DNA of 64,000 nt from a virus. Both the position numbers and the translations under genes were made by a program. Shown here piece by piece: positions 1-64,000 of this stretch (position 1 is its first letter; each line of letters starts with the position of its first letter). A model generated the notes under the pieces. The model was not told the DNA's origin. It was given only the letters and a program-made list of their open reading frames with translations, and made no database searches. The DNA lies in the IMG/VR virus record IMGVR_UViG_3300025137_000016; one strand, given 5' to 3'.

Positions 1-2
1 GA

Positions 3-3000
3 ACTACTAGAAGTGGAAATACACAAACCACTAATACTTTCCAATCTGTGACAACTACTGAAACAGGAAATAGAGTAAGAGGTGGAACAAGAACTTCTAT
101 ATCAACATCAACTAACTCGCAAAACTATGGCGACAAAGTTGTTGACATGTCATACATACCTTACATAAAAGATGAGGTGGTAAACATTGATGCAAGAAAT
201 GCTAAACCAAATTCTCAATACTTTGTATTCATTGATGGTGAACGAGTAGATAATACTTATGTAAAACCATCTGACATATTTAAAGTCACACAGGTTGCTA
301 GTACAACTACACCTATTCTTGATCCAGAAAACTTATCAACTGGATTATTAGCAGACGATCCTGCTAGAGCTCACGATGGTAAAATTGTAAACGCATTTAA
401 CTTCGGTGATGTAATTAAAAATACTGCTCACAGTGCAGCAAGAATTGATACGATTACTCATATTACTTCTTCGGATGGTGCAGCAAGTTTCAATTTAACT
501 GTACAAGATGCTACTGGGTTAAATCCAGGACACCATGTTTTCTTATACAACTTAAATTCTACAAGAGGAACTAACGCAACTAACAATAGAGGAATTGAAA
601 CAAATATTACTTCTACTATTACTACTCTTGGAAGCAACCACTCAAAACAATTAAATAGAAAATATTTTAAAATTACTGCAGTGTCTGGAACTACTATTAC
701 TCTAGCAAGTGTAGATGGTTCAACTATTGGTCAGTTTGATTCTTATGCAAGAACTTCTGCTTATACTGGAACTGATGGTGGTAAATTGCAAAGACTAACT
801 GCTTCGGGAGTTATATCTTATGCTGGTGTGAAGGATTCTACTACTGTACGAGATATCCATGTAACAAATATTAAAAATGGTTTCGCTGTTGGTGAGCAAG
901 TCACAGGGACTGCTGACATTGGATTAGGTGCGAAGAATACTTTGACACTAACTTCTATCAACGGATCTACAGTAAGCACTACTGCTCCGACAATGAAGGC
1001 AACTGGAGGAACTATTACTTCTGATAAAGAAGGTGCATTAAATGCTGTTCTTTATATTCCTGCAGGTAGATATAGAACTGGAGAAAGAAGTATAAAATTA
1101 TCTGATAACATTTCTAATACTGATGCAGATTTCGATTCATTCGGTTCAACATTGTTTACTGCTAATGGTATGCAGTTAGAAAAAGAAAGAACTATTGTTT
1201 CTTCAAGGAATATAAGTTTCGTTGAAGATAGATTATTCCAATCACAACCTATTAGACGATCTTCTGTTTCTAACAGATTGATTGCTTCTACTACTATCAA
1301 CTTCCCACCACAAAGACGAGGTGGCGGAGGAGGTGGCGGAGGTGGTGCTGGTGGTCATGATCCACTCGCTCAAACTTTCGTTGTACAATCTGCTGGTGGA
1401 GCTTTCGTGACATCTGCTGACCTATACTTTAAACAAGCAGGTGAAAGACCAATCTATGTAGAAATTAGATCTACTGATAACGAAGTGCCTTCTACTAAAA
1501 TACTTCCATTCTCTCAGGTAATATTACAACCTGCAGATATTAATGTAAGTACCAATGGTGCTACTGCTACAAACTTTAAATTCAAAGCACCAATTTATCT
1601 ACAAGAAAATGAAAGTTATGCTCTAGTAGTTAAAGTTGATGAGCCAGGATGTGAAGCATATATTTCTGAATTAGGTGGAACTGATTTACTTACTGAAAAT
1701 ATTGTAGGGATTCAACCATTGACTGGTTCACTTTACTTATCTCAAAACTCTAGAGAGTTTGAAATAAATCCTCTACTAGATCTTAAATTTAATTTAAACC
1801 AAGCATCGTTTACAGAGAATGTAAATGGAGTGGTTCAATTAAAAGCAAACCCTGCTGAAACAAAACTACTTAATAAAGATCCTTTGAAATTTACTAGTGG
1901 TTCAGAACTAGTTAGAGTACACCAAAGAAATCATGGCTTCTCTGCAAATGATATAGTAATGATTACAGGAGTTGCTCCAGGATTATATGGAGCAAATTCA
2001 ACTACAGTAGGTGCTAGTGAAGATTTATTAAATGGTGCTCACACTGTACAATCAAATGGACTACAAAAAGATTCTTATGTAATTGATTTAGAAACTGTAG
2101 ATGCATCTAATAATGATATATTAGATGGAGCAACGTCTGACTTTATTACAGGCAACTATGGTGGCTCAACTATAATGGCTTCTAGACAACTTACTGCTGA
2201 TGCTTTATATATGAAGACTGAAGATTTAGATTTCGATGAAACCAAACTTGCTTACACTGTAAATTCTACAACTGCAGCAGGAACTGCAAGTGGAGACAAA
2301 CCTATTGTTCCAAACGCAACTTATGCTTTCGATGGAAGAAAAGTTGTTAAGTCTTTTGAGAACCAGACTACTGTCTCATCAAGTCCACTAATTAAAACTC
2401 CGACATTAACATTTAATGCTACGATGAGTACAAGCAATAAAAATATTTCACCAGTAATTGATTTACAAAAAGTTGGTGGGTATGCTGTATCTAATCTAGT
2501 TGATCAATCAAGTACTGCGATAAATGTTCCAGCGATTGACCAGAAAAAATTAGTTAATAGTGGAGATATTGGAGTAGCCTTATCTACAAGTTCAGGCACA
2601 GGAACTGTGACTACAACTTCTGGTAGTGCTACAGTGACTGGTACTTCTACCACATTCACATCACAAGTTTCAGTTGGAGATACTCTAACAACTTCTGCTG
2701 GTGCATTGGGTAGAGTTAAAACAATTGGAAGTAATACTAGTGTGACACTATGTGCTAATACAGCTCAAGTTTCTACTGGAGCAACTTTCCAAATTACTAG
2801 TGATCCAACAATTACTTTTAACCATGGGGCAAAAGGTATTGAGTCAAATGTAGATGCAATTGATAATCTACTTGACAATGTTATTGCTGGAAGTCAATTA
2901 TACTTAACAAATATTCACTCAGAATTAAATGGGGCTATTGATATTGAATCAGTTTCAACTACTTCTTCAACACTACCTTTCGGTGGCAATGAAGAATTAG

Positions 3001-3752
3001 ATAAAGTCACACTTAATAAAACTGCAAACTTCGCATTTAATGAAGCGAATGATATTAAACTTGATGTTGCTCAAAACTTTACAGAGCAGAAAGCATCATT
3101 TTCTATAACATCATTAACAAGTTCAATTAATGTGACAGCTTCAGGAAGTGTAGATGGAAAACTTGTAGCTGGTGACATACTAGTTATGGAAGATGCTGAT
3201 GGTGCAGGAACACTTGCTACTGTTGGTGGTGTACAAGTATTTAATAAAACAATTCTTGGTACAGTGGCTTCAGTAAGTGGTACAAATATTGCACTAGATG
3301 CTAATGCTACTGCTGCATTAACTGCTAAAAATATAATCATAAGAAAAGATATTTCTGCTGGTACTTGGAACTTCTCTACTATGGAAGAGTTTGTTTCTGA
3401 TACTGCTCCAGTTGGTGCTACTAATCTAGCGAACTATATAACTAGAACATTAGAATTAACTAATCCAGCTGACGCATTAAATATTACTTTTGATGCAAAT
3501 ATTCCTAAGTCAACTGATATTGATGTTTACTATAAAGCATTCTCTGGCGATACTAATCCTGATAAACTTAATTGGGTGGACAGTGCATTTACTGTAGCTT
3601 CAAAAGATTCAGGTGGAGTATTTAGAGAAAGAAACATTGTAGTAAATGATATTGCTGACTTTACGAAAGTGGTTGTTAAGATTGTAATGAAATCTACAGA
3701 TACCATTTATGTTCCTAAAGTTCAGTCATTCAGATTAATTGCACATAGTTAG
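3..3752 (+). CDS. Large baseplate/virion structural protein (DUF4815/VrlC-like), 5'-truncated
   Basis: Frame is open from position 3. DPLAQTF motif, YITR..L.NPA and C-terminal VPKVQSFRLIA are typical of this marine T4-like structural protein. Confidence 0.8.
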   Translation, partial: TTRSGNTQTTNTFQSVTTTETGNRVRGGTRTSISTSTNSQNYGDKVVDMSYIPYIKDEVVNIDARNAKPNSQYFVFIDGERVDNTYVKPSDIFKVTQVASTTTPILDPENLSTGLLADDPARAHDGKIVNAFNFGDVIKNTAHSAARIDTITHITSSDGAASFNLTVQDATGLNPGHHVFLYNLNSTRGTNATNNRGIETNITSTITTLGSNHSKQLNRKYFKITAVSGTTITLASVDGSTIGQFDSYARTSAYTGTDGGKLQRLTASGVISYAGVKDSTTVRDIHVTNIKNGFAVGEQVTGTADIGLGAKNTLTLTSINGSTVSTTAPTMKATGGTITSDKEGALNAVLYIPAGRYRTGERSIKLSDNISNTDADFDSFGSTLFTANGMQLEKERTIVSSRNISFVEDRLFQSQPIRRSSVSNRLIASTTINFPPQRRGGGGGGGGGAGGHDPLAQTFVVQSAGGAFVTSADLYFKQAGERPIYVEIRSTDNEVPSTKILPFSQVILQPADINVSTNGATATNFKFKAPIYLQENESYALVVKVDEPGCEAYISELGGTDLLTENIVGIQPLTGSLYLSQNSREFEINPLLDLKFNLNQASFTENVNGVVQLKANPAETKLLNKDPLKFTSGSELVRVHQRNHGFSANDIVMITGVAPGLYGANSTTVGASEDLLNGAHTVQSNGLQKDSYVIDLETVDASNNDILDGATSDFITGNYGGSTIMASRQLTADALYMKTEDLDFDETKLAYTVNSTTAAGTASGDKPIVPNATYAFDGRKVVKSFENQTTVSSSPLIKTPTLTFNATMSTSNKNISPVIDLQKVGGYAVSNLVDQSSTAINVPAIDQKKLVNSGDIGVALSTSSGTGTVTTTSGSATVTGTSTTFTSQVSVGDTLTTSAGALGRVKTIGSNTSVTLCANTAQVSTGATFQITSDPTITFNHGAKGIESNVDAIDNLLDNVIAGSQLYLTNIHSELNGAIDIESVSTTSSTLPFGGNEELDKVTLNKTANFAFNEANDIKLDVAQNFTEQKASFSITSLTSSINVTASGSVDGKLVAGDILVMEDADGAGTLATVGGVQVFNKTILGTVASVSGTNIALDANATAALTAKNIIIRKDISAGTWNFSTMEEFVSDTAPVGATNLANYITRTLELTNPADALNITFDANIPKSTDIDVYYKAFSGDTNPDKLNWVDSAFTVASKDSGGVFRERNIVVNDIADFTKVVVKIVMKSTDTIYVPKVQSFRLIAHS

Positions 3753-3760
3753 AGGTAGAT

Positions 3761-3988
3761 ATGTTTGTAGGAACTAAAGTAGAAGGAGAGCCAGACTTAA
3801 TAAAAGATAATCATAGCAAAGCGATTATTAATACAAATCAAAATGCTTATGCTACTTATAAGTCTCATCAAAAAAGTAAAATAGAAGAGCTCGCAGAAAA
3901 AGAGTCCATGAAAAAAGATATAAATAGTTTAAAGGATGATATATCCGATATAAAAAATATGTTAAAAAAATTAACAGGAGATAACTAA
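3761..3988 (+). CDS. Small conserved hypothetical protein (coiled-coil C-terminus)
   Basis: SD GAGG. KVEGEPDLIKD..SKAIIN pattern usually follows the DUF4815 gene. Confidence 0.75.
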   Translation: MFVGTKVEGEPDLIKDNHSKAIINTNQNAYATYKSHQKSKIEELAEKESMKKDINSLKDDISDIKNMLKKLTGDN

Positions 3989-4197
3989 TGGCAAAAGAAG
4001 CTGCAGTTGTGGTGGTCAGTCAGTCTGAGACTTTTGACCAATGGAGAATTAAAACGAATTCAAATATAACAAAGGGAAATAACCAAGAAGACAAACTTGG
4101 TGACCTTGCTTTGTTAGAGAATGGTGAAGCTGATCTAACGACAGCTGTAAATAACGCAAGAGAATACTCAATAGCAATTAGTATTGCACTGGGCTAA
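3988..4197 (+). CDS. Small fibre/collar protein with C-terminal SIAISIALG motif
   Basis: SD AGGAG; ETFDQWRIKTN N-terminal fibre motif; hydrophobic C-terminal motif. Confidence 0.75.
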   Translation: MAKEAAVVVVSQSETFDQWRIKTNSNITKGNNQEDKLGDLALLENGEADLTTAVNNAREYSIAISIALG

Positions 4198-4219
4198 TCT
4201 TTAATAAAGGGAAAACTAA

Positions 4220-4543
4220 ATGTCAAATGATTTTAAAAACGGATTAGCAAAAGATGTTGGGACTGCTGCTACCACTATATATACTGCTCCCAGCTTAAAG
4301 AATAGTATCGTAATAGAGTGCGATATTGCTAATACAACTAATGGTACTGTCACAGCTGATGCATTTATTACATCAGGTGGTGTTGATTACTATATTGTTA
4401 AGAATGCTCCAGTCCCAAGTGGTGGTTCTTTACAAGTAGTATCAAATCAAAAAGTTATTTTAGAAGCAGGCGAAGCACTAAAGGTACAATCTAACACTAC
4501 CTCTTCAGTAGATGTTGTCGCATCTATTCTAGAAGATGTATAG
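4220..4543 (+). CDS. Small beta-rich virion adaptor-like protein (MSNDFKN type)
   Basis: 107-aa beta-rich ORF directly after the SIALG-terminated ORF. Confidence 0.7.
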   Translation: MSNDFKNGLAKDVGTAATTIYTAPSLKNSIVIECDIANTTNGTVTADAFITSGGVDYYIVKNAPVPSGGSLQVVSNQKVILEAGEALKVQSNTTSSVDVVASILEDV

Positions 4544-4553
4544 GAAATAAAGT

Positions 4554-6800
4554 ATGTCATATATCGGCTCACAAACTATTAATGCATCCACTACACTCAG
4601 TCGTCCTAGAGATGAATTCGAATGTAATGGTTCTACCAAAGGTTTTAAACTTAGTCAACAAGTTCCAGGTGCATTTGAATCTAATGTTCAAGTTGTTCTT
4701 GGTAATGTTATACAAGAGCCAGTCAATTCTTATACTATTACTGATGTATACAGATTAACATATTCATCACTATCACTAACTGCTGGTGCAGCTAATCCTG
4801 CAAGGGGAGATTTATTAACACAGGGAGCAAATACATTTTTAGTTGTAGATGCTACCACTGGAATTTTAGATGTCATCCCAGCTTCAATTAATGGTGCTGC
4901 TCCAACAACTGGAAGTGGTTTAACATTAAATGTTCCAAGTATTGATTTTGGTATAGATACTCAAGTCAAGCATAATGAAACAAGTATCGACTACACTACT
5001 GGAACAATTACAGGTGTAACAATTACCACAAATGGTACAGCTGGTTATGCAACAACTGATACGATTGTTATCGGTGCTCCAAATATTTCAGGAAACACTC
5101 AAGCTGCAGCAACTGCTTCAATATCTTCTGCTGGTACAGTTCAAAGTTTCACAATAACAAATGCTGGTTCAGGTTATTCATCTGTTCCTGCTGTCACAAT
5201 TACTGATAGTGGTAGTGGTGCGAACGCAACTGGAACTGCTGTATTAAACTCTGATGGTGGAATCGCTTCTATCACTTTAAATTCTGCTGGTACAGGTTAT
5301 GACCAGACAACAACTACTGTAGCAATTGAAGCTGCACAAACAGGTGGTGTACAAGCTACTGCCACAATTACTTCAGTAGATGGCTCTGGTGCTGTGACTG
5401 GAGTTTCATTAACAAATGCTGGTTCAGGTTATACTGCTTCACCAACTATATCTGTCACAACAGGTGGTGCTGCTGGAACTGGAGGAACTGGTACAATAAC
5501 AATGGCTGGTAATACTGCAACTGTTGTTGGTACAGGAACTGCATTTAGTTCAGAAGTCACTCCAGGACAAGCAATATTTATAGGTACTAATGCAATCGGA
5601 TTTGTTCAATCAGTTGCAAGTAATACTTCACTGACATTAAAAACTGCTGTGACAAGTGTTATTAGTGCTACTGCATTTATAATAGCAAACAGAGCAGAAT
5701 TAGCAATAACTTTTGCAGGGGATGAAGCAACTCTTACTGTTGATAGTCTAGCAAAATTAGATAGTCAAGGATTATTATTTAATGGTGTTCCAAGACCTGC
5801 TGAAAATTTATACATAAACCATCTTGGTGGTTCTAGTTTCCAAAATATTCCTTCTGCTGGTTCAGTCACTGAATCATCATTAGCAACGAATTTAAAAACT
5901 TTCACTGTAGATAAATTTACTACAAGTGGTTCAAGTACAAGTACATTTACATTATCGAAATCTCCACCAAGTGGTACTTCGATTCTAGTAATTATTAATG
6001 GTTCAGTACAAACTGAGACAACGCATTATAGTGTAAATGCTACGACACTAACATTGGTCACTCCTTTATCTTCTGGTGTGACAGTCACTGTTCTTCACTT
6101 GGGTGTAAGTACTGTTTCTAGAAATGCTTTTGTAGATGGTACACTAACTGATTCAGCATTCGCTGGTTTAACATTAACAGGTTCTAAGATTGCTAACAAT
6201 ACTATCGATTCTACTAAGTTAGCATCAGGTGCTGTGACTAATCATTTAGGATATACTCCAGTTGCATCAAATGCAGGAACTGCTCAAAGCATTGACTCAG
6301 CATTATCAGTTGTAGGATTGGTAGATTTAACTGCTGCTACTTCTGGAAATATTAAATTTCCAGGAACTCAAAATGCTTCTTCTAATGCTCAAACTTTAGA
6401 TGATTATCAAGAAAGTACATTAGCAACTGTATTAGGTTTTGGTGGTGCTCAAGTTGGTATGAGTAGTGGAGGTGCTGCAGTGAATACTACATACTTCACT
6501 AAGATAGGAAATAATATTAATATCAATATTGAAATGACTATTACTGCAAAAGGTTCTTCAACTGGAAATGCTGGAATAGTAATACCAGTCGCAGCAAATG
6601 CATCAGGTGCAGCTATGATTCCATTCTGGTTTGAGAATATGACAGCAGGAATTACAAGTGTTATTGGTACGATTGCTGGTGGCTCATCTTCTTGCTTACT
6701 ATTTAAAAGAGATACTGATGGAGAATATACTGCAATGACACATGCGGACTTTACCAATACTTCTCATTTAATTGGGTCTGGTGTTTACAGAAGTGCTTAA
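4554..6800 (+). CDS. Tail fibre/virion structural protein with ITNAGSGY repeats
   Basis: MSYIG N-terminus; Thr/Gly/Ser-rich; about four (I/L)TNAG(S/T)GY-type repeats. Confidence 0.75.
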   Translation: MSYIGSQTINASTTLSRPRDEFECNGSTKGFKLSQQVPGAFESNVQVVLGNVIQEPVNSYTITDVYRLTYSSLSLTAGAANPARGDLLTQGANTFLVVDATTGILDVIPASINGAAPTTGSGLTLNVPSIDFGIDTQVKHNETSIDYTTGTITGVTITTNGTAGYATTDTIVIGAPNISGNTQAAATASISSAGTVQSFTITNAGSGYSSVPAVTITDSGSGANATGTAVLNSDGGIASITLNSAGTGYDQTTTTVAIEAAQTGGVQATATITSVDGSGAVTGVSLTNAGSGYTASPTISVTTGGAAGTGGTGTITMAGNTATVVGTGTAFSSEVTPGQAIFIGTNAIGFVQSVASNTSLTLKTAVTSVISATAFIIANRAELAITFAGDEATLTVDSLAKLDSQGLLFNGVPRPAENLYINHLGGSSFQNIPSAGSVTESSLATNLKTFTVDKFTTSGSSTSTFTLSKSPPSGTSILVIINGSVQTETTHYSVNATTLTLVTPLSSGVTVTVLHLGVSTVSRNAFVDGTLTDSAFAGLTLTGSKIANNTIDSTKLASGAVTNHLGYTPVASNAGTAQSIDSALSVVGLVDLTAATSGNIKFPGTQNASSNAQTLDDYQESTLATVLGFGGAQVGMSSGGAAVNTTYFTKIGNNININIEMTITAKGSSTGNAGIVIPVAANASGAAMIPFWFENMTAGITSVIGTIAGGSSSCLLFKRDTDGEYTAMTHADFTNTSHLIGSGVYRSA

Positions 6801-6804
6801 GAAA

Positions 6805-6811
6805 CTAAATA
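6805..6811 (+). promoter_or_regulatory. T4-type late promoter variant CTAAATA
   Basis: Intergenic. The same heptamer precedes genes at 13909, 18486, 23693, 25454, 31937, 32306, 49180 and 63433; canonical TATAAATA is at 3919-3926. Support is positional only, as the heptamer also occurs by chance in AT-rich DNA. Confidence 0.6.
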
Positions 6812-6829
6812 GGGTTAGAGGAAATTAAA

Positions 6830-7060
6830 ATGCCAATATCAAGAATAAAAGGAACTAGTATAGATTCAAATATTGAGCTACAAGGGGAGTCAATTAGATT
6901 CCCGATTGGCACAGAAGCGAATAGACCTTCGCCTGCCAAAAAAGGAGATTTGAGATACAATAGTGATGTTGATAAAACAGAGATATATAATGGAGATAGT
7001 TGGGACGTGTATAATTCACAAGCTGTATCAATTGCATTATCTGTCGCACTTGGTGGCTAA
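6830..7060 (+). CDS. Small virion protein with C-terminal SIALSVALGG motif
   Basis: SD GAGG; PIGTEANRP...GDLRYNSD...EIYNG fibre motif. Confidence 0.75.
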   Translation: MPISRIKGTSIDSNIELQGESIRFPIGTEANRPSPAKKGDLRYNSDVDKTEIYNGDSWDVYNSQAVSIALSVALGG

Positions 7061-7063
7061 TAC

Positions 7064-7768
7064 ATGCATATTAATCTTCATGATGATGATCAGTGGAATT
7101 GGAATATAATTGCTACCAGATCAAAACAAAATTTCATGGTCACAAAGGCTATTGGAAAAAAAGGTCAAACTGGAGTCGTTGGGATTCCAAATATTGAAAA
7201 GTGTACATTAACTTGTGTACATACTGGATTTATAGAGATACTAGATGAGAATTTAGAAGTTCTCGGTACGATGGGTCCAGGAGCAAAGTTTCATTATGGA
7301 ATACTTGAACAAGGTCTTTCATTTATGAAACCAGAATTAGGAAGAGTCGATTACTTAGGAAAACCGATTCCTCCACCAGAAGTTTGTAAAAGAGTTGCTA
7401 GTTATACTCATGTTTTATTACGAACAGCTAGTGAAGAAAGTATTTTTTATTGTTGTCACGATCCTAAAGATATGTTTATATGGGAAGGTGATAACTATGC
7501 GTTCGGGAACTTTTCGGGATTTGATACTAGATTTGATTTAGAATTAGATTCGGAATTCGTTATTGAACCAAAAATGGGGACATTCTTTTTCGGATATGAT
7601 GACAACATTATAATCAACGGAAAAAAAGTACCTAAATATAACAAGATAAACTCTTATATATATGATGAACCAATGAGTATTAGAGGTCCAGAAGGAAGTT
7701 CTTTCTCAATCTTTTCTCAAGAGGGTATGTATAAGGAAACAAGTGGTAATCGAAGATACCAAATTTAA
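7064..7768 (+). CDS. Hypothetical protein
   Basis: 234-aa ORF filling the gap between structural genes; composition is not fibre-like. Confidence 0.65.
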   Translation: MHINLHDDDQWNWNIIATRSKQNFMVTKAIGKKGQTGVVGIPNIEKCTLTCVHTGFIEILDENLEVLGTMGPGAKFHYGILEQGLSFMKPELGRVDYLGKPIPPPEVCKRVASYTHVLLRTASEESIFYCCHDPKDMFIWEGDNYAFGNFSGFDTRFDLELDSEFVIEPKMGTFFFGYDDNIIINGKKVPKYNKINSYIYDEPMSIRGPEGSSFSIFSQEGMYKETSGNRRYQI

Positions 7769-7784
7769 TTTATAGGAAAACTAA

Positions 7785-10700
7785 ATGGCTAAAAAACTCA
7801 TCGCAACAGGTTATACGATTAATGCATCACAGAATCAGATTACTGTGCCAGGGATTATTCAACCTGTAAGACTGCTATTAATTACGGATATTAATCTTAA
7901 TAAAATTTTATATAACTTTGCTGATCCTTCTACAGGATTATCAAACTATTCATTCAACTACACATCAGATACAACTACTTTCACAACATCGTTAGATTTA
8001 TCTGCTGCAGGTGTATTGAACTCACATGGATTACAAGTATTTTATGAAACTGATGTTTCTAAAATTGGGTTTTCAGAAGCGATGCTTGACCCAGTTAACA
8101 AGTTAAGAGTTTCAAATCCAGAAAACTTAATTGATACTGACTTTGAATATGGTCTCCAGTCTTCGAAATGGGAAACCCTTCAAACAGTTTTAAATATTCC
8201 TACAATTTATTCTCAGTCAGGTGATGTTCCTATTGAACAACTATCTGCTGTTACAACAACTTTAAACTCTAAACAAGTTAAGGTGACAACTACTGCCAAT
8301 CATGGATTGACTCTAGGAGATCCAATTCTAGTACAGGGTACGACCCTAAATGCTGCGGATGGTTTCTTCTTAGTATCTGGTTTGACAAATAGTTTCGAAT
8401 TCTTTTATGAAATGGATACTCAAGCAGAATCTTCTGCAACGATTTCAGGTTCATATACTTCAGTTATTCCTGCGAAATTCTTTGAAGGCTCTAACTTAAA
8501 TATTGATTTAACAACTACTGCTATTGAAACAAATGGTGCTGATCCATCTATAATGACTGTGACAACTTCTCAAACTCATGGACTAAAAGCTGGTACCAGA
8601 GTTTATTTAAGACAAACAGTTGGTCCGAAGAACTTAAGAATTGCAGATCCTACTGCTAACTCTTCAACTGCACCTGATGGTGGACCATGGGTTGATACTC
8701 GTGCTACCATTACAACATCAACTACAGTAAATGCTACCACTGCTATCGGTGGAGGTGGTGCTCAAGAATACCCTGTTGTGACTTGGGACTGGGAAGGTAC
8801 TTATCAATTGTATCTACAGTCATCAATGATCAATACAGGATCTGATAGAATTACTTGGACTTCTCATGGTTTTGCAGATAATGCTGCATTGCTTTACCAA
8901 ACTCAAATTAGAGGTCAAACAAATGGTGGTATAGTAGATGGTACAGTTTACTATGTAAATGTTGTTGACGCAAATACAATCGAATTATATTCTGACTACC
9001 AGACTCTGGGTTCACGAATGAATTTAACTTCATTTGATTTTACTAGAGGTCATCCAAGATTAACACTAGTATATAAAATTGAAGGAAATAATGGTAATGC
9101 AAGATATACTGCTTTCTATAAAAGAAATCTAGTTGAAGATAGAGCATTTACCAACGCACAGGCAACTCAAAATACTACTAACAGTCAGTCTTTCAATATG
9201 AGTATTACCACATCAGGTTATACACCTATTAAAGCAACTCTGACTAGAATCTATTATAATGGTAATTTAAATGATTCTGATGAAACTGTTGCTGTTTCAA
9301 TTACAGCTAGAAACTATCTAGGACTTGGTACAGGAAACTATAATGTCACTGTCGGTGGTGTAGGTGCTACTTCAGGAAACATATATCCAAATGAAGATGT
9401 GACTCGTTGTATCTATCAACAAGGTTCTAACTTCTACTTAACAATAAATTACACTCCAACTTCTTCAGTTATTGAAACTGATAAAGCTGGTACAGTGACC
9501 ACAGATTATCAATTAAGTTTCTACGCAGAAACTGACGAACTACCAACTTCAATGAACACAGCTCACTCTGGTTCTGACTTTGCTGCTGGTAATAATAACT
9601 TCGGTCTTGGTGGTTCACAAGGATCTAAATTATTTGCCTTTACTGGTAGAAGCACTGGAGCATCTGGTGGAACTTCTGCAGATAACTATGCAAACAATAA
9701 TGACCAAGCAAGATTTGGTACAGGTATTTTAAGACAAACAGGTGCAGCAACAGGTTCTGCAGTTTCTGGTATTCTTACTGTAAATTCTTCCGACTCTAAT
9801 AATGAAGTGTACTCAAGTAATAGTACGCATGTTTATTATGGTTTCGCAAATGAATTAACTTCATATAGAAATACTATTTACGCACCAGCTCACAACTTTA
9901 TTGATGGCAACTCTGCTGTTATTAATGTGACATCTTATTCAACAACTAACAGATTTGAGTTCGCTGATTCTTCAGGAAATAATGTTCCGATTGCTAATTC
10001 TCAGTTTAATGCTGTGATTACAGTTATCTCAGCTGACTACTTTAGATTACAAGTTTCGGAATCACCGAATACTGATGATATAACAGCTTTCCCTGAATCA
10101 TTCGTAGTTGCTACTGCAACACCGAATACCACTTATAACTCAATTTATATTTCAAACCATAAATTGACTGGTGGTAATTTAGCAACATACTCCACAGCTG
10201 GTACACAGATTGGTGGACTAACAGGTGGTGCTAACTATACTCTACAATACTTAAACGACTCTAGATTACTCATTAAGGATCCTAATCTATCCTCTGGGAG
10301 TGGTTCTGCTACCACGTCAGCCTTTGGGTCAACTTCAAACAATGCGACTCAATCGTTTACTGTAGACATCGAAACACCATTAGGAATTACACCATCAACT
10401 GCTACTATTACACAAATAGGATTCAGAGGTGACTTCAGAAATAATAATGAGTATGTCGACTTGACATTCTCTGATGGAGATGTATATAGAGTTGGTGCTA
10501 CTGGTGGTCAAGATACAAACCAGTTTCTAATTGATGAATCGTTTGGTTCTAAAAATATTTCAAACTTATTATCTGGTTCGCCAAAAACTATTTCTGTCAC
10601 AGTAAGTCCATCCTCTCAGGTAAACTTTGCTGTTGGTGGTATGTCTAACTGGTGGGAATTAAGATTCGGAGTAAGTGCTGCATCTGGTGATGTAATACTA

Positions 10701-13280
10701 TCTTCTGCTGGTTCTGGTGAACAACTATTTGAATTATCTGCAAACGAAGGTGCATACGATGGTGTGTATGGTATTTCCTCAACTCCAACTGCTGCATCCT
10801 TTACACTAACTTCTGAGTTTCAGATTCCTAACAGAGTCATAACATTTGATGGAAATTCAAAAGTAAATAGTGGTACAGATAAAATTACACTAGGAACTTC
10901 ATCTCCATATGTTCCTCATAACTTATATCCAGGAGAGCAAGTCGCATATAGTAATGGTGGCAATACTGATGTTGGTGTATTTACTGATGTATCACAACTT
11001 TATGTTATTGCAAATAACTCAATTGATATTCAGTTAGCATCTTCTTATGCTTCTGCGATTGCAGGAACTGCACTTAACTTAACTGCTACAAGTGGTACTC
11101 ATACATTAACTACCAACTCTCTTGTAAAAATGTCAAGAGCTGATGGTAATGTGTCATTCGCTAATGGCGGAAACATGATTACAGGTACTACCACAACATT
11201 CTTAAAAGATTATAAGAGATTTGATAATATCTATGTTGTTGTGAATGACCTTATTCAAGCATTTATCGTTGATCAAGTTATGACTGATGAGAAAATGAAA
11301 ATTCAAGGAACATTCCCAGCTGCTGGTTCGGATGTTGAATACTTTAAAATTACTCAGCTATCACTACGACCTGATGGATTCGCACTACACAAATCATTTG
11401 ATGGTGGTGTAGATATTACTGCAGGAACTTCTCCTAACAGTAAGATCGTGAGACAGTCTCGTAAATACTTTAGATATCAGTCTGGTAAAGGTATTCAGAA
11501 CTCATTTGCGATTAACTTCTCACCTGCTAAAGTTTTAGCATCTCTAACTTATGCTTCAAGTGGTAATGTTGTCACAGCTATTACACAAGAACCACATAAC
11601 TTAGTTGTTGGTGATAGAATCACAATCGAGAGTGCTGAAGTGACATTGGGAGAAAACTTATATCTTGGTACATTCCAAGTAGCAAGTGTTCCTAATGCGA
11701 CAACTTATACTTACACTGCTGCTGGTACTATTACGCAAACTAAAGCTGCAGGATTCCCAGAATATTATAGAGAATCTTGGAACGACTCGTTTGTTAGAGC
11801 TGGTATGTTTGATGACCAAAATGGATTCTTCTATGAGTACGATGGTCAGAAACTATATTGTGTAAGACGTTCTTCTACTCTACAAATTTCTGGTAAGATT
11901 AACACTACTGCTAACTCTCAAGTTGTGACTGGTACTACTACCTCGTTCACTACTCAGTTGGCTGCAGGAGATAAAGTATCAATCAGGGGACAATCTTATC
12001 AGATTGTTGCTGTTGATTCCGATCAAAGAATGATTGTACAGCCTTCTTATAAAGGTGTATCTGCAAGTAATGTTAAGATTACAAAAACTATCGATGTTAA
12101 AGTAGCACAAGAAGACTGGAGTGTTGACCCATGTGATGGATTAGGTGATACTGGATTTAATCTAAATGTACACAAAATTCAAATGGGATATATTGACTAC
12201 TCTTGGTATGGTGCTGGTAAAATTAGATTCGGTTTCAAAGATAGAGATGGACACGTTCATTACAATCACGAATTTATTCACAATAACAGATTAAACGAAT
12301 CATACTTTAGATCAGGAAACTTACCTGGAAGATATGAAATTGAAAATGGTAATGCACCATCATCAGCTCCTACTCTATTCCACTTTGGTACTTCTATCAT
12401 TATGGATGGTTTATTTGACGATGATAAAGCGTATCTATTCTCAGCTAACTCTAAACCAATGGTGTTTAAAGCTGGTCAAACAGATACCTTTACTACTGAT
12501 GCAGTATCAACTTTCGATCTAATTACTCTAGACAATAAGCGAGTATATGTTTATGCTCTACCTTGTTCACAGGCAGAAGCATCAGCGATATCTGTGGGTC
12601 AGTTAATTAAAGATGCTGAGGGTAGATTGCCAGCTGACTTCTTAGCCTATGTTACACAGGTTATTGTATCTGGTTCAAATTCAAAAGTATTTACATCTTA
12701 TCCTGCTACTTCTAACGCACCTGAAACTTCTACTTATCCAAACATAACATCTGGTGTCACAATGACATATGGAGAGAATGCTTATGGTGCAGGGTCTGCG
12801 GATATGACTAGACCTCACCCACTAATTTCTATTAGATTAGCACCTTCAGTTGATTCAGGTTTAACAGGATCTATCGGTCAAAAAGAAATTGTAAACCGAA
12901 TGATCTTATCACTTAACAACGCAGGTGTAACAACAAACAAAGATGTTACAGCATTCTTTATCTTAAATGGACTACCATCCAAATTAGATTATCTAAATGT
13001 TGAAACCCCTGCTCTTTCACAATTAATTTCTCATGATACAGGTGATACGATTCAGCAAGGTACTGTGGTCTTCTCTCAAAAAGTTTCTTCAGGTTCATTG
13101 AACATTGACTTAACTGATTTGATTGATATGGGTAATAGTATTCTTGGTGGGGATTCAGTATTCCCTGCAGGACCTGACTTAATGACTCTGGCTGTGCAGC
13201 CTTCTGATACTTCAGATATTAGCTCTAGTTCAGCATTCATCGTATCAGGTAAGTTATCATGGAAAGAGTCACAAACATAA
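7785..13280 (+). CDS. Very large virion structural/fibre protein (1831 aa)
   Basis: DPVNKLRVSNPENLIDTDFEYG motif, repeated HGL..GD.(V/I) modules and RQSRKYFRYQSGKG, as in marine myovirus structural proteins. Confidence 0.8.
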   Translation: MAKKLIATGYTINASQNQITVPGIIQPVRLLLITDINLNKILYNFADPSTGLSNYSFNYTSDTTTFTTSLDLSAAGVLNSHGLQVFYETDVSKIGFSEAMLDPVNKLRVSNPENLIDTDFEYGLQSSKWETLQTVLNIPTIYSQSGDVPIEQLSAVTTTLNSKQVKVTTTANHGLTLGDPILVQGTTLNAADGFFLVSGLTNSFEFFYEMDTQAESSATISGSYTSVIPAKFFEGSNLNIDLTTTAIETNGADPSIMTVTTSQTHGLKAGTRVYLRQTVGPKNLRIADPTANSSTAPDGGPWVDTRATITTSTTVNATTAIGGGGAQEYPVVTWDWEGTYQLYLQSSMINTGSDRITWTSHGFADNAALLYQTQIRGQTNGGIVDGTVYYVNVVDANTIELYSDYQTLGSRMNLTSFDFTRGHPRLTLVYKIEGNNGNARYTAFYKRNLVEDRAFTNAQATQNTTNSQSFNMSITTSGYTPIKATLTRIYYNGNLNDSDETVAVSITARNYLGLGTGNYNVTVGGVGATSGNIYPNEDVTRCIYQQGSNFYLTINYTPTSSVIETDKAGTVTTDYQLSFYAETDELPTSMNTAHSGSDFAAGNNNFGLGGSQGSKLFAFTGRSTGASGGTSADNYANNNDQARFGTGILRQTGAATGSAVSGILTVNSSDSNNEVYSSNSTHVYYGFANELTSYRNTIYAPAHNFIDGNSAVINVTSYSTTNRFEFADSSGNNVPIANSQFNAVITVISADYFRLQVSESPNTDDITAFPESFVVATATPNTTYNSIYISNHKLTGGNLATYSTAGTQIGGLTGGANYTLQYLNDSRLLIKDPNLSSGSGSATTSAFGSTSNNATQSFTVDIETPLGITPSTATITQIGFRGDFRNNNEYVDLTFSDGDVYRVGATGGQDTNQFLIDESFGSKNISNLLSGSPKTISVTVSPSSQVNFAVGGMSNWWELRFGVSAASGDVILSSAGSGEQLFELSANEGAYDGVYGISSTPTAASFTLTSEFQIPNRVITFDGNSKVNSGTDKITLGTSSPYVPHNLYPGEQVAYSNGGNTDVGVFTDVSQLYVIANNSIDIQLASSYASAIAGTALNLTATSGTHTLTTNSLVKMSRADGNVSFANGGNMITGTTTTFLKDYKRFDNIYVVVNDLIQAFIVDQVMTDEKMKIQGTFPAAGSDVEYFKITQLSLRPDGFALHKSFDGGVDITAGTSPNSKIVRQSRKYFRYQSGKGIQNSFAINFSPAKVLASLTYASSGNVVTAITQEPHNLVVGDRITIESAEVTLGENLYLGTFQVASVPNATTYTYTAAGTITQTKAAGFPEYYRESWNDSFVRAGMFDDQNGFFYEYDGQKLYCVRRSSTLQISGKINTTANSQVVTGTTTSFTTQLAAGDKVSIRGQSYQIVAVDSDQRMIVQPSYKGVSASNVKITKTIDVKVAQEDWSVDPCDGLGDTGFNLNVHKIQMGYIDYSWYGAGKIRFGFKDRDGHVHYNHEFIHNNRLNESYFRSGNLPGRYEIENGNAPSSAPTLFHFGTSIIMDGLFDDDKAYLFSANSKPMVFKAGQTDTFTTDAVSTFDLITLDNKRVYVYALPCSQAEASAISVGQLIKDAEGRLPADFLAYVTQVIVSGSNSKVFTSYPATSNAPETSTYPNITSGVTMTYGENAYGAGSADMTRPHPLISIRLAPSVDSGLTGSIGQKEIVNRMILSLNNAGVTTNKDVTAFFILNGLPSKLDYLNVETPALSQLISHDTGDTIQQGTVVFSQKVSSGSLNIDLTDLIDMGNSILGGDSVFPAGPDLMTLAVQPSDTSDISSSSAFIVSGKLSWKESQT

Positions 13281-13292
13281 GAGGACTCAAAT

Positions 13293-13904
13293 ATGGCATA
13301 TCTCGGTAGAGACATATCTTTCGGAAGTTTTGAAAAACAAACCTTTGCGACAAATGGAGCAGATACTAGTTTTAATCTAGACTTCAATTCACCTAGAGAA
13401 GAAGCACTTCTTGTAATTAAAGATGGTGTGGTACTAAAACCTGGAACTGGATATACTTTATCCGCAGGTGGTGTATCAATTAATATTACAGGTGCTGCAG
13501 TTGCTTCATCAGTAGATTTATATTGTATATTCTTAGGAAAAGAGCTTACAGTACAAAATGTTTCTGATAATAGTATTACTCACTCAAAATTATCAACCCC
13601 AATTAGGCAATCAGTAAAGACTGACACAAGTGTAATTCAAGCAGGAGCAACCTTAGTTTCTACTAGACATTATTTTGTAGACACTACTGCTGGTGCAATT
13701 ACAGTAATATTTCCAACTTCCCCAACACTAGGTGACACTGTATATTTATCTGATGCTTATGGAACTTGGAATACCAATAACTGTATTGTAAATCCTAGTG
13801 GTGCTACAATAAATGGTACGTCTGGCAACTCCACACTATCTTCACAATACGATTCAAAGGAATACATATATATCGGTGGTGCAGCTGGTTGGCGAACTGT
13901 TTAA
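13293..13904 (+). CDS. Virion structural protein (MAYLG type)
   Basis: SD GAGGA; C-terminal YFVDTTAGAITV..P.SP..GD domain typical of fibre proteins. Confidence 0.75.
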   Translation: MAYLGRDISFGSFEKQTFATNGADTSFNLDFNSPREEALLVIKDGVVLKPGTGYTLSAGGVSINITGAAVASSVDLYCIFLGKELTVQNVSDNSITHSKLSTPIRQSVKTDTSVIQAGATLVSTRHYFVDTTAGAITVIFPTSPTLGDTVYLSDAYGTWNTNNCIVNPSGATINGTSGNSTLSSQYDSKEYIYIGGAAGWRTV

Positions 13905-13908
13905 TTAA

Positions 13909-13915
13909 CTAAATA
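13909..13915 (+). promoter_or_regulatory. Late promoter CTAAATA
   Basis: Intergenic, upstream of SD AAGGAG. Confidence 0.6.
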
Positions 13916-13932
13916 GTCGTAAGGAGAAACCA

Positions 13933-14268
13933 ATGGCTGCTATTACAGATATATTCGTTGACCAAGGAACAGATTTTACTCTACAACTTTCTGTTGTAGA
14001 TACTGCAGGATCAGCAAAAAATTTAACTGGGGCAACCATTACAGCTCAAGCTAGAAAAGACTATACCAGTTCTTCAGCGACAGCTTCTTTCACTACAGCA
14101 ATCACTAATGCTGTTGGTGGTATTTGTACAATAAGTTTAACAGCTGCAACTACTGCGGGAATTAAAGCTGGAAGATATATGTATGATGTAAATGTTGTTG
14201 ATAATACTTCAACAACTATAAGAGCAGTTGAAGGAATGATGACAATTAGACCAGAGGTAAGTAGATAA
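13933..14268 (+). CDS. Ig-like fibre attachment protein (BppU_N-like)
   Basis: VDQGTDF...NLTGATITAQARK...GRYMYDV pattern. Confidence 0.7.
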   Translation: MAAITDIFVDQGTDFTLQLSVVDTAGSAKNLTGATITAQARKDYTSSSATASFTTAITNAVGGICTISLTAATTAGIKAGRYMYDVNVVDNTSTTIRAVEGMMTIRPEVSR

Positions 14269-14269
14269 T

Positions 14270-14572
14270 ATGCCAGAAGTAAAGAGTACCATCGCAACAC
14301 AAGAAGGAGTTAATCCTTCAGTTCCGTCTACAGCTACTCAGACAACAACTGCAGTCGCATCTGCAAGCTCTACCCAATCTGCTACTGTTTCTACAGTAGG
14401 AATACAAGGGGAAAGTGGTACAGCTGTTAATTTAGAAGCAGCACAAAATGTAGATACTGCTACTGATGGTTTAGAAAATGGTTCAGTTCTAGTATATAAA
14501 ACATCCACAAGTAAGTGGCAAACAACAAAATTATTGGACGAAGGTCAGTCTTTCGATTCAGGACAATATTAA
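14270..14572 (+). CDS. Small virion structural protein
   Basis: NGSVLVYKTSTSKW motif; C-terminal DSGQY. Confidence 0.7.
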   Translation: MPEVKSTIATQEGVNPSVPSTATQTTTAVASASSTQSATVSTVGIQGESGTAVNLEAAQNVDTATDGLENGSVLVYKTSTSKWQTTKLLDEGQSFDSGQY

Positions 14573-14584
14573 TAGGAGAAAAGC

Positions 14585-16417
14585 ATGGCAGCAATTTTAA
14601 GAATTAAAAGATCGAGTACAGGAGGAAATCCATCCACACTGGGAACAGGTGAATTAGCATACTCGGCTCTTACTGATAACGGATCTAATGGTGGCGATAG
14701 GCTATACATTGGTTTCGGTACAGAAACTGGCGGAAACGCAGCAAGTCATTATGTAATTGGTGGTAAATATTTTACAGACACAATCGACGCAGCAGCAAGT
14801 GCTAACACAGCAAATGTTCTTGTAAAAAGAGATGGAAGTGGAAACTTTTCAGCAGGAACTATTACTGCGACTCTAACAGGTAATGCTGCCACAGCAACTA
14901 CAGCTGCAGCTTGGACTGATGCTAGAACATTAACTATCGCTGGTGATGTAGATGGTTCTGGTTCTATTGATGGTTCTGGCGATGTCACAATTACTACTGC
15001 TCTTGATGTAACAGGTGTAAGTGCTGCCACTTACGGATCTGCTTCTCAAGTGCCAAGTATTACTGTTGACGCAAAAGGTCGAGTCACTGCTGCAAGTACA
15101 AATTCAATTTCAACTTCATTCACACTAACTGATGGAACTACTTCTCAAACAATTGCAGGTGGCAATACATTAACTGTCACACCTGGAGAAGGAATAAATG
15201 CTGTCGTTAGTGCTACTGATACATTAACTATTTCTGGAGAAGATGCTACTGATTCTAATAAAGGTGTCGCATCTTTCGGTGCTGGCTTAACAGTTTCTTC
15301 TGGAGCAGTTTCATTAACAAATAATTCAGTCACGATTGGTTCTGACGCAGTTGCTCTTGGAGCAAGTAGAACTGATTTAAATGGCTTAACAAGTGTAGAT
15401 GTTGATAATCTTACAATAGATGGTAATGCTATTTCAAGTACAGACGCAAATGGAAACATAGAACTGTCACCAAATGGTACAGGAACTGTTGTTGTTGCTT
15501 CTGGTTATGAAGGAAGAGCAGGACTAACTTCTCAGTCATTAGTAAATAAAGCATATGTTGATTCTGCTACTGCTGGGTTATCAGTTAAGTCACCTGTTAA
15601 GGTTGCTACAACAGCAAACCTTGCAGCAACTTATAATAATAGTGCTGGTACATTAACAGCAAATTCAAACTTCGCATTATCAGTTGATGGTGTCACAGTT
15701 TCAGTGGGCGATAGAGTATTGGTTAAAGACCAATCTACTGCTCCTCAAAATGGATTCTATAAAGTCACAGCAACTGGTTCAGGTTCTGCTGCTTTCGTTT
15801 TAACTAGAACTCCTGACGCAGATGCTGCTTCAGAGTTAGTCGCTGGTGCTTTTGCTTTCGTTGAAGAAGGTACTGCAAATGCTGACAATGGTTATGTGAT
15901 GGCAACTGATGGAGCTGTCACGCTGGGCACGACTTCTATTACTTTTGAGCAATTCTCAGGAGCTGGTCAGATATCTGCTGGTGATGGATTAGCAAAAGTT
16001 GGAAACGCATTAAGTCTTAATGTAGATGATAGTTCTTTAGAAATTAACGCAGACTCTGCTAGAGTAAAAGCTCTTGGTGTTACGAATGCTATGTTAGCAG
16101 GAAGTATCGCAAATGGTAAACTCGCAAACTCTGCTGTCACAATCAATAGTAATGCACTATCTTTGGGTGCTGCACTAACATTAGATACAGATGATATTGG
16201 AGAAGGTTCAACTAATGAGTACCACACAACTGGTAGAGCAAGAGCTGTACTAAGTGTCACTTCTGGTACTGGGTTATCTTATAATAGTAGTACTGGTGTG
16301 TTCGCTGGAATAAATTCAACAGCATCTGTAAAAGGTGTGGCGTCTTTTGCATCAGCAAACTTTACAGTGACAAGTGGAGCAGTGGCAATAACTGGTGTTG
16401 ATGGCGGAACATACTAA
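14585..16417 (+). CDS. Tail fibre protein
   Basis: IKRS...GELAY N-terminus; KAYVD and GDRVLVKDQ..QNGFY modules; C-terminal DGGTY. Confidence 0.8.
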   Translation: MAAILRIKRSSTGGNPSTLGTGELAYSALTDNGSNGGDRLYIGFGTETGGNAASHYVIGGKYFTDTIDAAASANTANVLVKRDGSGNFSAGTITATLTGNAATATTAAAWTDARTLTIAGDVDGSGSIDGSGDVTITTALDVTGVSAATYGSASQVPSITVDAKGRVTAASTNSISTSFTLTDGTTSQTIAGGNTLTVTPGEGINAVVSATDTLTISGEDATDSNKGVASFGAGLTVSSGAVSLTNNSVTIGSDAVALGASRTDLNGLTSVDVDNLTIDGNAISSTDANGNIELSPNGTGTVVVASGYEGRAGLTSQSLVNKAYVDSATAGLSVKSPVKVATTANLAATYNNSAGTLTANSNFALSVDGVTVSVGDRVLVKDQSTAPQNGFYKVTATGSGSAAFVLTRTPDADAASELVAGAFAFVEEGTANADNGYVMATDGAVTLGTTSITFEQFSGAGQISAGDGLAKVGNALSLNVDDSSLEINADSARVKALGVTNAMLAGSIANGKLANSAVTINSNALSLGAALTLDTDDIGEGSTNEYHTTGRARAVLSVTSGTGLSYNSSTGVFAGINSTASVKGVASFASANFTVTSGAVAITGVDGGTY

Positions 16418-16462
16418 GATTAATTTCTTAGTAATTTATATTTTAAATTTTAGGAATGGTTC

Positions 16463-18478
16463 ATGTCAACTATAATCAAAGTAAAACGATCGGAGACCTC
16501 TAGCAGTGTACCAAGTACATCGGATTTAGCTGTTGGAGAAATAGCAGTAAATACTGCTGATAAAAAGATTTATGTTCGTGCTGCTGCAGGTGTAGTTGAA
16601 GTCGCTAATAATTCCGCATCTGGTGCTGGTGATATTACAGATGTATTAACAGCAAGTGGATCTGCTCTAACAGGTGGAACAACTTCTGGTTCAGCAAACT
16701 TAGCAGTATCAGTTGACGATTCGTCAATACAAATCTCAGGAAACAATTTACAAGTAAAAGCATCAGGTATCACTAATGGTATGCTGGCGAATAGTAGTGC
16801 TACACTTAATTCACAAACACTTACTCTAGGCAGTTCTCTAACATTAGATACAGATAATATTGGTGAGGGTTCAAACCTTTACTTTACAAATGAAAGAGCA
16901 GATGATAGAATCGCTACTCTAATCTCTAATGGAACAGGACTAACTTGGACATATGATGATACTGCTGGTTCATTAACTGGAGCTGTTTCTTTATCAGGTT
17001 TCAATACTGGTAATTTACCAGAGGGTGCTCAGCTTTATTATACTACTACAAGAGCAAATACTGATATAGATGCTAGAGTTAATAAAACTTTCGTAGATAA
17101 TTTAAGTGTAGTTGCTGCAAGTGCAGGTACTGCTACTTCACTAGCAAGTGGACAAAATTTTTCAATTACTGGCGATGTCCTAGCAAGTGCCATTTCTTTT
17201 GATGGTTCAGGTGCAGTGACTCTTAATGCTAACATTGCAGCCAATACTATTTCCCCAACAGAATTAAATGTCACAGATGCTGCAGGTGCATTACAATCTG
17301 ATGGAGCAGGTAATTTATCATTCGCTCCAGCTACTGCATCATTCGCAGCAATAGGTGAACATGTATTACCATCAGCTGACGATACTTACGATCTTGGATC
17401 AGCTGATAAAAAATGGAGAAACTTATATGTTGGTGGAAATACAATATTTTTAGATGACGCAAAAATTATGAAAGACTCAGCCACTAATCAATTAATGATG
17501 AATGCTGGTGTCACTAATTCTATTGCGTCTATAACTATTACGAATGCTGGGGCTGGTTATTTAGAACAACCAACTATAACTTTTCCCAATCCAGATAATT
17601 CTGGTGTAGATACTATCGTTATGACTGACGCAGGTGGTGGTTATACTTCTGCCCCAGTTGTCACCATTGACGCACCAAGTAAAACTCCTTCTGTACAAGC
17701 AACAGCAACAGCTAACATGACAGACGATGGTACAGGAAATAATACATTCGCAGTTGCTAGTATCACAATCACTGCTGGTGGATCAGGTTATCCGACTGCA
17801 CCAAATGTATCAATAGCTGCAACTCCAAACGCAGGAAGTGGTGCTGTTCAAGCAACTGGTACCACTACAATATCAACATCAACAAATGGTGGTAAGATTG
17901 CAGCTGCATTTTCTACTATTAATGTGGGTACTGGAGAAATTACAGCAATAACTTTATCATCTGCTGGGGCTGGATATACTAGTCTACCAACCATTACAGT
18001 TGAAAGTCCGAATAAAGATATAACATTTAATAGTACTGTATATAATGATTATGCTTCAGGAAATAATTATTATACATTTTCAGGTGGTATAAATGAACAG
18101 CTAGATATTATACAAGGTCAAACTTATACATTTGATTTATCTTCTTCTACGCATGCTACGCATCTATTTGCTTTAAGTGGTACTGCCGATGGTACACATG
18201 GTGGAGGAACAAAATATACATCAGGTGTGACATACACTGGTACGCAAGGAACGACTGGTGCGAAAATGGTATTAGTTGTTGACGCAAATACACCAACAAC
18301 TCTATATCCGTACTGTGAAACACACTCAGGTATGGGGGGAAGTGGATCCTTTACCAAGCTGGCAAGTGGAACAACTGGGGTATTGACTCCTGTTCTAGCT
18401 AGTTATGATGACCAATTAGACCAAAAATTCGCTATGCAACCCTTCTCGATAGCAATGAGTATCGCACTAGGAGCATAA
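16463..18478 (+). CDS. Tail fibre protein with cupredoxin-like domain and C-terminal SIAMSIALGA
   Basis: VKRS...GEIAVNTADKK N-terminus; NAGAGY repeats; H...YCETHSGM. Confidence 0.75.
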   Translation: MSTIIKVKRSETSSSVPSTSDLAVGEIAVNTADKKIYVRAAAGVVEVANNSASGAGDITDVLTASGSALTGGTTSGSANLAVSVDDSSIQISGNNLQVKASGITNGMLANSSATLNSQTLTLGSSLTLDTDNIGEGSNLYFTNERADDRIATLISNGTGLTWTYDDTAGSLTGAVSLSGFNTGNLPEGAQLYYTTTRANTDIDARVNKTFVDNLSVVAASAGTATSLASGQNFSITGDVLASAISFDGSGAVTLNANIAANTISPTELNVTDAAGALQSDGAGNLSFAPATASFAAIGEHVLPSADDTYDLGSADKKWRNLYVGGNTIFLDDAKIMKDSATNQLMMNAGVTNSIASITITNAGAGYLEQPTITFPNPDNSGVDTIVMTDAGGGYTSAPVVTIDAPSKTPSVQATATANMTDDGTGNNTFAVASITITAGGSGYPTAPNVSIAATPNAGSGAVQATGTTTISTSTNGGKIAAAFSTINVGTGEITAITLSSAGAGYTSLPTITVESPNKDITFNSTVYNDYASGNNYYTFSGGINEQLDIIQGQTYTFDLSSSTHATHLFALSGTADGTHGGGTKYTSGVTYTGTQGTTGAKMVLVVDANTPTTLYPYCETHSGMGGSGSFTKLASGTTGVLTPVLASYDDQLDQKFAMQPFSIAMSIALGA

Positions 18479-18485
18479 AAAGGAA

Positions 18486-18492
18486 CTAAATA
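18486..18492 (+). promoter_or_regulatory. Late promoter CTAAATA abutting the gp13 start
   Basis: Five nt separate the motif from the ATG at 18498. Confidence 0.6.
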
Positions 18493-18497
18493 GTAGT

Positions 18498-19469
18498 ATG
18501 GCAAATCCAAATACCAGAGAACAATTAAAAGATTATTCATTAAGATCACTTGGTTCGCCTGTGATCGAAATCAATGTAGCTGAAGAACAGCTGGAAGATC
18601 GTTTAGATGAAGCGATTGAATACTTTAATATTAATCACTGGAATGGTACCGAACGAGCTTACTTTCAACATGTAATTACAGGCTCTACAATAACACTAAC
18701 TGCTGCAGTCGCAGGAAACTTTGAGATTGGTGAAGTTGTTGAAGGAAGTGTTTCAGGATGTAGAATATCTGTTCATAGAAGTTCTAAAGATTCAAGTATA
18801 GTCTACCAACAAATTAATAATAAAACTGCAACTAGACAAGGATTTACTAATGGGGAAACTCTTACAGGTGAATCTTCTGGAACAACAGCTGTAATTCAAA
18901 GTGTTACAAAAGGTGATACAGAAAATGGATATGTTCCTGTTGGTGATGAAATATTTGGAGTAAACAAAGTATTCACAGTATTTTCTAACACTACTGATTC
19001 TAGAAATATATTCGACTTACAATATCAATTAAGATTAAATGATTTATACGACTTAACTTCTACAAGTATAGTTTATTATACTACTGTGATGGGTCACCTA
19101 TCATTGCTTGATATGATGTTAAATGGTAAAACTCTATATCGCTTTAATAGAATGCACAATAAATTATTCCTTGACTTAGATTGGCGAGGAGATGTACAGA
19201 TTGGCGATTTTGTAATGGCAGATGTTTATAAAGCATTAGATAGTACAGAATATCCAAAAGTATTTGGCGAGCCATGGTTGAAAAAATATACTACTGCTCT
19301 GTTCAAGAAACAGTGGGGACTTAATCTTAAAAAGTTTTCGGGACTAGTATTGCCTGGAGGAGTTTCAATGGATGGCGATGGTATATATAACGAAGCCATG
19401 AACGAACTACAAGCACTAGAAGACGAACTCGTAGGAAAAGGTGCACCATTAGAGTTCTTTACAGGGTAA
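18498..19469 (+). CDS. 13: Neck protein gp13
   Basis: LKDYSLRSLGSPVIEINV and LPGGVSMDG motifs; synteny. Confidence 0.93.
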   Translation: MANPNTREQLKDYSLRSLGSPVIEINVAEEQLEDRLDEAIEYFNINHWNGTERAYFQHVITGSTITLTAAVAGNFEIGEVVEGSVSGCRISVHRSSKDSSIVYQQINNKTATRQGFTNGETLTGESSGTTAVIQSVTKGDTENGYVPVGDEIFGVNKVFTVFSNTTDSRNIFDLQYQLRLNDLYDLTSTSIVYYTTVMGHLSLLDMMLNGKTLYRFNRMHNKLFLDLDWRGDVQIGDFVMADVYKALDSTEYPKVFGEPWLKKYTTALFKKQWGLNLKKFSGLVLPGGVSMDGDGIYNEAMNELQALEDELVGKGAPLEFFTG

Positions 19470-19473
19470 TTAA

Positions 19474-20403
19474 ATGGCTGGAAGAAATACTTACATATCT
19501 CAAGGGGTCACCTCTGAACAAAATTTAATAGAGTCTTTAATAATAGAGTCCCTAGCAATTTATGGTCAGAATGTTTTTTATATTCCTAGAACGCAAGTCG
19601 CCAAAGATGAAATTTTAGGCGAAGATCCATTATCAAAATTTGAACAAGCATTTCCTATTGAGATGTATTTTGAAAATGTAGATAACTTAGGAGGACAAGG
19701 TCCATTCATTCAAAAGTTTGGTTTGTTTAACGAGTTAAGTGCTACTCTAGTTTGTGCTAGAGCAAGGTGGACAGAATTAGTTGGTACGCATGGTAATACC
19801 TTTGTGCCTAATAGACCCAACGAAGGAGATTTAATTTACTTCCCTCTTACAAAAGGTTTATTTGAAATTAAATTTGTACAGCATCAAGATCCTTTTTATC
19901 AATTAGGAAAACTGTACACATATAAAATGGAAGTAGAATTATTTCAATATGCTTCTGAAAGACTTAATACTGGAGTTGCCGAGATTGATCAATTTGAAGA
20001 ACTTAAAACTTTCTCTTCTGATCCAACAGTCACTGAAGCTATGTTTGTTGATAGTATAACATTCTCAAATGTCGGAGCAGGATATACTTCAGCACCAACA
20101 TTAACATTTACAGGTGGTACACCTAGCACTGTTGCTACTGCTACTTGTACTATTAATGCAACGACAGGTAAAGTCAATGGTGTTAATATTACCAATGTAG
20201 GAAATGGATATAATGCTGTTCCTACTATAACTATTTCAGCTCCTCCTAGTGGGGGAACGCAAGCAGTTGCAGTTGCTACCATTAAACTTAATGTAGATAA
20301 ACAAGGTGGCTATGCTGACAACTTAGATCTTGAAACTGAAAGACAACCAAGTACGAATGAAAAAGTTGCTTGGTCTGAAAACAATCCATTTGGAGAATTC
20401 TAA
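19474..20403 (+). CDS. 14: Neck protein gp14 with inserted beta-repeat domain
   Basis: RPNEGDLIYFP, PFYQLGK and ENNPFGE motifs. Confidence 0.93.
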   Translation: MAGRNTYISQGVTSEQNLIESLIIESLAIYGQNVFYIPRTQVAKDEILGEDPLSKFEQAFPIEMYFENVDNLGGQGPFIQKFGLFNELSATLVCARARWTELVGTHGNTFVPNRPNEGDLIYFPLTKGLFEIKFVQHQDPFYQLGKLYTYKMEVELFQYASERLNTGVAEIDQFEELKTFSSDPTVTEAMFVDSITFSNVGAGYTSAPTLTFTGGTPSTVATATCTINATTGKVNGVNITNVGNGYNAVPTITISAPPSGGTQAVAVATIKLNVDKQGGYADNLDLETERQPSTNEKVAWSENNPFGEF

Positions 20404-20406
20404 GTT

Positions 20407-21156
20407 ATGCTAGGCAAGAATCCATTCTATCACCAGACAGTAAGAAACTGTATCATAGGTTTTGGAAAAATGTTTTCAGATGTAGAGTTTGAAAGATTAG
20501 ACAATAACGATAATGCTGTACAAAAAATACTAGTACCAATCGCTTATGGTCCAAAAGAAAAATGGGTGCAAAGATTAGAGCAAGATCCTACTTTAGAAAA
20601 TCAAGTATACACTACTCTTCCTCGTATGTCATTTGAAATGGCTGCACTATCATACGATCCTCTTAGAAAAACTAATAGGATGGGAACAGTTAAAGTAAAT
20701 AGAACATCACTTAGTGGTGGGTCTGGTAAAAGGGATAAACTATTTGCTCCTGTACCATTTAACTTAGATATGCAATTAAATTGTTTAACTAAAACTACTG
20801 AAGATGGTTTACAAATTATAGAGCAAATACTTCCATTTTTTACACCAGAATTTACAATGAGAATTAAAAACACCAATACTACTATGGATACAGAAACTGA
20901 TGTTCCAATAATACTAAATAGTACCAGCTTCATAGATGATTTTGACGGAACTTTTGAGATTCGTAGATTCGTCACTTGGACGCTAAACTTCACATTGAAG
21001 GTATTATTATTTGGTGGAGTAGATCAAACTGGTTCTGTAATAACCAGTACATTTATAGATTTAGGAAATCCTGACGAACAACACAAAGCAACAGGTGACC
21101 TAAATAATTTAACAATAACTGATCTTGGCTGGAACGAAACCCAGAAAACAGATTAA
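20407..21156 (+). CDS. 15: Tail sheath stabiliser/completion protein gp15
   Basis: FYHQTVR, VPIAYGPKEKW, LPRMSFE and QIIEQILPFF motifs. Confidence 0.93.
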   Translation: MLGKNPFYHQTVRNCIIGFGKMFSDVEFERLDNNDNAVQKILVPIAYGPKEKWVQRLEQDPTLENQVYTTLPRMSFEMAALSYDPLRKTNRMGTVKVNRTSLSGGSGKRDKLFAPVPFNLDMQLNCLTKTTEDGLQIIEQILPFFTPEFTMRIKNTNTTMDTETDVPIILNSTSFIDDFDGTFEIRRFVTWTLNFTLKVLLFGGVDQTGSVITSTFIDLGNPDEQHKATGDLNNLTITDLGWNETQKTD

Positions 21157-21172
21157 CAGGAGATTATAATTA

Positions 21173-22066
21173 ATGGCTAAACAAACTTTAAACATTGGCT
21201 CGGTTGCCAACGATGGTACAGGCGATACCTTAAGAGATGGTGGAGATAAAATCCAGGATAACTTTAATGAGTTATACACAGCTCTTGGTGGAAACACTGT
21301 AAAAGTAGCTGTTGGTTCTCCAACTAATGGTCAAATATTAAAATATAATTCAAGTACAAGTGTATTCGAACCATCTTCTGATGATAACACTAATACTACT
21401 TATACTGTATCCGCAGAAACTTCTGGTTCCGATGCTGCAATTAGATTAACTGGTTCCGATGCTTCTACTGATAATGTAAATATTGTATCTGGTACTGGTA
21501 TTAATGTTGACAGAACTGATGCTAATAATATTACAGTAAACAATACAGTCACAAATACAACCTATTCAACCTCTATCGAATCTGTCTCAGCTGGATCTAA
21601 AGAATTAAGACTAGCTGGTTCAAACTCAGTAAACGATGATATTACTATTACTCAGGGATCTGGAATTGAACTTACAACTTCTTCTACTTCTCAATTAGGT
21701 ATTAACGCAGTATCATTACAACAATTTGAATTTACTGCAGGTGATGGAACAAACTATACTGTATCAGGCTCAGGACTTGTTGATGCTGGTACTAGTGATC
21801 CTCAACTTTATGTTATGAGAGGTCATACCTATCGTTTCAGACATACTATTGCTGGAAACGCACACCCACTTGAAATTGTAGAATTTGGAACTAGTACTGC
21901 ACCTGCTGCAGATTATATTAGTTCAACGAATGCTACAAGAAATCTTGCTACGACAAATGATGTAATAACATTCACTGTTCCGATGAGTGCTTCTACTGGT
22001 AATACTTACCAATATAGATGTACAGCACATCCTGCAGCGATGTTGGGTACTATTACTGTCGTATAA
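21173..22066 (+). CDS. gp9/gp10-type N-terminal domain protein with C-terminal cupredoxin-like domain
   Basis: MAKQTLNIGSVANDGTGDTLRDGGDKI matches the T4 gp9/10 N-terminus; HP...CTAHPAAM at the C-terminus. Confidence 0.8.
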   Translation: MAKQTLNIGSVANDGTGDTLRDGGDKIQDNFNELYTALGGNTVKVAVGSPTNGQILKYNSSTSVFEPSSDDNTNTTYTVSAETSGSDAAIRLTGSDASTDNVNIVSGTGINVDRTDANNITVNNTVTNTTYSTSIESVSAGSKELRLAGSNSVNDDITITQGSGIELTTSSTSQLGINAVSLQQFEFTAGDGTNYTVSGSGLVDAGTSDPQLYVMRGHTYRFRHTIAGNAHPLEIVEFGTSTAPAADYISSTNATRNLATTNDVITFTVPMSASTGNTYQYRCTAHPAAMLGTITVV

Positions 22067-22090
22067 TATCTACTCCTAAAAGGAGGATAC

Positions 22091-23680
22091 ATGGCATCGA
22101 CTTATTATAATGCAAATCAAAATTTAAAAGCTGTTGGAGTTCCTGTAGAATTTACAGAGGAACAAATCCAAGAGTATATTAAATGTAAACGCAACCCAAT
22201 ATATTTCATAGAAAATTACTGTAAGATAGTTTCTTTAGATGATGGTGTAGTACCTTTTAAACTATACCAATGCCAAAGAAAAAAGGTACGACACATAATG
22301 AAGAATCGTCAAACGATTCTTATGGAAGGTAGACAGCAAGGTAAAACTGTCACAAGTGCTGCTTGTATTTTACACTTTACATTATTTAATGATAATAAGA
22401 CTGCTGCAATCATGGCAAACAAAGCTACTGCTGCAAGAGAAGTTTTATCTAGATATCAATTAATGTATGAGTATTTACCAAACTGGATGCAACAAGGTGT
22501 TGCTGTTTGGAATAAAGGTGATATAGAATTAGAAAATGGTTCAAAGATTTTTACTGCTGCAACTTCAAGTTCAGCGATTCGTGGTAAATCTGTTAACTGG
22601 CTATACATTGATGAAGCTGCAATTATTCCTAATACTGTAGCAGAAGAATTTTTTACATCAGTATATCCTACAATTTCTGCTGGTAAAGAAACAAAAGTAT
22701 TACTGTCCTCGACACCTCTTGGATATAATCACTTCTGGAGATACTGGGAAGCTGCAAAAGAAGGGCGAAATGATTTTAAGCACCTCTTTATTCATTACAG
22801 TGAGATCCCAGGAAGAACTAAAACTTGGGCAGAGAAACAAAGAGCTTTACTTGGTGAATTAAAATTTAATCAAGAAGTGCTGTGTGAATTTTTAGGATCA
22901 AGTGCAACATTAATAAGTGCTACTGCGATTGGGGATATGAAACCCAAACCATTTATATTACAAAGAGATGGTTTAGATATTCAGGAAAGTCCGATTCCTG
23001 GACATTCATATACTCTTATAGCAGATACTTCTAAAGGTGTGGGTGGTGATTATAGTGCATTCGTTGTAATTGATACCACTAAAACTCCTTATAAAATTGT
23101 TGCTAAATATAGAAACAATGTAATTAGTCCCTTACTATACCCAAACATAATTGATAAAGTTGGTAAGGAATATTACAACGCACAAGTTTTAATAGAAACT
23201 AATGCAAGTGAACAAGTACCATATATATTGCATAGTGAATTAGAATATGAAAATATGATTATGGTGTCTCGTACACAACAAGGTCAAAAAATTACTGGTG
23301 GCTTTGGAGCTGGCAAAAGCCAGTATGGAGTACAGACTGATAAGAAGATAAAAAGGATTGGGTGCCAAAACTTTAAAACTCTTATAGAAGAAGGCAAGCT
23401 ACAAGTATATGATGGAGACATAATTGGGGAAATTAGTACCTTTATTGAATCCAGAGGATCTTATGCTGCTGACGATGGTTATCATGACGACTTGGTTATG
23501 TGCCTAGTCTTATTTGGTTGGCTTACATCAGACCGATATTTTACTGAAATAAACGATGTAAATTTAAGGGAAGAGATGTACCAAAACCAGATGAAACAAA
23601 TAGAGGAGGAATTAACTCCCTTTGGTTTCATTAATGATGGGCAAAAATACGATGATGAAGACACACCAATAAACTTCTAA
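22091..23680 (+). CDS. 17: Terminase large subunit gp17
   Basis: GRQQGKT Walker A, LYIDEAA Walker B, SSTPLG and HDDLVM nuclease motifs. Confidence 0.97.
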   Translation: MASTYYNANQNLKAVGVPVEFTEEQIQEYIKCKRNPIYFIENYCKIVSLDDGVVPFKLYQCQRKKVRHIMKNRQTILMEGRQQGKTVTSAACILHFTLFNDNKTAAIMANKATAAREVLSRYQLMYEYLPNWMQQGVAVWNKGDIELENGSKIFTAATSSSAIRGKSVNWLYIDEAAIIPNTVAEEFFTSVYPTISAGKETKVLLSSTPLGYNHFWRYWEAAKEGRNDFKHLFIHYSEIPGRTKTWAEKQRALLGELKFNQEVLCEFLGSSATLISATAIGDMKPKPFILQRDGLDIQESPIPGHSYTLIADTSKGVGGDYSAFVVIDTTKTPYKIVAKYRNNVISPLLYPNIIDKVGKEYYNAQVLIETNASEQVPYILHSELEYENMIMVSRTQQGQKITGGFGAGKSQYGVQTDKKIKRIGCQNFKTLIEEGKLQVYDGDIIGEISTFIESRGSYAADDGYHDDLVMCLVLFGWLTSDRYFTEINDVNLREEMYQNQMKQIEEELTPFGFINDGQKYDDEDTPINF

Positions 23681-23692
23681 ATTGTATATTAA

Positions 23693-23699
23693 CTAAATA
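23693..23699 (+). promoter_or_regulatory. Late promoter upstream of gp18
   Basis: Intergenic CTAAATA. Confidence 0.6.
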
Positions 23700-23771
23700 A
23701 ATACATTGGGAATAAAGCGAAAGCCAAGTTCCTAATTAGAATTAACGAATTCATGTAATAAGGAGAAACAA

Positions 23772-25457
23772 ATGGCTTTTCAACTCAGTCCTGGAGTAGT
23801 TGTCAAAGAACAAGATTTCACTTCAATAGTACCTAATGTGGCAACATCATCGGGAGCTTTTGCAGGTGACTTTCAGTGGGGTCCAATATTAGACCCTGTA
23901 CAAATTGTTTCTGAGAATAACTTAGTAGAAAGATTCGGGAAACCGAACGACGCAACTTTTGCAAGTTTTTTCACTGCAGCTAACTTCCTATCATATTCCA
24001 ATAATCTTCTTGTGGTTCGTGCCGATACAACTGCTGCTAAAAATGCAGTCGTGACTGGTACAGCTGTCAAGATTACCAACTTGGATAACTACACATCAAC
24101 TTATGTTGGTGGATCAAACTCAGTCGGATCTTTCGCTGCCAAATGGGCAGGATCTCTCGGAAACTCACTAAAAGTAGAAGTTGCTGATTCAGCAACATAC
24201 GCATCATGGGGAAATAAAGGTTTATTCGATAGAATACCTGGAACTTCTGCATCAGTTGCTGCTAATGGTAGTTCCGATGACGAAATCCACGTGTTAGTAA
24301 TAGACGAAGATGGTTTATTTACTGGTACAGCTGGTACAGTGCTAGAAAAATTCGCACATGTATCTGTGGCGTCTGACGCAAAAAAATTCGATGGATCTAA
24401 TAATTTCTATAAAGATGTTATTAATTCACAATCTAGATATATCTGGTGGATGGATCATCCTACAACAACTGGTACTACATTAGAATGGGGAACTCCTTCT
24501 ACTGGTGCTGGTGCCTTTAAAGATCTCAGTGCTGCATTAGCACATTCTTTAACAGGTGGTGTAGATACTGCTCCAACTGCAGGCAACTTACAAACTGCTA
24601 TGGCAACCTTTGCTAATGATGAGCTGTATGATGTTTCACTCATAATGATGGGTAAAGCTGATGCTGCTACTGCTACTGCTGCAATTAATAATGTTGCTGA
24701 AGTAAGAAAAGATTGTATGGTATTCTGTTCAGCTGAAGATGCTAGTGGAAACACAATCTTGGCTGCTGATGCAGACCCTGTTGCAGATATCACAACATAC
24801 AGAAACTCACTACCAAGTTCATCTTATGGTGTACTTGATTGTGGTGCAAAATACTGTTATGACAGATATAACGATAAATATAGATATGTACCATTAAATG
24901 GTGACATAGCTGGTCTTGCTGCAAGAACTGACTATGACCAAGATGCTTGGTTCTCACCAGCAGGTGCTTCTAGAGGTCAAATCAAGAATGTTGTTAAATT
25001 AGCATTCTCTCCAAATAAAACTCAAAGGGATGTATTATACCAAGCTGGTGTAAATCCTGTTGTGACTTTCCCAGGACAAGGTACACAACTGTTTGGTGAT
25101 AAGACTCTATTAAGTAGCGAATCTGCTTTCAATAGAATTAATGTTAGAAGATTATTTATCGTACTAGAAAAAGCAATTGCGATTGCTGCAAAAGCTCAAC
25201 TATTTGAATTCAACGATGAGTTCACTAGAAATGACTTTAAAAATGCAGTCAATCCTTTCTTAAGAGATGTACAAGGAAGACGTGGTATCACAGAATTTAG
25301 TGTTGTGTGTGACCCAACTAACAATACAGGTGATGTAATTGATAGAAACGAATTCCGTGCAGATATCTTCATTAAACCAAACAGAGCGATCAACTTCATT
25401 ACTCTAACATTTGTAGCAAGTAAATCAAGTGTAGACTTCAGTGAAATTGGTGGCTAA
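23772..25457 (+). CDS. 18: Tail sheath protein gp18
   Basis: LSPGVVVKE, WFSPAG, RINVRRLF and FIKPNRAINFI motifs. Confidence 0.97.
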   Translation: MAFQLSPGVVVKEQDFTSIVPNVATSSGAFAGDFQWGPILDPVQIVSENNLVERFGKPNDATFASFFTAANFLSYSNNLLVVRADTTAAKNAVVTGTAVKITNLDNYTSTYVGGSNSVGSFAAKWAGSLGNSLKVEVADSATYASWGNKGLFDRIPGTSASVAANGSSDDEIHVLVIDEDGLFTGTAGTVLEKFAHVSVASDAKKFDGSNNFYKDVINSQSRYIWWMDHPTTTGTTLEWGTPSTGAGAFKDLSAALAHSLTGGVDTAPTAGNLQTAMATFANDELYDVSLIMMGKADAATATAAINNVAEVRKDCMVFCSAEDASGNTILAADADPVADITTYRNSLPSSSYGVLDCGAKYCYDRYNDKYRYVPLNGDIAGLAARTDYDQDAWFSPAGASRGQIKNVVKLAFSPNKTQRDVLYQAGVNPVVTFPGQGTQLFGDKTLLSSESAFNRINVRRLFIVLEKAIAIAAKAQLFEFNDEFTRNDFKNAVNPFLRDVQGRRGITEFSVVCDPTNNTGDVIDRNEFRADIFIKPNRAINFITLTFVASKSSVDFSEIGG

Positions 25458-25482
25458 ATATAACTAACAAGGAGAATAACTA

Positions 25483-26076
25483 ATGGCTAATATTGCTGAT
25501 TTTAAAGCTAACATGACTGGTGGCGGAGCTCGTCCCAATCAGTTTCGTGTTGATTTGGCTTTCCCTTCTTATGTCACTGGTGGAAGAGTTGCTGCTGTAC
25601 AAGGACAGTTTCTTTGCAAAGCTGCACAATTGCCAGCTAGTACATTAGAAAATTTGCCAATCCAATATAGAGGTCGTGCTGTAAACTTTGCTGCGGAGAG
25701 AACATTTGCTCCATGGACAGTGACAGTTTATAACGATACTGACTTCGGTATTAGAAACGCAATCGAAAGATGGCAGAATGGTATTCAAGAGTATGCTACG
25801 ACAGAAGGTCGTACTAATCCGAATGATTACCAAGCTGACTTGCTTGTAACACAACTAGACCGAAATGGTGCTGGAGTAAAACAATATAAATTTGTTGATG
25901 CTTTCCCACTATCTATTGGTATAGTTCAGTTGGACTACGATACAACAAATGCTATAGAAACATTTGATGTTGAATTCCAGTACAACTTCTTTACAAGTAA
26001 TACCAGCACAAGTGGTGGATTAGGAGTGAATATTTCAATCGATACTCCGATTGGCTCATTCCCTATCAATATTTAA
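25483..26076 (+). CDS. 19: Tail tube protein gp19
   Basis: GGGARPNQF, RTFAPWTVTVYND and QLDRNG motifs. Confidence 0.95.
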   Translation: MANIADFKANMTGGGARPNQFRVDLAFPSYVTGGRVAAVQGQFLCKAAQLPASTLENLPIQYRGRAVNFAAERTFAPWTVTVYNDTDFGIRNAIERWQNGIQEYATTEGRTNPNDYQADLLVTQLDRNGAGVKQYKFVDAFPLSIGIVQLDYDTTNAIETFDVEFQYNFFTSNTSTSGGLGVNISIDTPIGSFPINI

Positions 26077-26099
26077 TTATTAATAAAGGTGAATAAATT

Positions 26100-27644
26100 A
26101 TGGCTGAATTTTTCGGTTTCGAAATTACACGAAGAAGAAATAGAGAACCACTAACACCTGTCGCCCCATCAAGAGATGATGGGTCTACAGTACTGACCGA
26201 TGTCAGTGCCTACTATGGTGTGACTCTAGATCTAGATAATTCAATTAAAAGTGAGAATGCTTTAATCAAAAGGTATCGTGAAGTTGCTCAATATCCCGAC
26301 TGTGATGGTGCGATAGAAGATATAACTAATGAAGCAGTCACAATTCAAGATGACGCTCCCAGCGTCCAATTAGTTCTTGACGACTTACCAGTATCAGAAA
26401 AGATTAAAGAGAGAATTCATGATGAGTTTTCCACAGTTTATGATATGTTGCAGTTCGATTTTAAGGGACACGATATATTTAAAACTTGGTATGTAGATGG
26501 AAGATTATACTACCATCTAATTGTTGATCCTAAGAATCCTAAAGATGGCATACAAGAATTAAGATATGTAGACCCTCAAAAGATTCGTAAGATTAAAAAT
26601 ATTAAAAAGAAAAAGACATCTAGTGGTGTTGAGGTTGTAGAAAGTTCAGAAGAATACTTTATATATAATGATAAAGGTATCTCTGACTCTAATACAAAAG
26701 GAATCAAGCTAAGTGCTGATTCTGTAGTTTTTTGTCCTTCGGGAAATGTAGATCAAAATACAGGAATGGTTTTGGGACACTTACAAAAAGCTGTTAAGCC
26801 TGTAAACCAGTTAAAGATGATTGAAGACGCAGTAGTTATCTACCGACTAAGTAGAGCTCCTGAGAGAAGAATTTTTTATGTTGATGTAGGAAACCTGCCT
26901 AAGATAAAAGCAGAACAATATGTTAACGACATCATGAATAAGTATCGAAACAAAGTTGTTTACGATGCTACCACAGGTGAAGTCAGAGATGATAGAAAAC
27001 ACCTTAGCATGATGGAAGACTTTTGGATGCCTAGAAGAGAGGGTGGTCGTGGTACTGAAATCACTACACTTCCTGGAGGGCAGAATCTTGGTGATATTGC
27101 TGATATACAATATTTCCAAAGAAAACTTTACCAGTCATTAAATGTGCCTATGTCAAGATTACAAGGCGAGTCTGGATTTACTTTGGGTCGTGCTTCTGAA
27201 ATTACTAGAGACGAGTTGAAGTTTAATAAGTTTATAAAAAGAGTTCAAAGAAAATTCAGCCAGTTTATGGTTGACATTCTTAGAGTTCAATTAATAAGTA
27301 AAGGCATCATGTCGGATGAAGATTTCCATGACATGAAAGTTAATATAAGAGTTGACTTCCTAGAAGACAATCACTTTACTGAATTAAAGAACAACGAATT
27401 GCTACAACAAAGAGTAGGAATGCTAGGACAGGTAGAACCATATCTTGGTAAATTCTATTCTCTACAGTGGGCAAGGAAAAACATCTTAATGCAATCTGAA
27501 GAAGAGATCAAAGAGATCGACAAACAGATGGATGATGAAAAGGCTGCAACTGAAGATGATGCTGAAGGTGGGGAAGTCCCTGACATGGATAGCATGCAAT
27601 CTACAGATGAGCCACAAGACAATGATAATGAAGGAGAAGAATAA
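26100..27644 (+). CDS. 20: Portal vertex protein gp20
   Basis: YRLSRAPERRIFYVDVGNLPK and EDFWMPRREGGRGTEITTLPGGQ motifs. Confidence 0.98.
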   Translation: MAEFFGFEITRRRNREPLTPVAPSRDDGSTVLTDVSAYYGVTLDLDNSIKSENALIKRYREVAQYPDCDGAIEDITNEAVTIQDDAPSVQLVLDDLPVSEKIKERIHDEFSTVYDMLQFDFKGHDIFKTWYVDGRLYYHLIVDPKNPKDGIQELRYVDPQKIRKIKNIKKKKTSSGVEVVESSEEYFIYNDKGISDSNTKGIKLSADSVVFCPSGNVDQNTGMVLGHLQKAVKPVNQLKMIEDAVVIYRLSRAPERRIFYVDVGNLPKIKAEQYVNDIMNKYRNKVVYDATTGEVRDDRKHLSMMEDFWMPRREGGRGTEITTLPGGQNLGDIADIQYFQRKLYQSLNVPMSRLQGESGFTLGRASEITRDELKFNKFIKRVQRKFSQFMVDILRVQLISKGIMSDEDFHDMKVNIRVDFLEDNHFTELKNNELLQQRVGMLGQVEPYLGKFYSLQWARKNILMQSEEEIKEIDKQMDDEKAATEDDAEGGEVPDMDSMQSTDEPQDNDNEGEE

Positions 27645-27883
27645 TGGGAACTAAAGATTTGATCGACGCAATAGAATCAGGTAATGCTGAGGGAATTGAA
27701 AACACTTTTGGAAGTGTTATGTCAACAAAGGTAGGGGAAAAATTGGACACATTGAAAAAAGACTATGCTGCCAATATATTTAAATCCTCTGAAGAACAAG
27801 ATGAGATAGCTGGTGAACCAGAAGTCGAACCAGCTGAACAACCAGAGGTTGAGGAACCAGCTGAAGATGCCAAAGAGATTTAA
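27644..27883 (+). CDS. 67: Prohead core protein gp67-like
   Basis: DLIDAIESG N-terminus, acidic tail, position after gp20. Confidence 0.65.
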   Translation: MGTKDLIDAIESGNAEGIENTFGSVMSTKVGEKLDTLKKDYAANIFKSSEEQDEIAGEPEVEPAEQPEVEEPAEDAKEI

Positions 27884-28286
27884 AGATATAATCGCTCCCT
27901 ATATAAAGGGTGCTAATGATTTGGCTGAAGAAAGAGAGCAACAGCTCGTAGACCAAATAGACGTGGTACTACCAGAAGAAAGAGTAGCTGAGTATATTGC
28001 TAAACATAGTGATGTTGAAATTACTGACACACTAGTAGAAGAATATATGAATAAGGCTGCAACAACAGAATTTACGATAGATCCTATACTTACTGAGATT
28101 AAACTTAGAAGTGTTAGGAATCTAAGAAATAAGATAGACTACACCTTACAAGATGGCTCTAAGGTGGCAATCAGTGAGGAAAACCAAATTATACTAAATA
28201 GTTTATTGAAAGGCAAGAGCGAGATCGTCGCTCACATGTCCGAAAATAAAAATAACTTTTTAGAAGTTTTAAGAGGAGTGTACTAA
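27867..28286 (+). CDS. Putative prohead core protein (hypothetical)
   Basis: ATG at 27867 with GAGGA upstream; lies between gp20 and gp21. Confidence 0.6.
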   Translation: MPKRFKDIIAPYIKGANDLAEEREQQLVDQIDVVLPEERVAEYIAKHSDVEITDTLVEEYMNKAATTEFTIDPILTEIKLRSVRNLRNKIDYTLQDGSKVAISEENQIILNSLLKGKSEIVAHMSENKNNFLEVLRGVY

Positions 28287-28694
28287 ATGGCAATTGTAAA
28301 AACAGTATTGGCTAAAGATAACAGAAAAGCTATCGTCAGGGTCACTGCTACAGCTGCAGGCAATGCAACAATAGACATAGATGCAGATTTAAAACTTACT
28401 AATGAAACTATTACAAGTGGTAAATTAAAGGTTGCTATTCAGAAAATAGAGAGTAGCATTCAGCATGGTCAAGAATGTACTGTTGTACGAAATTCCGTAT
28501 TAAGTGCTGCATTATACCCTGCATCACAAAAGATAGAAACAAGTATTCAAGACGAAGGCAGTTCAGATGTTGTTGTTACATTTAGTGGCAAAGGCATGGT
28601 AATCCTTCATCTAAGCAAAATGGGTGGATTTAACGACCCTGTAGAAGATTCAATCTTCGGTGCCCATGATGATCCAGCTGCAGTAGGAAGTTAA
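28287..28694 (+). CDS. Hypothetical head-module protein
   Basis: SD GAGGAG; CTAAATA at 28194. Confidence 0.7.
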   Translation: MAIVKTVLAKDNRKAIVRVTATAAGNATIDIDADLKLTNETITSGKLKVAIQKIESSIQHGQECTVVRNSVLSAALYPASQKIETSIQDEGSSDVVVTFSGKGMVILHLSKMGGFNDPVEDSIFGAHDDPAAVGS

Positions 28695-28695
28695 T

Positions 28696-29352
28696 ATGAA
28701 ATTAATTAAAGAACATACTGAAACTGTAAACTACCTTATCGAAAACGATAAAGAAACTGGTAAGAAGAATTACAATATCGAGGGAGTATTTCTCCAAGCT
28801 GAAATTAAAAACAGAAATGGAAGAAGCTACCCCAAAGATATCCTTAATAAAGAAGTCAAAAGATATATGGCTGAGAATATTAAGAAGAATCGTGCATATG
28901 GAGAGTTAGGTCATCCTGATTCCCCAACTATCAATTTAGATAGAGTATCGCACATGATTAAAGATTTGAAGCTCGAAGGCAATGATTTTGTTGGAAGAGC
29001 TAAGATAATGGATACACCTTATGGTAAGATTGTTAAATCGTTAATTGACGAAGGAGCAAGTCTGGGTGTGTCTTCTAGAGGGATGGGTTCATTGAAAACT
29101 ACCAAAGACGGAACTTCAGAAGTCCAAAAGGATTTCATGCTTGCCACTGCTGCTGATATAGTTGCAGATCCGTCGGCACCAGATGCATTTGTACGAGGTG
29201 TGATGGAAGGCAAGGAATGGATGTTCGTTGATGGAAAGTTTGTCGAGCAAGATATTGATGCTATTAAGCATGTAATAACTAGGGCAACAAGATCTCAACT
29301 CGAAGAAGCAAAACTTTTCGCATTTGCGAAGTTTTTAAACAAAATTAAATAA
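28696..29352 (+). CDS. 21: Prohead protease gp21
   Basis: KNRNGRSY, GELGHP, GVSSRGMGS and DIVADPSAPDAFV motifs. Confidence 0.97.
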   Translation: MKLIKEHTETVNYLIENDKETGKKNYNIEGVFLQAEIKNRNGRSYPKDILNKEVKRYMAENIKKNRAYGELGHPDSPTINLDRVSHMIKDLKLEGNDFVGRAKIMDTPYGKIVKSLIDEGASLGVSSRGMGSLKTTKDGTSEVQKDFMLATAADIVADPSAPDAFVRGVMEGKEWMFVDGKFVEQDIDAIKHVITRATRSQLEEAKLFAFAKFLNKIK

Positions 29353-29372
29353 CCCAATTCAAGGAGACTATT

Positions 29373-30548
29373 ATGTCAAATATAGAACAGAAAATAGCAG
29401 AACTCCTAAGAGAATCAAACAAAGCTGCAGAGCAAGTTAATTCTCTAGAGGAAAATGCTGAAGGTTGGAAAAAACCTGCTGACGAAGATGTGAAAGCTGA
29501 AGCACCTGCTGAAGTAGAAGCTGAAGTTGTTGCAGAAGAAATGCCAGCTGAAGAAGAAGCTACAATCGAAGAAGGTGAATTACCACCTGCTTTGAAAAAA
29601 GCTATCGAAAAGAAAAAGAAAAAAGACGGCGATGACGACGATGATGATGAAGACGATGACGATGATAAAGATGATAAAAAAGATGATGAGAAAAAAGACG
29701 AAGACGATAAAGACGAGTCTTATATGAAATCATCTAAAGATAAGAAAAAAATGATGAAAAAAGAAGAGTCTGAATCTGATGAAGAAGTTATTGCTGAAGA
29801 AGAGTTCACTGTTGATGTTTCAGAAGATGTTGAAGCATTATTAAATGGTGAAGAACTTTCTGAAGAATTTAAAGAAAAAGCTACTACTATCTTTGAAACA
29901 GTTGTTGTTTCTAGAGTAAAATCTGAAGTGGCTAAATTTAAAAAAGAATTAGAAGAGTCTAATGTGAAAACAATAGACGAAGCTAAAGAGAGCTTAGTTG
30001 AAAAAGTTGATGGATATCTCAGCTATGTAGTTGAGCAGTGGATAAGTGAAAATGAAATCGCTCTCGAATCTGGTATGAAGTCGGAAATCTTAGATGGCTT
30101 CATCAAAGGTATGAAAGATCTATTCACAGAGCATTATGTTGATGTTCCTGAGGAAAGATTTGACTTACTTGGTGACGCACAAGAAAAAGTCGAAGAATTA
30201 GAGAAGAAGCTCGATGAGCAACTAGAATCTAATGTTGACCTATCTAAAAAAGTCAAAGAAATGGAAAGAACGGAAGTTCTTGCCAAAGTTTCTGACACTA
30301 TGACTGACAATGATAAAGATAAGTTTATGGGATTAGCTGAAGACCTCAGCTTTGAAGATAAAGTTTCTTTTGAAAAGAAAGTTAATACTATCAGAGAATC
30401 TTATTTTGCTTCTAAACCAAGCAAAACAAATGTAGAAACTGTTATGACTGATGAGCCAGTTCAATTAGAAGAAGAAAATAAAAAGGTATCTAACGATCCT
30501 AAAATTTCTGCTTATGCTGACTTGCTTACCAGAAGTAATAAAAATTAA
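29373..30548 (+). CDS. 22: Prohead scaffold protein gp22
   Basis: LSEEFKEKATTIFE and VDGYLSYVVEQW motifs; D/K low-complexity tract. Confidence 0.93.
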   Translation: MSNIEQKIAELLRESNKAAEQVNSLEENAEGWKKPADEDVKAEAPAEVEAEVVAEEMPAEEEATIEEGELPPALKKAIEKKKKKDGDDDDDDEDDDDDKDDKKDDEKKDEDDKDESYMKSSKDKKKMMKKEESESDEEVIAEEEFTVDVSEDVEALLNGEELSEEFKEKATTIFETVVVSRVKSEVAKFKKELEESNVKTIDEAKESLVEKVDGYLSYVVEQWISENEIALESGMKSEILDGFIKGMKDLFTEHYVDVPEERFDLLGDAQEKVEELEKKLDEQLESNVDLSKKVKEMERTEVLAKVSDTMTDNDKDKFMGLAEDLSFEDKVSFEKKVNTIRESYFASKPSKTNVETVMTDEPVQLEEENKKVSNDPKISAYADLLTRSNKN

Positions 30549-30573
30549 TCTATCAACTTAAAGGAGAATTAAA

Positions 30574-31839
30574 ATGGATAGAAAATCATTAATGGAAAAA
30601 TGGTCACCGATCCTTAATCACGACGGAGTCGCTCCAATTACTGACAATTACAGAAAAGAAGTCACAGCTGTCTTACTTGAGAACCAGGAAACTGCAATCA
30701 AAGAAGAAAAGTCTGCGATGTTTGAAGCTGTTCATGTCAATGATGCTGCTGCTCTTCCTGATACAGGTGGTGTTGCTAAATTTGATCCAGTACTAATTTC
30801 ATTAGTACGAAGATCTGCTCCGCAAATGATCGCTTACGATATTTGTGGTGTACAACCTATGACTCAGCCAACTGGTCTTATTTTTGCTATGAAAGCAAGA
30901 TATGCGACTCAAGGTGGTACTGAAGCATTATTTAACGAAGCTGATTCAGACTTTTCTGGTACAGGTACGCATGCAGGATCTAATCCTGTAGACGGAACTT
31001 ACACGACTGGTACTGGTAAAGCTACTGCTGATGCAGAAGTTCTTGGAGACGGAACAACATTCAACGAAATGGCGTTCTCAATCGAAAAAACTTCAGTGAC
31101 AGCTAAGTCACGTGCTCTAAAAGCAGAGTACACAATAGAGCTTGCTCAAGATCTTAAATCAGTTCATGGTTTAGATGCTGAGGGAGAACTATCTAACATC
31201 TTATCTACTGAGATCTTAAGTGAAATCAACAGAGAAGTTATTAGAACTGTGTACAAAACTGCTAAAGCTGGTGCACAAACAGGTACTGCTACTGCGGGAA
31301 CTTTCGATCTAGATGTTGATGCATCTGGTAGATGGTCTGTTGAAAAATTCAAAGGTTTACTCTTTCAAATCGAAAGAGAAGCTAATGCGGTTGCTCAGCA
31401 AACTCGTAGAGGAAAAGCTAACTTCATCATCTGTTCTTCAGATGTTGCAAGTGCTCTAGCAATGGCTGGTGTACTAGACTACGCACCTGCTCTATCAACT
31501 AACCTAAATGTAGACGAAGCTTCTACTACCTTTGCTGGTGTTCTTTCTGGACGTTACAAAGTGTATGTAGATCCTTACACTGCAAATGGTGCTAACTCAC
31601 AATACTTTATTGTTGGTTATAAAGGAACGTCTGCATTTGATGCTGGCTTGTTCTATTGCCCATATGTACCTCTACAACTAGTTAGAGCAGTAGATCCTGC
31701 AACTTTCCAGCCTAAAATTGGATTTAAAACCAGATATGGTTTCACTTCAAATCCTTTCATACAGTTGGATGGCTCAGGCGATCTAGTTGCTAACGAGAAC
31801 TACTATTACAGACGAGTTAAAGTCACAAACTTAATGTAA
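30574..31839 (+). CDS. 23: Major capsid protein gp23
   Basis: DICGVQPMTQPTGLIFAM, SRALKAEYTIELAQDLK and QPKIGFKTRYG motifs. Confidence 0.99.
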   Translation: MDRKSLMEKWSPILNHDGVAPITDNYRKEVTAVLLENQETAIKEEKSAMFEAVHVNDAAALPDTGGVAKFDPVLISLVRRSAPQMIAYDICGVQPMTQPTGLIFAMKARYATQGGTEALFNEADSDFSGTGTHAGSNPVDGTYTTGTGKATADAEVLGDGTTFNEMAFSIEKTSVTAKSRALKAEYTIELAQDLKSVHGLDAEGELSNILSTEILSEINREVIRTVYKTAKAGAQTGTATAGTFDLDVDASGRWSVEKFKGLLFQIEREANAVAQQTRRGKANFIICSSDVASALAMAGVLDYAPALSTNLNVDEASTTFAGVLSGRYKVYVDPYTANGANSQYFIVGYKGTSAFDAGLFYCPYVPLQLVRAVDPATFQPKIGFKTRYGFTSNPFIQLDGSGDLVANENYYYRRVKVTNLM

Positions 31840-31860
31840 TAATTGTTTAAGTACAATCTT

Positions 31861-31892
31861 AAAGGGGGAGTCTTCGGGCTCCCCTTTTTTTT
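31861..31892 (+). terminator. Rho-independent terminator after gp23
   Basis: GGGGAGTC-TTCG-GGCTCCCC followed by T8. Confidence 0.93.
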
Positions 31893-32006
31893 GCTTTTAA
31901 TATAATCATATAACCCCATTCCCAATTTCAATTCTACTAAATATTTTCGGTGGTAATAAAAAATCATTTTTTTATAACCTTTTTTACACCCTTAATAGGA
32001 AAAACC

Positions 32007-32147
32007 ATGTCCACAGTTATTAACTTAACGAAGAGCATGGTGCGAAATACCAAAGCCCTCGCCAAATATCTAGCATTCATTGCTCTTCCTTTAGGATTCC
32101 CACTCGGTACTTTTGCAGTAATGCGATTGACATATATTGGATTCTAA
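32007..32147 (+). CDS. 46-aa single-TM micro-protein
   Basis: SD AGGA and ATG at 32007; MSTVINLTKSMVRNTKAL followed by a hydrophobic segment. Confidence 0.65.
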   Translation: MSTVINLTKSMVRNTKALAKYLAFIALPLGFPLGTFAVMRLTYIGF

Positions 32148-32181
32148 AACAACCAAATCTCACGAGGATGATGTCGACTTT

Positions 32182-32289
32182 ATGTTGGGCAATCCAATGT
32201 TCTGGATAGTATTCATACCATCCTGTGTTGCCATCATTCCTTCAACTCTATGTGCTGCAGCCATCTGGTATCTACAATATTATCACTAG
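32182..32289 (+). CDS. 35-aa hydrophobic micro-protein (not in ORF track)
   Basis: MLGNPMFWIVFIPSCVAIIPSTLCAAAIWYLQYYH; frame open back to TTG 32137. Confidence 0.5.
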   Translation: MLGNPMFWIVFIPSCVAIIPSTLCAAAIWYLQYYH

Positions 32290-32326
32290 TTAGTATATAA
32301 AAAGCCTAAATAGTCATGAGGATATT

Positions 32327-32470
32327 ATGATAACATGGTTGATTGGTCTATTTGAAAAATATGTTGATTGGTTTCAACTAACTTTTGAAATAGATTATTA
32401 TAAATTAATATTAATGGCTTTCCTAATGGGACTAGCTCTTGGCTTGCTCGCTCAAGGGATATTATTATGA
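32327..32470 (+). CDS. 47-aa membrane micro-protein (not in ORF track)
   Basis: SD GAGGA; CTAAATA at 32306; MITWLIGLFEKYVDWFQ...LGLLAQGILL. Confidence 0.6.
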   Translation: MITWLIGLFEKYVDWFQLTFEIDYYKLILMAFLMGLALGLLAQGILL

Positions 32471-32619
32471 AGAAAAGTTTACTACGAGATGTTGAGGGTT
32501 TGGATAATATTATAAAGAACACCTCTGACACACGCATTAAAGAAATGTGGAAATCGAAAAAAGATCTTAAAAAGAAAATAGAACAAAGAGAAGATGGAAG
32601 CGGAAGAACTACTAGCTAG
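32467..32619 (+). CDS. 50-aa basic micro-protein (not in ORF track)
   Basis: ATGA overlap with the previous ORF; ...DTRIKEMW... Confidence 0.55.
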   Translation: MKKSLLRDVEGLDNIIKNTSDTRIKEMWKSKKDLKKKIEQREDGSGRTTS

Positions 32620-32734
32620 AAGAATCGCAAAACTTGAACGAGTTCTAAAAGCTGCACAAGATAAAGGCTTTAAACAAATGTGGTCATCACATTTATTTCA
32701 TTTAAGACAATTACAAAAAAAGAGGGTTAATTAA
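32594..32734 (+). CDS. 46-aa micro-protein (not in ORF track)
   Basis: ...AAQDKGFKQMW...; TAATG overlap with gp3. Confidence 0.6.
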   Translation: MEAEELLARRIAKLERVLKAAQDKGFKQMWSSHLFHLRQLQKKRVN

Positions 32735-33264
32735 TGACAGCTTATTCAAATGCATTCCCAACTGACTTATCTCCATTAAATCCTAATGGGTTTACATTCA
32801 ATGTATCTAGACTACCAGATACAACTTTCTTTATTCAATCTGTTAATTTGCCTGGACTTAATCTAGGTGAGTTTATGCAAGCAAACCCATTAATTCAAAA
32901 CCCTATTCCTGGAGAGATGCTAACTTATCAGGATCTTTCAGTAGAATTCCAAGTAGATGCTAATATGATTAATTGGAAAGCTATACATGATTGGATGATT
33001 GGACTAGGATACCCAGAATCCCACAAACAATACCTATCTTATCTAACAGCAGATGAGAAAGCAAAGATATCCGAGATATCTCAAAACTACTCGGATGCCA
33101 CCCTTCAAGTTCTATCAGGACAAAATACACCTGTTAAGACCTTTACATTCGTAGATTGTTTCCCGACATCTCTAGACCCTATACAATTTGAGTCTAAAAT
33201 GCAGGATGTAATGATGGTTTCGGCACGTGCTACCTTCAAATTTGCATATTATCAAGTTTCCTAA
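32734..33264 (+). CDS. 3: Tail tube terminator gp3
   Basis: LNPNGFTF..SRLP..FFIQSVNLPG and SDATLQVL...FVDCFPTSL motifs. Confidence 0.88.
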   Translation: MTAYSNAFPTDLSPLNPNGFTFNVSRLPDTTFFIQSVNLPGLNLGEFMQANPLIQNPIPGEMLTYQDLSVEFQVDANMINWKAIHDWMIGLGYPESHKQYLSYLTADEKAKISEISQNYSDATLQVLSGQNTPVKTFTFVDCFPTSLDPIQFESKMQDVMMVSARATFKFAYYQVS

Positions 33265-33267
33265 TCC

Positions 33268-33296
33268 TTTACTTTTAAGTCTTTTTAGGCTAGAAT
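33268..33296 (+). promoter_or_regulatory. Sigma70-type early/middle promoter (uvsY)
   Basis: TTTACT-N17-TAGAAT; one of ten copies in the window with identical spacing. Confidence 0.8.
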
Positions 33297-33320
33297 AATG
33301 GTTTAGAGGAGTATATTATT

Positions 33321-33758
33321 ATGAATTTACAACAACTACAAGACGAATGGAAAGCTGATTCTATTATAGATGATGATCATTTAGACAAAGAAGCAGTACG
33401 CATTCCAAACTTACATCAGAAGTATTTAAAGTTTCTGATGGAATACAAATTAAAACTCACCAAACTAAGAGCTGAATTCCACCAACTTCGTAGATTAAAG
33501 ATTCGTTATTATAATGGCGAATTATCTAGAGAAGAATTGGCTGAACATAAATGGGATCAGTATCAAGGAATCAAACCAATTAAATCAGTACAAGATGACC
33601 TATTACATGGGGACAATGATTTAATATCAATAACAGTACGACTGTCTTATCTAGAAGATATGATTTATTGCTGTGAAAGTATTATGAAGTCAGTCTCTGG
33701 TAGAGGTTGGGATATTAAGAACTCAATTGAATGGAAAAAGTTTATTTCTGGTGCCTAA
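33321..33758 (+). CDS. uvsY: Recombination mediator UvsY
   Basis: WKADSIIDD, IPNLHQKY and RGWDIKNSIEWKKF motifs. Confidence 0.9.
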   Translation: MNLQQLQDEWKADSIIDDDHLDKEAVRIPNLHQKYLKFLMEYKLKLTKLRAEFHQLRRLKIRYYNGELSREELAEHKWDQYQGIKPIKSVQDDLLHGDNDLISITVRLSYLEDMIYCCESIMKSVSGRGWDIKNSIEWKKFISGA

Positions 33759-35235
33759 GATAACAATAGAAAAAGCGAGCAACATACATATTCGTTGCTT
33801 TTCAGATCCAGGAATCGAGCAGGAGTTATCTGACTATTTCACATATTCAGTTCCAGGTGCTCAGTTTACTCCACAGTTTAGATCTCGTCTATGGGATGGA
33901 AAAATACGACAGTATGATAGAATCCGACATACCTTATATCTTGGACTATACAAATATGTAGAAAGATTTGCAGTTGAAAGAGGGTATGAATTAGAAGTTA
34001 AGGATTTAATCCTCGTAGATCGCAAAATACCCTTTGAAGAGGTAGAAAACTGGGTAGAATCGCTAGAATTAGCCACTAAAGGCTCAAAGCTAACGATTAG
34101 GGAGTATCAAACTGAAGCTATACATAAAGCTCTAAATGATCAAAGAACGCTCCTAGTGAGTCCCACAGCGTCTGGAAAATCACTAATTATCTATTCTATT
34201 CTCCGATATCTGCTTGAACTGGATAAAAAGGCAATAATCATAGTTCCAACGACATCATTGGTGGAACAACTATATAAAGACTTCGAAGACTACTCAACAA
34301 TCAATGGTTGGGAAGTAAATAAGAATGTACAGAAACTATATTCTGGATTTACAAAAGATATTTCACATCAAGTTTTAATTACTACTTGGCAATCAGTTTA
34401 TAAACAACCAAGACAATGGTTCTCTCAATTTGATGTATGCTTTGGTGATGAAGCACACCAATTTAAAGCTAAGTCCCTCACATCGTGTATGGACAAATTA
34501 TATAACTGCGATTATAGAATAGGTACGACTGGTACGATTGATGGAAAGAAAGTTCATAAGCTAGTATTAGAAGGTGTATTTGGACCTGTGTTTTCTGTGA
34601 CCACAACTAAGCAACTGATGGAAGATAAGAAAGTTGCTGAATTAGATATTACTTGTTTATTATTAAAATATGATGATGCAGATAGAATGGGCAGAAAAGG
34701 TAATAAGTATTCTGATGAAATGGATTTCTTAGTCACTAATGATGCTAGAAATAAATTTATAGTAAACTTGGCAAAATCATTAAAGGGTAATACACTGGTA
34801 TTATATCAGTTTGTTCAGAAACATGGAATACCATTATACGAAGACCTAAATAAAAAGGTAGAAGGGCAAAAAGATGTTTGGTTCGTATCTGGCGATACTG
34901 TAGTTAAGGATAGAGAAAAAGTTAGAGAGATAGCTGGAGATAATGACAACAATATTATAGTTGCTTCCTTTGGTACATTCTCAACTGGAATTAATATTCC
35001 ATCTATCGAAAACATTATATTCGCATCTCCTAGTAAAAGTAAGATTAGAAACTTACAATCTATTGGAAGAGGACTAAGACTAAAAGACGGAAAAGAAAGT
35101 TGCAGTCTTTATGATATCGCTGACGACTTATCTTGGAAATCATGGAAGAATCATACTATTAAACATTTCTCAGAAAGACTCTCAATATATTCTGAAGAGA
35201 AATTTAACTACAAGATTGTAGAGGTAAACATATGA
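33751..35235 (+). CDS. uvsW: SF2 DNA/RNA helicase UvsW
   Basis: WDGKIR, SPTASGKS, DEAH and QSIGRGLR motifs; probable GTG start at 33751. Confidence 0.95.
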   Translation: MPKITIEKASNIHIRCFSDPGIEQELSDYFTYSVPGAQFTPQFRSRLWDGKIRQYDRIRHTLYLGLYKYVERFAVERGYELEVKDLILVDRKIPFEEVENWVESLELATKGSKLTIREYQTEAIHKALNDQRTLLVSPTASGKSLIIYSILRYLLELDKKAIIIVPTTSLVEQLYKDFEDYSTINGWEVNKNVQKLYSGFTKDISHQVLITTWQSVYKQPRQWFSQFDVCFGDEAHQFKAKSLTSCMDKLYNCDYRIGTTGTIDGKKVHKLVLEGVFGPVFSVTTTKQLMEDKKVAELDITCLLLKYDDADRMGRKGNKYSDEMDFLVTNDARNKFIVNLAKSLKGNTLVLYQFVQKHGIPLYEDLNKKVEGQKDVWFVSGDTVVKDREKVREIAGDNDNNIIVASFGTFSTGINIPSIENIIFASPSKSKIRNLQSIGRGLRLKDGKESCSLYDIADDLSWKSWKNHTIKHFSERLSIYSEEKFNYKIVEVNI

Positions 35236-35714
35236 GAGAAGAACTCATTAAGGAAGATGATCAGTTCGTAATTATGAAACTATCGACAGGGGAAACTCTA
35301 GTCGCTACTATGCGACACGCAGATGATGCAACCATATCTGTCGAATATCCATTTGAATTAAAAATTATACACGAAAGACGCAAGGATCAAGTAGTTGATG
35401 TGACTGCTGCTGCACCTTTCTGTGGATTTGCTGAAGATCGTAAATTTACTTTCAAAAAAAGAGATATAATGTTTACCAAAGAATTACATACTTATTCAAT
35501 ACCATTTTATATTGAATTGGTTGAGGAATACGAAAAACTAATAGATGTCCCTGTTCCTAAAAAGAAACTATCAGAAACACAAGAAGTTCTTAGAGCTACT
35601 GCCGAGCAAATGGCAAAAAGAAGTAGAGAGATACTTGGCGATGATAGATTCGAGGAAACAAGTGATATGCTTGAATATCTATTAGGCGATACAAAGAAGG
35701 ATACAATACATTGA
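35232..35714 (+). CDS. Conserved hypothetical protein (Sm-like KLSTGE N-terminus)
   Basis: Typical ORF between uvsW and gp55. Confidence 0.75.
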   Translation: MREELIKEDDQFVIMKLSTGETLVATMRHADDATISVEYPFELKIIHERRKDQVVDVTAAAPFCGFAEDRKFTFKKRDIMFTKELHTYSIPFYIELVEEYEKLIDVPVPKKKLSETQEVLRATAEQMAKRSREILGDDRFEETSDMLEYLLGDTKKDTIH

Positions 35715-36016
35715 TCAGTATAACCACTCCAGCAAAAGAATATATGCAGGCTAGACTTGAGAAGTCTGGTATGAAGTATGCACGAATCGCTCTAAAGGGT
35801 GGAGGATGTGCTGGGTTTACTTATAAGTGGGAAGAAACTAATGATGTTGAAGATGGTACTCTTATCGAAGATATAATTATAGTAGATAAAACTGCTGAGT
35901 TGTATATCTTAGGATCGGAGATTGATTATAAAGAGGATTTCGCTGGTTCGCATATTGAGATTATAAATCCCAATGCTACTGGGTCTTGTGGTTGTGGTGA
36001 AAGTGTTGGATTCTAA
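35711..36016 (+). CDS. iscA: A-type Fe-S cluster carrier (IscA/SufA/ErpA family)
   Basis: GGGCAG and NPNATGSCGCGES motifs. Confidence 0.92.
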   Translation: MISITTPAKEYMQARLEKSGMKYARIALKGGGCAGFTYKWEETNDVEDGTLIEDIIIVDKTAELYILGSEIDYKEDFAGSHIEIINPNATGSCGCGESVGF

Positions 36017-36058
36017 TCTGTATACTTTACTCTTAATCCTTAACCCCTAACACCCTTG

Positions 36059-36087
36059 ATATTACTCTTCAAAAACTTAAAAGTAAA
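36059..36087 (-). promoter_or_regulatory. Divergent (antisense) sigma70-type promoter
   Basis: Minus strand reads TTTACT-TTTAAGTTTTTGAAGAG-TAATAT, matching the window consensus including the spacer start. Confidence 0.75.
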
Positions 36088-36114
36088 GCCCGAATTAAAA
36101 ATAAATTTATATAG

Positions 36115-36143
36115 TTTACTTTTAACTTTTTTTTATATAATAT
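36115..36143 (+). promoter_or_regulatory. Sigma70-type promoter (gp55-gp47-gp46)
   Basis: TTTACT-N17-TAATAT. Confidence 0.75.
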
Positions 36144-36167
36144 AATGATAATGAATGGAGTAATTAC

Positions 36168-36725
36168 ATGACAGTCCCTAAGGAAAAAAAGAAGCCTAGA
36201 CATTATGTTGATAATAAGATGTTTCTACAAGCATTGAAAGATTTTAAAGAAGCATGTGTTAAAGCTGAAAAAGCAAAAGAAGAACGACCAAGAATCCCTG
36301 AGTATATTGGAGAATGTTTATTAAAGATTGGTACACACCTTTCATATAAACCAAACTTCATCAACTATACTTATCGGGAAGATATGATATTAGATGGTGT
36401 TGAGAATTGTATTCAATATATACATAACTTTGATCCTGATAAATCTGCAAACCCTTTCTCATACTTTACACAAATTATTTTTTATGCTTTCTTACGAAGA
36501 ATTAAGAAAGAGAAGAAACAAACTTATGTAAAACAAAAACTCATAGCTGAAATGGATGTTGATGCATTCATGCAAGCAGGTGAAGATGGTGAAGGCACTA
36601 ACGCATATATTGAATTTATGAAAAAGAATCAAGTCCTTGATCCTTACTTTGAAGCCAAAGAGAAAAAGAAGAAAGAAAAAAAGTCCACACCCATCTCTGA
36701 TGCGTTGGACGATGTGAATGAGTAA
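36168..36725 (+). CDS. 55: Late-transcription sigma factor gp55
   Basis: HYVDNK, PNFINYTYREDMILDG and NPFSYFTQIIFYAFLRRIKKEKKQ motifs. Confidence 0.95.
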   Translation: MTVPKEKKKPRHYVDNKMFLQALKDFKEACVKAEKAKEERPRIPEYIGECLLKIGTHLSYKPNFINYTYREDMILDGVENCIQYIHNFDPDKSANPFSYFTQIIFYAFLRRIKKEKKQTYVKQKLIAEMDVDAFMQAGEDGEGTNAYIEFMKKNQVLDPYFEAKEKKKKEKKSTPISDALDDVNE

Positions 36726-37785
36726 AGTTGCTATTATTACAGATCTACACTTTGGTGCTAGAGGTGATGCCACTACCTTTGTAGATTACATGGATAAATT
36801 CTATACTGATACATTCTTTCCTACTTGTAAGGAAAGGAATATTGATACTGTATTAAATCTCGGTGATACATTTGATCGTCGAAAGTATATTAATTATCAC
36901 ACCCTAAAAAGATCAAGAGAATTCTTTTTTGATCCACTCCATAAAAACAATATGGTCATGAAAATGTTGGCAGGGAACCATGACACTTATTATAAGAACA
37001 CCAACGATACTAATTCTATAGACTTACTATTAAATGATTATGATAATATTGAAACTATTACTGAAGCACGTGATATTAAAGTTTATGATCGTACTATCTT
37101 TATGCTACCATGGATCTGCACTGACAACTATCAAGATAGCATGGATAGAATGGCTAAGTCCGAAGCAGAAATATGTATGGGGCATTTAGAGATAGATGGC
37201 TTCGTTATGCATAGAGGTATCAAATCACATGGTGGTTTAAATAGAGAACGATTTAATAAATTCGCATTAGTTTATAGTGGGCACTACCATCATAAATCTA
37301 ATGATGGACATGTATATTATCTTGGCAATCCATACGAATTAACTTGGGCAGACTATAAAGACCCTCGAGGGTTTCATATATGGGACACTGAGACCATGGA
37401 ACTAGAGTTTATAGAGAACCCTTATACCATGTTTGAAAGAGTTGAATATGATGATGCAAACTACTCCTATGATGATTTTGATGCTACTATTATGGCTGAG
37501 AAGTATGTTAAAGTGATTGTTGCTAATAAAACTGACTTTAATAAGTTTGACAAGTTTTTAAAAGGTATATACAAACAAAGCCCACATGATGTTAAGATTA
37601 TTGAAGATTTTAATGAATTTAAAGATGGTGCAATAGATGAAGAATTAAATCTAGAAGATACTATGAATATATTAACAACTTATGTTGATAGTGTAGAAAC
37701 TACAGTTGATAAGGAAAAGGTCAAAGGATTCCTTAAAGGATTATATGCTGAAGCACAAACCCATGAGAGTGAAACTGCTGAATGA
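36718..37785 (+). CDS. 47: Recombination nuclease gp47 (Mre11-like)
   Basis: TDLHFG, GDTFDRRK, GNHD and SGHYH motifs. Confidence 0.95.
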   Translation: MSKVAIITDLHFGARGDATTFVDYMDKFYTDTFFPTCKERNIDTVLNLGDTFDRRKYINYHTLKRSREFFFDPLHKNNMVMKMLAGNHDTYYKNTNDTNSIDLLLNDYDNIETITEARDIKVYDRTIFMLPWICTDNYQDSMDRMAKSEAEICMGHLEIDGFVMHRGIKSHGGLNRERFNKFALVYSGHYHHKSNDGHVYYLGNPYELTWADYKDPRGFHIWDTETMELEFIENPYTMFERVEYDDANYSYDDFDATIMAEKYVKVIVANKTDFNKFDKFLKGIYKQSPHDVKIIEDFNEFKDGAIDEELNLEDTMNILTTYVDSVETTVDKEKVKGFLKGLYAEAQTHESETAE

Positions 37786-39503
37786 TTACATTTGAGAAGA
37801 TTAAGTGGAGGAATCTACTTAGTACTGGTAATGCTTGGACGGAAGTAGATCTTAATCGTTCTACTACTACATTAATTGTTGGAAAGAATGGTGAGGGTAA
37901 ATCTACCATCCTTGATGCTTTGATGTTTTCATTATATGGTCGTCCCTTTCGTAAAGTTAAAAAGGATCAGCTTGTCAATAGTATTAATGGTAAAAACCTA
38001 GAAGTTGAAATAGAATTTAATGTAGGTGGAAAACATTATAAAGTATTGCGAGGTGCCAAACCTAATAAGCTAGAAATATTTGCTGATGGATTAAAGTTAG
38101 ATTCTTTTGCAAGTAATGCTGATACTCAAACATATTTACAAACACAAATTATTGGCTTTGCCTGGAGAACTTTCAGTAAGATGGTTATTCTAGGATCAGC
38201 GAGTTATCAACCTTTTATGCAAATAGGTGGTTGGAATAGACGACAAGTTATTGAAGACATATTAGATATTCGTATTTTTAGTACGATGAATGAATTACTT
38301 ACTGAACGAATTAAAATAACCAAAGAGCAATTAACAACAGCAAGTAATAGAATAGAAGTATGTAAAACAAGTGTAGATGCTCAAAAAGAATTACTTGACG
38401 CATTAAGTAGTGTTAAACAAGATGCCATTGATAAAATAGTTTCTAAGATTGCTGCAAATGAAGAAGAGACAAACGATATATCTAAACAAATAGAAACAGC
38501 CATGGCATCAGTTGAAGAACTTAGTAAGTCTATCAATGATACAGACCAAGTTAATAAAGATCTAGAAGATGCTAAGAAACTGTTGGCTGGTTATGATAAT
38601 AAGAAAGTTGGTATCAGTAAAGATATTGCTTTTTTTGAAACTAATGATGTATGCCCACAATGTGAACAAGGTATAGAACACGATCATAAGAATAATATTC
38701 TTACTAGTTTAAATGATAAGCTAGGCAAAGCCAGTGGGAACTTAACTTCTTTATCCCAAGCTCTACAAAAACTAAATAAACGATACGAGGAGATTGCGTC
38801 TACCAATAAGACTATAATGGGCAAAAACTCAGAAGTAAGTGCTCTCAACCAATCACTCAACCTTATCACAAAACAGAATAAGGAACTAGTAGACGAACAA
38901 TCGAACCTAAATATCGATGACGATAATGTTAAGAATCAGAAACTAAAGCTGAAAGAACTTGCTAGTTCTGCAGTTGAAGCAGTTGAGGAAAAAACTACTA
39001 TTGAAGAACAAAAACAAATCGAAGATGTATCTAAAACACTTCTTGCTGATACTGGGATTAAGACAGAAATTATTCGCCAGTACTTGCCTATCATTAACAA
39101 ACTCATTAATAAATATCTACAAGCGATGGACTTCTTCGTTCACTTTGAACTTGATGAAGACTTCAATGAAACGATTCGTTCTAGATATCGTGATGAGTTC
39201 ACCTATGATAGTTTCTCAGAGGGGGAAAAGTTGAGGATAGATCTAGCAATATTATTTACTTGGCGACAAATCGCTAAAATGAAGAACTCGGTAAATACCA
39301 ATCTGTTATTATTAGATGAAATCTTTGATAGCAGTATGGATACCAATGGTACTGACTTGTTCCTACAAGTTTTAAATGAAATAGGTGAAGGAACAAATGT
39401 TTTCGTCATATCTCATAAAGGGGATCAGCTCTTTGATAAATTTAGATCAGTTATTAAATTTGTTAAGAAGAATGATTTTTCATCAATACAAATCGGAGGA
39501 TAA
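37782..39503 (+). CDS. 46: Recombination ATPase gp46 (Rad50-like)
   Basis: GKNGEGKS, CPQC hook, FSEGEK signature and LDEIFDS. Confidence 0.96.
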   Translation: MITFEKIKWRNLLSTGNAWTEVDLNRSTTTLIVGKNGEGKSTILDALMFSLYGRPFRKVKKDQLVNSINGKNLEVEIEFNVGGKHYKVLRGAKPNKLEIFADGLKLDSFASNADTQTYLQTQIIGFAWRTFSKMVILGSASYQPFMQIGGWNRRQVIEDILDIRIFSTMNELLTERIKITKEQLTTASNRIEVCKTSVDAQKELLDALSSVKQDAIDKIVSKIAANEEETNDISKQIETAMASVEELSKSINDTDQVNKDLEDAKKLLAGYDNKKVGISKDIAFFETNDVCPQCEQGIEHDHKNNILTSLNDKLGKASGNLTSLSQALQKLNKRYEEIASTNKTIMGKNSEVSALNQSLNLITKQNKELVDEQSNLNIDDDNVKNQKLKLKELASSAVEAVEEKTTIEEQKQIEDVSKTLLADTGIKTEIIRQYLPIINKLINKYLQAMDFFVHFELDEDFNETIRSRYRDEFTYDSFSEGEKLRIDLAILFTWRQIAKMKNSVNTNLLLLDEIFDSSMDTNGTDLFLQVLNEIGEGTNVFVISHKGDQLFDKFRSVIKFVKKNDFSSIQIGG

Positions 39504-39506
39504 TTC

Positions 39507-39686
39507 ATGAACGCACAAGCACACCTAATGGAACAATATAATAAACTAAATTATGAACATCAAGAAATACATAAAGAAGTTGAGAAATATAAATTCGATA
39601 CAACACAATTAAAGGAACTGAAGCATAAGAAGTTAGTCATTAAAGATAAACTCGCAGAAGTTTCGGAGCAATTAGGGATAAGCTAA
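39507..39686 (+). CDS. DUF465/YdcH-like small coiled-coil protein (not in ORF track)
   Basis: SD GGAGGA; L..EH..I..EV...LKELKHKKLVIKDKL pattern. Confidence 0.7.
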   Translation: MNAQAHLMEQYNKLNYEHQEIHKEVEKYKFDTTQLKELKHKKLVIKDKLAEVSEQLGIS

Positions 39687-39687
39687 A

Positions 39688-40260
39688 ATGAACATATTAG
39701 ATAATGCAAAGGGTGAATTAATATCGTGGGACGATCCTCTACTTACTAGTCCCCAAGAAGAATGGGACTTTAAAAAGTATCCATTAGAAGAAGCAGCAAA
39801 ACTTGGACTCCTATTAATAGAAACATCTAAAAAATTAAACGGAGCAGGATTATCAGCGAACCAAATAGGTCTACCCTATAAAGTGTTCGTGCTAACTGCT
39901 GAGGAAACTTTCGACCTGCCATCAATGGCACTATTCAATCCAGAGATTTTAGAATCATCTGAAGATACCAATATAATGACGGAGGGATGTTTATCCCGAC
40001 CCAATCTTTGGCTACTGGTTAAAAGACCAACAGTCATAAAAGTAAAATATCAAACATTTAAAGGTGAAGAAATCAAAACTACATTAAATGGTTATCTCTC
40101 TCGTGTGTTCCAACATGAGTATGACCATATGCTAGGAATTGATTTTACACAACGAGTTTCAAGAGAGAAATTAAAACGAGCAATTAAGAAACAGAAGAAG
40201 GATGCCAAAAGAGGTAGAACCACTTCAATTCTTCGTGGGAATTTTACAGACTCTCTATAA
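39688..40260 (+). CDS. def: Peptide deformylase
   Basis: GAGLSANQIG, EGCLS and QHEYDH motifs. Confidence 0.95.
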   Translation: MNILDNAKGELISWDDPLLTSPQEEWDFKKYPLEEAAKLGLLLIETSKKLNGAGLSANQIGLPYKVFVLTAEETFDLPSMALFNPEILESSEDTNIMTEGCLSRPNLWLLVKRPTVIKVKYQTFKGEEIKTTLNGYLSRVFQHEYDHMLGIDFTQRVSREKLKRAIKKQKKDAKRGRTTSILRGNFTDSL

Positions 40261-40282
40261 CTATAACAAACTTTGAAGACCT

Positions 40283-40486
40283 ATGGATATATTACTTGAC
40301 CAACTCGCTGGTGTCCTCTGTGGCATCACACTGATACTATCAATATTAATACTAATTAATTGGATGCCCACAAAGCATGATCGATTATTTACTAATAATG
40401 TTAGAAAACAAAAGCAATTAATGCGTAAAAAACGACAATTAAAGACAGAATTAAAGCAAGTAAAAAAGGAACTTGCTGAGATTTAG
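40283..40486 (+). CDS. Small membrane-anchored hypothetical protein
   Basis: N-terminal hydrophobic helix followed by a basic coiled coil. Confidence 0.6.
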   Translation: MDILLDQLAGVLCGITLILSILILINWMPTKHDRLFTNNVRKQKQLMRKKRQLKTELKQVKKELAEI

Positions 40487-40570
40487 TTATAAGTCCTTGT
40501 TTTTTAATAACAAAATAATATAAAAAAAAGTGAAATAATGCTTTACTTTTGACTTCAATTGTAGTAAGAT
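40486..40570 (+). promoter_or_regulatory. Duplicated promoter element, copy 1 (IHF-like box plus promoter)
   Basis: GTTATAAGTCCTTGTTT...ATAACAAAATA...TTTACT-N17-TAAGAT; near-copy at 44619-44703. Confidence 0.8.
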
Positions 40571-40600
40571 AGTGGTATTGAATAAAAAATTAAGAGGTAA

Positions 40601-42961
40601 ATGATGAATAATTCAAAAGACGTACTAGCAAAACTATTAAGCACCGAAGATGTGCAAGTAGTTCGTGCTGAAGTTCCAACAGCATCTTTCGATGTTGTGG
40701 GTAGAACTTTGACTCTACCAACATTTGTAAACTTAGATGAGCATATAGAAAACTTGATGATCGGTCATGAAGTTGGTCATGCATTGTTTACTCCACATGA
40801 TAGTCTTCAAGATGATGCCTTCAAAGATAAGTTAGTTAAAAATTATGCTAATGTTATTGAAGATGTTCGTATTGAAAAATTAATTCAAAAAGAATATCCT
40901 GGATTGACTACTGACTTTGTTGCTGGTTATAAGACTCTTGCTAAAAGCGATTTCTTTAGAGTTGGCGATAGAGATATTAACTCTCTTCAATTAATTGATA
41001 AAATTAATCTTTACTTTAAAATTGGTCTTAAATCTGGTATTAAGTTTTCTGCTGAAGAGTTTGAAATTGTTTCTAGAGTTGATGGATGTAAATCATTCAA
41101 ACAAGTATTTGCTCTTGCTAAAGAGTTGGCTCAATATGCTCGTGATAAAAAACAAGGTGAAGAAGAAGCAAAAGAAGCAGCAAATAAAAGTGCACTTGAT
41201 GACTTAGCTGAAGAGGATGCTCAAGAAAAAAGAGAAGAAGCTGAAAGCCAAGAACAACAGGGTGATGGCGATACGACTCCTTGGGATGATGAAGAAGATG
41301 ATAAAGAAGAAGAAGGCGATGATGAAACTGATGCTGATTCTAAAGAGAAAACTTCTCCAGGAAATACTCAAGAAGAAAATACTGCCAATGAGTTTAATGA
41401 CCCATACGACTACCCATACGATTTTGATGATAGTCTAGAATCTAAAACTCAAGAAGCACTTGATAATAATATGAGAGACCAATCTAAGTTTGATGGTAAA
41501 ATCTTTAGAACTATTGATCATGATGAAATGCCTTTTGGTGTAGACCCTGTTATTACTTATCAAGAAATCCTTCAGTCACTTACTACTGTGGGTGGTGAGC
41601 GAGAAGGTTATTCTGTAAAAGATAGATTAATGAATGATGATGGTTTCACTACTGATAGAGGAAACTATTGTTCATTATTCTACCCTCGTACTGGAGAAAT
41701 AGAACTAGATAACTTCAAAGAATGTTATGGTCGTGAATATCTTGGTAATAAATCTGGTCTATACTATCAAGATGATTACAAAAACTTTTTAGATGCTATT
41801 AAAGATGATATCAACTTTATGGTAAAAGAGTTTGAAATGAAAAAATCTGCTAGTAGATATGCTCGTACGCAAACTGCTAAGTCTGGTCAATTAAATATTA
41901 ATAAACTTTACAACTATAAACTTTCTGAAGATCTATTCAAAAGAATTAATCTAGTTGCTGATGATAAAAATCATGGGTTTATTATGTTAGTTGATTGGTC
42001 TGGTTCTATGCATGATATTATGAGAGATACAGTTAGACAAGTAATTGTATTATCTACTTTCTGTCGTAAAGTTAATATCCCATTTGAAGTTCTTGCTTTC
42101 TCTAATCATGACAATACTTATAACTCTGATTATGTAAGTGAGCATAAGAATCATCCTGATATAGCTAAGATGACTGCTAAGAGACATGCTAATAGAGAGA
42201 AACTACATTACATGGAAAGAGATAGTATGTTCTATTATCAACTTCTAACTCATGATATGAGTGGTAAAGATTTTGATGAAATGTGTTTCTTACTTCACAG
42301 CTTTATCTGGCAGTATTCTAATGCTCTAAGTTTATCAGGTACTCCTTTGACTGAAGCACTTGAAGTTGCTGTAGGATACACTGGTCGTTTTATTAAAAAA
42401 CATAATATTGATAAAATGAATTTCATCACTCTTACTGATGGTGCTGGCTGGAGTAAAGGTTTCAGAGATAATAGTACAAAGTTCAATGAACTATATCCTT
42501 CAGCAGGTTGGAATTATAAAAAGCAAGATACTCTTATAGATCCTATGACTAAGAAACAATATAAAATTGTTGGTAAGTCTAGTTCTTCTGCATACGATAT
42601 GGTTTTCCTTGATATGATTAAGACTAGATATAATGCTTCTACGATTGGTTATTTCATTGGTAGAAATACCCAGCAAGGAATGCAACAGTTTAGACATTAT
42701 AATGTTGTTGATGAACATGAGTTTGATGTTGCCGATGCTAGAGTTGCTGTTCGTAAGAATGGTGGCTGGGCTTCTTTCAAAGGTTGTGGTCGTGACGAGA
42801 TGTTCTTCCTAGATTCTAAAAAGTTAAATCCTGTATCTGATGAAATTAAAATCGATGGTAAAGGTACTGCTTCTCAGATTGCTAGGTCTTTCTCTAAAGG
42901 TCTTAAACAAAATAGACAATCAAAAGTTCTTATGTCTACCTTCGTCGAGAGGGTAGCATAA
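40601..42961 (+). CDS. HEXXH metallopeptidase-like plus VWA domain protein (CobT-like MoxR partner)
   Basis: HEVGH, NVIEDVRIE, acidic linker, MIDAS DWSGS...GTP...LTDG. Confidence 0.85.
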   Translation: MMNNSKDVLAKLLSTEDVQVVRAEVPTASFDVVGRTLTLPTFVNLDEHIENLMIGHEVGHALFTPHDSLQDDAFKDKLVKNYANVIEDVRIEKLIQKEYPGLTTDFVAGYKTLAKSDFFRVGDRDINSLQLIDKINLYFKIGLKSGIKFSAEEFEIVSRVDGCKSFKQVFALAKELAQYARDKKQGEEEAKEAANKSALDDLAEEDAQEKREEAESQEQQGDGDTTPWDDEEDDKEEEGDDETDADSKEKTSPGNTQEENTANEFNDPYDYPYDFDDSLESKTQEALDNNMRDQSKFDGKIFRTIDHDEMPFGVDPVITYQEILQSLTTVGGEREGYSVKDRLMNDDGFTTDRGNYCSLFYPRTGEIELDNFKECYGREYLGNKSGLYYQDDYKNFLDAIKDDINFMVKEFEMKKSASRYARTQTAKSGQLNINKLYNYKLSEDLFKRINLVADDKNHGFIMLVDWSGSMHDIMRDTVRQVIVLSTFCRKVNIPFEVLAFSNHDNTYNSDYVSEHKNHPDIAKMTAKRHANREKLHYMERDSMFYYQLLTHDMSGKDFDEMCFLLHSFIWQYSNALSLSGTPLTEALEVAVGYTGRFIKKHNIDKMNFITLTDGAGWSKGFRDNSTKFNELYPSAGWNYKKQDTLIDPMTKKQYKIVGKSSSSAYDMVFLDMIKTRYNASTIGYFIGRNTQQGMQQFRHYNVVDEHEFDVADARVAVRKNGGWASFKGCGRDEMFFLDSKKLNPVSDEIKIDGKGTASQIARSFSKGLKQNRQSKVLMSTFVERVA

Positions 42962-43041
42962 TGTCACACGTGAAAGCATTCTTTTGGGCATTGGCAATAC
43001 TAATGTTCATCGTAGGACTTTTTATTTTGGAGAGTATATAA
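42961..43041 (+). CDS. 26-aa hydrophobic micro-protein (not in ORF track)
   Basis: TAATG overlap; MSHVKAFFWALAILMFIVGLFILESI. Confidence 0.5.
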   Translation: MSHVKAFFWALAILMFIVGLFILESI

Positions 43042-43042
43042 T

Positions 43043-43375
43043 ATGTCATTACCAATAGACACTACAAGTGAACAAGCACAAGTGCTAAAAGAAAAGATTA
43101 AGCAAAGACGAAGTCAGATGTTAGTCCACTCTGCCCTATATTATGAAATGGATGAGAGTGTCGTTGACGATGCTACATGGCAGAGATGGGCTGACGAACT
43201 TCGCGATTTGCAAAACGATAATCCCTTGCTTTGTACCATAGAATTCTATGACGAAGCATTCGCTCGGTGGGATGGATCCACTGGTCATCATTTACCTCTC
43301 AAAGACGAGTGGGTTTTGAGCCGAGCGAACTTATTATTAAATGCTAAAATAGAAGGATATGGTACCACTATATGA
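43043..43375 (+). CDS. Stand-alone NAD-dependent DNA ligase domain Ia-like protein
   Basis: HSALYYEMDESVVDDATWQRWADELRDL resembles LigA Ia (H..YY..D.P.ISD..YD....EL..L). Confidence 0.7.
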   Translation: MSLPIDTTSEQAQVLKEKIKQRRSQMLVHSALYYEMDESVVDDATWQRWADELRDLQNDNPLLCTIEFYDEAFARWDGSTGHHLPLKDEWVLSRANLLLNAKIEGYGTTI

Positions 43376-43605
43376 AAAAAGAAAAAACCCCACCACCATC
43401 TAAGAAACTTAGATATCACGTGAAGAGGAAAGGTAAAGTCTTTCTGGTAATGGAAAATGGTGGAGACATAAACAATAAAGTTGTTGTTGAATGCTCCACG
43501 AAAAAAGAAGCATATGCGATTTCAAAAACGCAGAGTTCTACTCAGCAGTGGCAACACAATGGTGGAGTTCCTATGTTTTTGTGTTCAGCAAATCAGATAA
43601 GTTAA
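43372..43605 (+). CDS. Hypothetical protein
   Basis: Start and stop overlap with both neighbours. Confidence 0.65.
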   Translation: MKKEKTPPPSKKLRYHVKRKGKVFLVMENGGDINNKVVVECSTKKEAYAISKTQSSTQQWQHNGGVPMFLCSANQIS

Positions 43606-44267
43606 TGAGTTATATCGTACCACATAAAAAAATCTATTATATTCATATCCCTAAAGCTGGAGGGACTAGCGAGTACTTTAATCTAATTGATACCTTTGGT
43701 ACAAGTAAAGTACAAGAAGTCCCTGAAGGAAAGCACAGCCCATATAACAGGCGATATGAAAGCTATGGTACGAAGTATGCACATGTTAGAAACCCACATA
43801 ATAGAATGCTCTCTATGTTTCTGTTCCATCATGAATTACAGTTTATGTTAGATAAATATATAAGTACAGAACGACAAGAGTTTATGAAGAAACATCACAA
43901 GCTAAGAATTAGTAGAGATGCAACTAAAATTAATACAGAGCAAACTCCATTTGATAGAATGATGGAAACTAAGGGACAGATGTTTACACAAATAACAACT
44001 CCTGAAAATTATATTATGTGGTTAGAAGTTGTTGGTAAAGCAAATAAGATGATGGATAGTCAATTTGCTTATAGACCATATTTACAGCAGAATTTATATT
44101 TGAATGATGATGTGTCAGTTAGAAAAATAGAAGATGAAGAAACGCATAAGAATATTACTACCAAACCTGATGATTATAAAGAAAGAGATTATCTAGATGC
44201 TGGCAAAGATTTGGTCGAGATATATTATAAAGAAGATTTTGATAAATTTGGATATGAAAATGTTTAA
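43605..44267 (+). CDS. Sulfotransferase family 2 protein
   Basis: YIHIPKAGGTS (5'-PSB), VRNPHNRMLS (3'-PB) and YYKEDFDKFGY; start at TAATG overlap. Confidence 0.8.
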   Translation: MSYIVPHKKIYYIHIPKAGGTSEYFNLIDTFGTSKVQEVPEGKHSPYNRRYESYGTKYAHVRNPHNRMLSMFLFHHELQFMLDKYISTERQEFMKKHHKLRISRDATKINTEQTPFDRMMETKGQMFTQITTPENYIMWLEVVGKANKMMDSQFAYRPYLQQNLYLNDDVSVRKIEDEETHKNITTKPDDYKERDYLDAGKDLVEIYYKEDFDKFGYENV

Positions 44268-44331
44268 ATTTTATTTAGAAATTATTACTTGCTTTTTTAT
44301 TATAGCAGGTGTAATAAAACACTACCATTAA
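44254..44331 (+). CDS. 25-aa hydrophobic micro-protein (not in ORF track)
   Basis: MKMFKFYLEIITCFFIIAGVIKHYH. Confidence 0.4.
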   Translation: MKMFKFYLEIITCFFIIAGVIKHYH

Positions 44332-44358
44332 TTAAAACAAAAAAAAGGAGAATACATT

Positions 44359-44610
44359 ATGGGAAAACACTTGAAAACTTCTATGGATGAAAAGGTTATT
44401 GATTATCTTGCCATCGAACTATGGAGAATAGATCCAAATAATAAAGTGCTACATAAATTCATGAGCATGCAGAATGAAGAAGGATTTCATATTAAAAAGA
44501 CTATAAATGAATATGATAAAACTAAGACAATGCCAGAGAAATATAACACAGATGGGACCTGGAAATCACCAAATGGGCAGATTTCATTTGAAGAATTTTT
44601 GGCTGAATAG
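44359..44610 (+). CDS. Hypothetical protein
   Basis: SD AAGGAG; 83 aa. Confidence 0.75.
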   Translation: MGKHLKTSMDEKVIDYLAIELWRIDPNNKVLHKFMSMQNEEGFHIKKTINEYDKTKTMPEKYNTDGTWKSPNGQISFEEFLAE

Positions 44611-44618
44611 TTAAAAAA

Positions 44619-44703
44619 GTTATAAGTCCTTGATTTCATATAACAAAATAGCCTAAAAAAAAGTGAGAAATGTCTTTACTTTTGGGTGTAATTGTAGTAA
44701 GAT
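44619..44703 (+). promoter_or_regulatory. Duplicated promoter element, copy 2 (perfect IHF consensus plus promoter)
   Basis: TAAGTCCTTGATT (44623-44635) = YAANNNNTTGATW; TTTACT 44675 - N17 - TAAGAT 44698. Confidence 0.8.
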
Positions 44704-44765
44704 AGGTACTATAAAGAATAAAAAACTTTATAAAATTGATAAATTAACAACGTGAGGTATATATT

Positions 44766-45950
44766 ATGACAAACTTATCAAAAGAAACTCTGTTCTTAGA
44801 AAAGGCATACGAGCTTTTTCCAGAGGTAGCTGAAAGTCAGCAAATGACTCAGGCTCAAATCTTAGCTGTCCGTAAGGCAGGTATTAGAGTCCCAGGCAGT
44901 GCTTGGGAAAATCGTGTAGCTGGGGCAACTCCTGCACTTTATATTATCCCTGGAGGTAGTATAACAAAACCAGTCCGAGAAACTACTGAAGCAGTTGCAA
45001 CTCAAAAAGTTGTTCCACTAAAATCTTCAGCAGTATCTTCTACTGTAGATAAAAATGCTTTGGTTCCAGAAGTGGATTCAAACTATGTTCCTTTCGGGAA
45101 CTATCAAGATCTAAATCATATTGTTAAATCTAATATGTTTTATCCTTCATACATTGCTGGTCCAACTGGTAATGGTAAATCAACAACTATTGAGCAAATC
45201 TGTGCTAAGCAGAAGAAACCTCTTATTCGTGTAAACTTAAACACGATGACTGATGAAGATCAGTTGATTGGTTCTAAGACTCTAGTTGATGGTAATGTTG
45301 AGATCGTAGAAGGTCCAGTGGTTATCGCCATGAGATTTGGTATCCCACTACTTCTTGATGAGATCGATGCTGGTGGAGCAAATACTCTACTTTGCTTACA
45401 ACCTATCCTTGAGGGCAAACCATTTTATTTCAAATTAAAAAATGAAATCATTGTTCCTGCTAAAGGATTTAATATCTTTGCTACTGCTAATACTAAAGGT
45501 AAAGGCTCTGATGATGGTAGATATATTGGTACTAATGTTCTTAATGAAGCATTCCTTGAAAGGTTTGCTGTGACATTCAACCAACCATATCCTACTCAAA
45601 AAATTGAGTTGAAGATTGTTCAAAATCTTCTTAACCATTATGAGTGTAAAGATAGTGGGGACTTTGCTTCTAACTTAGTTAAATGGGCAGAAGTTGTTCG
45701 TAAGACTTTTGATGATGGTGGTTGTGATGAGAATATCACTACTCGTAGATTGACTCACATTGTGAGAGCTTTCTCGATCTTTAAGAAAGAAGCCAAAGCG
45801 ATAGAGCTTTGCTTGAATAGATTTGATGAAGTCACTAAGATGGCTTTCTTAGATCTTTATAATAAGATTGCTAGTGGGGAGGAAGAAGTTGCTTCCCCTA
45901 GCGAGGAAGATACTACTAGAAACCCATTTAGTGAAGGAGAACAATCATAA
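44766..45950 (+). CDS. MoxR/CobS-like AAA+ ATPase
   Basis: GPTGNGKS, LLLDEID, ATANTKGKG and NEAFLERF motifs. Confidence 0.92.
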   Translation: MTNLSKETLFLEKAYELFPEVAESQQMTQAQILAVRKAGIRVPGSAWENRVAGATPALYIIPGGSITKPVRETTEAVATQKVVPLKSSAVSSTVDKNALVPEVDSNYVPFGNYQDLNHIVKSNMFYPSYIAGPTGNGKSTTIEQICAKQKKPLIRVNLNTMTDEDQLIGSKTLVDGNVEIVEGPVVIAMRFGIPLLLDEIDAGGANTLLCLQPILEGKPFYFKLKNEIIVPAKGFNIFATANTKGKGSDDGRYIGTNVLNEAFLERFAVTFNQPYPTQKIELKIVQNLLNHYECKDSGDFASNLVKWAEVVRKTFDDGGCDENITTRRLTHIVRAFSIFKKEAKAIELCLNRFDEVTKMAFLDLYNKIASGEEEVASPSEEDTTRNPFSEGEQS

Positions 45951-46387
45951 TGGAATTAACTTCATATGAAAACCTAACAAAGTTTCAAAGACGATGGGTA
46001 GATAACATGATCGACATCTACCCAGATCTTTCTTCTGGTGGTGCTATTACTCTAGAGCAATGTACTGAAGGAATTACTAAGTTAAAAGCAAAACATGATA
46101 AGGATCCATCGTTCCCTAAAATCGGAACACCAAACTGGAACTATAAGATTAACAAGATCGATAAAGGTATCTATTTCTTCCCTGCTCCTGGAGCAGATGC
46201 TGAGATGGCTATTCGTGAATCGGAAGATATAAGAATCTCTCGTCTACCCAAGCCCAAGTTTGTCATAGAAAATGACGAGGATGCTGATTTTGTTAAGGAA
46301 CTGCTGGAGTATGGTATTGAGATTGAAACAACTACTGTTAAATCCGATGCAATTCCAGACTTGCGATATTCATCTTCTATTGACTGA
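45950..46387 (+). CDS. Hypothetical protein resembling the N-terminal domain of the upstream AAA ATPase
   Basis: SD AAGGAG; shared pattern YP/FP...T..Q...P.W...Y..P. Confidence 0.7.
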   Translation: MELTSYENLTKFQRRWVDNMIDIYPDLSSGGAITLEQCTEGITKLKAKHDKDPSFPKIGTPNWNYKINKIDKGIYFFPAPGADAEMAIRESEDIRISRLPKPKFVIENDEDADFVKELLEYGIEIETTTVKSDAIPDLRYSSSID

Positions 46388-46402
46388 CGATAGCTGATGA
46401 TA

Positions 46403-46445
46403 GAGTGGATAGGAATGCCATCTCCTGTCCACTCGTTTTCATTTT
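46403..46445 (+). terminator. Rho-independent terminator
   Basis: GAGTGGATAGGA-N8-TCCTGTCCACTC followed by GTTTTCATTTT. Confidence 0.75.
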
Positions 46446-46451
46446 CACAAC

Positions 46452-46480
46452 TTTACTTTTAAGTTTTTTTAATATAGAAT
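46452..46480 (+). promoter_or_regulatory. Sigma70-type promoter (DUF3310-gp45 operon)
   Basis: TTTACT-N17-TAGAAT, 6 nt before the ATG. Confidence 0.8.
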
Positions 46481-46486
46481 GATACT

Positions 46487-46774
46487 ATGAATAAAAATGA
46501 AATACATTATAAATTTTCAGAGGATGAACTCATCGCTGAATTTAAACAATATATTGATAAGACCTATGGTGGTCACTACTCTAAAAATTCATTTCAAGCA
46601 AGTGAATTTATTATTGATAATGGTCATGGTATGGGATTTTTTATGGGCAATGTTTTGAAGTATGCCCAAAGGTATGGAAAGAAAGATGGATATAATCGAT
46701 CTGACATATTTAAAATACTTCACTATGCGTTGATGGCTCTCCATCAACATGACTTAACCAACAAGGAGAAATAA
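46487..46774 (+). CDS. DUF3310-like protein
   Basis: HY...GFFMGNVLKYAQRYGKKDG..DIFKILHY pattern. Confidence 0.8.
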   Translation: MNKNEIHYKFSEDELIAEFKQYIDKTYGGHYSKNSFQASEFIIDNGHGMGFFMGNVLKYAQRYGKKDGYNRSDIFKILHYALMALHQHDLTNKEK

Positions 46775-46779
46775 TCGTT

Positions 46780-47445
46780 ATGAAACTTTCGAAAGAAACA
46801 TTGAGCGTCCTTAAGAACTTTGCCACTATTAATGGCAATATTCTTATTAAAGCTGGGGATAGACTATCAACTATCTCAGCACAAAAAAATGTTATGGCAT
46901 CTACTACTGTTAAAGAACACTTTGACAGCGAGTTTGGTATCTATGACTTGAACGAGTTTTTAGGAGTGTACAGTTTATTTGCTGACGATCCAGAACTTAA
47001 TTTTGATGAGAAGTTTGTCACTGTGGCAAATGGTAAATCTAAAGTAAAATATTATGCAGCAGATGCATCGGTACTAGCATCCCCAACTAAAGATGCTTTG
47101 CCTGTTGATGAAGATGTTAAATTCGATCTTCCTCGTAGCATGTATGATATGATTATGAAGACTTCGTCAGTATTAAGATCTAATGATATCAGTATCATTG
47201 GTGCGGATGGTAAGTTGACTGTTGTTGTGGCTGATAAGAAGAATGCTACTTCTAACTCTTGGGATGCAATCCTTGGCGATACTGATAAGAATTTTAAAGT
47301 TAATTTCAGGATTGATAATTTTAAGATGTTAGATGGTGATTACGAAGTGACTATTTCTAAGAAAAGAATTTCTAAGTTTGCTTCTAAGATGAATGACCTT
47401 ACATATTTCATCGCAGTTGAAGCTGACTCTACATTCGACTTTTAA
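46780..47445 (+). CDS. 45: Sliding clamp gp45
   Basis: MKLSKETLSVLKNFATIN, FGIYDLNEFL and YFIAVE motifs. Confidence 0.95.
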   Translation: MKLSKETLSVLKNFATINGNILIKAGDRLSTISAQKNVMASTTVKEHFDSEFGIYDLNEFLGVYSLFADDPELNFDEKFVTVANGKSKVKYYAADASVLASPTKDALPVDEDVKFDLPRSMYDMIMKTSSVLRSNDISIIGADGKLTVVVADKKNATSNSWDAILGDTDKNFKVNFRIDNFKMLDGDYEVTISKKRISKFASKMNDLTYFIAVEADSTFDF

Positions 47446-47467
47446 TTATTAAAATGGAATTTATATT

Positions 47468-48406
47468 ATGCAAGACCAATTTATTTGGGTTGAGAAATAT
47501 CGACCTAACACTATTGACGAATGTGTCCTTCCCCAAAATTTAAAGGATACATTTAAAGAGTTTGTTGCTAGTGGGCAACTGCCGAACTTTCTGTTCTGTG
47601 GTACTGCTGGAGTGGGTAAGACTACTGTAGCGAAAGCCCTCTGCAATGAAATCGGTGCTGAGTATCTGTTCATCAATGGTTCTGAGGAATCTGGCATTGA
47701 TGTGATACGAACTAAAATCAAAAACTTTGCTTCGTCTGTTTCCCTGACAGACTCAAAGAAAATTGTTATTCTTGATGAAGCAGATTATCTGAATCCGAAC
47801 AGTACTCAGCCAGCATTGAGAGCATTCATTGAAGAGTTCTCAAACAACTGCCGATTTATATTTACCTGTAATTTTAAGAACAGGATTATCGAGCCACTTC
47901 ATTCTAGGTGTGCTGTTATTGAATTTAGAACTGATGGTAAAGATAAACCACAAGTTGCCACTGCCTTTTATAAAAGGGTTGAGTGGATTCTTAATGGCGA
48001 GGGCATCAAGTTTGAGCCAAAGGCTGTTCTAGAACTTATTCAAAAACACTTCCCTGACTTCCGAAGAGTCTTAAATGAATTACAAAGATATTCTGTATCT
48101 GGTAATATAGATTCTGGTGTAATGATCAATGTAAGTGAGGAGTCTTGGAATAATCTATTCTTATTACTTAAAGACAAGAACTTTAAAGAAGTTCGCAAGT
48201 GGGTCACTAAAAATAGTGATATTGAAACCACCCAATTATTTTCTGATTTATTCAACAATGCTAATGTTAAATTAAAACCTGACTCAGTACCACAACTGGT
48301 ATTGATCTTGGCAGACTATCAATACAAAGCAGCATTTGTCGCTGACCATGAACTCAATAAAATGGCAGCACTTACAGAGATAATGGCATCCTGTAAGTTT
48401 CAATAA
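47468..48406 (+). CDS. 44: Clamp loader large subunit gp44
   Basis: WVEKYRP, GVGKTT, DEAD and PLHSRC motifs. Confidence 0.96.
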   Translation: MQDQFIWVEKYRPNTIDECVLPQNLKDTFKEFVASGQLPNFLFCGTAGVGKTTVAKALCNEIGAEYLFINGSEESGIDVIRTKIKNFASSVSLTDSKKIVILDEADYLNPNSTQPALRAFIEEFSNNCRFIFTCNFKNRIIEPLHSRCAVIEFRTDGKDKPQVATAFYKRVEWILNGEGIKFEPKAVLELIQKHFPDFRRVLNELQRYSVSGNIDSGVMINVSEESWNNLFLLLKDKNFKEVRKWVTKNSDIETTQLFSDLFNNANVKLKPDSVPQLVLILADYQYKAAFVADHELNKMAALTEIMASCKFQ

Positions 48407-48792
48407 TGGCAAATCCATTCTTATATATAAATAATATCACCAACGACAAGAAGGATCTATTTAAAGATAATCCTCTTGCCGAGAAAGATTATGCATCCTT
48501 TATAGTCAATCGTGGTCTAGGATATTATCCTGATACTATTATGCAGTCGAATATGATGAATCGATACCATGATATCCCAAAGTCTTGGCAATACTATTTT
48601 TTACTAAATACTATCACAAAGGCAAAAAGGTTTTCGAAGTGGCATAAGCAAGATAAGCAGACCGAGTCCTTAAAGCTGGTAATGGAATATTATAATTATT
48701 CTCCAGAAAAGGCTCGTCAGGTAATGGATATATTAACAACTGACCAGATGAGCATAATTGAGCAAAAATTAAATAAAGGTGGTAAAAAATAA
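48406..48792 (+). CDS. 62: Clamp loader small subunit gp62
   Basis: Y..FIVNRGL, KRFSKW and YYNYS.EKA motifs; synteny. Confidence 0.9.
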   Translation: MANPFLYINNITNDKKDLFKDNPLAEKDYASFIVNRGLGYYPDTIMQSNMMNRYHDIPKSWQYYFLLNTITKAKRFSKWHKQDKQTESLKLVMEYYNYSPEKARQVMDILTTDQMSIIEQKLNKGGKK

Positions 48793-49208
48793 TGTCAGTT
48801 GAAATGATACATTACGATTGGTCTCCAGAGTCGATGTTAGAAGTCACTCTGCCTGAACCAGACAATTTCTTGAAAGTGAGAGAAACATTAACTCGTATCG
48901 GGATATCTTCTCGTACAGAAAACAAACTATTCCAATCTTGTCATATATTGCACAAGCAAGGAAAATACTTTATCGTACACTTCAAAGAACTATTTGCCCT
49001 AGATGGCAAAGAATCTAATATCGCTAATAACGATATTGAAAGAAGAAACACAATCGCAGTATTACTGCAAGATTGGGAACTCTTGAAGATAGTTAAGATT
49101 GAGCAAGCAGAGCCAAAGGCATCCTTGTCTCAAATTAAAGTATTATCGCATAAAGATAAATCTTCTTGGGAATTAGTGCCTAAATATAATATTGGGAAGA
49201 AAAAATAA
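48792..49208 (+). CDS. regA: Translational repressor RegA
   Basis: FLKVRETLTRIG and QSCHILHKQGKYFIVHFKELF motifs. Confidence 0.96.
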   Translation: MSVEMIHYDWSPESMLEVTLPEPDNFLKVRETLTRIGISSRTENKLFQSCHILHKQGKYFIVHFKELFALDGKESNIANNDIERRNTIAVLLQDWELLKIVKIEQAEPKASLSQIKVLSHKDKSSWELVPKYNIGKKK

Positions 49209-49217
49209 GGAGAGTAA

Positions 49218-50465
49218 ATGGCTGACGCAAAAATTAGTGAATTACCAGTTCTATCATCGCCAGAAAGCATTGACAAATTATTGGTTGTTGATACATCTGA
49301 ATCTACTACAAAACATATTACATACGGAAATCTAGTTTCTGCATTACAAGGTGCTAATGTTAATTTATCTGCACTTGGTGATGTTGATGTCACTGGAGTT
49401 TCTAATGGGCAAGTATTAAAATACAATGCTTCTGCTAGTGAATGGCAACCTGGAAGTGACACAGCTGGTATCTTATATACTGACTTATCAGCGATCAATG
49501 CTAGTGCTACTGGTGCTGGTGCATTATCATTTAATAATGTCACAGGTGTATTTACCAATACTCCTCCCGACCTATCAACTTTCATAACAGCATCATCTTC
49601 TGATACTCTTACTAACAAATCTGGTAATATTTCAATGTTCACTAATAATAGTGCATATATTACTGCGTCTTCATCTGACACACTTACCAATAAAGCTGGT
49701 AATGTTGATATGTTTACTAATAATGCTGGGTATCTAACTGGAGCATCTACTACTACTCTAACAAATAAAACTATTGATGCGGATGGTACTGGCAACTCTA
49801 TTACAAATATCGAAGATGCTAATATAAAAGCATCTGCTGCAATCGATGCTACTAAGATAGCTGATGGCTCTGTGACTTCTGCAGAGTTCCAACATATTTC
49901 AACTGTATCTTCTAATGTTCAAACACAACTAGATGCAAAAGCAGCAACCTCGTCTTTAGCAACATCAGCAACTACTGATACAACTAATGCTACTAACATA
50001 GGATCGGGAACTTTAAATAAAGCTAGATTACCATCTTCTATAGATGCGGACACAACAGGGAATGCTACAACAGCAACCACTGCCACATCTGCTACTAACA
50101 CAACAAATTTACCAAGCACAGTACTCGGAGCAAACCAAACTTATGCTATGCTCTATGCTTTTGATACAACTGCTGGTACAAACATCTATTCTATCGCAGT
50201 CGGTGGTACTGTAGCTGGAAATAAACTTTGGTATTATACTGGAACATTATCTACAACAGATCTCGGTCCAGGATATCAAGGAGCATTTGCTGCCCCAATG
50301 ACAGCATCAGGAGATAATCCTAGTGATGACATTAATAAATGGGTGCAAATCGATTCAACTGGAAGTTCCACTTGGAGAAACATGGGTCCACAACAAGCAG
50401 TATCATATGATCCTGCAGGTGCCAACTGGTTTAAAGTACCAGCATTATTCGTGAGAGTATCTTAA
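49218..50465 (+). CDS. Fibre-like virion protein inside the replication module
   Basis: MADAKISELP N-terminus, GQVLKYN and TLTNK repeats, WRNMG...LFVRVS C-terminus; CTAAATA at 49180. Confidence 0.75.
   Translation: MADAKISELPVLSSPESIDKLLVVDTSESTTKHITYGNLVSALQGANVNLSALGDVDVTGVSNGQVLKYNASASEWQPGSDTAGILYTDLSAINASATGAGALSFNNVTGVFTNTPPDLSTFITASSSDTLTNKSGNISMFTNNSAYITASSSDTLTNKAGNVDMFTNNAGYLTGASTTTLTNKTIDADGTGNSITNIEDANIKASAAIDATKIADGSVTSAEFQHISTVSSNVQTQLDAKAATSSLATSATTDTTNATNIGSGTLNKARLPSSIDADTTGNATTATTATSATNTTNLPSTVLGANQTYAMLYAFDTTAGTNIYSIAVGGTVAGNKLWYYTGTLSTTDLGPGYQGAFAAPMTASGDNPSDDINKWVQIDSTGSSTWRNMGPQQAVSYDPAGANWFKVPALFVRVS
49584..49769 (+). repeat. About 2.5 tandem copies of a 75-bp (25-aa) coding repeat
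   Basis: ITASSSDTLTNKSGNISMFTNNSAY / ITASSSDTLTNKAGNVDMFTNNAGY / LTGASTTTLTNK. Confidence 0.85.
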
Positions 50466-50530
50466 TCTTTAAGAAACTTCTTACAACATTATTGAAATGG
50501 ATTATGAAAATGATACCTATATATTATGAT

Positions 50531-50586
50531 GAGAATGCCTTTTTTGGGTTCTCTAATTTAAACTCGCTTCATAAGGAGGAAACAAT
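50531..50586 (+). promoter_or_regulatory. ROSE-like RNA thermometer in the hsp20 5' UTR
   Basis: Hairpin GAGAAT(G)CC-T6-GGGTTCTC, then CTC(G)CTT-CAT-AAGGAG pairing the SD with the U(U/C)GCU motif. Confidence 0.7.
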
Positions 50587-51021
50587 ATGAACGCACATAT
50601 AAACATGTGGTCACAACTAAGACCATTTTCAGTCGGCTTTGATAGTCTATTCGATCGTCTAGATCACGTCAATGCCATTCACAAACAAGAAAGCTACCCA
50701 CCATATAACATAGTAAAGATTTCGGAAGAGAAATTTGCTATTCAAATGGCTGTAGCTGGATTTTCTAAAAAACATATTGCAGTTGAACATCAGGAAAATA
50801 TTCTGACAGTTAAGTCAGTTCCATATACAGCTGATGAACTTGCTGCAGTTGAAGAAGATTATGTACATAAAGGAATCTCTAAGAGAAACTTTACTCGTAC
50901 ATTTACTATTGCCGATGATGTAATTATCAAAGGTGCTACTATGGAAGACGGAATGCTTTCAATTGAACTTGAAAGAGTAATTCCTGAAGAGAAAAAACTT
51001 AAAGTCATAGACATTAAGTAA
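50587..51021 (+). CDS. hsp20: Small heat-shock protein Hsp20 (IbpA-like)
   Basis: YPPYNI, AVAGF and YVHKGISKRNFTRTF motifs. Confidence 0.95.
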   Translation: MNAHINMWSQLRPFSVGFDSLFDRLDHVNAIHKQESYPPYNIVKISEEKFAIQMAVAGFSKKHIAVEHQENILTVKSVPYTADELAAVEEDYVHKGISKRNFTRTFTIADDVIIKGATMEDGMLSIELERVIPEEKKLKVIDIK

Positions 51022-51030
51022 TTAACAACA

Positions 51031-51060
51031 GCTCCCCTCTTCGGAGGGGAGTCACTTTTT
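51031..51060 (+). terminator. Rho-independent terminator after hsp20
   Basis: GCTCCCCTC-TTCG-GAGGGGAGT followed by CACTTTTT. Confidence 0.8.
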
Positions 51061-51075
51061 AAAATGGAGAATATT

Positions 51076-51393
51076 ATGAGTGACAAAGATATATCATTAT
51101 TTATGATGACAAGTGGAGAAATTATCGTAGCAGAAGTGCTAGATGCTACTGCCACAACATATACCACTAAGATGCCAAGCATGCTAGTGACAGATCCTGG
51201 AAGTGATCCTGCAAAACAACAAGTTGGTCTTGCACCATATTGTCCTTATGCAGATCCTGACAATGCGATTGACTTTTTTAGAACAGCAATACAATCTATT
51301 GTAGTTCCTACCAAACAACTTAAAGAAGAGTATGAAAGAATCTGGGGCAATCCAAGTTCTTTGGTTCTACCAGAAAAGAAACTAATAGTATAA
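51076..51393 (+). CDS. Conserved hypothetical protein upstream of gp43 (Sm-like)
   Basis: SD GGAG before ATG 51076; MTSGEIIVAE...Y..IWG..LVLP. Confidence 0.75.
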   Translation: MSDKDISLFMMTSGEIIVAEVLDATATTYTTKMPSMLVTDPGSDPAKQQVGLAPYCPYADPDNAIDFFRTAIQSIVVPTKQLKEEYERIWGNPSSLVLPEKKLIV

Positions 51394-51398
51394 ATTAT

Positions 51399-51427
51399 TT
51401 TACTTTTAAGTTTATTAAGGGTAGAAT
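51399..51427 (+). promoter_or_regulatory. Sigma70-type promoter (gp43)
   Basis: TTTACT-N17-TAGAAT, 6 nt before the ATG. Confidence 0.8.
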
Positions 51428-51433
51428 GATTAT

Positions 51434-53917
51434 ATGAAGTTTTATACTAATGTACATCCTCATGGCAATCAATTACTAGTCCGATATGTTTCGGGTGGTA
51501 AAAGACGTGCTGAAAAGATACCTTTCAAGCCTAGTGTCTGGGTGACACGAGGGAAAGGCGAAACACCATACAAAACTCTCAAAGGGCATCCTGCCTATAA
51601 AGTCCAACAAGCCAGCATTAAAGACGCAAAAAACTTTGTACAGTCTTATGGCGATGTTATGGATGTTCATGGTCAAACTACATGGCATTATCAATATATG
51701 CATGACGAGTTTGATAAAGATATTGATTGGGACAAAGATCTAATTAAGATCTGGTCTATTGATATTGAAACTGAAGCTGAAGAGGGTTTCCCTAATATTG
51801 AAAGAGCAAATGAGAAACTTCTTTTAATTACCTTACAAGATAATCATACTAAAGAAACTGTCACTTTTGGCACCAAGCCATATACTGGCGATGCTACTCA
51901 ACATACTGATTGGCGATATGTATATTGTAGTGATGAGAAAGTTCTCTTTAATAAATTTCTAGATTACTGGATTGAAAACTATCCTGATGTTATTACTGGA
52001 TGGAACTCTCAGTTCTTTGACCTTGCTTATTTATGGAGAAGAATGTGTCACATAATTGGTGAAGACCATGCTCGTAGATTATCTCCCTGGAAAATAGTAC
52101 ATGAAAGGGAAATATTTGTAAAAGGTAATAAACAGTTCGCCATTGCTATCGCAGGTGTTGCTCAGCTAGATTATCTAGACCTCTACAAAAAATATACTTA
52201 TACTGCCCAGGAATCTTATCGTTTAGATAATATCGCATTCGTTGAACTTAATTCTAAGAAATTAGATCACAGTGAATATTCTACATTCTCTGACTTCTAT
52301 AAGATGGACTGGAATAAGTTTGTTGATTATAACATTCATGATGTTAGATTAGTTGATATGCTAGAAGATAAAATGAAACTGATTGAACTTCAGTTGACTA
52401 TGGCATATAATGCTAAGATTAATTATGATGATGTATTCTCGCAAGTTCGTATGTGGGATATGATTGTTCACAATTATCTAATGAAAGTAAATGTGGTCAT
52501 ACCACCCAAGTCCAGCCAAAATAAATCTACTAAGTTTGAAGGAGCATTCGTAAAAGATCCAATTGTAGGATTACATAAATGGGTGGCTTCCTTTGACTTA
52601 AACTCACTATATCCGCATTTAATTATGCAGTATAATATTTCCCCTGAAACATTACAACAAGAATCAGTTGAAAAGGGTGTCGAGCATTATCTTAAAAATC
52701 CTGCTGGAGAATCTGATTTTGCTGTTGCTGCAAATGGTTCGCAATATAGAAAAGACTTTAGAGGTGTGTTCCCATCTATTATGGAAGACTTCTATAATCA
52801 AAGAAAGATTGCTAAAAAAGAAATGCTTCAAGCACAGCAATTATATGAAAACGAAAATGATCCTAGACAATTAAAAGTTATCTCAAGTAAAAATAATTAT
52901 CAGATGGGAATGAAGATTGCTCTTAACTCTGCTTATGGTGCACTCGGCAATCAATACTTTAGATACTTTGATATTAAGATGGCTGAAGCTATTACTACTT
53001 CTGGGCAATTATCTATTCGTTGGATTCATGATAGAATGAATGAATATCTAAACAAGATAATTGGTACAAAAGATGAAGACTATATTATTGCTGTTGATAC
53101 AGATTCTATCTATGTGACCTTTGAGAAACTTGTTGATAAAGTTATGGGAGATAAACAAACTGACATAAATAAAACTATTAAGTTCTTAGATACAATATGT
53201 AATGAAAAATTCATGCCATATATAAATGAGCAATATGCTATTCTTGCTAAAAGACAAAATGCTTTTGCAAACAAGATGGTAATGGAAAGAGAAGTTCTAG
53301 CCGATAAAGGTTTATGGACTGCTAAGAAAAGATATGTTCTTTCAGTATATAACTCTGAAGGAGTATCTTATAAAAAACCTAAGATGAAGATTATGGGTTT
53401 AGAGATGATTAAATCTTCTACTCCTCATGCTGTTCGTGAATTATTAAAAGAGGTAATACCAACTGTTCTTCGTGGAACTCAATCTGAATTGTATGAGTTT
53501 ATCGAGAAAGCTAGAACTCATTTTAATTCACTTCCTGTTGAAGAGATTGCTTTTCCTAGATCGGTAAATGGTCTGAGCAACTATTATGATTCCTCTCAAA
53601 TATATCGCAAGGCAACTCCTATTCATGTTAGAGGTGCTTTACTTTATAATCATTATTTAAAAGAGAAGAATCTAAATCTTAGATATAATACTATTAAAGA
53701 GGGTGAAAAGATAAGATTCGTATATCTTAAAAAGCCCAATACAATGAGGGAAAATGTTATTTCCTTCCTGGATGAGATTCCTAAGGAATTTGATATCCAT
53801 AAATATGCTGACTATGACTTGATGTTTGAAAAGGTGTTTCTAGATCCTCTTGAAATACTAGTAAATTCGCTCAAATGGAAGGTCAAGGACACAGCTTCTT
53901 TAGAGGATTTCTTTTAG
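51434..53917 (+). CDS. 43: Family B DNA polymerase gp43
   Basis: DIETE exonuclease motif, SFDLNSLYPHL, KIALNSAYG and DTDS; C-terminal SLEDFF. Confidence 0.98.
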   Translation: MKFYTNVHPHGNQLLVRYVSGGKRRAEKIPFKPSVWVTRGKGETPYKTLKGHPAYKVQQASIKDAKNFVQSYGDVMDVHGQTTWHYQYMHDEFDKDIDWDKDLIKIWSIDIETEAEEGFPNIERANEKLLLITLQDNHTKETVTFGTKPYTGDATQHTDWRYVYCSDEKVLFNKFLDYWIENYPDVITGWNSQFFDLAYLWRRMCHIIGEDHARRLSPWKIVHEREIFVKGNKQFAIAIAGVAQLDYLDLYKKYTYTAQESYRLDNIAFVELNSKKLDHSEYSTFSDFYKMDWNKFVDYNIHDVRLVDMLEDKMKLIELQLTMAYNAKINYDDVFSQVRMWDMIVHNYLMKVNVVIPPKSSQNKSTKFEGAFVKDPIVGLHKWVASFDLNSLYPHLIMQYNISPETLQQESVEKGVEHYLKNPAGESDFAVAANGSQYRKDFRGVFPSIMEDFYNQRKIAKKEMLQAQQLYENENDPRQLKVISSKNNYQMGMKIALNSAYGALGNQYFRYFDIKMAEAITTSGQLSIRWIHDRMNEYLNKIIGTKDEDYIIAVDTDSIYVTFEKLVDKVMGDKQTDINKTIKFLDTICNEKFMPYINEQYAILAKRQNAFANKMVMEREVLADKGLWTAKKRYVLSVYNSEGVSYKKPKMKIMGLEMIKSSTPHAVRELLKEVIPTVLRGTQSELYEFIEKARTHFNSLPVEEIAFPRSVNGLSNYYDSSQIYRKATPIHVRGALLYNHYLKEKNLNLRYNTIKEGEKIRFVYLKKPNTMRENVISFLDEIPKEFDIHKYADYDLMFEKVFLDPLEILVNSLKWKVKDTASLEDFF

Positions 53918-53937
53918 AAACAATGACTTACTGGTAT

Positions 53938-53966
53938 TTTACTTTTAAGTTTTTATCAGGTAATAT
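53938..53966 (+). promoter_or_regulatory. Sigma70-type promoter
   Basis: TTTACT-N17-TAATAT, 7 nt before ATG 53974. Confidence 0.75.
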
Positions 53967-53973
53967 TATGATA

Positions 53974-54264
53974 ATGAAAAAAGTAATTGGATTAATGATA
54001 ATAATGGGATTGACTATGTCACCCTCTGCTTACTCCGCACCGATAACAAAGGTGTATGGACCAAACTGTACAACTGAGACAACCTCAATTGTTAGGAATG
54101 GTATCATAATCAGTTCTATAGAAACTAGGACTTGTAAGGAAGAAGTACAGAATGGTCGTCAGAAGTTTGACCACAAGGCAAACTCAACAGATGCTTTAAT
54201 ATATGAAGCTGCACAACTGATGATGTATTCTGTTTTCGTTAAGGTCATTACAGAAATGAACTAG
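53974..54264 (+). CDS. Exported small protein
   Basis: MKKVIGLMIIMGLTMSPSAYSA signal-peptide-like start; two Cys. The track start at 53875 overlaps gp43 and its promoter and is unlikely. Confidence 0.7.
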   Translation: MKKVIGLMIIMGLTMSPSAYSAPITKVYGPNCTTETTSIVRNGIIISSIETRTCKEEVQNGRQKFDHKANSTDALIYEAAQLMMYSVFVKVITEMN

Positions 54265-54277
54265 GAGAAGTTATATT

Positions 54278-54397
54278 ATGAAATATGTTATAGGAATTGG
54301 TATCGGGATAGGGGTTGCTTACTTTTATCCAAGTATCGGATCGACTATTATTGAAACTGTGAAGGAGGTTTATTATGTCATCAATTCAAAATTTTAA
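54278..54397 (+). CDS. 39-aa membrane micro-protein (not in ORF track)
   Basis: SD AGGAG; MKYVIGIGIGIGVAYFYP... Confidence 0.65.
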   Translation: MKYVIGIGIGIGVAYFYPSIGSTIIETVKEVYYVINSKF

Positions 54398-54941
54398 AAC
54401 TATAATCTTGGTAGGAATGCTCGCTGTATTTGTGAGTGCGTGTTCGACTACTAAGATAACCCAAGAAGCCAATAAAGATGGTGTTCTAAATAAAGTGCCG
54501 ACTTGGTACTTAGATCACGATGTTGAAAAAGGTATTATTAGAAACAGGGATGCTAACGACTTTATATATGGTGTTGGTGCTTCTGTATCTTATGATTTAC
54601 AGTTTGCTCTAGACAAAGCGACTACTATCGCCAAGTCTGATTTAGCTGACCAAGTAAATGGTAGAATCACTCAAAATGAATCTATATATAAAGAAGAGGG
54701 TCGTGGTGAAGGAGAGGATCTAATGATTGAAAGATCTACTTCTCAAACAAATAATATTATTTCACCAACATCCCTTCCAGGATATGAAGAGTGGAATAAA
54801 GATGTATTCATTACAGCCGATGGTTTGTATAGAGTATATGTTGGATTAAAATGGTCTGAAGAAAATAACAAACTTGCACCAAACATTCAAATGGCACCAT
54901 TGGAGCCAGTGATTGTTAATCCAGCAAACGATGAAGTTTAA
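54375..54941 (+). CDS. Lipoprotein (LPP20-like)
   Basis: Lipobox VSAC; P.WY...YGVG.S.S.DLQ.A.DKA...AK..LA pattern. Confidence 0.8.
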   Translation: MSSIQNFKTIILVGMLAVFVSACSTTKITQEANKDGVLNKVPTWYLDHDVEKGIIRNRDANDFIYGVGASVSYDLQFALDKATTIAKSDLADQVNGRITQNESIYKEEGRGEGEDLMIERSTSQTNNIISPTSLPGYEEWNKDVFITADGLYRVYVGLKWSEENNKLAPNIQMAPLEPVIVNPANDEV

Positions 54942-54959
54942 TTTAAAAGGAGATAATAT

Positions 54960-56018
54960 ATGGTTGGTTATTTAAACGATCTTATAGATAATCTTGATAA
55001 TGAGTACGCAGGTCTTGCGGAAAATGCTTTGGACTCTGATGTCAGTTTCGTTGACACAGGGTCTTATGTATTTAATGCTCTATTGAGTGGATCTATATTT
55101 GGTGGACTACCAGCAAACAAGGTGACTGCCTTGGCTGGTGAAAGTTCTACAGGAAAAACATTTTTTGCTCTGGGGATTGCTAAAAACTTTCTAGACCTAG
55201 ACCCAGAAGCAGGTGTAATATATTTTGAAACAGAGGGTGCACTTACTAAGCAAATCCTCGAAGATAGAGATATTGATACCAACAGGTTCGTAATGGTTCC
55301 TGTGACAACTATTCAAGAGTTCCGTACTCAAGCTGTGCGAATACTTGATAACCATAAAAGTGTGCCTGAAGCAGCACGGAAACCAATCCTATTTGTTTTA
55401 GATTCATTGGGTATGCTCTCAACCACCAAAGAAGTAGCAGATGTGGCAGAGGGTAAAGATACTCGTGATATGACGAGAGCACAACTAGTAAGAGGTGCTT
55501 TCAGAGTATTGAGTCTAAAACTCGCACAGCTTGATGTACCAATGATTGTCACTAATCATACTTTTGATGTTATTGGTTCTTACATGCCTATGAAGGACAT
55601 GGGTGGTGGAGGTGGCTTAAAGTATGCTGCATCTACAATTATATTTTTGGGTAAATCTAAAGATAGAGATGGTACTGATATTGTTGGAAACATTATTAAA
55701 TGTACTACACAAAAATCTAGATTTACTAAGGAGAACTCTAAAGTTGAGTGTAAACTAAATTTCGAAAAAGGACTTTCACGTTATCATGGTCTGACAGAAC
55801 TTGCTGTTGAAGCAGGTATCTGGGAATCGGCTGGTGGTAGGATTACTGTAGATGGTAAAAAACTGTTCGGTAAACATATCGCCAACGATCCTGAGAAATA
55901 CTTTACTGAGGATGTTCTTAAATCAATTGATGCCCATACCAAGAAGAAGTTTATGTATGGTGGCTCAAGTCTAGAAGAGATTGTACCAGAAGATGTCGAA
56001 GATAATACAGGGAAATAA
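54960..56018 (+). CDS. uvsX: RecA-like recombinase UvsX
   Basis: AGESSTGKT, LDSLG, DMTRA, TNHT and GGGGLKYAAS motifs. Confidence 0.95.
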   Translation: MVGYLNDLIDNLDNEYAGLAENALDSDVSFVDTGSYVFNALLSGSIFGGLPANKVTALAGESSTGKTFFALGIAKNFLDLDPEAGVIYFETEGALTKQILEDRDIDTNRFVMVPVTTIQEFRTQAVRILDNHKSVPEAARKPILFVLDSLGMLSTTKEVADVAEGKDTRDMTRAQLVRGAFRVLSLKLAQLDVPMIVTNHTFDVIGSYMPMKDMGGGGGLKYAASTIIFLGKSKDRDGTDIVGNIIKCTTQKSRFTKENSKVECKLNFEKGLSRYHGLTELAVEAGIWESAGGRITVDGKKLFGKHIANDPEKYFTEDVLKSIDAHTKKKFMYGGSSLEEIVPEDVEDNTGK

Positions 56019-56469
56019 TCCCAAGGAGTATGAACCAATCCATAGTGCTGACGACTATGTTTCAGAAGAAGATTATCTGAAAGCCAAAGAGGATTGGGAA
56101 AAAGAAAATTATCATACTGATAAATTGAGAGACTCTGCTCAAGCCCAAATACCACATGAAGTTTTAGAAGAAACTAATGAAGCTGGGTTTATGAAGCTAA
56201 GAGTGACACAAGGTTTATTAGAGGATAAGATTGTTTCTTTTGGCAAGGTATCTTTTAAGACAACTGAGGATAGCACTATTAAACTAGACTATACTTATGA
56301 GATAGAGGGTAAAGATAAATTTCGTACAGTACCTAAAGTTGAAGTTGAAAAGATGCTCGGTGATTTCTTAATGGCTATGATTAAAGAACAACTTAATGAA
56401 AAGCAACTTCTATTTAGAGGTGGCGAAGATGAGATGAAGGATGTACTAAAAGATGAGCCAGAATCTTAA
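55993..56469 (+). CDS. gp40-like head assembly chaperone (putative)
   Basis: Position between uvsX and gp41; FGKVSF...LDYTY...LGDFL pattern. Confidence 0.55.
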   Translation: MSKIIQGNNPKEYEPIHSADDYVSEEDYLKAKEDWEKENYHTDKLRDSAQAQIPHEVLEETNEAGFMKLRVTQGLLEDKIVSFGKVSFKTTEDSTIKLDYTYEIEGKDKFRTVPKVEVEKMLGDFLMAMIKEQLNEKQLLFRGGEDEMKDVLKDEPES

Positions 56470-56470
56470 T

Positions 56471-56499
56471 TTGACTTTTAACTTTTTTTCAGATAGAAT
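56471..56499 (+). promoter_or_regulatory. Sigma70-type promoter (gp41 and downstream modification genes)
   Basis: TTGACT-N17-TAGAAT, 7 nt before the ATG. Confidence 0.8.
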
Positions 56500-56506
56500 A
56501 TAAATT

Positions 56507-57901
56507 ATGCGTATTGAAGAAACTATATTAAATAATCTATTACATAATGATGAATACTCACGCAAGGTGACACCATTCATCAAACCTGAATATTTTGAAG
56601 AACGCAATGAGAAGATTATGTTTGAAGAATATACTAAGTTATTCCTACAATATAATAATGTTCCTAATGCTGAAATGATTGCTAATGAAGTCTTCAATCG
56701 TAAAGACTTATATGATAATGATCATAAACTAATTCAGGATGCCATTCTTAAGATGAAAGAGCCAAATGATGTAAATGAAAACTGGCTCTATGATAAAACT
56801 GAAGATTGGTGTAAAGAACGAGCAGTATATAATACTGTAATGGATGCTATCAAAATTATTGATGGTCGTGATAAACAACATACCAAAGATGCTATTCCTA
56901 AAATGATGCAAGATGCTTTGGGTGTTTGCTTTGATACTTCTGTTGGTCATGATTATCTAGAAGACTCCGACTCTCGTTATGAGTTCTATCATAAAGTTGA
57001 AGAGAAAATTAAATTTGATATTGAATTATTGAATACTATTACCAGAGGTGGCTTGAGTAAAAAGACTCTTAATATTGCTATGGCTGGTACAGGTGTTGGT
57101 AAATCATTATTTATGTGTCATCATGCTGCATCAGTTTTGGGTGCTGGTATGAATGTTCTTTATATTACTATGGAGATGGCTGAAGAAAAAATCTCTGAAA
57201 GGATTGATGCTAACTTATTGAACTTGGGTATGAATGAAATTAAAGTCGTTGACCATGACATATTCAGTAAAAGAATTAATAAGATTAAAGATTCTAGTAA
57301 AGGTAAATTGATTGTAAAAGAATATCCTACAGGCTCTGCTCACTCTGGTCACTTCAGAGCATTACTTGAAGAACTTAAAATGAAAAAAGGTTTCAAGCCA
57401 GATATTATCTTTATTGATTATCTTAATATCTGTGCTTCACAAAGATTAAAGATGGGATCTAATGTAAACACTTATTCTTACATTAAATCTATTGCCGAAG
57501 AACTTAGAGGACTGGCAGTTGAATATAATTGTCCTCTCGTATCAGCTACCCAAACGACAAGAGGTGGCTTTAATAACACTGATGTTGGTCTAGAAGATAC
57601 TTCTGAATCTTTTGGTTTACCAGCGACTGCTGATTTAATGTTCGCGATTATTGCTAGTGAAGAACTAGACAATATGGGACAGTGGATGATTAAGCAACTG
57701 AAGAATAGATATTCAGATCCTAATTATTACAAGCGATTCGTAGTTGGTGTTGATAAGAATAAAATGCGATTATATGATGTAGAAGCATCTGCTCAATCAA
57801 ACATAATGGGATCAGGTCAAGAAAAAAAAGAAGATGATATCGCTGTGTTTGATAAGTCCGATGCTGGACAGCGATTAAATATGGAAGGATTTAAATTATG
57901 A
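56507..57901 (+). CDS. 41: Replicative helicase gp41
   Basis: AGTGVGKS, IDYLNIC, SATQTTR, SESFGLPATAD and KQLKNRY motifs. Confidence 0.97.
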   Translation: MRIEETILNNLLHNDEYSRKVTPFIKPEYFEERNEKIMFEEYTKLFLQYNNVPNAEMIANEVFNRKDLYDNDHKLIQDAILKMKEPNDVNENWLYDKTEDWCKERAVYNTVMDAIKIIDGRDKQHTKDAIPKMMQDALGVCFDTSVGHDYLEDSDSRYEFYHKVEEKIKFDIELLNTITRGGLSKKTLNIAMAGTGVGKSLFMCHHAASVLGAGMNVLYITMEMAEEKISERIDANLLNLGMNEIKVVDHDIFSKRINKIKDSSKGKLIVKEYPTGSAHSGHFRALLEELKMKKGFKPDIIFIDYLNICASQRLKMGSNVNTYSYIKSIAEELRGLAVEYNCPLVSATQTTRGGFNNTDVGLEDTSESFGLPATADLMFAIIASEELDNMGQWMIKQLKNRYSDPNYYKRFVVGVDKNKMRLYDVEASAQSNIMGSGQEKKEDDIAVFDKSDAGQRLNMEGFKL

Positions 57902-59199
57902 CAAAAGTGATAACAGCACCAAAGAAGTTTGAATGCGAAGATAAGCTAGGATTATTTGGTGATGAAAATGATTATGAATTATTATGTGATTGGGATTGCG
58001 ACTTTTATGCTCCCACTCCTATGGGTGAAGAAAACTCTGAAGCCAATATTATATTTAAGTTTAGAAAAAACTGGTTTACTCAAGACCAACAAGATAAAGC
58101 ATATAATGGTTTGCGTGAAGCAGCAGGTGCCACTGAGAATCGTGGACTCGCAGCAGGTAGTGAAAAAACAGTTGCTCTAGGAACTAGGGATTGGGTCACT
58201 AACTATCACAACGCATTAATACAATATTTTATGTCACCCTCAGCTACTCTTGATGGCTCGGATCCTGTTGAAGCAATTCAACTAGAGTATAAAGGTCGTG
58301 AGAAGATTGCTGATGACAGTCGTGGTAAAGTGTGGCTCGCACAAAAAGTAGCAGAAGAAGATTTCGTATTTGATAATTGGGTTGAAGAAATAAGAGGATT
58401 GCCTAGAGAGGAAATGGTTAAAGAAGCAACTAGAGTAAATGATAAATTGACCTCTACAACTTCTTATGCTAATTCAGTGTTCTCAGGTATCGCAGGATTC
58501 TTTGATAGATACCCTCGTATTCCTTTTGGTCGTCCTACAACTTTCACTAGAGATAATCCTGAGAAGTTTGAACAAGGATTCCCTTTCTTACAACAATTAT
58601 CTAAAGGTTTTGGTGAACTATTGCCAGTCAGGTATGGTAAACAACAGGAAGCATGTAATAAACTAGATAATAAATTTATTATTCCTGGAACTGTTTTCAC
58701 TACTGCTACTGTTAATAAAACATTTAGAACAGCATACCATCGAGACATGGGAGATCTAAATGAAGGATTCTCTAATCTTACAGTCGTATCAAATAATGGT
58801 AAATATTCTGGTGGGTACTTAATACTTCCTGAATATAAAGTTGCTATTAATATTCGTCCAGGAGATTTATTATTAATTAATAATCATGATGGAATACATG
58901 GTAATACACCAATGGTTATGGAAGATGAAAGTGCTGAAAGAATATCTTTCGTATGTTATTTCAGAGAGAAGATGTTAGAACTAGGAAGCTGGGATTATGA
59001 ACGAGCTCGTGAAGATTATGTTATTAATCGTAGAACTAATAAAGAACACGTCTTACAAAGACCATTATGGAATGGTATTAGTCCTGGGATGTGGGATGAG
59101 AAAGAATGGTATGACTTTCTTGAAGATAAACTAGGGAAAGATATTGTATCTAAGTACCACCCTGACAGTGAAGCTAGTTCTCTAGCAGACTTTTTTTAG
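57898..59199 (+). CDS. TET/JBP-family 2OG-Fe(II) dioxygenase
   Basis: FTTATVN..FRTAYHRD (HxD), GGYLILPEY, PGDLLL..HGNTP (H) and RISFVCYFREKM (R); ATGA overlap with gp41. Confidence 0.88.
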   Translation: MTKVITAPKKFECEDKLGLFGDENDYELLCDWDCDFYAPTPMGEENSEANIIFKFRKNWFTQDQQDKAYNGLREAAGATENRGLAAGSEKTVALGTRDWVTNYHNALIQYFMSPSATLDGSDPVEAIQLEYKGREKIADDSRGKVWLAQKVAEEDFVFDNWVEEIRGLPREEMVKEATRVNDKLTSTTSYANSVFSGIAGFFDRYPRIPFGRPTTFTRDNPEKFEQGFPFLQQLSKGFGELLPVRYGKQQEACNKLDNKFIIPGTVFTTATVNKTFRTAYHRDMGDLNEGFSNLTVVSNNGKYSGGYLILPEYKVAINIRPGDLLLINNHDGIHGNTPMVMEDESAERISFVCYFREKMLELGSWDYERAREDYVINRRTNKEHVLQRPLWNGISPGMWDEKEWYDFLEDKLGKDIVSKYHPDSEASSLADFF

Positions 59200-59200
59200 T

Positions 59201-59932
59201 ATGAATTATAAAATATTTAAAGACACCTATGTTCGTGAAGTAGATGGCAAAGCTCTAGGAGTTGATAAGGATATGGTGAACCAATGCCTATCTAATTATT
59301 CAAAGTTTGATAATCTTGATGGTGCCATAGTTATGGACTGGGGTATGAATATTGGTGCGTTTGGAAGAATGCTACTTGATACAAATATAAAACAATATAT
59401 TGGTGTAGAATGTCATCCTGAAAATTTTGAAGTATGTGAAAAGAATCTAGGGCATGATGAAAGATTTTGTTTAATTAATGCTGCAGTCACTACTCAAGAT
59501 ATTCCTGAGATAACTTTATATCTAACAGGAAGTAAACAAGAATTTTGTTCAGGCACTACTAATCCAAAAAGTAATGCTGCAAAGAACATGAGAAAAAACC
59601 AAGTCAAAGTTCCAACAGTACAAGCACAACAATTATTTGATATTTACCAACCAACACATTTAAAGTGTGATGTTGAAGGCGAAGAATATCGTATCTTTGA
59701 ACCAGATTGGTTTATTCCTGAAAGTATCAAACAGATGTCTTTAGAGTTTCACTGGTCAGATAGAATACTATCAGATTATGAAAGCAATCAACGAGCTAAA
59801 TTTATTGAGCAAGGTTTCACACCTTTACAAGAACAATTAAATTTAGTCCCAGGAGATAAGCAAGTAATGTTCTTGGGTGAAGAAGTTAAATACAGAAACA
59901 TATGGGGTATGGATACTCTATATAAACGATGA
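59201..59932 (+). CDS. FkbM-like SAM-dependent methyltransferase
   Basis: VMDWGMNIGAF, VECHPENF, NAAV and LKCDVEGEE motifs. Confidence 0.82.
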   Translation: MNYKIFKDTYVREVDGKALGVDKDMVNQCLSNYSKFDNLDGAIVMDWGMNIGAFGRMLLDTNIKQYIGVECHPENFEVCEKNLGHDERFCLINAAVTTQDIPEITLYLTGSKQEFCSGTTNPKSNAAKNMRKNQVKVPTVQAQQLFDIYQPTHLKCDVEGEEYRIFEPDWFIPESIKQMSLEFHWSDRILSDYESNQRAKFIEQGFTPLQEQLNLVPGDKQVMFLGEEVKYRNIWGMDTLYKR

Positions 59933-61113
59933 AGTATTTACACACAGATAATAAAGATAAAGAATATGTAGATTGGCGACTCCCTGAAAATAGGGAGAAA
60001 GGTTTTCTATTATGGTTAGATTGGCGACTAACTTATAATGACCTCGACCATTACATGACAGCCAACATATTTCGCGATGCTACTGGCGATAAATCCCCTA
60101 CAAAAAAACCTATGACTGAAGAACAGCGACTCTGGTACTGTTTAATCTTTGGTTGCACCTATCAAACAGAAATGGCTTGGGCGATATATTGGAACTTTCC
60201 AAATCTATTGGAAATTGATTTACAAGAATTAGAAGAATGGAATGTTGAGCATTTAGATAAACAAAGATATGCTCGTGATACAAAATATAATAAAGGTAGA
60301 ATTGCTGAACAAGTAAGATCTATGCAACAATTGATTATGCCCTATGGTTCTATTAAAGCATGGGTAGATAATCAATTAAGAGATAACCCAAGTGAATCCT
60401 TTTTTAATATGTATGAGGAAGCACAGAAGATACACAAGTATGGTAGAATGACTACATGGTTATTTTGTCAAGCATTAAAAGAAACAGCCGAAGTACCCTT
60501 AGAGCCTGACACAATGTTAGCTACTGACAAATCTAACTGGAGTGTTAGATCTGGTCTTTGTTATTTAAAAGGTTGGGATAATCTTATTGAAGCCAAAGGT
60601 GCGAAGCTCGGAAAAGATGATATGCTGAATGTGGCTGAAGCAGAAAAATATATTTTTGCCAAAGCTAAAGATAATGTTTCGCCAGAAAATTCTAAAGTGC
60701 TTACAAACTTTTTATTAGAATCCCACCTATGTCAATATAAGAAACTAATGCTTGGTGGCGATTATGGTGGGCACTCTTCAGGTGATCATTATTCTAGAGG
60801 AAGTTTTTTAAAAGAAAAATGGGAGGGTATAGTGAACTATGATGCGTTCTTTGAAGATGCTATTACTAAGCATCACCCACTCGTACAGAAAAAAAGGGAA
60901 AGTCTTGCCCTAAGAGATTTATGTAAGAAAACAGGTCAAATGATTAACCTTCATCAAGATTATGATTTTATGCCAGATATGTATAAGGAAACAGGAATGG
61001 ATCCTAACTGGTTCTATAACAAGGGTGCTTATGAGAAAGAAGCAGTCAAATGTATAGATGCGTATCAGCTAAAGATGAGTGAAGAGAAATTCGGCTTGGA
61101 GGTTTACTTTTAA
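59929..61113 (+). CDS. aGPT-PPlase2 / amino acid:DNA transferase-like protein (HhH glycosylase fold)
   Basis: EQRLWYCLIFG.TY, KIHKYGRMTTW, SVRSGL and LESHLCQYKK patterns; neighbours TET and kinase. Confidence 0.75.
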   Translation: MKYLHTDNKDKEYVDWRLPENREKGFLLWLDWRLTYNDLDHYMTANIFRDATGDKSPTKKPMTEEQRLWYCLIFGCTYQTEMAWAIYWNFPNLLEIDLQELEEWNVEHLDKQRYARDTKYNKGRIAEQVRSMQQLIMPYGSIKAWVDNQLRDNPSESFFNMYEEAQKIHKYGRMTTWLFCQALKETAEVPLEPDTMLATDKSNWSVRSGLCYLKGWDNLIEAKGAKLGKDDMLNVAEAEKYIFAKAKDNVSPENSKVLTNFLLESHLCQYKKLMLGGDYGGHSSGDHYSRGSFLKEKWEGIVNYDAFFEDAITKHHPLVQKKRESLALRDLCKKTGQMINLHQDYDFMPDMYKETGMDPNWFYNKGAYEKEAVKCIDAYQLKMSEEKFGLEVYF

Positions 61114-61131
61114 GTTTTTCTAGTATAGAAT
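61103..61131 (+). promoter_or_regulatory. Sigma70-type promoter (inositol synthase-HAD-kinase)
   Basis: TTTACT-N17-TAGAAT. Confidence 0.8.
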
Positions 61132-61212
61132 TCTTATATATAAATGAAAAGTGTGCTAATCTGATCCAGTCAAATCCCACACTCTAATAAACTGATATAA
61201 AGGAGAAAAAAT

Positions 61213-62490
61213 ATGTCAAAAATTAAGGTCGCCATTATTGGCACTGGTAATTGTGCAAAGTCGGTAGTCGAAGGTGTGCAATACTATACTCAAAATCCCC
61301 AAGATAAAGTAGGATTAATGTATCCAGATATAGGAGGATACACTGTAGAAGATATCGAATTCGTTTGTGGTTTCGATGTTGATCCTAGAAAAGTCGGGAA
61401 ACCATTACAACAAGCATTAAGAGCAGCACCAAACTGTGCCATGCATCATGTATCAGAAATTGATGATACTTGTATAGCAAAAGACAGTATGGTATATTCT
61501 AGTCCAGAACTAGATGGAGTTGCTTCACACATGCTTGACTATCCAGAAGCAGTATCATTTAGAACAGGAGCAGAAACTGCTTTATCTAAAAAACAAGTTG
61601 CTCATACTTTAAACTTCCACAAGGTTGATGTTATTATTAACTATCTTCCAGTTGGTTCTGAAAAAGCAACAGAGTTTTATATAGACGCAGCAGTAATGGC
61701 TGGTGTTCATTTTGTAAACTGTATTCCAACTCTTATTGAAACTGAAAAGACTAAAGTCATAGAACAGAAGTTCATTGATGCTGGTCTTACTATTGTCGGA
61801 TCTGATATGAGATCTGCATGGGGTGCTTCTAGATTATCTGAAGTATTACAGGGAGCGATGTTAGATTCTGGTCTACAAGTGACGCAACATATTCAAATGA
61901 ATATGGCAGCAGGATCTACACAAGGTCAAGAAACTATTAGAACAGGAAGAACAGCAAATACTGACTTCTTAAATATGGCTTATAAAGAAAGATTAAAATC
62001 TAAACATATTTCTAAAGAGAATGTTTTAAAAGGTCAGAATCTAGTTAGAGATGAATCTATCGCAGGTATGACTTTGTATGCTGGTCCAAGTTTAACAGTA
62101 TTCCAAAAACCTGGAGGAGAATATGTTGGCTCTGATAATAAGATTGCCAATTTAGATATAGTCGCCTATGGTTTTGGTGGGGCAAGGTATGAATTATCTG
62201 CAAGGATGTCAGTACAAGATTCGCCAAACTCTGGAGGTGTAGTTGTATCAGCTATTCGTTTCTGTAAGGTTGCTTCTGAAATGCAAGTAGTTGGATTCTT
62301 AAGAGGTCCATCAGCTTGGACGCAAAAGACTCCACCTGTACAATTAAAAACAGAAGATGCTAAGTTTGAATGTGATGCATTAGCTAGACGTGAACTTACT
62401 AAGATGACTGAACCACAGTTAGTTGTAAACAAACCAAAAGCAAAAGATCTAGCATATACATATCAAAAAGGTGAAACTGATTATGAATAG
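61213..62490 (+). CDS. ino1: myo-inositol-1-phosphate synthase family protein (divergent active site)
   Basis: VAIIGTGNCA, FDVDPRKVG, NYLPVGS, FVNCIP, NTDFLNM and DSPNSGG motifs. Confidence 0.9.
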   Translation: MSKIKVAIIGTGNCAKSVVEGVQYYTQNPQDKVGLMYPDIGGYTVEDIEFVCGFDVDPRKVGKPLQQALRAAPNCAMHHVSEIDDTCIAKDSMVYSSPELDGVASHMLDYPEAVSFRTGAETALSKKQVAHTLNFHKVDVIINYLPVGSEKATEFYIDAAVMAGVHFVNCIPTLIETEKTKVIEQKFIDAGLTIVGSDMRSAWGASRLSEVLQGAMLDSGLQVTQHIQMNMAAGSTQGQETIRTGRTANTDFLNMAYKERLKSKHISKENVLKGQNLVRDESIAGMTLYAGPSLTVFQKPGGEYVGSDNKIANLDIVAYGFGGARYELSARMSVQDSPNSGGVVVSAIRFCKVASEMQVVGFLRGPSAWTQKTPPVQLKTEDAKFECDALARRELTKMTEPQLVVNKPKAKDLAYTYQKGETDYE

Positions 62491-62893
62491 AAGAATCAAT
62501 ACTTTTGATATTGATGGTGTTATCTATATGGGTAAGCACGATGGTGTTTATCCAGGAAAAAGTGATGTCATTATTACAGGTAGATCTATAGATGAGTGGG
62601 ATGAAACTACTGCTATGCTACAAGCAAAAGGCATTAAGAATGAAGTCTTTATGAATCCAGCAAGGTTTGAAAATAAAACTAGACAAGGTTCTGGTATTCA
62701 TAAAGGCAACATTATAAAAATGTTAAGAGTTCAAAGAGAGATAGAAATAGGAATACATTTTGATGACGATCCTATACAAATAAAAGAGATCGAAAGAATA
62801 AATCCTGATATCACATGTGTACTATTATCCCATGAATTAGTGGATAAAGAAAACTGTAGACATGTAAACTTCTTTGAGTCTGGAGGAGAATAA
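62483..62893 (+). CDS. Cap-less HAD-family phosphatase
   Basis: FDIDGV, IITGRS, K and HFDDD motifs. Confidence 0.82.
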   Translation: MNRRINTFDIDGVIYMGKHDGVYPGKSDVIITGRSIDEWDETTAMLQAKGIKNEVFMNPARFENKTRQGSGIHKGNIIKMLRVQREIEIGIHFDDDPIQIKEIERINPDITCVLLSHELVDKENCRHVNFFESGGE

Positions 62894-63468
62894 TGATTAT
62901 AGCAATTGGTGGAGAACCAGCAACAGGTAAATCTACATTGATGAAACAATGGATGAAAGATTATACTTGGGATGATGTCAAGTGTACAGATCTATTATAT
63001 GGTATGCACTGTCAAGAGCTGAATACTATTGTTCTCGGAAAAGACTATTTCAATGAAGAACAGATGTTCTGTGGTACTGATAGACTATCAATGGCAGTAC
63101 AACCTAAAGCCATTGAGTGGTTTAAAACCTCATACAAGCCATCTGGGGTTAATATCGTATTTGAGGGAGATAGGTTGTTTAGTGCTTCATTTCTTGGCGA
63201 AATGACCTCTCAGGGACACGATATACGCATCATTTACATAAAGGCAGACCAAAGTACCCTAGACGAAAGACATGTCTCCAGGAACGATAATCAGGACGAT
63301 AAGTTCCTAAAATCAAGGAAAACCAAGCTATCTAACATATTATCCAACTTCGAGCTTATGCCCTACATTGAAGAGTTTACAAATAATACAATTGAAGATC
63401 AGTCGGTCTTAGTGGAATTAATCTTAAAGGAACTAAATAGTAGTGATGGCAAAATGGTACAGGGATAA
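62893..63468 (+). CDS. P-loop kinase of the DNA-base hypermodification type (5-hmU DNA kinase-like)
   Basis: GGEPATGKST, GTDRLSMAVQP and FEGDRLF motifs. Confidence 0.78.
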   Translation: MIIAIGGEPATGKSTLMKQWMKDYTWDDVKCTDLLYGMHCQELNTIVLGKDYFNEEQMFCGTDRLSMAVQPKAIEWFKTSYKPSGVNIVFEGDRLFSASFLGEMTSQGHDIRIIYIKADQSTLDERHVSRNDNQDDKFLKSRKTKLSNILSNFELMPYIEEFTNNTIEDQSVLVELILKELNSSDGKMVQG

Positions 63469-64000
63469 GGCAACCATTTCAGTACGAGGTGGCGATGCTC
63501 CAACTAGAAAACTCATAAGAGAGATGGCACACTATTGTGCTAAAAAACTTATGACTGTTCAACTCCGAACTCAAGTCACAATAAATTTCGTAATTACAAA
63601 AGACCTTTACTTAACTGAAAAGGTCCAAGGACTATCTTGGATTGATTGCGAAGAATATCGTCCAAAGAAATTTAAAATACAAGTAGAACACGAATCCAAA
63701 TTAAGACCTTTATTAGAAACTGTAGCACATGAGATGGTACATATAAAACAATGGGCATCTGGTGATATGTATGAATATTCAGATGGTAATAGAACTCGCT
63801 ACAAAAAGAAACAATATAATAATCAAAAAATAGATTATTGGGATTCGCCATGGGAAGTAGAAGCACATGGTAAAGAGGTTGGTCTATTTGTTCGTTTTTG
63901 TGAAGATGAGGGTTATAAAGATGAGAAGTGGGCAAAGGTCGATTTCTTAAAACCTGAATATGCAAAAAGAATCGCAAAACATATAAAAGCAAAAAGAAAA
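63446..64000 (+). CDS. SprT-like HEXXH zinc metallopeptidase, 3'-truncated (not in ORF track)
   Basis: My translation gives ...ETVAHEMVHIKQ...DYWDSPWEVEA..., open to the window end; CTAAATA at 63433. Confidence 0.8.
   Translation, partial: MAKWYRDKATISVRGGDAPTRKLIREMAHYCAKKLMTVQLRTQVTINFVITKDLYLTEKVQGLSWIDCEEYRPKKFKIQVEHESKLRPLLETVAHEMVHIKQWASGDMYEYSDGNRTRYKKKQYNNQKIDYWDSPWEVEAHGKEVGLFVRFCEDEGYKDEKWAKVDFLKPEYAKRIAKHIKAKRK

Follow-up and report, generated by a model that had tools for sequence, protein, structure and literature searches.

Why would a phage place genes for making a cyclitol among genes for modifying the thymine of its DNA? The window analyzed here, 64,000 nucleotides from an uncultured marine T4-like phage, contains genes for a TET/JBP-family dioxygenase, a P-loop kinase and an ADDT transferase, together with a MIPS-family synthase, a HAD phosphatase and an FkbM-family methyltransferase (Table 1). 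The first three represent a published kind of thymine hypermodification, contigs with TET, a 5-hmdU DNA kinase and aGPT-Pplase2 having been described by Lee et al. (2021; PMC8989533), and what is new is the MIPS-HAD pair. The presence of this two-gene inositol-making kit within a set of thymine-modification genes points to an inositol-bearing DNA base. On balance, we lean toward a reading in which the cluster would carry out post-replicative thymine hypermodification, placing a phage-made cyclitol, possibly O-methylated, on 5-hydroxymethyluracil. Domain identities, intact catalytic residues and conserved gene linkage are established here, and from these we infer the steps of the pathway.

Table 1. 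Genes of the modification cluster and of the replication module in the 64,000-nucleotide window
Feature	Position	Strand	Evidence
gp45-type sliding clamp	46780..47445	+	phrog_223 5.8e-71
gp43 DNA polymerase	51434..53917	+	phrog_262 E 0
gp41-type DnaB replicative helicase	56507..57901	+	PF03796 2.1e-17; phrog_19 8.8e-127
TET/JBP-family 5-methylpyrimidine dioxygenase, 433 aa	57898..59199	+	PF12851 1.6e-21, residues 207-357
FkbM-family SAM-dependent O-methyltransferase, 243 aa	59201..59932	+	PF05050 1.2e-6; TIGR01444
ADDT/AADT (formerly aGPT-Pplase2), 394 aa	59929..61113	+	PF18724 5.6e-20
MIPS-family NAD-dependent cyclitol-phosphate synthase, 425 aa	61213..62490	+	PF01658 1.5e-9; 1gr0 2e-53
Minimal capless HAD phosphatase, 140 aa	62471..62893	+	four HAD motifs; HAD fold
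P-loop kinase, Ploopntkinase3 family, 191 aa	62893..63468	+	PF18751 6.3e-9
SprT-like zincin candidate	63443..64000, cut by window end	+	HEMVH motif

Results

A conserved gene cluster behind the replicative helicase

A preliminary description of this DNA had reported six contiguous, mostly overlapping genes behind the gp41 helicase, and all six are open reading frames on the plus strand at the positions given in Table 1. The helicase gene lies upstream of TET, its stop overlapping the TET start by 4 nt; next, TET and FkbM are 1 nt apart, FkbM and ADDT overlap by 4 nt, ADDT and MIPS are 99 nt apart, MIPS and HAD overlap by 20 nt, and HAD and the kinase overlap by 1 nt. Since the same six-gene order recurs in 13 independent viral contigs, with protein identities of 73–95%, it is not a product of chance. 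The six domain calls of the preliminary description were upheld by profile matches or, for the HAD protein, by motifs and fold, and each of the six proteins retains its catalytic motifs. Profile searches also agreed with it that the cluster contains no PLP, radical-SAM or glycosyltransferase gene, and they revealed none of the flavin or acetyltransferase finishing enzymes of amino-acid pathways. No GT1 or GT2 gene is present in the 131-kb and 117-kb contigs of close relatives. A CobS-like gene occurs in the 64-kb window.

Enzymes predicted to act on thymine

The dioxygenase matches PF12851 at 76.6 bits (cut-off 34.9), and H281-x-D283, H334 and R348 are invariant among 11 homologues; by motif, H281, D283 and H334 are the predicted Fe(II) ligands and R348 the predicted 2-oxoglutarate-binding arginine. 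An extra N-terminal region of ~200 amino acids precedes its Tet_JBP domain. We predict that this protein acts on thymine in DNA as a dioxygenase, an activity demonstrated for phage T-dioxygenases (O'Toole et al., 2026; PMC13229309). The earlier suggestion that TET replaces a nucleotide-level hydroxymethylase is supported by the 131-kb and 117-kb contigs of close relatives (65–73% complete), which contain neither a thymidylate-synthase-family gene nor a PF00145 match for a C5-methyltransferase; tblastn found no C5-methyltransferase in the window either. Because these two contigs also have no match to ParB_N, the domain expected of a neighboring ParB homologue, we rejected assignment of the dioxygenase to the ParB-dependent 5mYOX subclass.

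The ADDT scores 72.5 bits against PF18724 (cut-off 26.2). Its E264 and C268 are invariant in an alignment of eight homologues that includes a ViI-type Kuttervirus protein (Marshall_13) and those of phages Cr30 and RP13 (alignment A1), as well as across 17 unique sequences; the active-site Cys and Glu of ADDTs are essential (PMC8989533). It is predicted to carry out the group-transfer step onto phosphorylated 5-hydroxymethyluracil (5hmU). All 24 contigs retrieved through the ADDT (34–89% identity) have MIPS next door wherever the contig reaches.

In the kinase, Walker A residues G7-G12-K13-T15 are invariant among homologues, and relatives adjoin TET homologues in Cr30, Microbacterium phages and Mycobacterium phages. 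From this context, we predict that it is a kinase of 5hmU in DNA. It matches Ploopntkinase3 only, and PF18723, the HMUDK helical domain, is also absent from the 131-kb relative; membership of the 5-HMUDK group (M6, ViI, SP10 type) was rejected because this domain is missing.

Clamp-docking tails separate two groups of enzymes

With the gp43 C-terminal tail TASLEDFF as the reference for a clamp-docking motif, only three window ORFs of at least 80 amino acids, gp43 among them, end in L-x-x-[FY]-[FLMIV]. The TET tail, ASSLADFF, resembles that of the polymerase and is present in 17 of 18 TET homologues; the ADDT ends in FGLEVYF, with a tail in 14 of 26 homologues. The presumed docking site is the gp45-type clamp. 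Clamp-type tails occur on gp43, TET, ADDT, the HMUDK-like kinase, the c3 protein and a C5-MT-like protein (148/157 tails), and on 0/83 MIPS, 0/76 HAD and 0/16 FkbM proteins. Judged from these sequences, the tail distribution divides DNA-level steps from small-molecule steps. The window's P-loop kinase lacks such a tail, which we count against our main reading.

Enzymes predicted to make and decorate a cyclitol

Residues 3–386 of the synthase match Mycobacterium tuberculosis Ino1 (1gr0) over its full length at 2e-53, compared with 4.8e-28 for 6k96, a five-membered cyclitol-phosphate synthase. Its D198, K264, K268, K310, D336 and K372 are invariant among 68 homologues, and the synthase retains the residues aligned to D197, K248, K252, K284, D310 and K346 of the M. 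tuberculosis enzyme, which we take to be catalytic. From its sequence, we place it in the MIPS family but stop short of calling it a proven Ino1 equivalent. Since its TIGR03450 score of 211 bits falls below the 638-bit NCBIfam equivalog cut-off, and its family has a 15-residue insertion and an invariant Arg at the position of M. tuberculosis Ino1 Lys199, the product could be another cyclitol. Some relatives additionally carry a gene for an NAD-dependent epimerase or a cytidylyltransferase.

HAD motifs I–IV of the phosphatase (D13-x-D15, T36, K78, D99-D100) are invariant in 60 homologues. No Pfam HAD model matches the protein at E up to 1, and its sole sequence-family match is phrog_415, a polynucleotide kinase. 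The structure model (pLDDT 88.8) has no cap domain. Its best fold match is the T4 Pnkp 3′-phosphatase (5uj0_B; Z 12.1, rmsd 2.4, 110 aligned), equaled by 4xrp_A (Z 12.1), and the top three are all polynucleotide 3′-phosphatase domains, two from T4 Pnkp (Z 12.1 and 11.6) and one from Pnkp1 (Z 12.1). Next comes the phospholipid-binding C-terminal domain of Nir2 (Z 10.9), and no other HAD exceeds 9.4. Given its nearest fold, the modeled HAD may act on a DNA-bound phosphate. Across the superfamily, macromolecular substrates are frequent among capless HADs.

The FkbM protein exceeds the cut-offs of PF05050 (29.2 versus 22.7 bits) and TIGR01444 (39.1 versus 37.7 bits), and its SAM-binding motif V44-D46-G48-N50-G52 is invariant among homologues. 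It is an optional accessory of the cluster, present in TET-type clusters and in two gp42-type clusters, L050 and L076. Its presence in both hydroxymethyluracil-type and hydroxymethylcytosine-type clusters fits a target on the cyclitol that they would share and not on the base; since it has no clamp tail of the kind seen on DNA-acting enzymes, the free cyclitol may be its substrate.

The MIPS-HAD pair travels with DNA-modification genes

MIPS and HAD lie side by side in 74 of the 80 related viral loci and in all 28 that are well flanked. The preliminary description had named failure of the synthase to co-occur with TET, kinase and transferase in related phages as a result that would count against it, and the loci surveyed speak in its favor instead. 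Of the well-flanked loci, 26 have a base kinase within 6 kb and 27 have a transferase candidate; hydroxymethylpyrimidine kinases or transferases are nearby in 20 of 22 MIPS lineages. The kinase proved to be tied to the synthase/HAD sub-operon, as had been proposed: HAD and kinase overlap or are separated by at most 12 nt at 62/62 junctions, across two unrelated kinase families, with spacings of −4, −1 or +2 nt in 16 loci.

The neighbors fall into two main sets: TET, ADDT and P-loop kinase, or a gp42-type dCMP hydroxymethylase accompanied by an HMUDK-like kinase and a different transferase candidate. A gp42 orthologue that retains Asp179 is present in most MIPS-HAD relatives. The commonest architecture has a transferase candidate with no relationship to ADDT (hhalign probability <1%), and we assume that the two share a mechanism. 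In two further lineages, the Stenotrophomonas phage Moby type and L048, MIPS-HAD lies in a 7-deazaguanine cluster containing no ADDT, kinase or hydroxymethylase. Its occurrence in hydroxymethylcytosine and 7-deazaguanine clusters as well means that the pair is not linked exclusively to ADDT chemistry. In the MIPS tree, TET-type and gp42-type clusters interleave with 96–100% support, which argues that a constant donor cassette has been recombined with alternative acceptor-activating modules. This recombination has been among DNA-modification clusters only.

Discussion

How might these enzymes work together? The TET/JBP dioxygenase, probably held on the gp45 clamp by its polymerase-like tail, would oxidize thymine in new DNA to 5hmU, and the P-loop kinase would phosphorylate the hydroxymethyl group. 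Cys268 of the ADDT, helped by Glu264, would attack C6 and expel the phosphate to leave an exocyclic methylene, to which a cyclitol hydroxyl, the proposed nucleophile, could add to give an inositol ether of thymine. The MIPS homologue would derive the cyclitol from hexose phosphate and the HAD phosphatase would free it; the FkbM enzyme would O-methylate it, probably before transfer. We found no paper in the literature describing an inositol- or cyclitol-bearing DNA base of this kind.

Some findings speak against such an ether. As a nucleophile, a secondary hydroxyl of a cyclitol is weaker than the known ADDT donors, MIPS-HAD is found without ADDT and kinase in the Moby-type and L048 clusters, the commonest architecture has a transferase candidate unlike ADDT, the synthase scores far below the Ino1 equivalog cut-off, and the nearest HAD folds are nucleic-acid-end phosphatases. 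It is conceivable, if unlikely, that the ADDT adds an ordinary amino acid and that MIPS-HAD is a separate inositol cassette, lodged in a region of nucleotide metabolism and serving host metabolism, an osmolyte or virion/surface glycans. The 7-deazaguanine clusters are compatible with this view, as is the fact that all characterized ADDTs use amino acids or a polyamine, putrescine (PMC8989533); auxiliary metabolic genes are many in T4-like marine phages, and the CobS-like gene of the window could be cited in the same vein. However, none of the PLP, radical-SAM, flavin or acetyltransferase finishing enzymes is present, translational coupling of HAD to kinase is kept across unrelated kinase families, MIPS accompanies ADDT in 24/24 contigs, the cassette has moved only among DNA-modification clusters and every well-flanked locus has DNA-modification neighbors. 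A slightly smaller chance attaches to a different order of steps, in which the ADDT transfers a cyclitol phosphate (e.g., inositol-3-phosphate) and the Pnkp-like HAD dephosphorylates the adduct on DNA. The three top folds, the phrog_415 match and the missing cap domain all favor this order, which also accords with the frequent action of capless HADs on macromolecules, and a charged phosphate would mimic the carboxylate handle of the known amino-acid donors. Yet the HAD lacks the tail that marks DNA-acting enzymes (0/76), its likeness to Pnkp may merely reflect a T4-lineage origin of the domain, and capless HADs that dephosphorylate free sugar phosphates, such as KdsC, are among its weaker fold matches.

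The identity of the cyclitol and that of the base also bear on our preferred reading of a cyclitol-decorated thymine. That the MIPS homologue makes some other carbocycle or rearranged sugar phosphate (such as an inositol isomer other than myo-inositol, or a cyclitol phosphate with a five-membered ring), which then forms the adduct, seems improbable. The sub-equivalog score, the 6k96 match, the invariant Lys-to-Arg change with the 15-residue insertion, and the epimerase or cytidylyltransferase of some relatives would suit such a product, but the synthase resembles bona fide Ino1 far more closely than it does the enzyme that makes a five-membered ring, and it retains all of the aligned Asp and Lys positions. 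We give very little credence to a pathway that starts from 5-methylcytosine and decorates cytosine. Some phage TET enzymes do oxidize 5mC (PMC13229309), and most MIPS-HAD clusters elsewhere rest on hydroxymethylcytosine from a gp42-type enzyme; against this, no C5-methyltransferase was found in the window or in the 131-kb and 117-kb contigs of its relatives, and the partners ADDT and Ploopntkinase3 belong to the published thymine-hypermodification set.

Among known systems, the 5-NeOmdU pathway of phage ViI uses kinases gp67 and gp243, the serine:DNA transferase gp247 and a PLP decarboxylase, with the serine hydroxyl providing a precedent for an oxygen nucleophile (PMC8989533). In the predicted pathway, as in that of ViI, a kinase would activate 5hmU in DNA, an ADDT with essential Cys and Glu would act next and the donor would attack through oxygen; the window ADDT keeps the Glu-x3-Cys of the ViI-type homologue. 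However, 5hmU would be made by TET on DNA rather than by a dUMP hydroxymethylase, the kinase is of the Ploopntkinase3 family and lacks the HMUDK helical domain, a PLP decarboxylase is missing, and a cyclitol synthase, phosphatase and O-methyltransferase take the place of amino-acid processing. The metavirome contigs encoding TET_JBP, 5-HMUDK and aGPT-Pplase2 (sequences 22–25 in Figure 2 of Lee et al., 2021) and the T-dioxygenases of O'Toole et al. (2026) share with the window a three-enzyme logic in which thymine would be oxidized after replication, with no C5-methyltransferase found nearby. Inositol genes are not mentioned in PMC8989533 or PMC13229309; in place of a ParB activator, for which the 131-kb and 117-kb relatives gave no match, the window TET carries a polymerase-like clamp tail and the extra N-terminal region of ~200 residues.

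Trypanosome base J, which is made by JBP1/2 and a glucosyltransferase, likewise arises from 5hmU that a TET/JBP enzyme generates in DNA and that then receives a polyol-type C6 group; the predicted unmethylated product would match the base J nucleoside in elemental formula. In contrast, the window cluster has no glycosyltransferase, nor do its 131-kb and 117-kb relatives have GT1 or GT2 genes; it would use kinase activation and Michael addition to form an ether, not a glycoside, and its donor would be carbocyclic inositol, not glucose. A base J-type pathway was rejected because it calls for a glycosyltransferase acting on 5hmU, and none was found in the cluster, nor any GT1 or GT2 gene in those relatives' contigs. 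The glucosyl-hydroxymethylcytosine system of T4 (gp42 plus α- and β-glucosyltransferases) shares the T4-like replication module and a hydroxymethylpyrimidine handle; the window, however, has neither gp42 nor a glucosyltransferase, and activation would be by phosphorylation, not by a nucleotide sugar.

Two cultured phages carry related sets. Caulobacter phage Cr30 encodes TET (45% identity), ADDT (28%), MIPS (40%), HAD (46%) and kinase (36%) within 9 kb, but the genes are scattered among small ORFs and adjoin the weakly glucosyltransferase-like gp122. Ralstonia phage RP13 encodes ADDT, an HMUDK kinase, MIPS (60% identity) and HAD, with a TS-like enzyme and the HMUDK instead of TET, and its DNA is reported to be modified heavily enough to hinder sequencing (PMC12686479), in keeping with our reading. 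We found no publication on the DNA chemistry of either phage.

Finally, a SprT-like zincin candidate overlaps the kinase stop by 26 nt. It has H96-E97-x-x-H100, belongs to phrog_10499, a PHROG of unknown function, and has an atlas feature score of 0.97 to clusters auto-named SprT-like; its Pfam SprT-like match is just E 0.1. Confined to close relatives of the window, it is a possible accessory of the cluster.

Results

Six genes behind the gp41 helicase

The preliminary description had placed six genes directly behind the gp41 helicase gene, and all six open reading frames (ORFs) were indeed found there on the plus strand. Since gp41 is itself preceded by genes for UvsX, gp43 polymerase, RegA, gp44/62 and gp45, the region is a T4-like phage replication module. 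Junctions within the cluster are overlaps or 1-nt gaps, the sole exception being a 99-nt gap 5′ of the synthase gene. As scans for promoters and terminators gave counts like those of shuffled sequence (34 versus 33.1 and 4 versus 3.4, respectively), sub-operon claims are based on the gene junctions only. Inside the gap, TATAAATG is present at 61139-61146, 67 nt upstream of the synthase ATG; it agrees at 7 of 8 positions with what we take to be the T4 late-promoter consensus, in a window where the generic promoter scan did no better than chance. Nucleotide searches of the phage collection, for close as well as remote matches, returned nothing.

Genes of the cluster and the evidence for their assignment
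Gene product	Coordinates	Strand	Evidence
Tet_JBP protein, dioxygenase	57898-59199	+	PF12851, 1.6e-21
FkbM methyltransferase	59201-59932	+	PF05050, 1.2e-6; TIGR01444, above cut-off
Amino-acid:DNA transferase (ADDT)	59929-61113	+	PF18724, 5.6e-20
Inositol-phosphate-synthase family	61213-62490	+	PF01658, 1.5e-9; 1gr0 (M. tuberculosis Ino1), 2e-53, residues 3-386
HAD protein, 140 aa	62471-62893	+	Four HAD motifs
Ploopntkinase3 P-loop kinase	62893-63468	+	6.3e-9

The dioxygenase retains H281-x-D283, H334 and R348; no match emerged when solved structures were searched with its sequence. In the ADDT, neither E264 nor C268 varies among the aligned homologues, which include a ViI-type Kuttervirus protein and those of phages Cr30 and RP13. 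M6 gp51 and ViI gp247 cannot do without a conserved Cys and the Glu that neighbours it (Lee et al., PMC8989533). The HAD ORF has no Pfam match even at E 1, and its four motifs (FDIDGV, ITGRS, a conserved Lys and FDDD) are all invariant in 60 homologues.

The synthase has kept the counterparts of Asp197, Lys248, Lys252, Lys284, Asp310 and Lys346 of M. tuberculosis Ino1, which we take to be catalytic. It scores 211 bits against an equivalog cut-off of 638 bits, carries a 15-residue insertion and has an invariant Arg where the M. tuberculosis enzyme has Lys199, and a solved relative, 6k96, yields a five-membered cyclitol phosphate. For these reasons, we describe its predicted product as a cyclitol phosphate, with inositol phosphate as the likeliest candidate.

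The synthase and HAD genes travel as a pair

Relatives of the synthase were found in 169 viral contigs of one collection, of which 80 (synthase identity 73-92%) were fetched and all their ORFs clustered. HAD directly follows synthase at 74 of the 80 loci, in most cases with its start codon overlapping the synthase stop, and at all 28 well-flanked loci (flanks of at least 4 kb on the upstream and 3 kb on the downstream side). HAD in turn runs directly into a kinase gene at 62/62 junctions, the kinases belonging to two unrelated families. The preliminary description was to be refuted if the synthase failed to co-occur with TET, kinase and transferase in related phages, and for kinase and transferase the outcome is in its favour: a base kinase lies within 6 kb at 26 of the 28 well-flanked loci and a transferase candidate at 27. 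In the reciprocal direction, for which we scanned contigs with the narrower of two ADDT alignments (the wider being too divergent), 24 contigs with ADDTs of 34-89% identity were recovered, and the synthase adjoins in every one that reaches far enough, including contigs in which it is just 46-48% identical.

The window's architecture accounts for only about a quarter of the 80 loci. The commonest order is DUF1599, a gp42-type dCMP hydroxymethylase, dCMP deaminase, synthase, HAD, kinase, a 336-aa protein (c3) and a C5-methyltransferase-like protein. Here the hydroxymethylase matches T4 gp42 (1b49, 1.9e-72) and retains Asp179, and the kinase bears the helical domain of 5-hmdU DNA kinases (HMUDKs). 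Since c3 and the HMUDK-like kinase (L072:12826-13836 and L084:11965-13035, in two related contigs) align with N-terminal and central segments of a single family, phrog_17781 (795 positions), they are evidently fused elsewhere; hhalign comparisons of c3 with ADDT, the C5-methyltransferase-like protein and Cr30 gp122 revealed no relation (probabilities <1%). In a third architecture, to which RP13 belongs, an HMUDK kinase and ADDT accompany the pair. FkbM genes are present within TET-type clusters, the window's kind, and within gp42-type ones, as expected if the target of FkbM is the shared cyclitol. Some clusters of both pathway types (among L038-L047 and L092-L093) carry a 139-aa cytidylyltransferase-like protein (PF01467, 4.8e-14) directly after the kinase, and some an extra NAD-dependent epimerase/dehydratase, a hint that the cyclitol may be CDP-activated or epimerised in those phages.

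In Stenotrophomonas phage Moby (MN095772.1, 28187-33601) and at one other locus, L048, the pair sits inside a 7-deazaguanine cluster, between FolE and QueC-DpdA-QueE. Neither genome has a hydroxymethylase, HMUDK kinase, ADDT or thymidylate-synthase-family gene, and a cyclitol-decorated deazaguanine is conceivable in such phages.

In a maximum-likelihood tree of the synthase the architectures are interleaved: a TET-type and a gp42-type locus form a sister pair (99/99), and two more TET-type loci are nested in a gp42-type clade (100/99 and 96/90), with the window's group separate. The pair thus appears to be a constant cassette that has been recombined with alternative modules for creating and activating the hydroxymethyl group. 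No other protein of the cluster is as well conserved as the synthase: at two loci (L064 and L068) its identity to the window's version is 74-76%, versus 62-64% for gp41 and 28-53% for the remaining enzymes of the pathway.

Polymerase-like tails on the expected DNA-acting enzymes

In T4 and RB69, the C-terminal tail of the polymerase docks on the gp45 clamp. The gp43 polymerase of the phages studied here ends in [ST]LEDFF, and we searched for C termini of the form L-x-x-[FY]-[FLMIV]. Among window ORFs of at least 80 aa, only three have such a tail: gp43 (51434-53917, TASLEDFF), the dioxygenase (ASSLADFF) and ADDT (FGLEVYF). When all loci are taken together, the tail occurs on 157 of 1377 complete ORFs, 148 of them in six families: gp43 (22/24), dioxygenase (17/18), ADDT (14/26), HMUDK-like kinase (35/44), c3 (36/40) and C5-methyltransferase-like protein (24/25). 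It is absent from synthase (0/83), HAD (0/76), FkbM (0/16), P-loop kinase (0/17), gp42 homologues (0/37) and dCMP deaminase (0/39). As judged from these sequences, the tail cleanly separates enzymes expected to act on DNA from those expected to act on small molecules. Prediction of a complex between the gp45 clamp and the last 50 residues of the dioxygenase scored 0.01, which counts neither way.

Discussion

The core of this pathway has precedent. Contigs that combine TET, 5-hmdU DNA kinase and aGPT-Pplase2 genes were described by Lee et al. (PMC8989533), who proposed that 5hmU forms in situ, and phage enzymes of the dioxygenase superfamily oxidise thymine in DNA, with O-methyltransferases, HAD proteins, kinases and amino-acid transferases among their neighbours (O'Toole et al., 2026, PMC13229309). 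As neither paper mentions inositol, we regard the three-enzyme core as known and the synthase-phosphatase pair as the new element. Our literature searches for an inositol-bearing DNA base returned incidental mentions of inositol only, and no publication on such a base.

What might the pair contribute? The comparative support for a predicted cyclitol module embedded in the modification cluster is strong, and we consider a cyclitol-bearing thymine the probable, if by no means assured, outcome. Among the 22 synthase lineages (at 90% identity), 20 accompany hydroxymethylpyrimidine enzymes and 2 accompany deazaguanine genes; that the pair has a role unrelated to DNA modification seems unlikely. In Cr30 and in phages of Microbacterium and Mycobacterium, TET homologues regularly have a member of the Ploopntkinase3 family next to them. 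A different carbocycle as the adduct appears improbable, and cytosine as the substrate would surprise us greatly. Contigs of close relatives (131 kb, 73% complete; 117 kb, 65% complete) contain no gene for a thymidylate-synthase-family protein, C5-methyltransferase, GT1 or GT2.

The order of steps is a separate question. Inositol phosphate could be transferred first and then dephosphorylated on DNA by the HAD protein, whose model (pLDDT 88.8) is a capless HAD domain. Its three best fold matches are polynucleotide 3′-phosphatase domains (T4 Pnkp, Z 12.1 and 11.6; Pnkp1, Z 12.1), followed by the Nir2 C-terminal domain (10.9) and all other HADs at 9.4 or below, which fits this order. However, the HAD protein has no clamp tail, which speaks against dephosphorylation on DNA, and we think a phosphate-first order slightly less likely even than a role outside DNA modification. 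The tail distribution favours a route in which free cyclitol would be methylated before transfer.

Some of the phage oxygenases described previously are active only with a ParB activator (O'Toole et al., 2026, PMC13229309). No ParB is encoded in the 131-kb and 117-kb contigs, and the tails suggest that clamp docking may take the place of this activator and how post-replicative modifying enzymes could reach double-stranded DNA without it.

One scheme, which we offer tentatively and think somewhat doubtful as a whole, is that marine T4-like phages swap part of their thymine for an O-methyl-inositol ether of 5-hydroxymethyluracil, built at the replication fork by a clamp-docked dioxygenase and transferase; in other phages the same phage-made cyclitol would act as a portable donor cassette and go onto hydroxymethylcytosine, perhaps also onto 7-deazaguanine. 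To our knowledge, DNA hypermodifications described so far attach sugars, amino acids or polyamines. If the scheme is true, this ether would be the first carbocyclic polyol on a DNA base, and a cyclitol would make for a chemically new class of natural DNA bases; its linkage should withstand glycosidases and many nucleases, and there could be effects on sequencing, restriction and defence evasion. The predicted nucleoside would be C16H24N2O11 ([M+H]+ about 421.145; about 435.161 for the O-methyl form expected of the window's type), and without the methyl group it would share its mass with the base J nucleoside. The gene pair is common (169 contigs, at least 22 lineages), so aquatic phages could widely carry the modification in their DNA. 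The question is open to direct test, since the gene set is present in two cultured phages, Cr30 and RP13. RP13 has the synthase (60% identity) together with ADDT, HMUDK and HAD, and its DNA is reported to be modified heavily enough to have hindered sequencing (PMC12686479).

Several further genes deserve comment. An ORF at 63443-64000 overlaps the kinase stop by 26 nt (full length in a related contig, L006:12246-12812), has an HEMVH zincin motif, resembles clusters auto-named SprT-like and is confined to the window's close relatives (10 loci). With a fold model of pLDDT 35.7 only and no match in a profile search of solved structures, the SprT-like assignment is weak. SprT and Spartan proteases remove DNA-protein crosslinks, and this protein might clear ADDT molecules stalled as a covalent Cys-C6 intermediate. 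A 446-aa gene further downstream in relatives matched no recognised family. Elsewhere in the window, a CobS-like gene, of a kind that marine T4-like phages typically carry as an auxiliary gene, lies at 44766-45950; its AAA product matches phrog_249 ('porphyrin biosynthesis') at 1.5e-101. The structural half contains two very long ORFs, one of 1831 aa at 7785-13280 and one of 1249 aa at 3-3752 that is open where the window begins. Finally, in the public Cr30 record (NC_025422.1), the P-loop kinase (51788-52333) is labelled 'terminase small subunit' and the dioxygenase (59353-60681) 'SNF2 DNA repair protein'; both labels look wrong.
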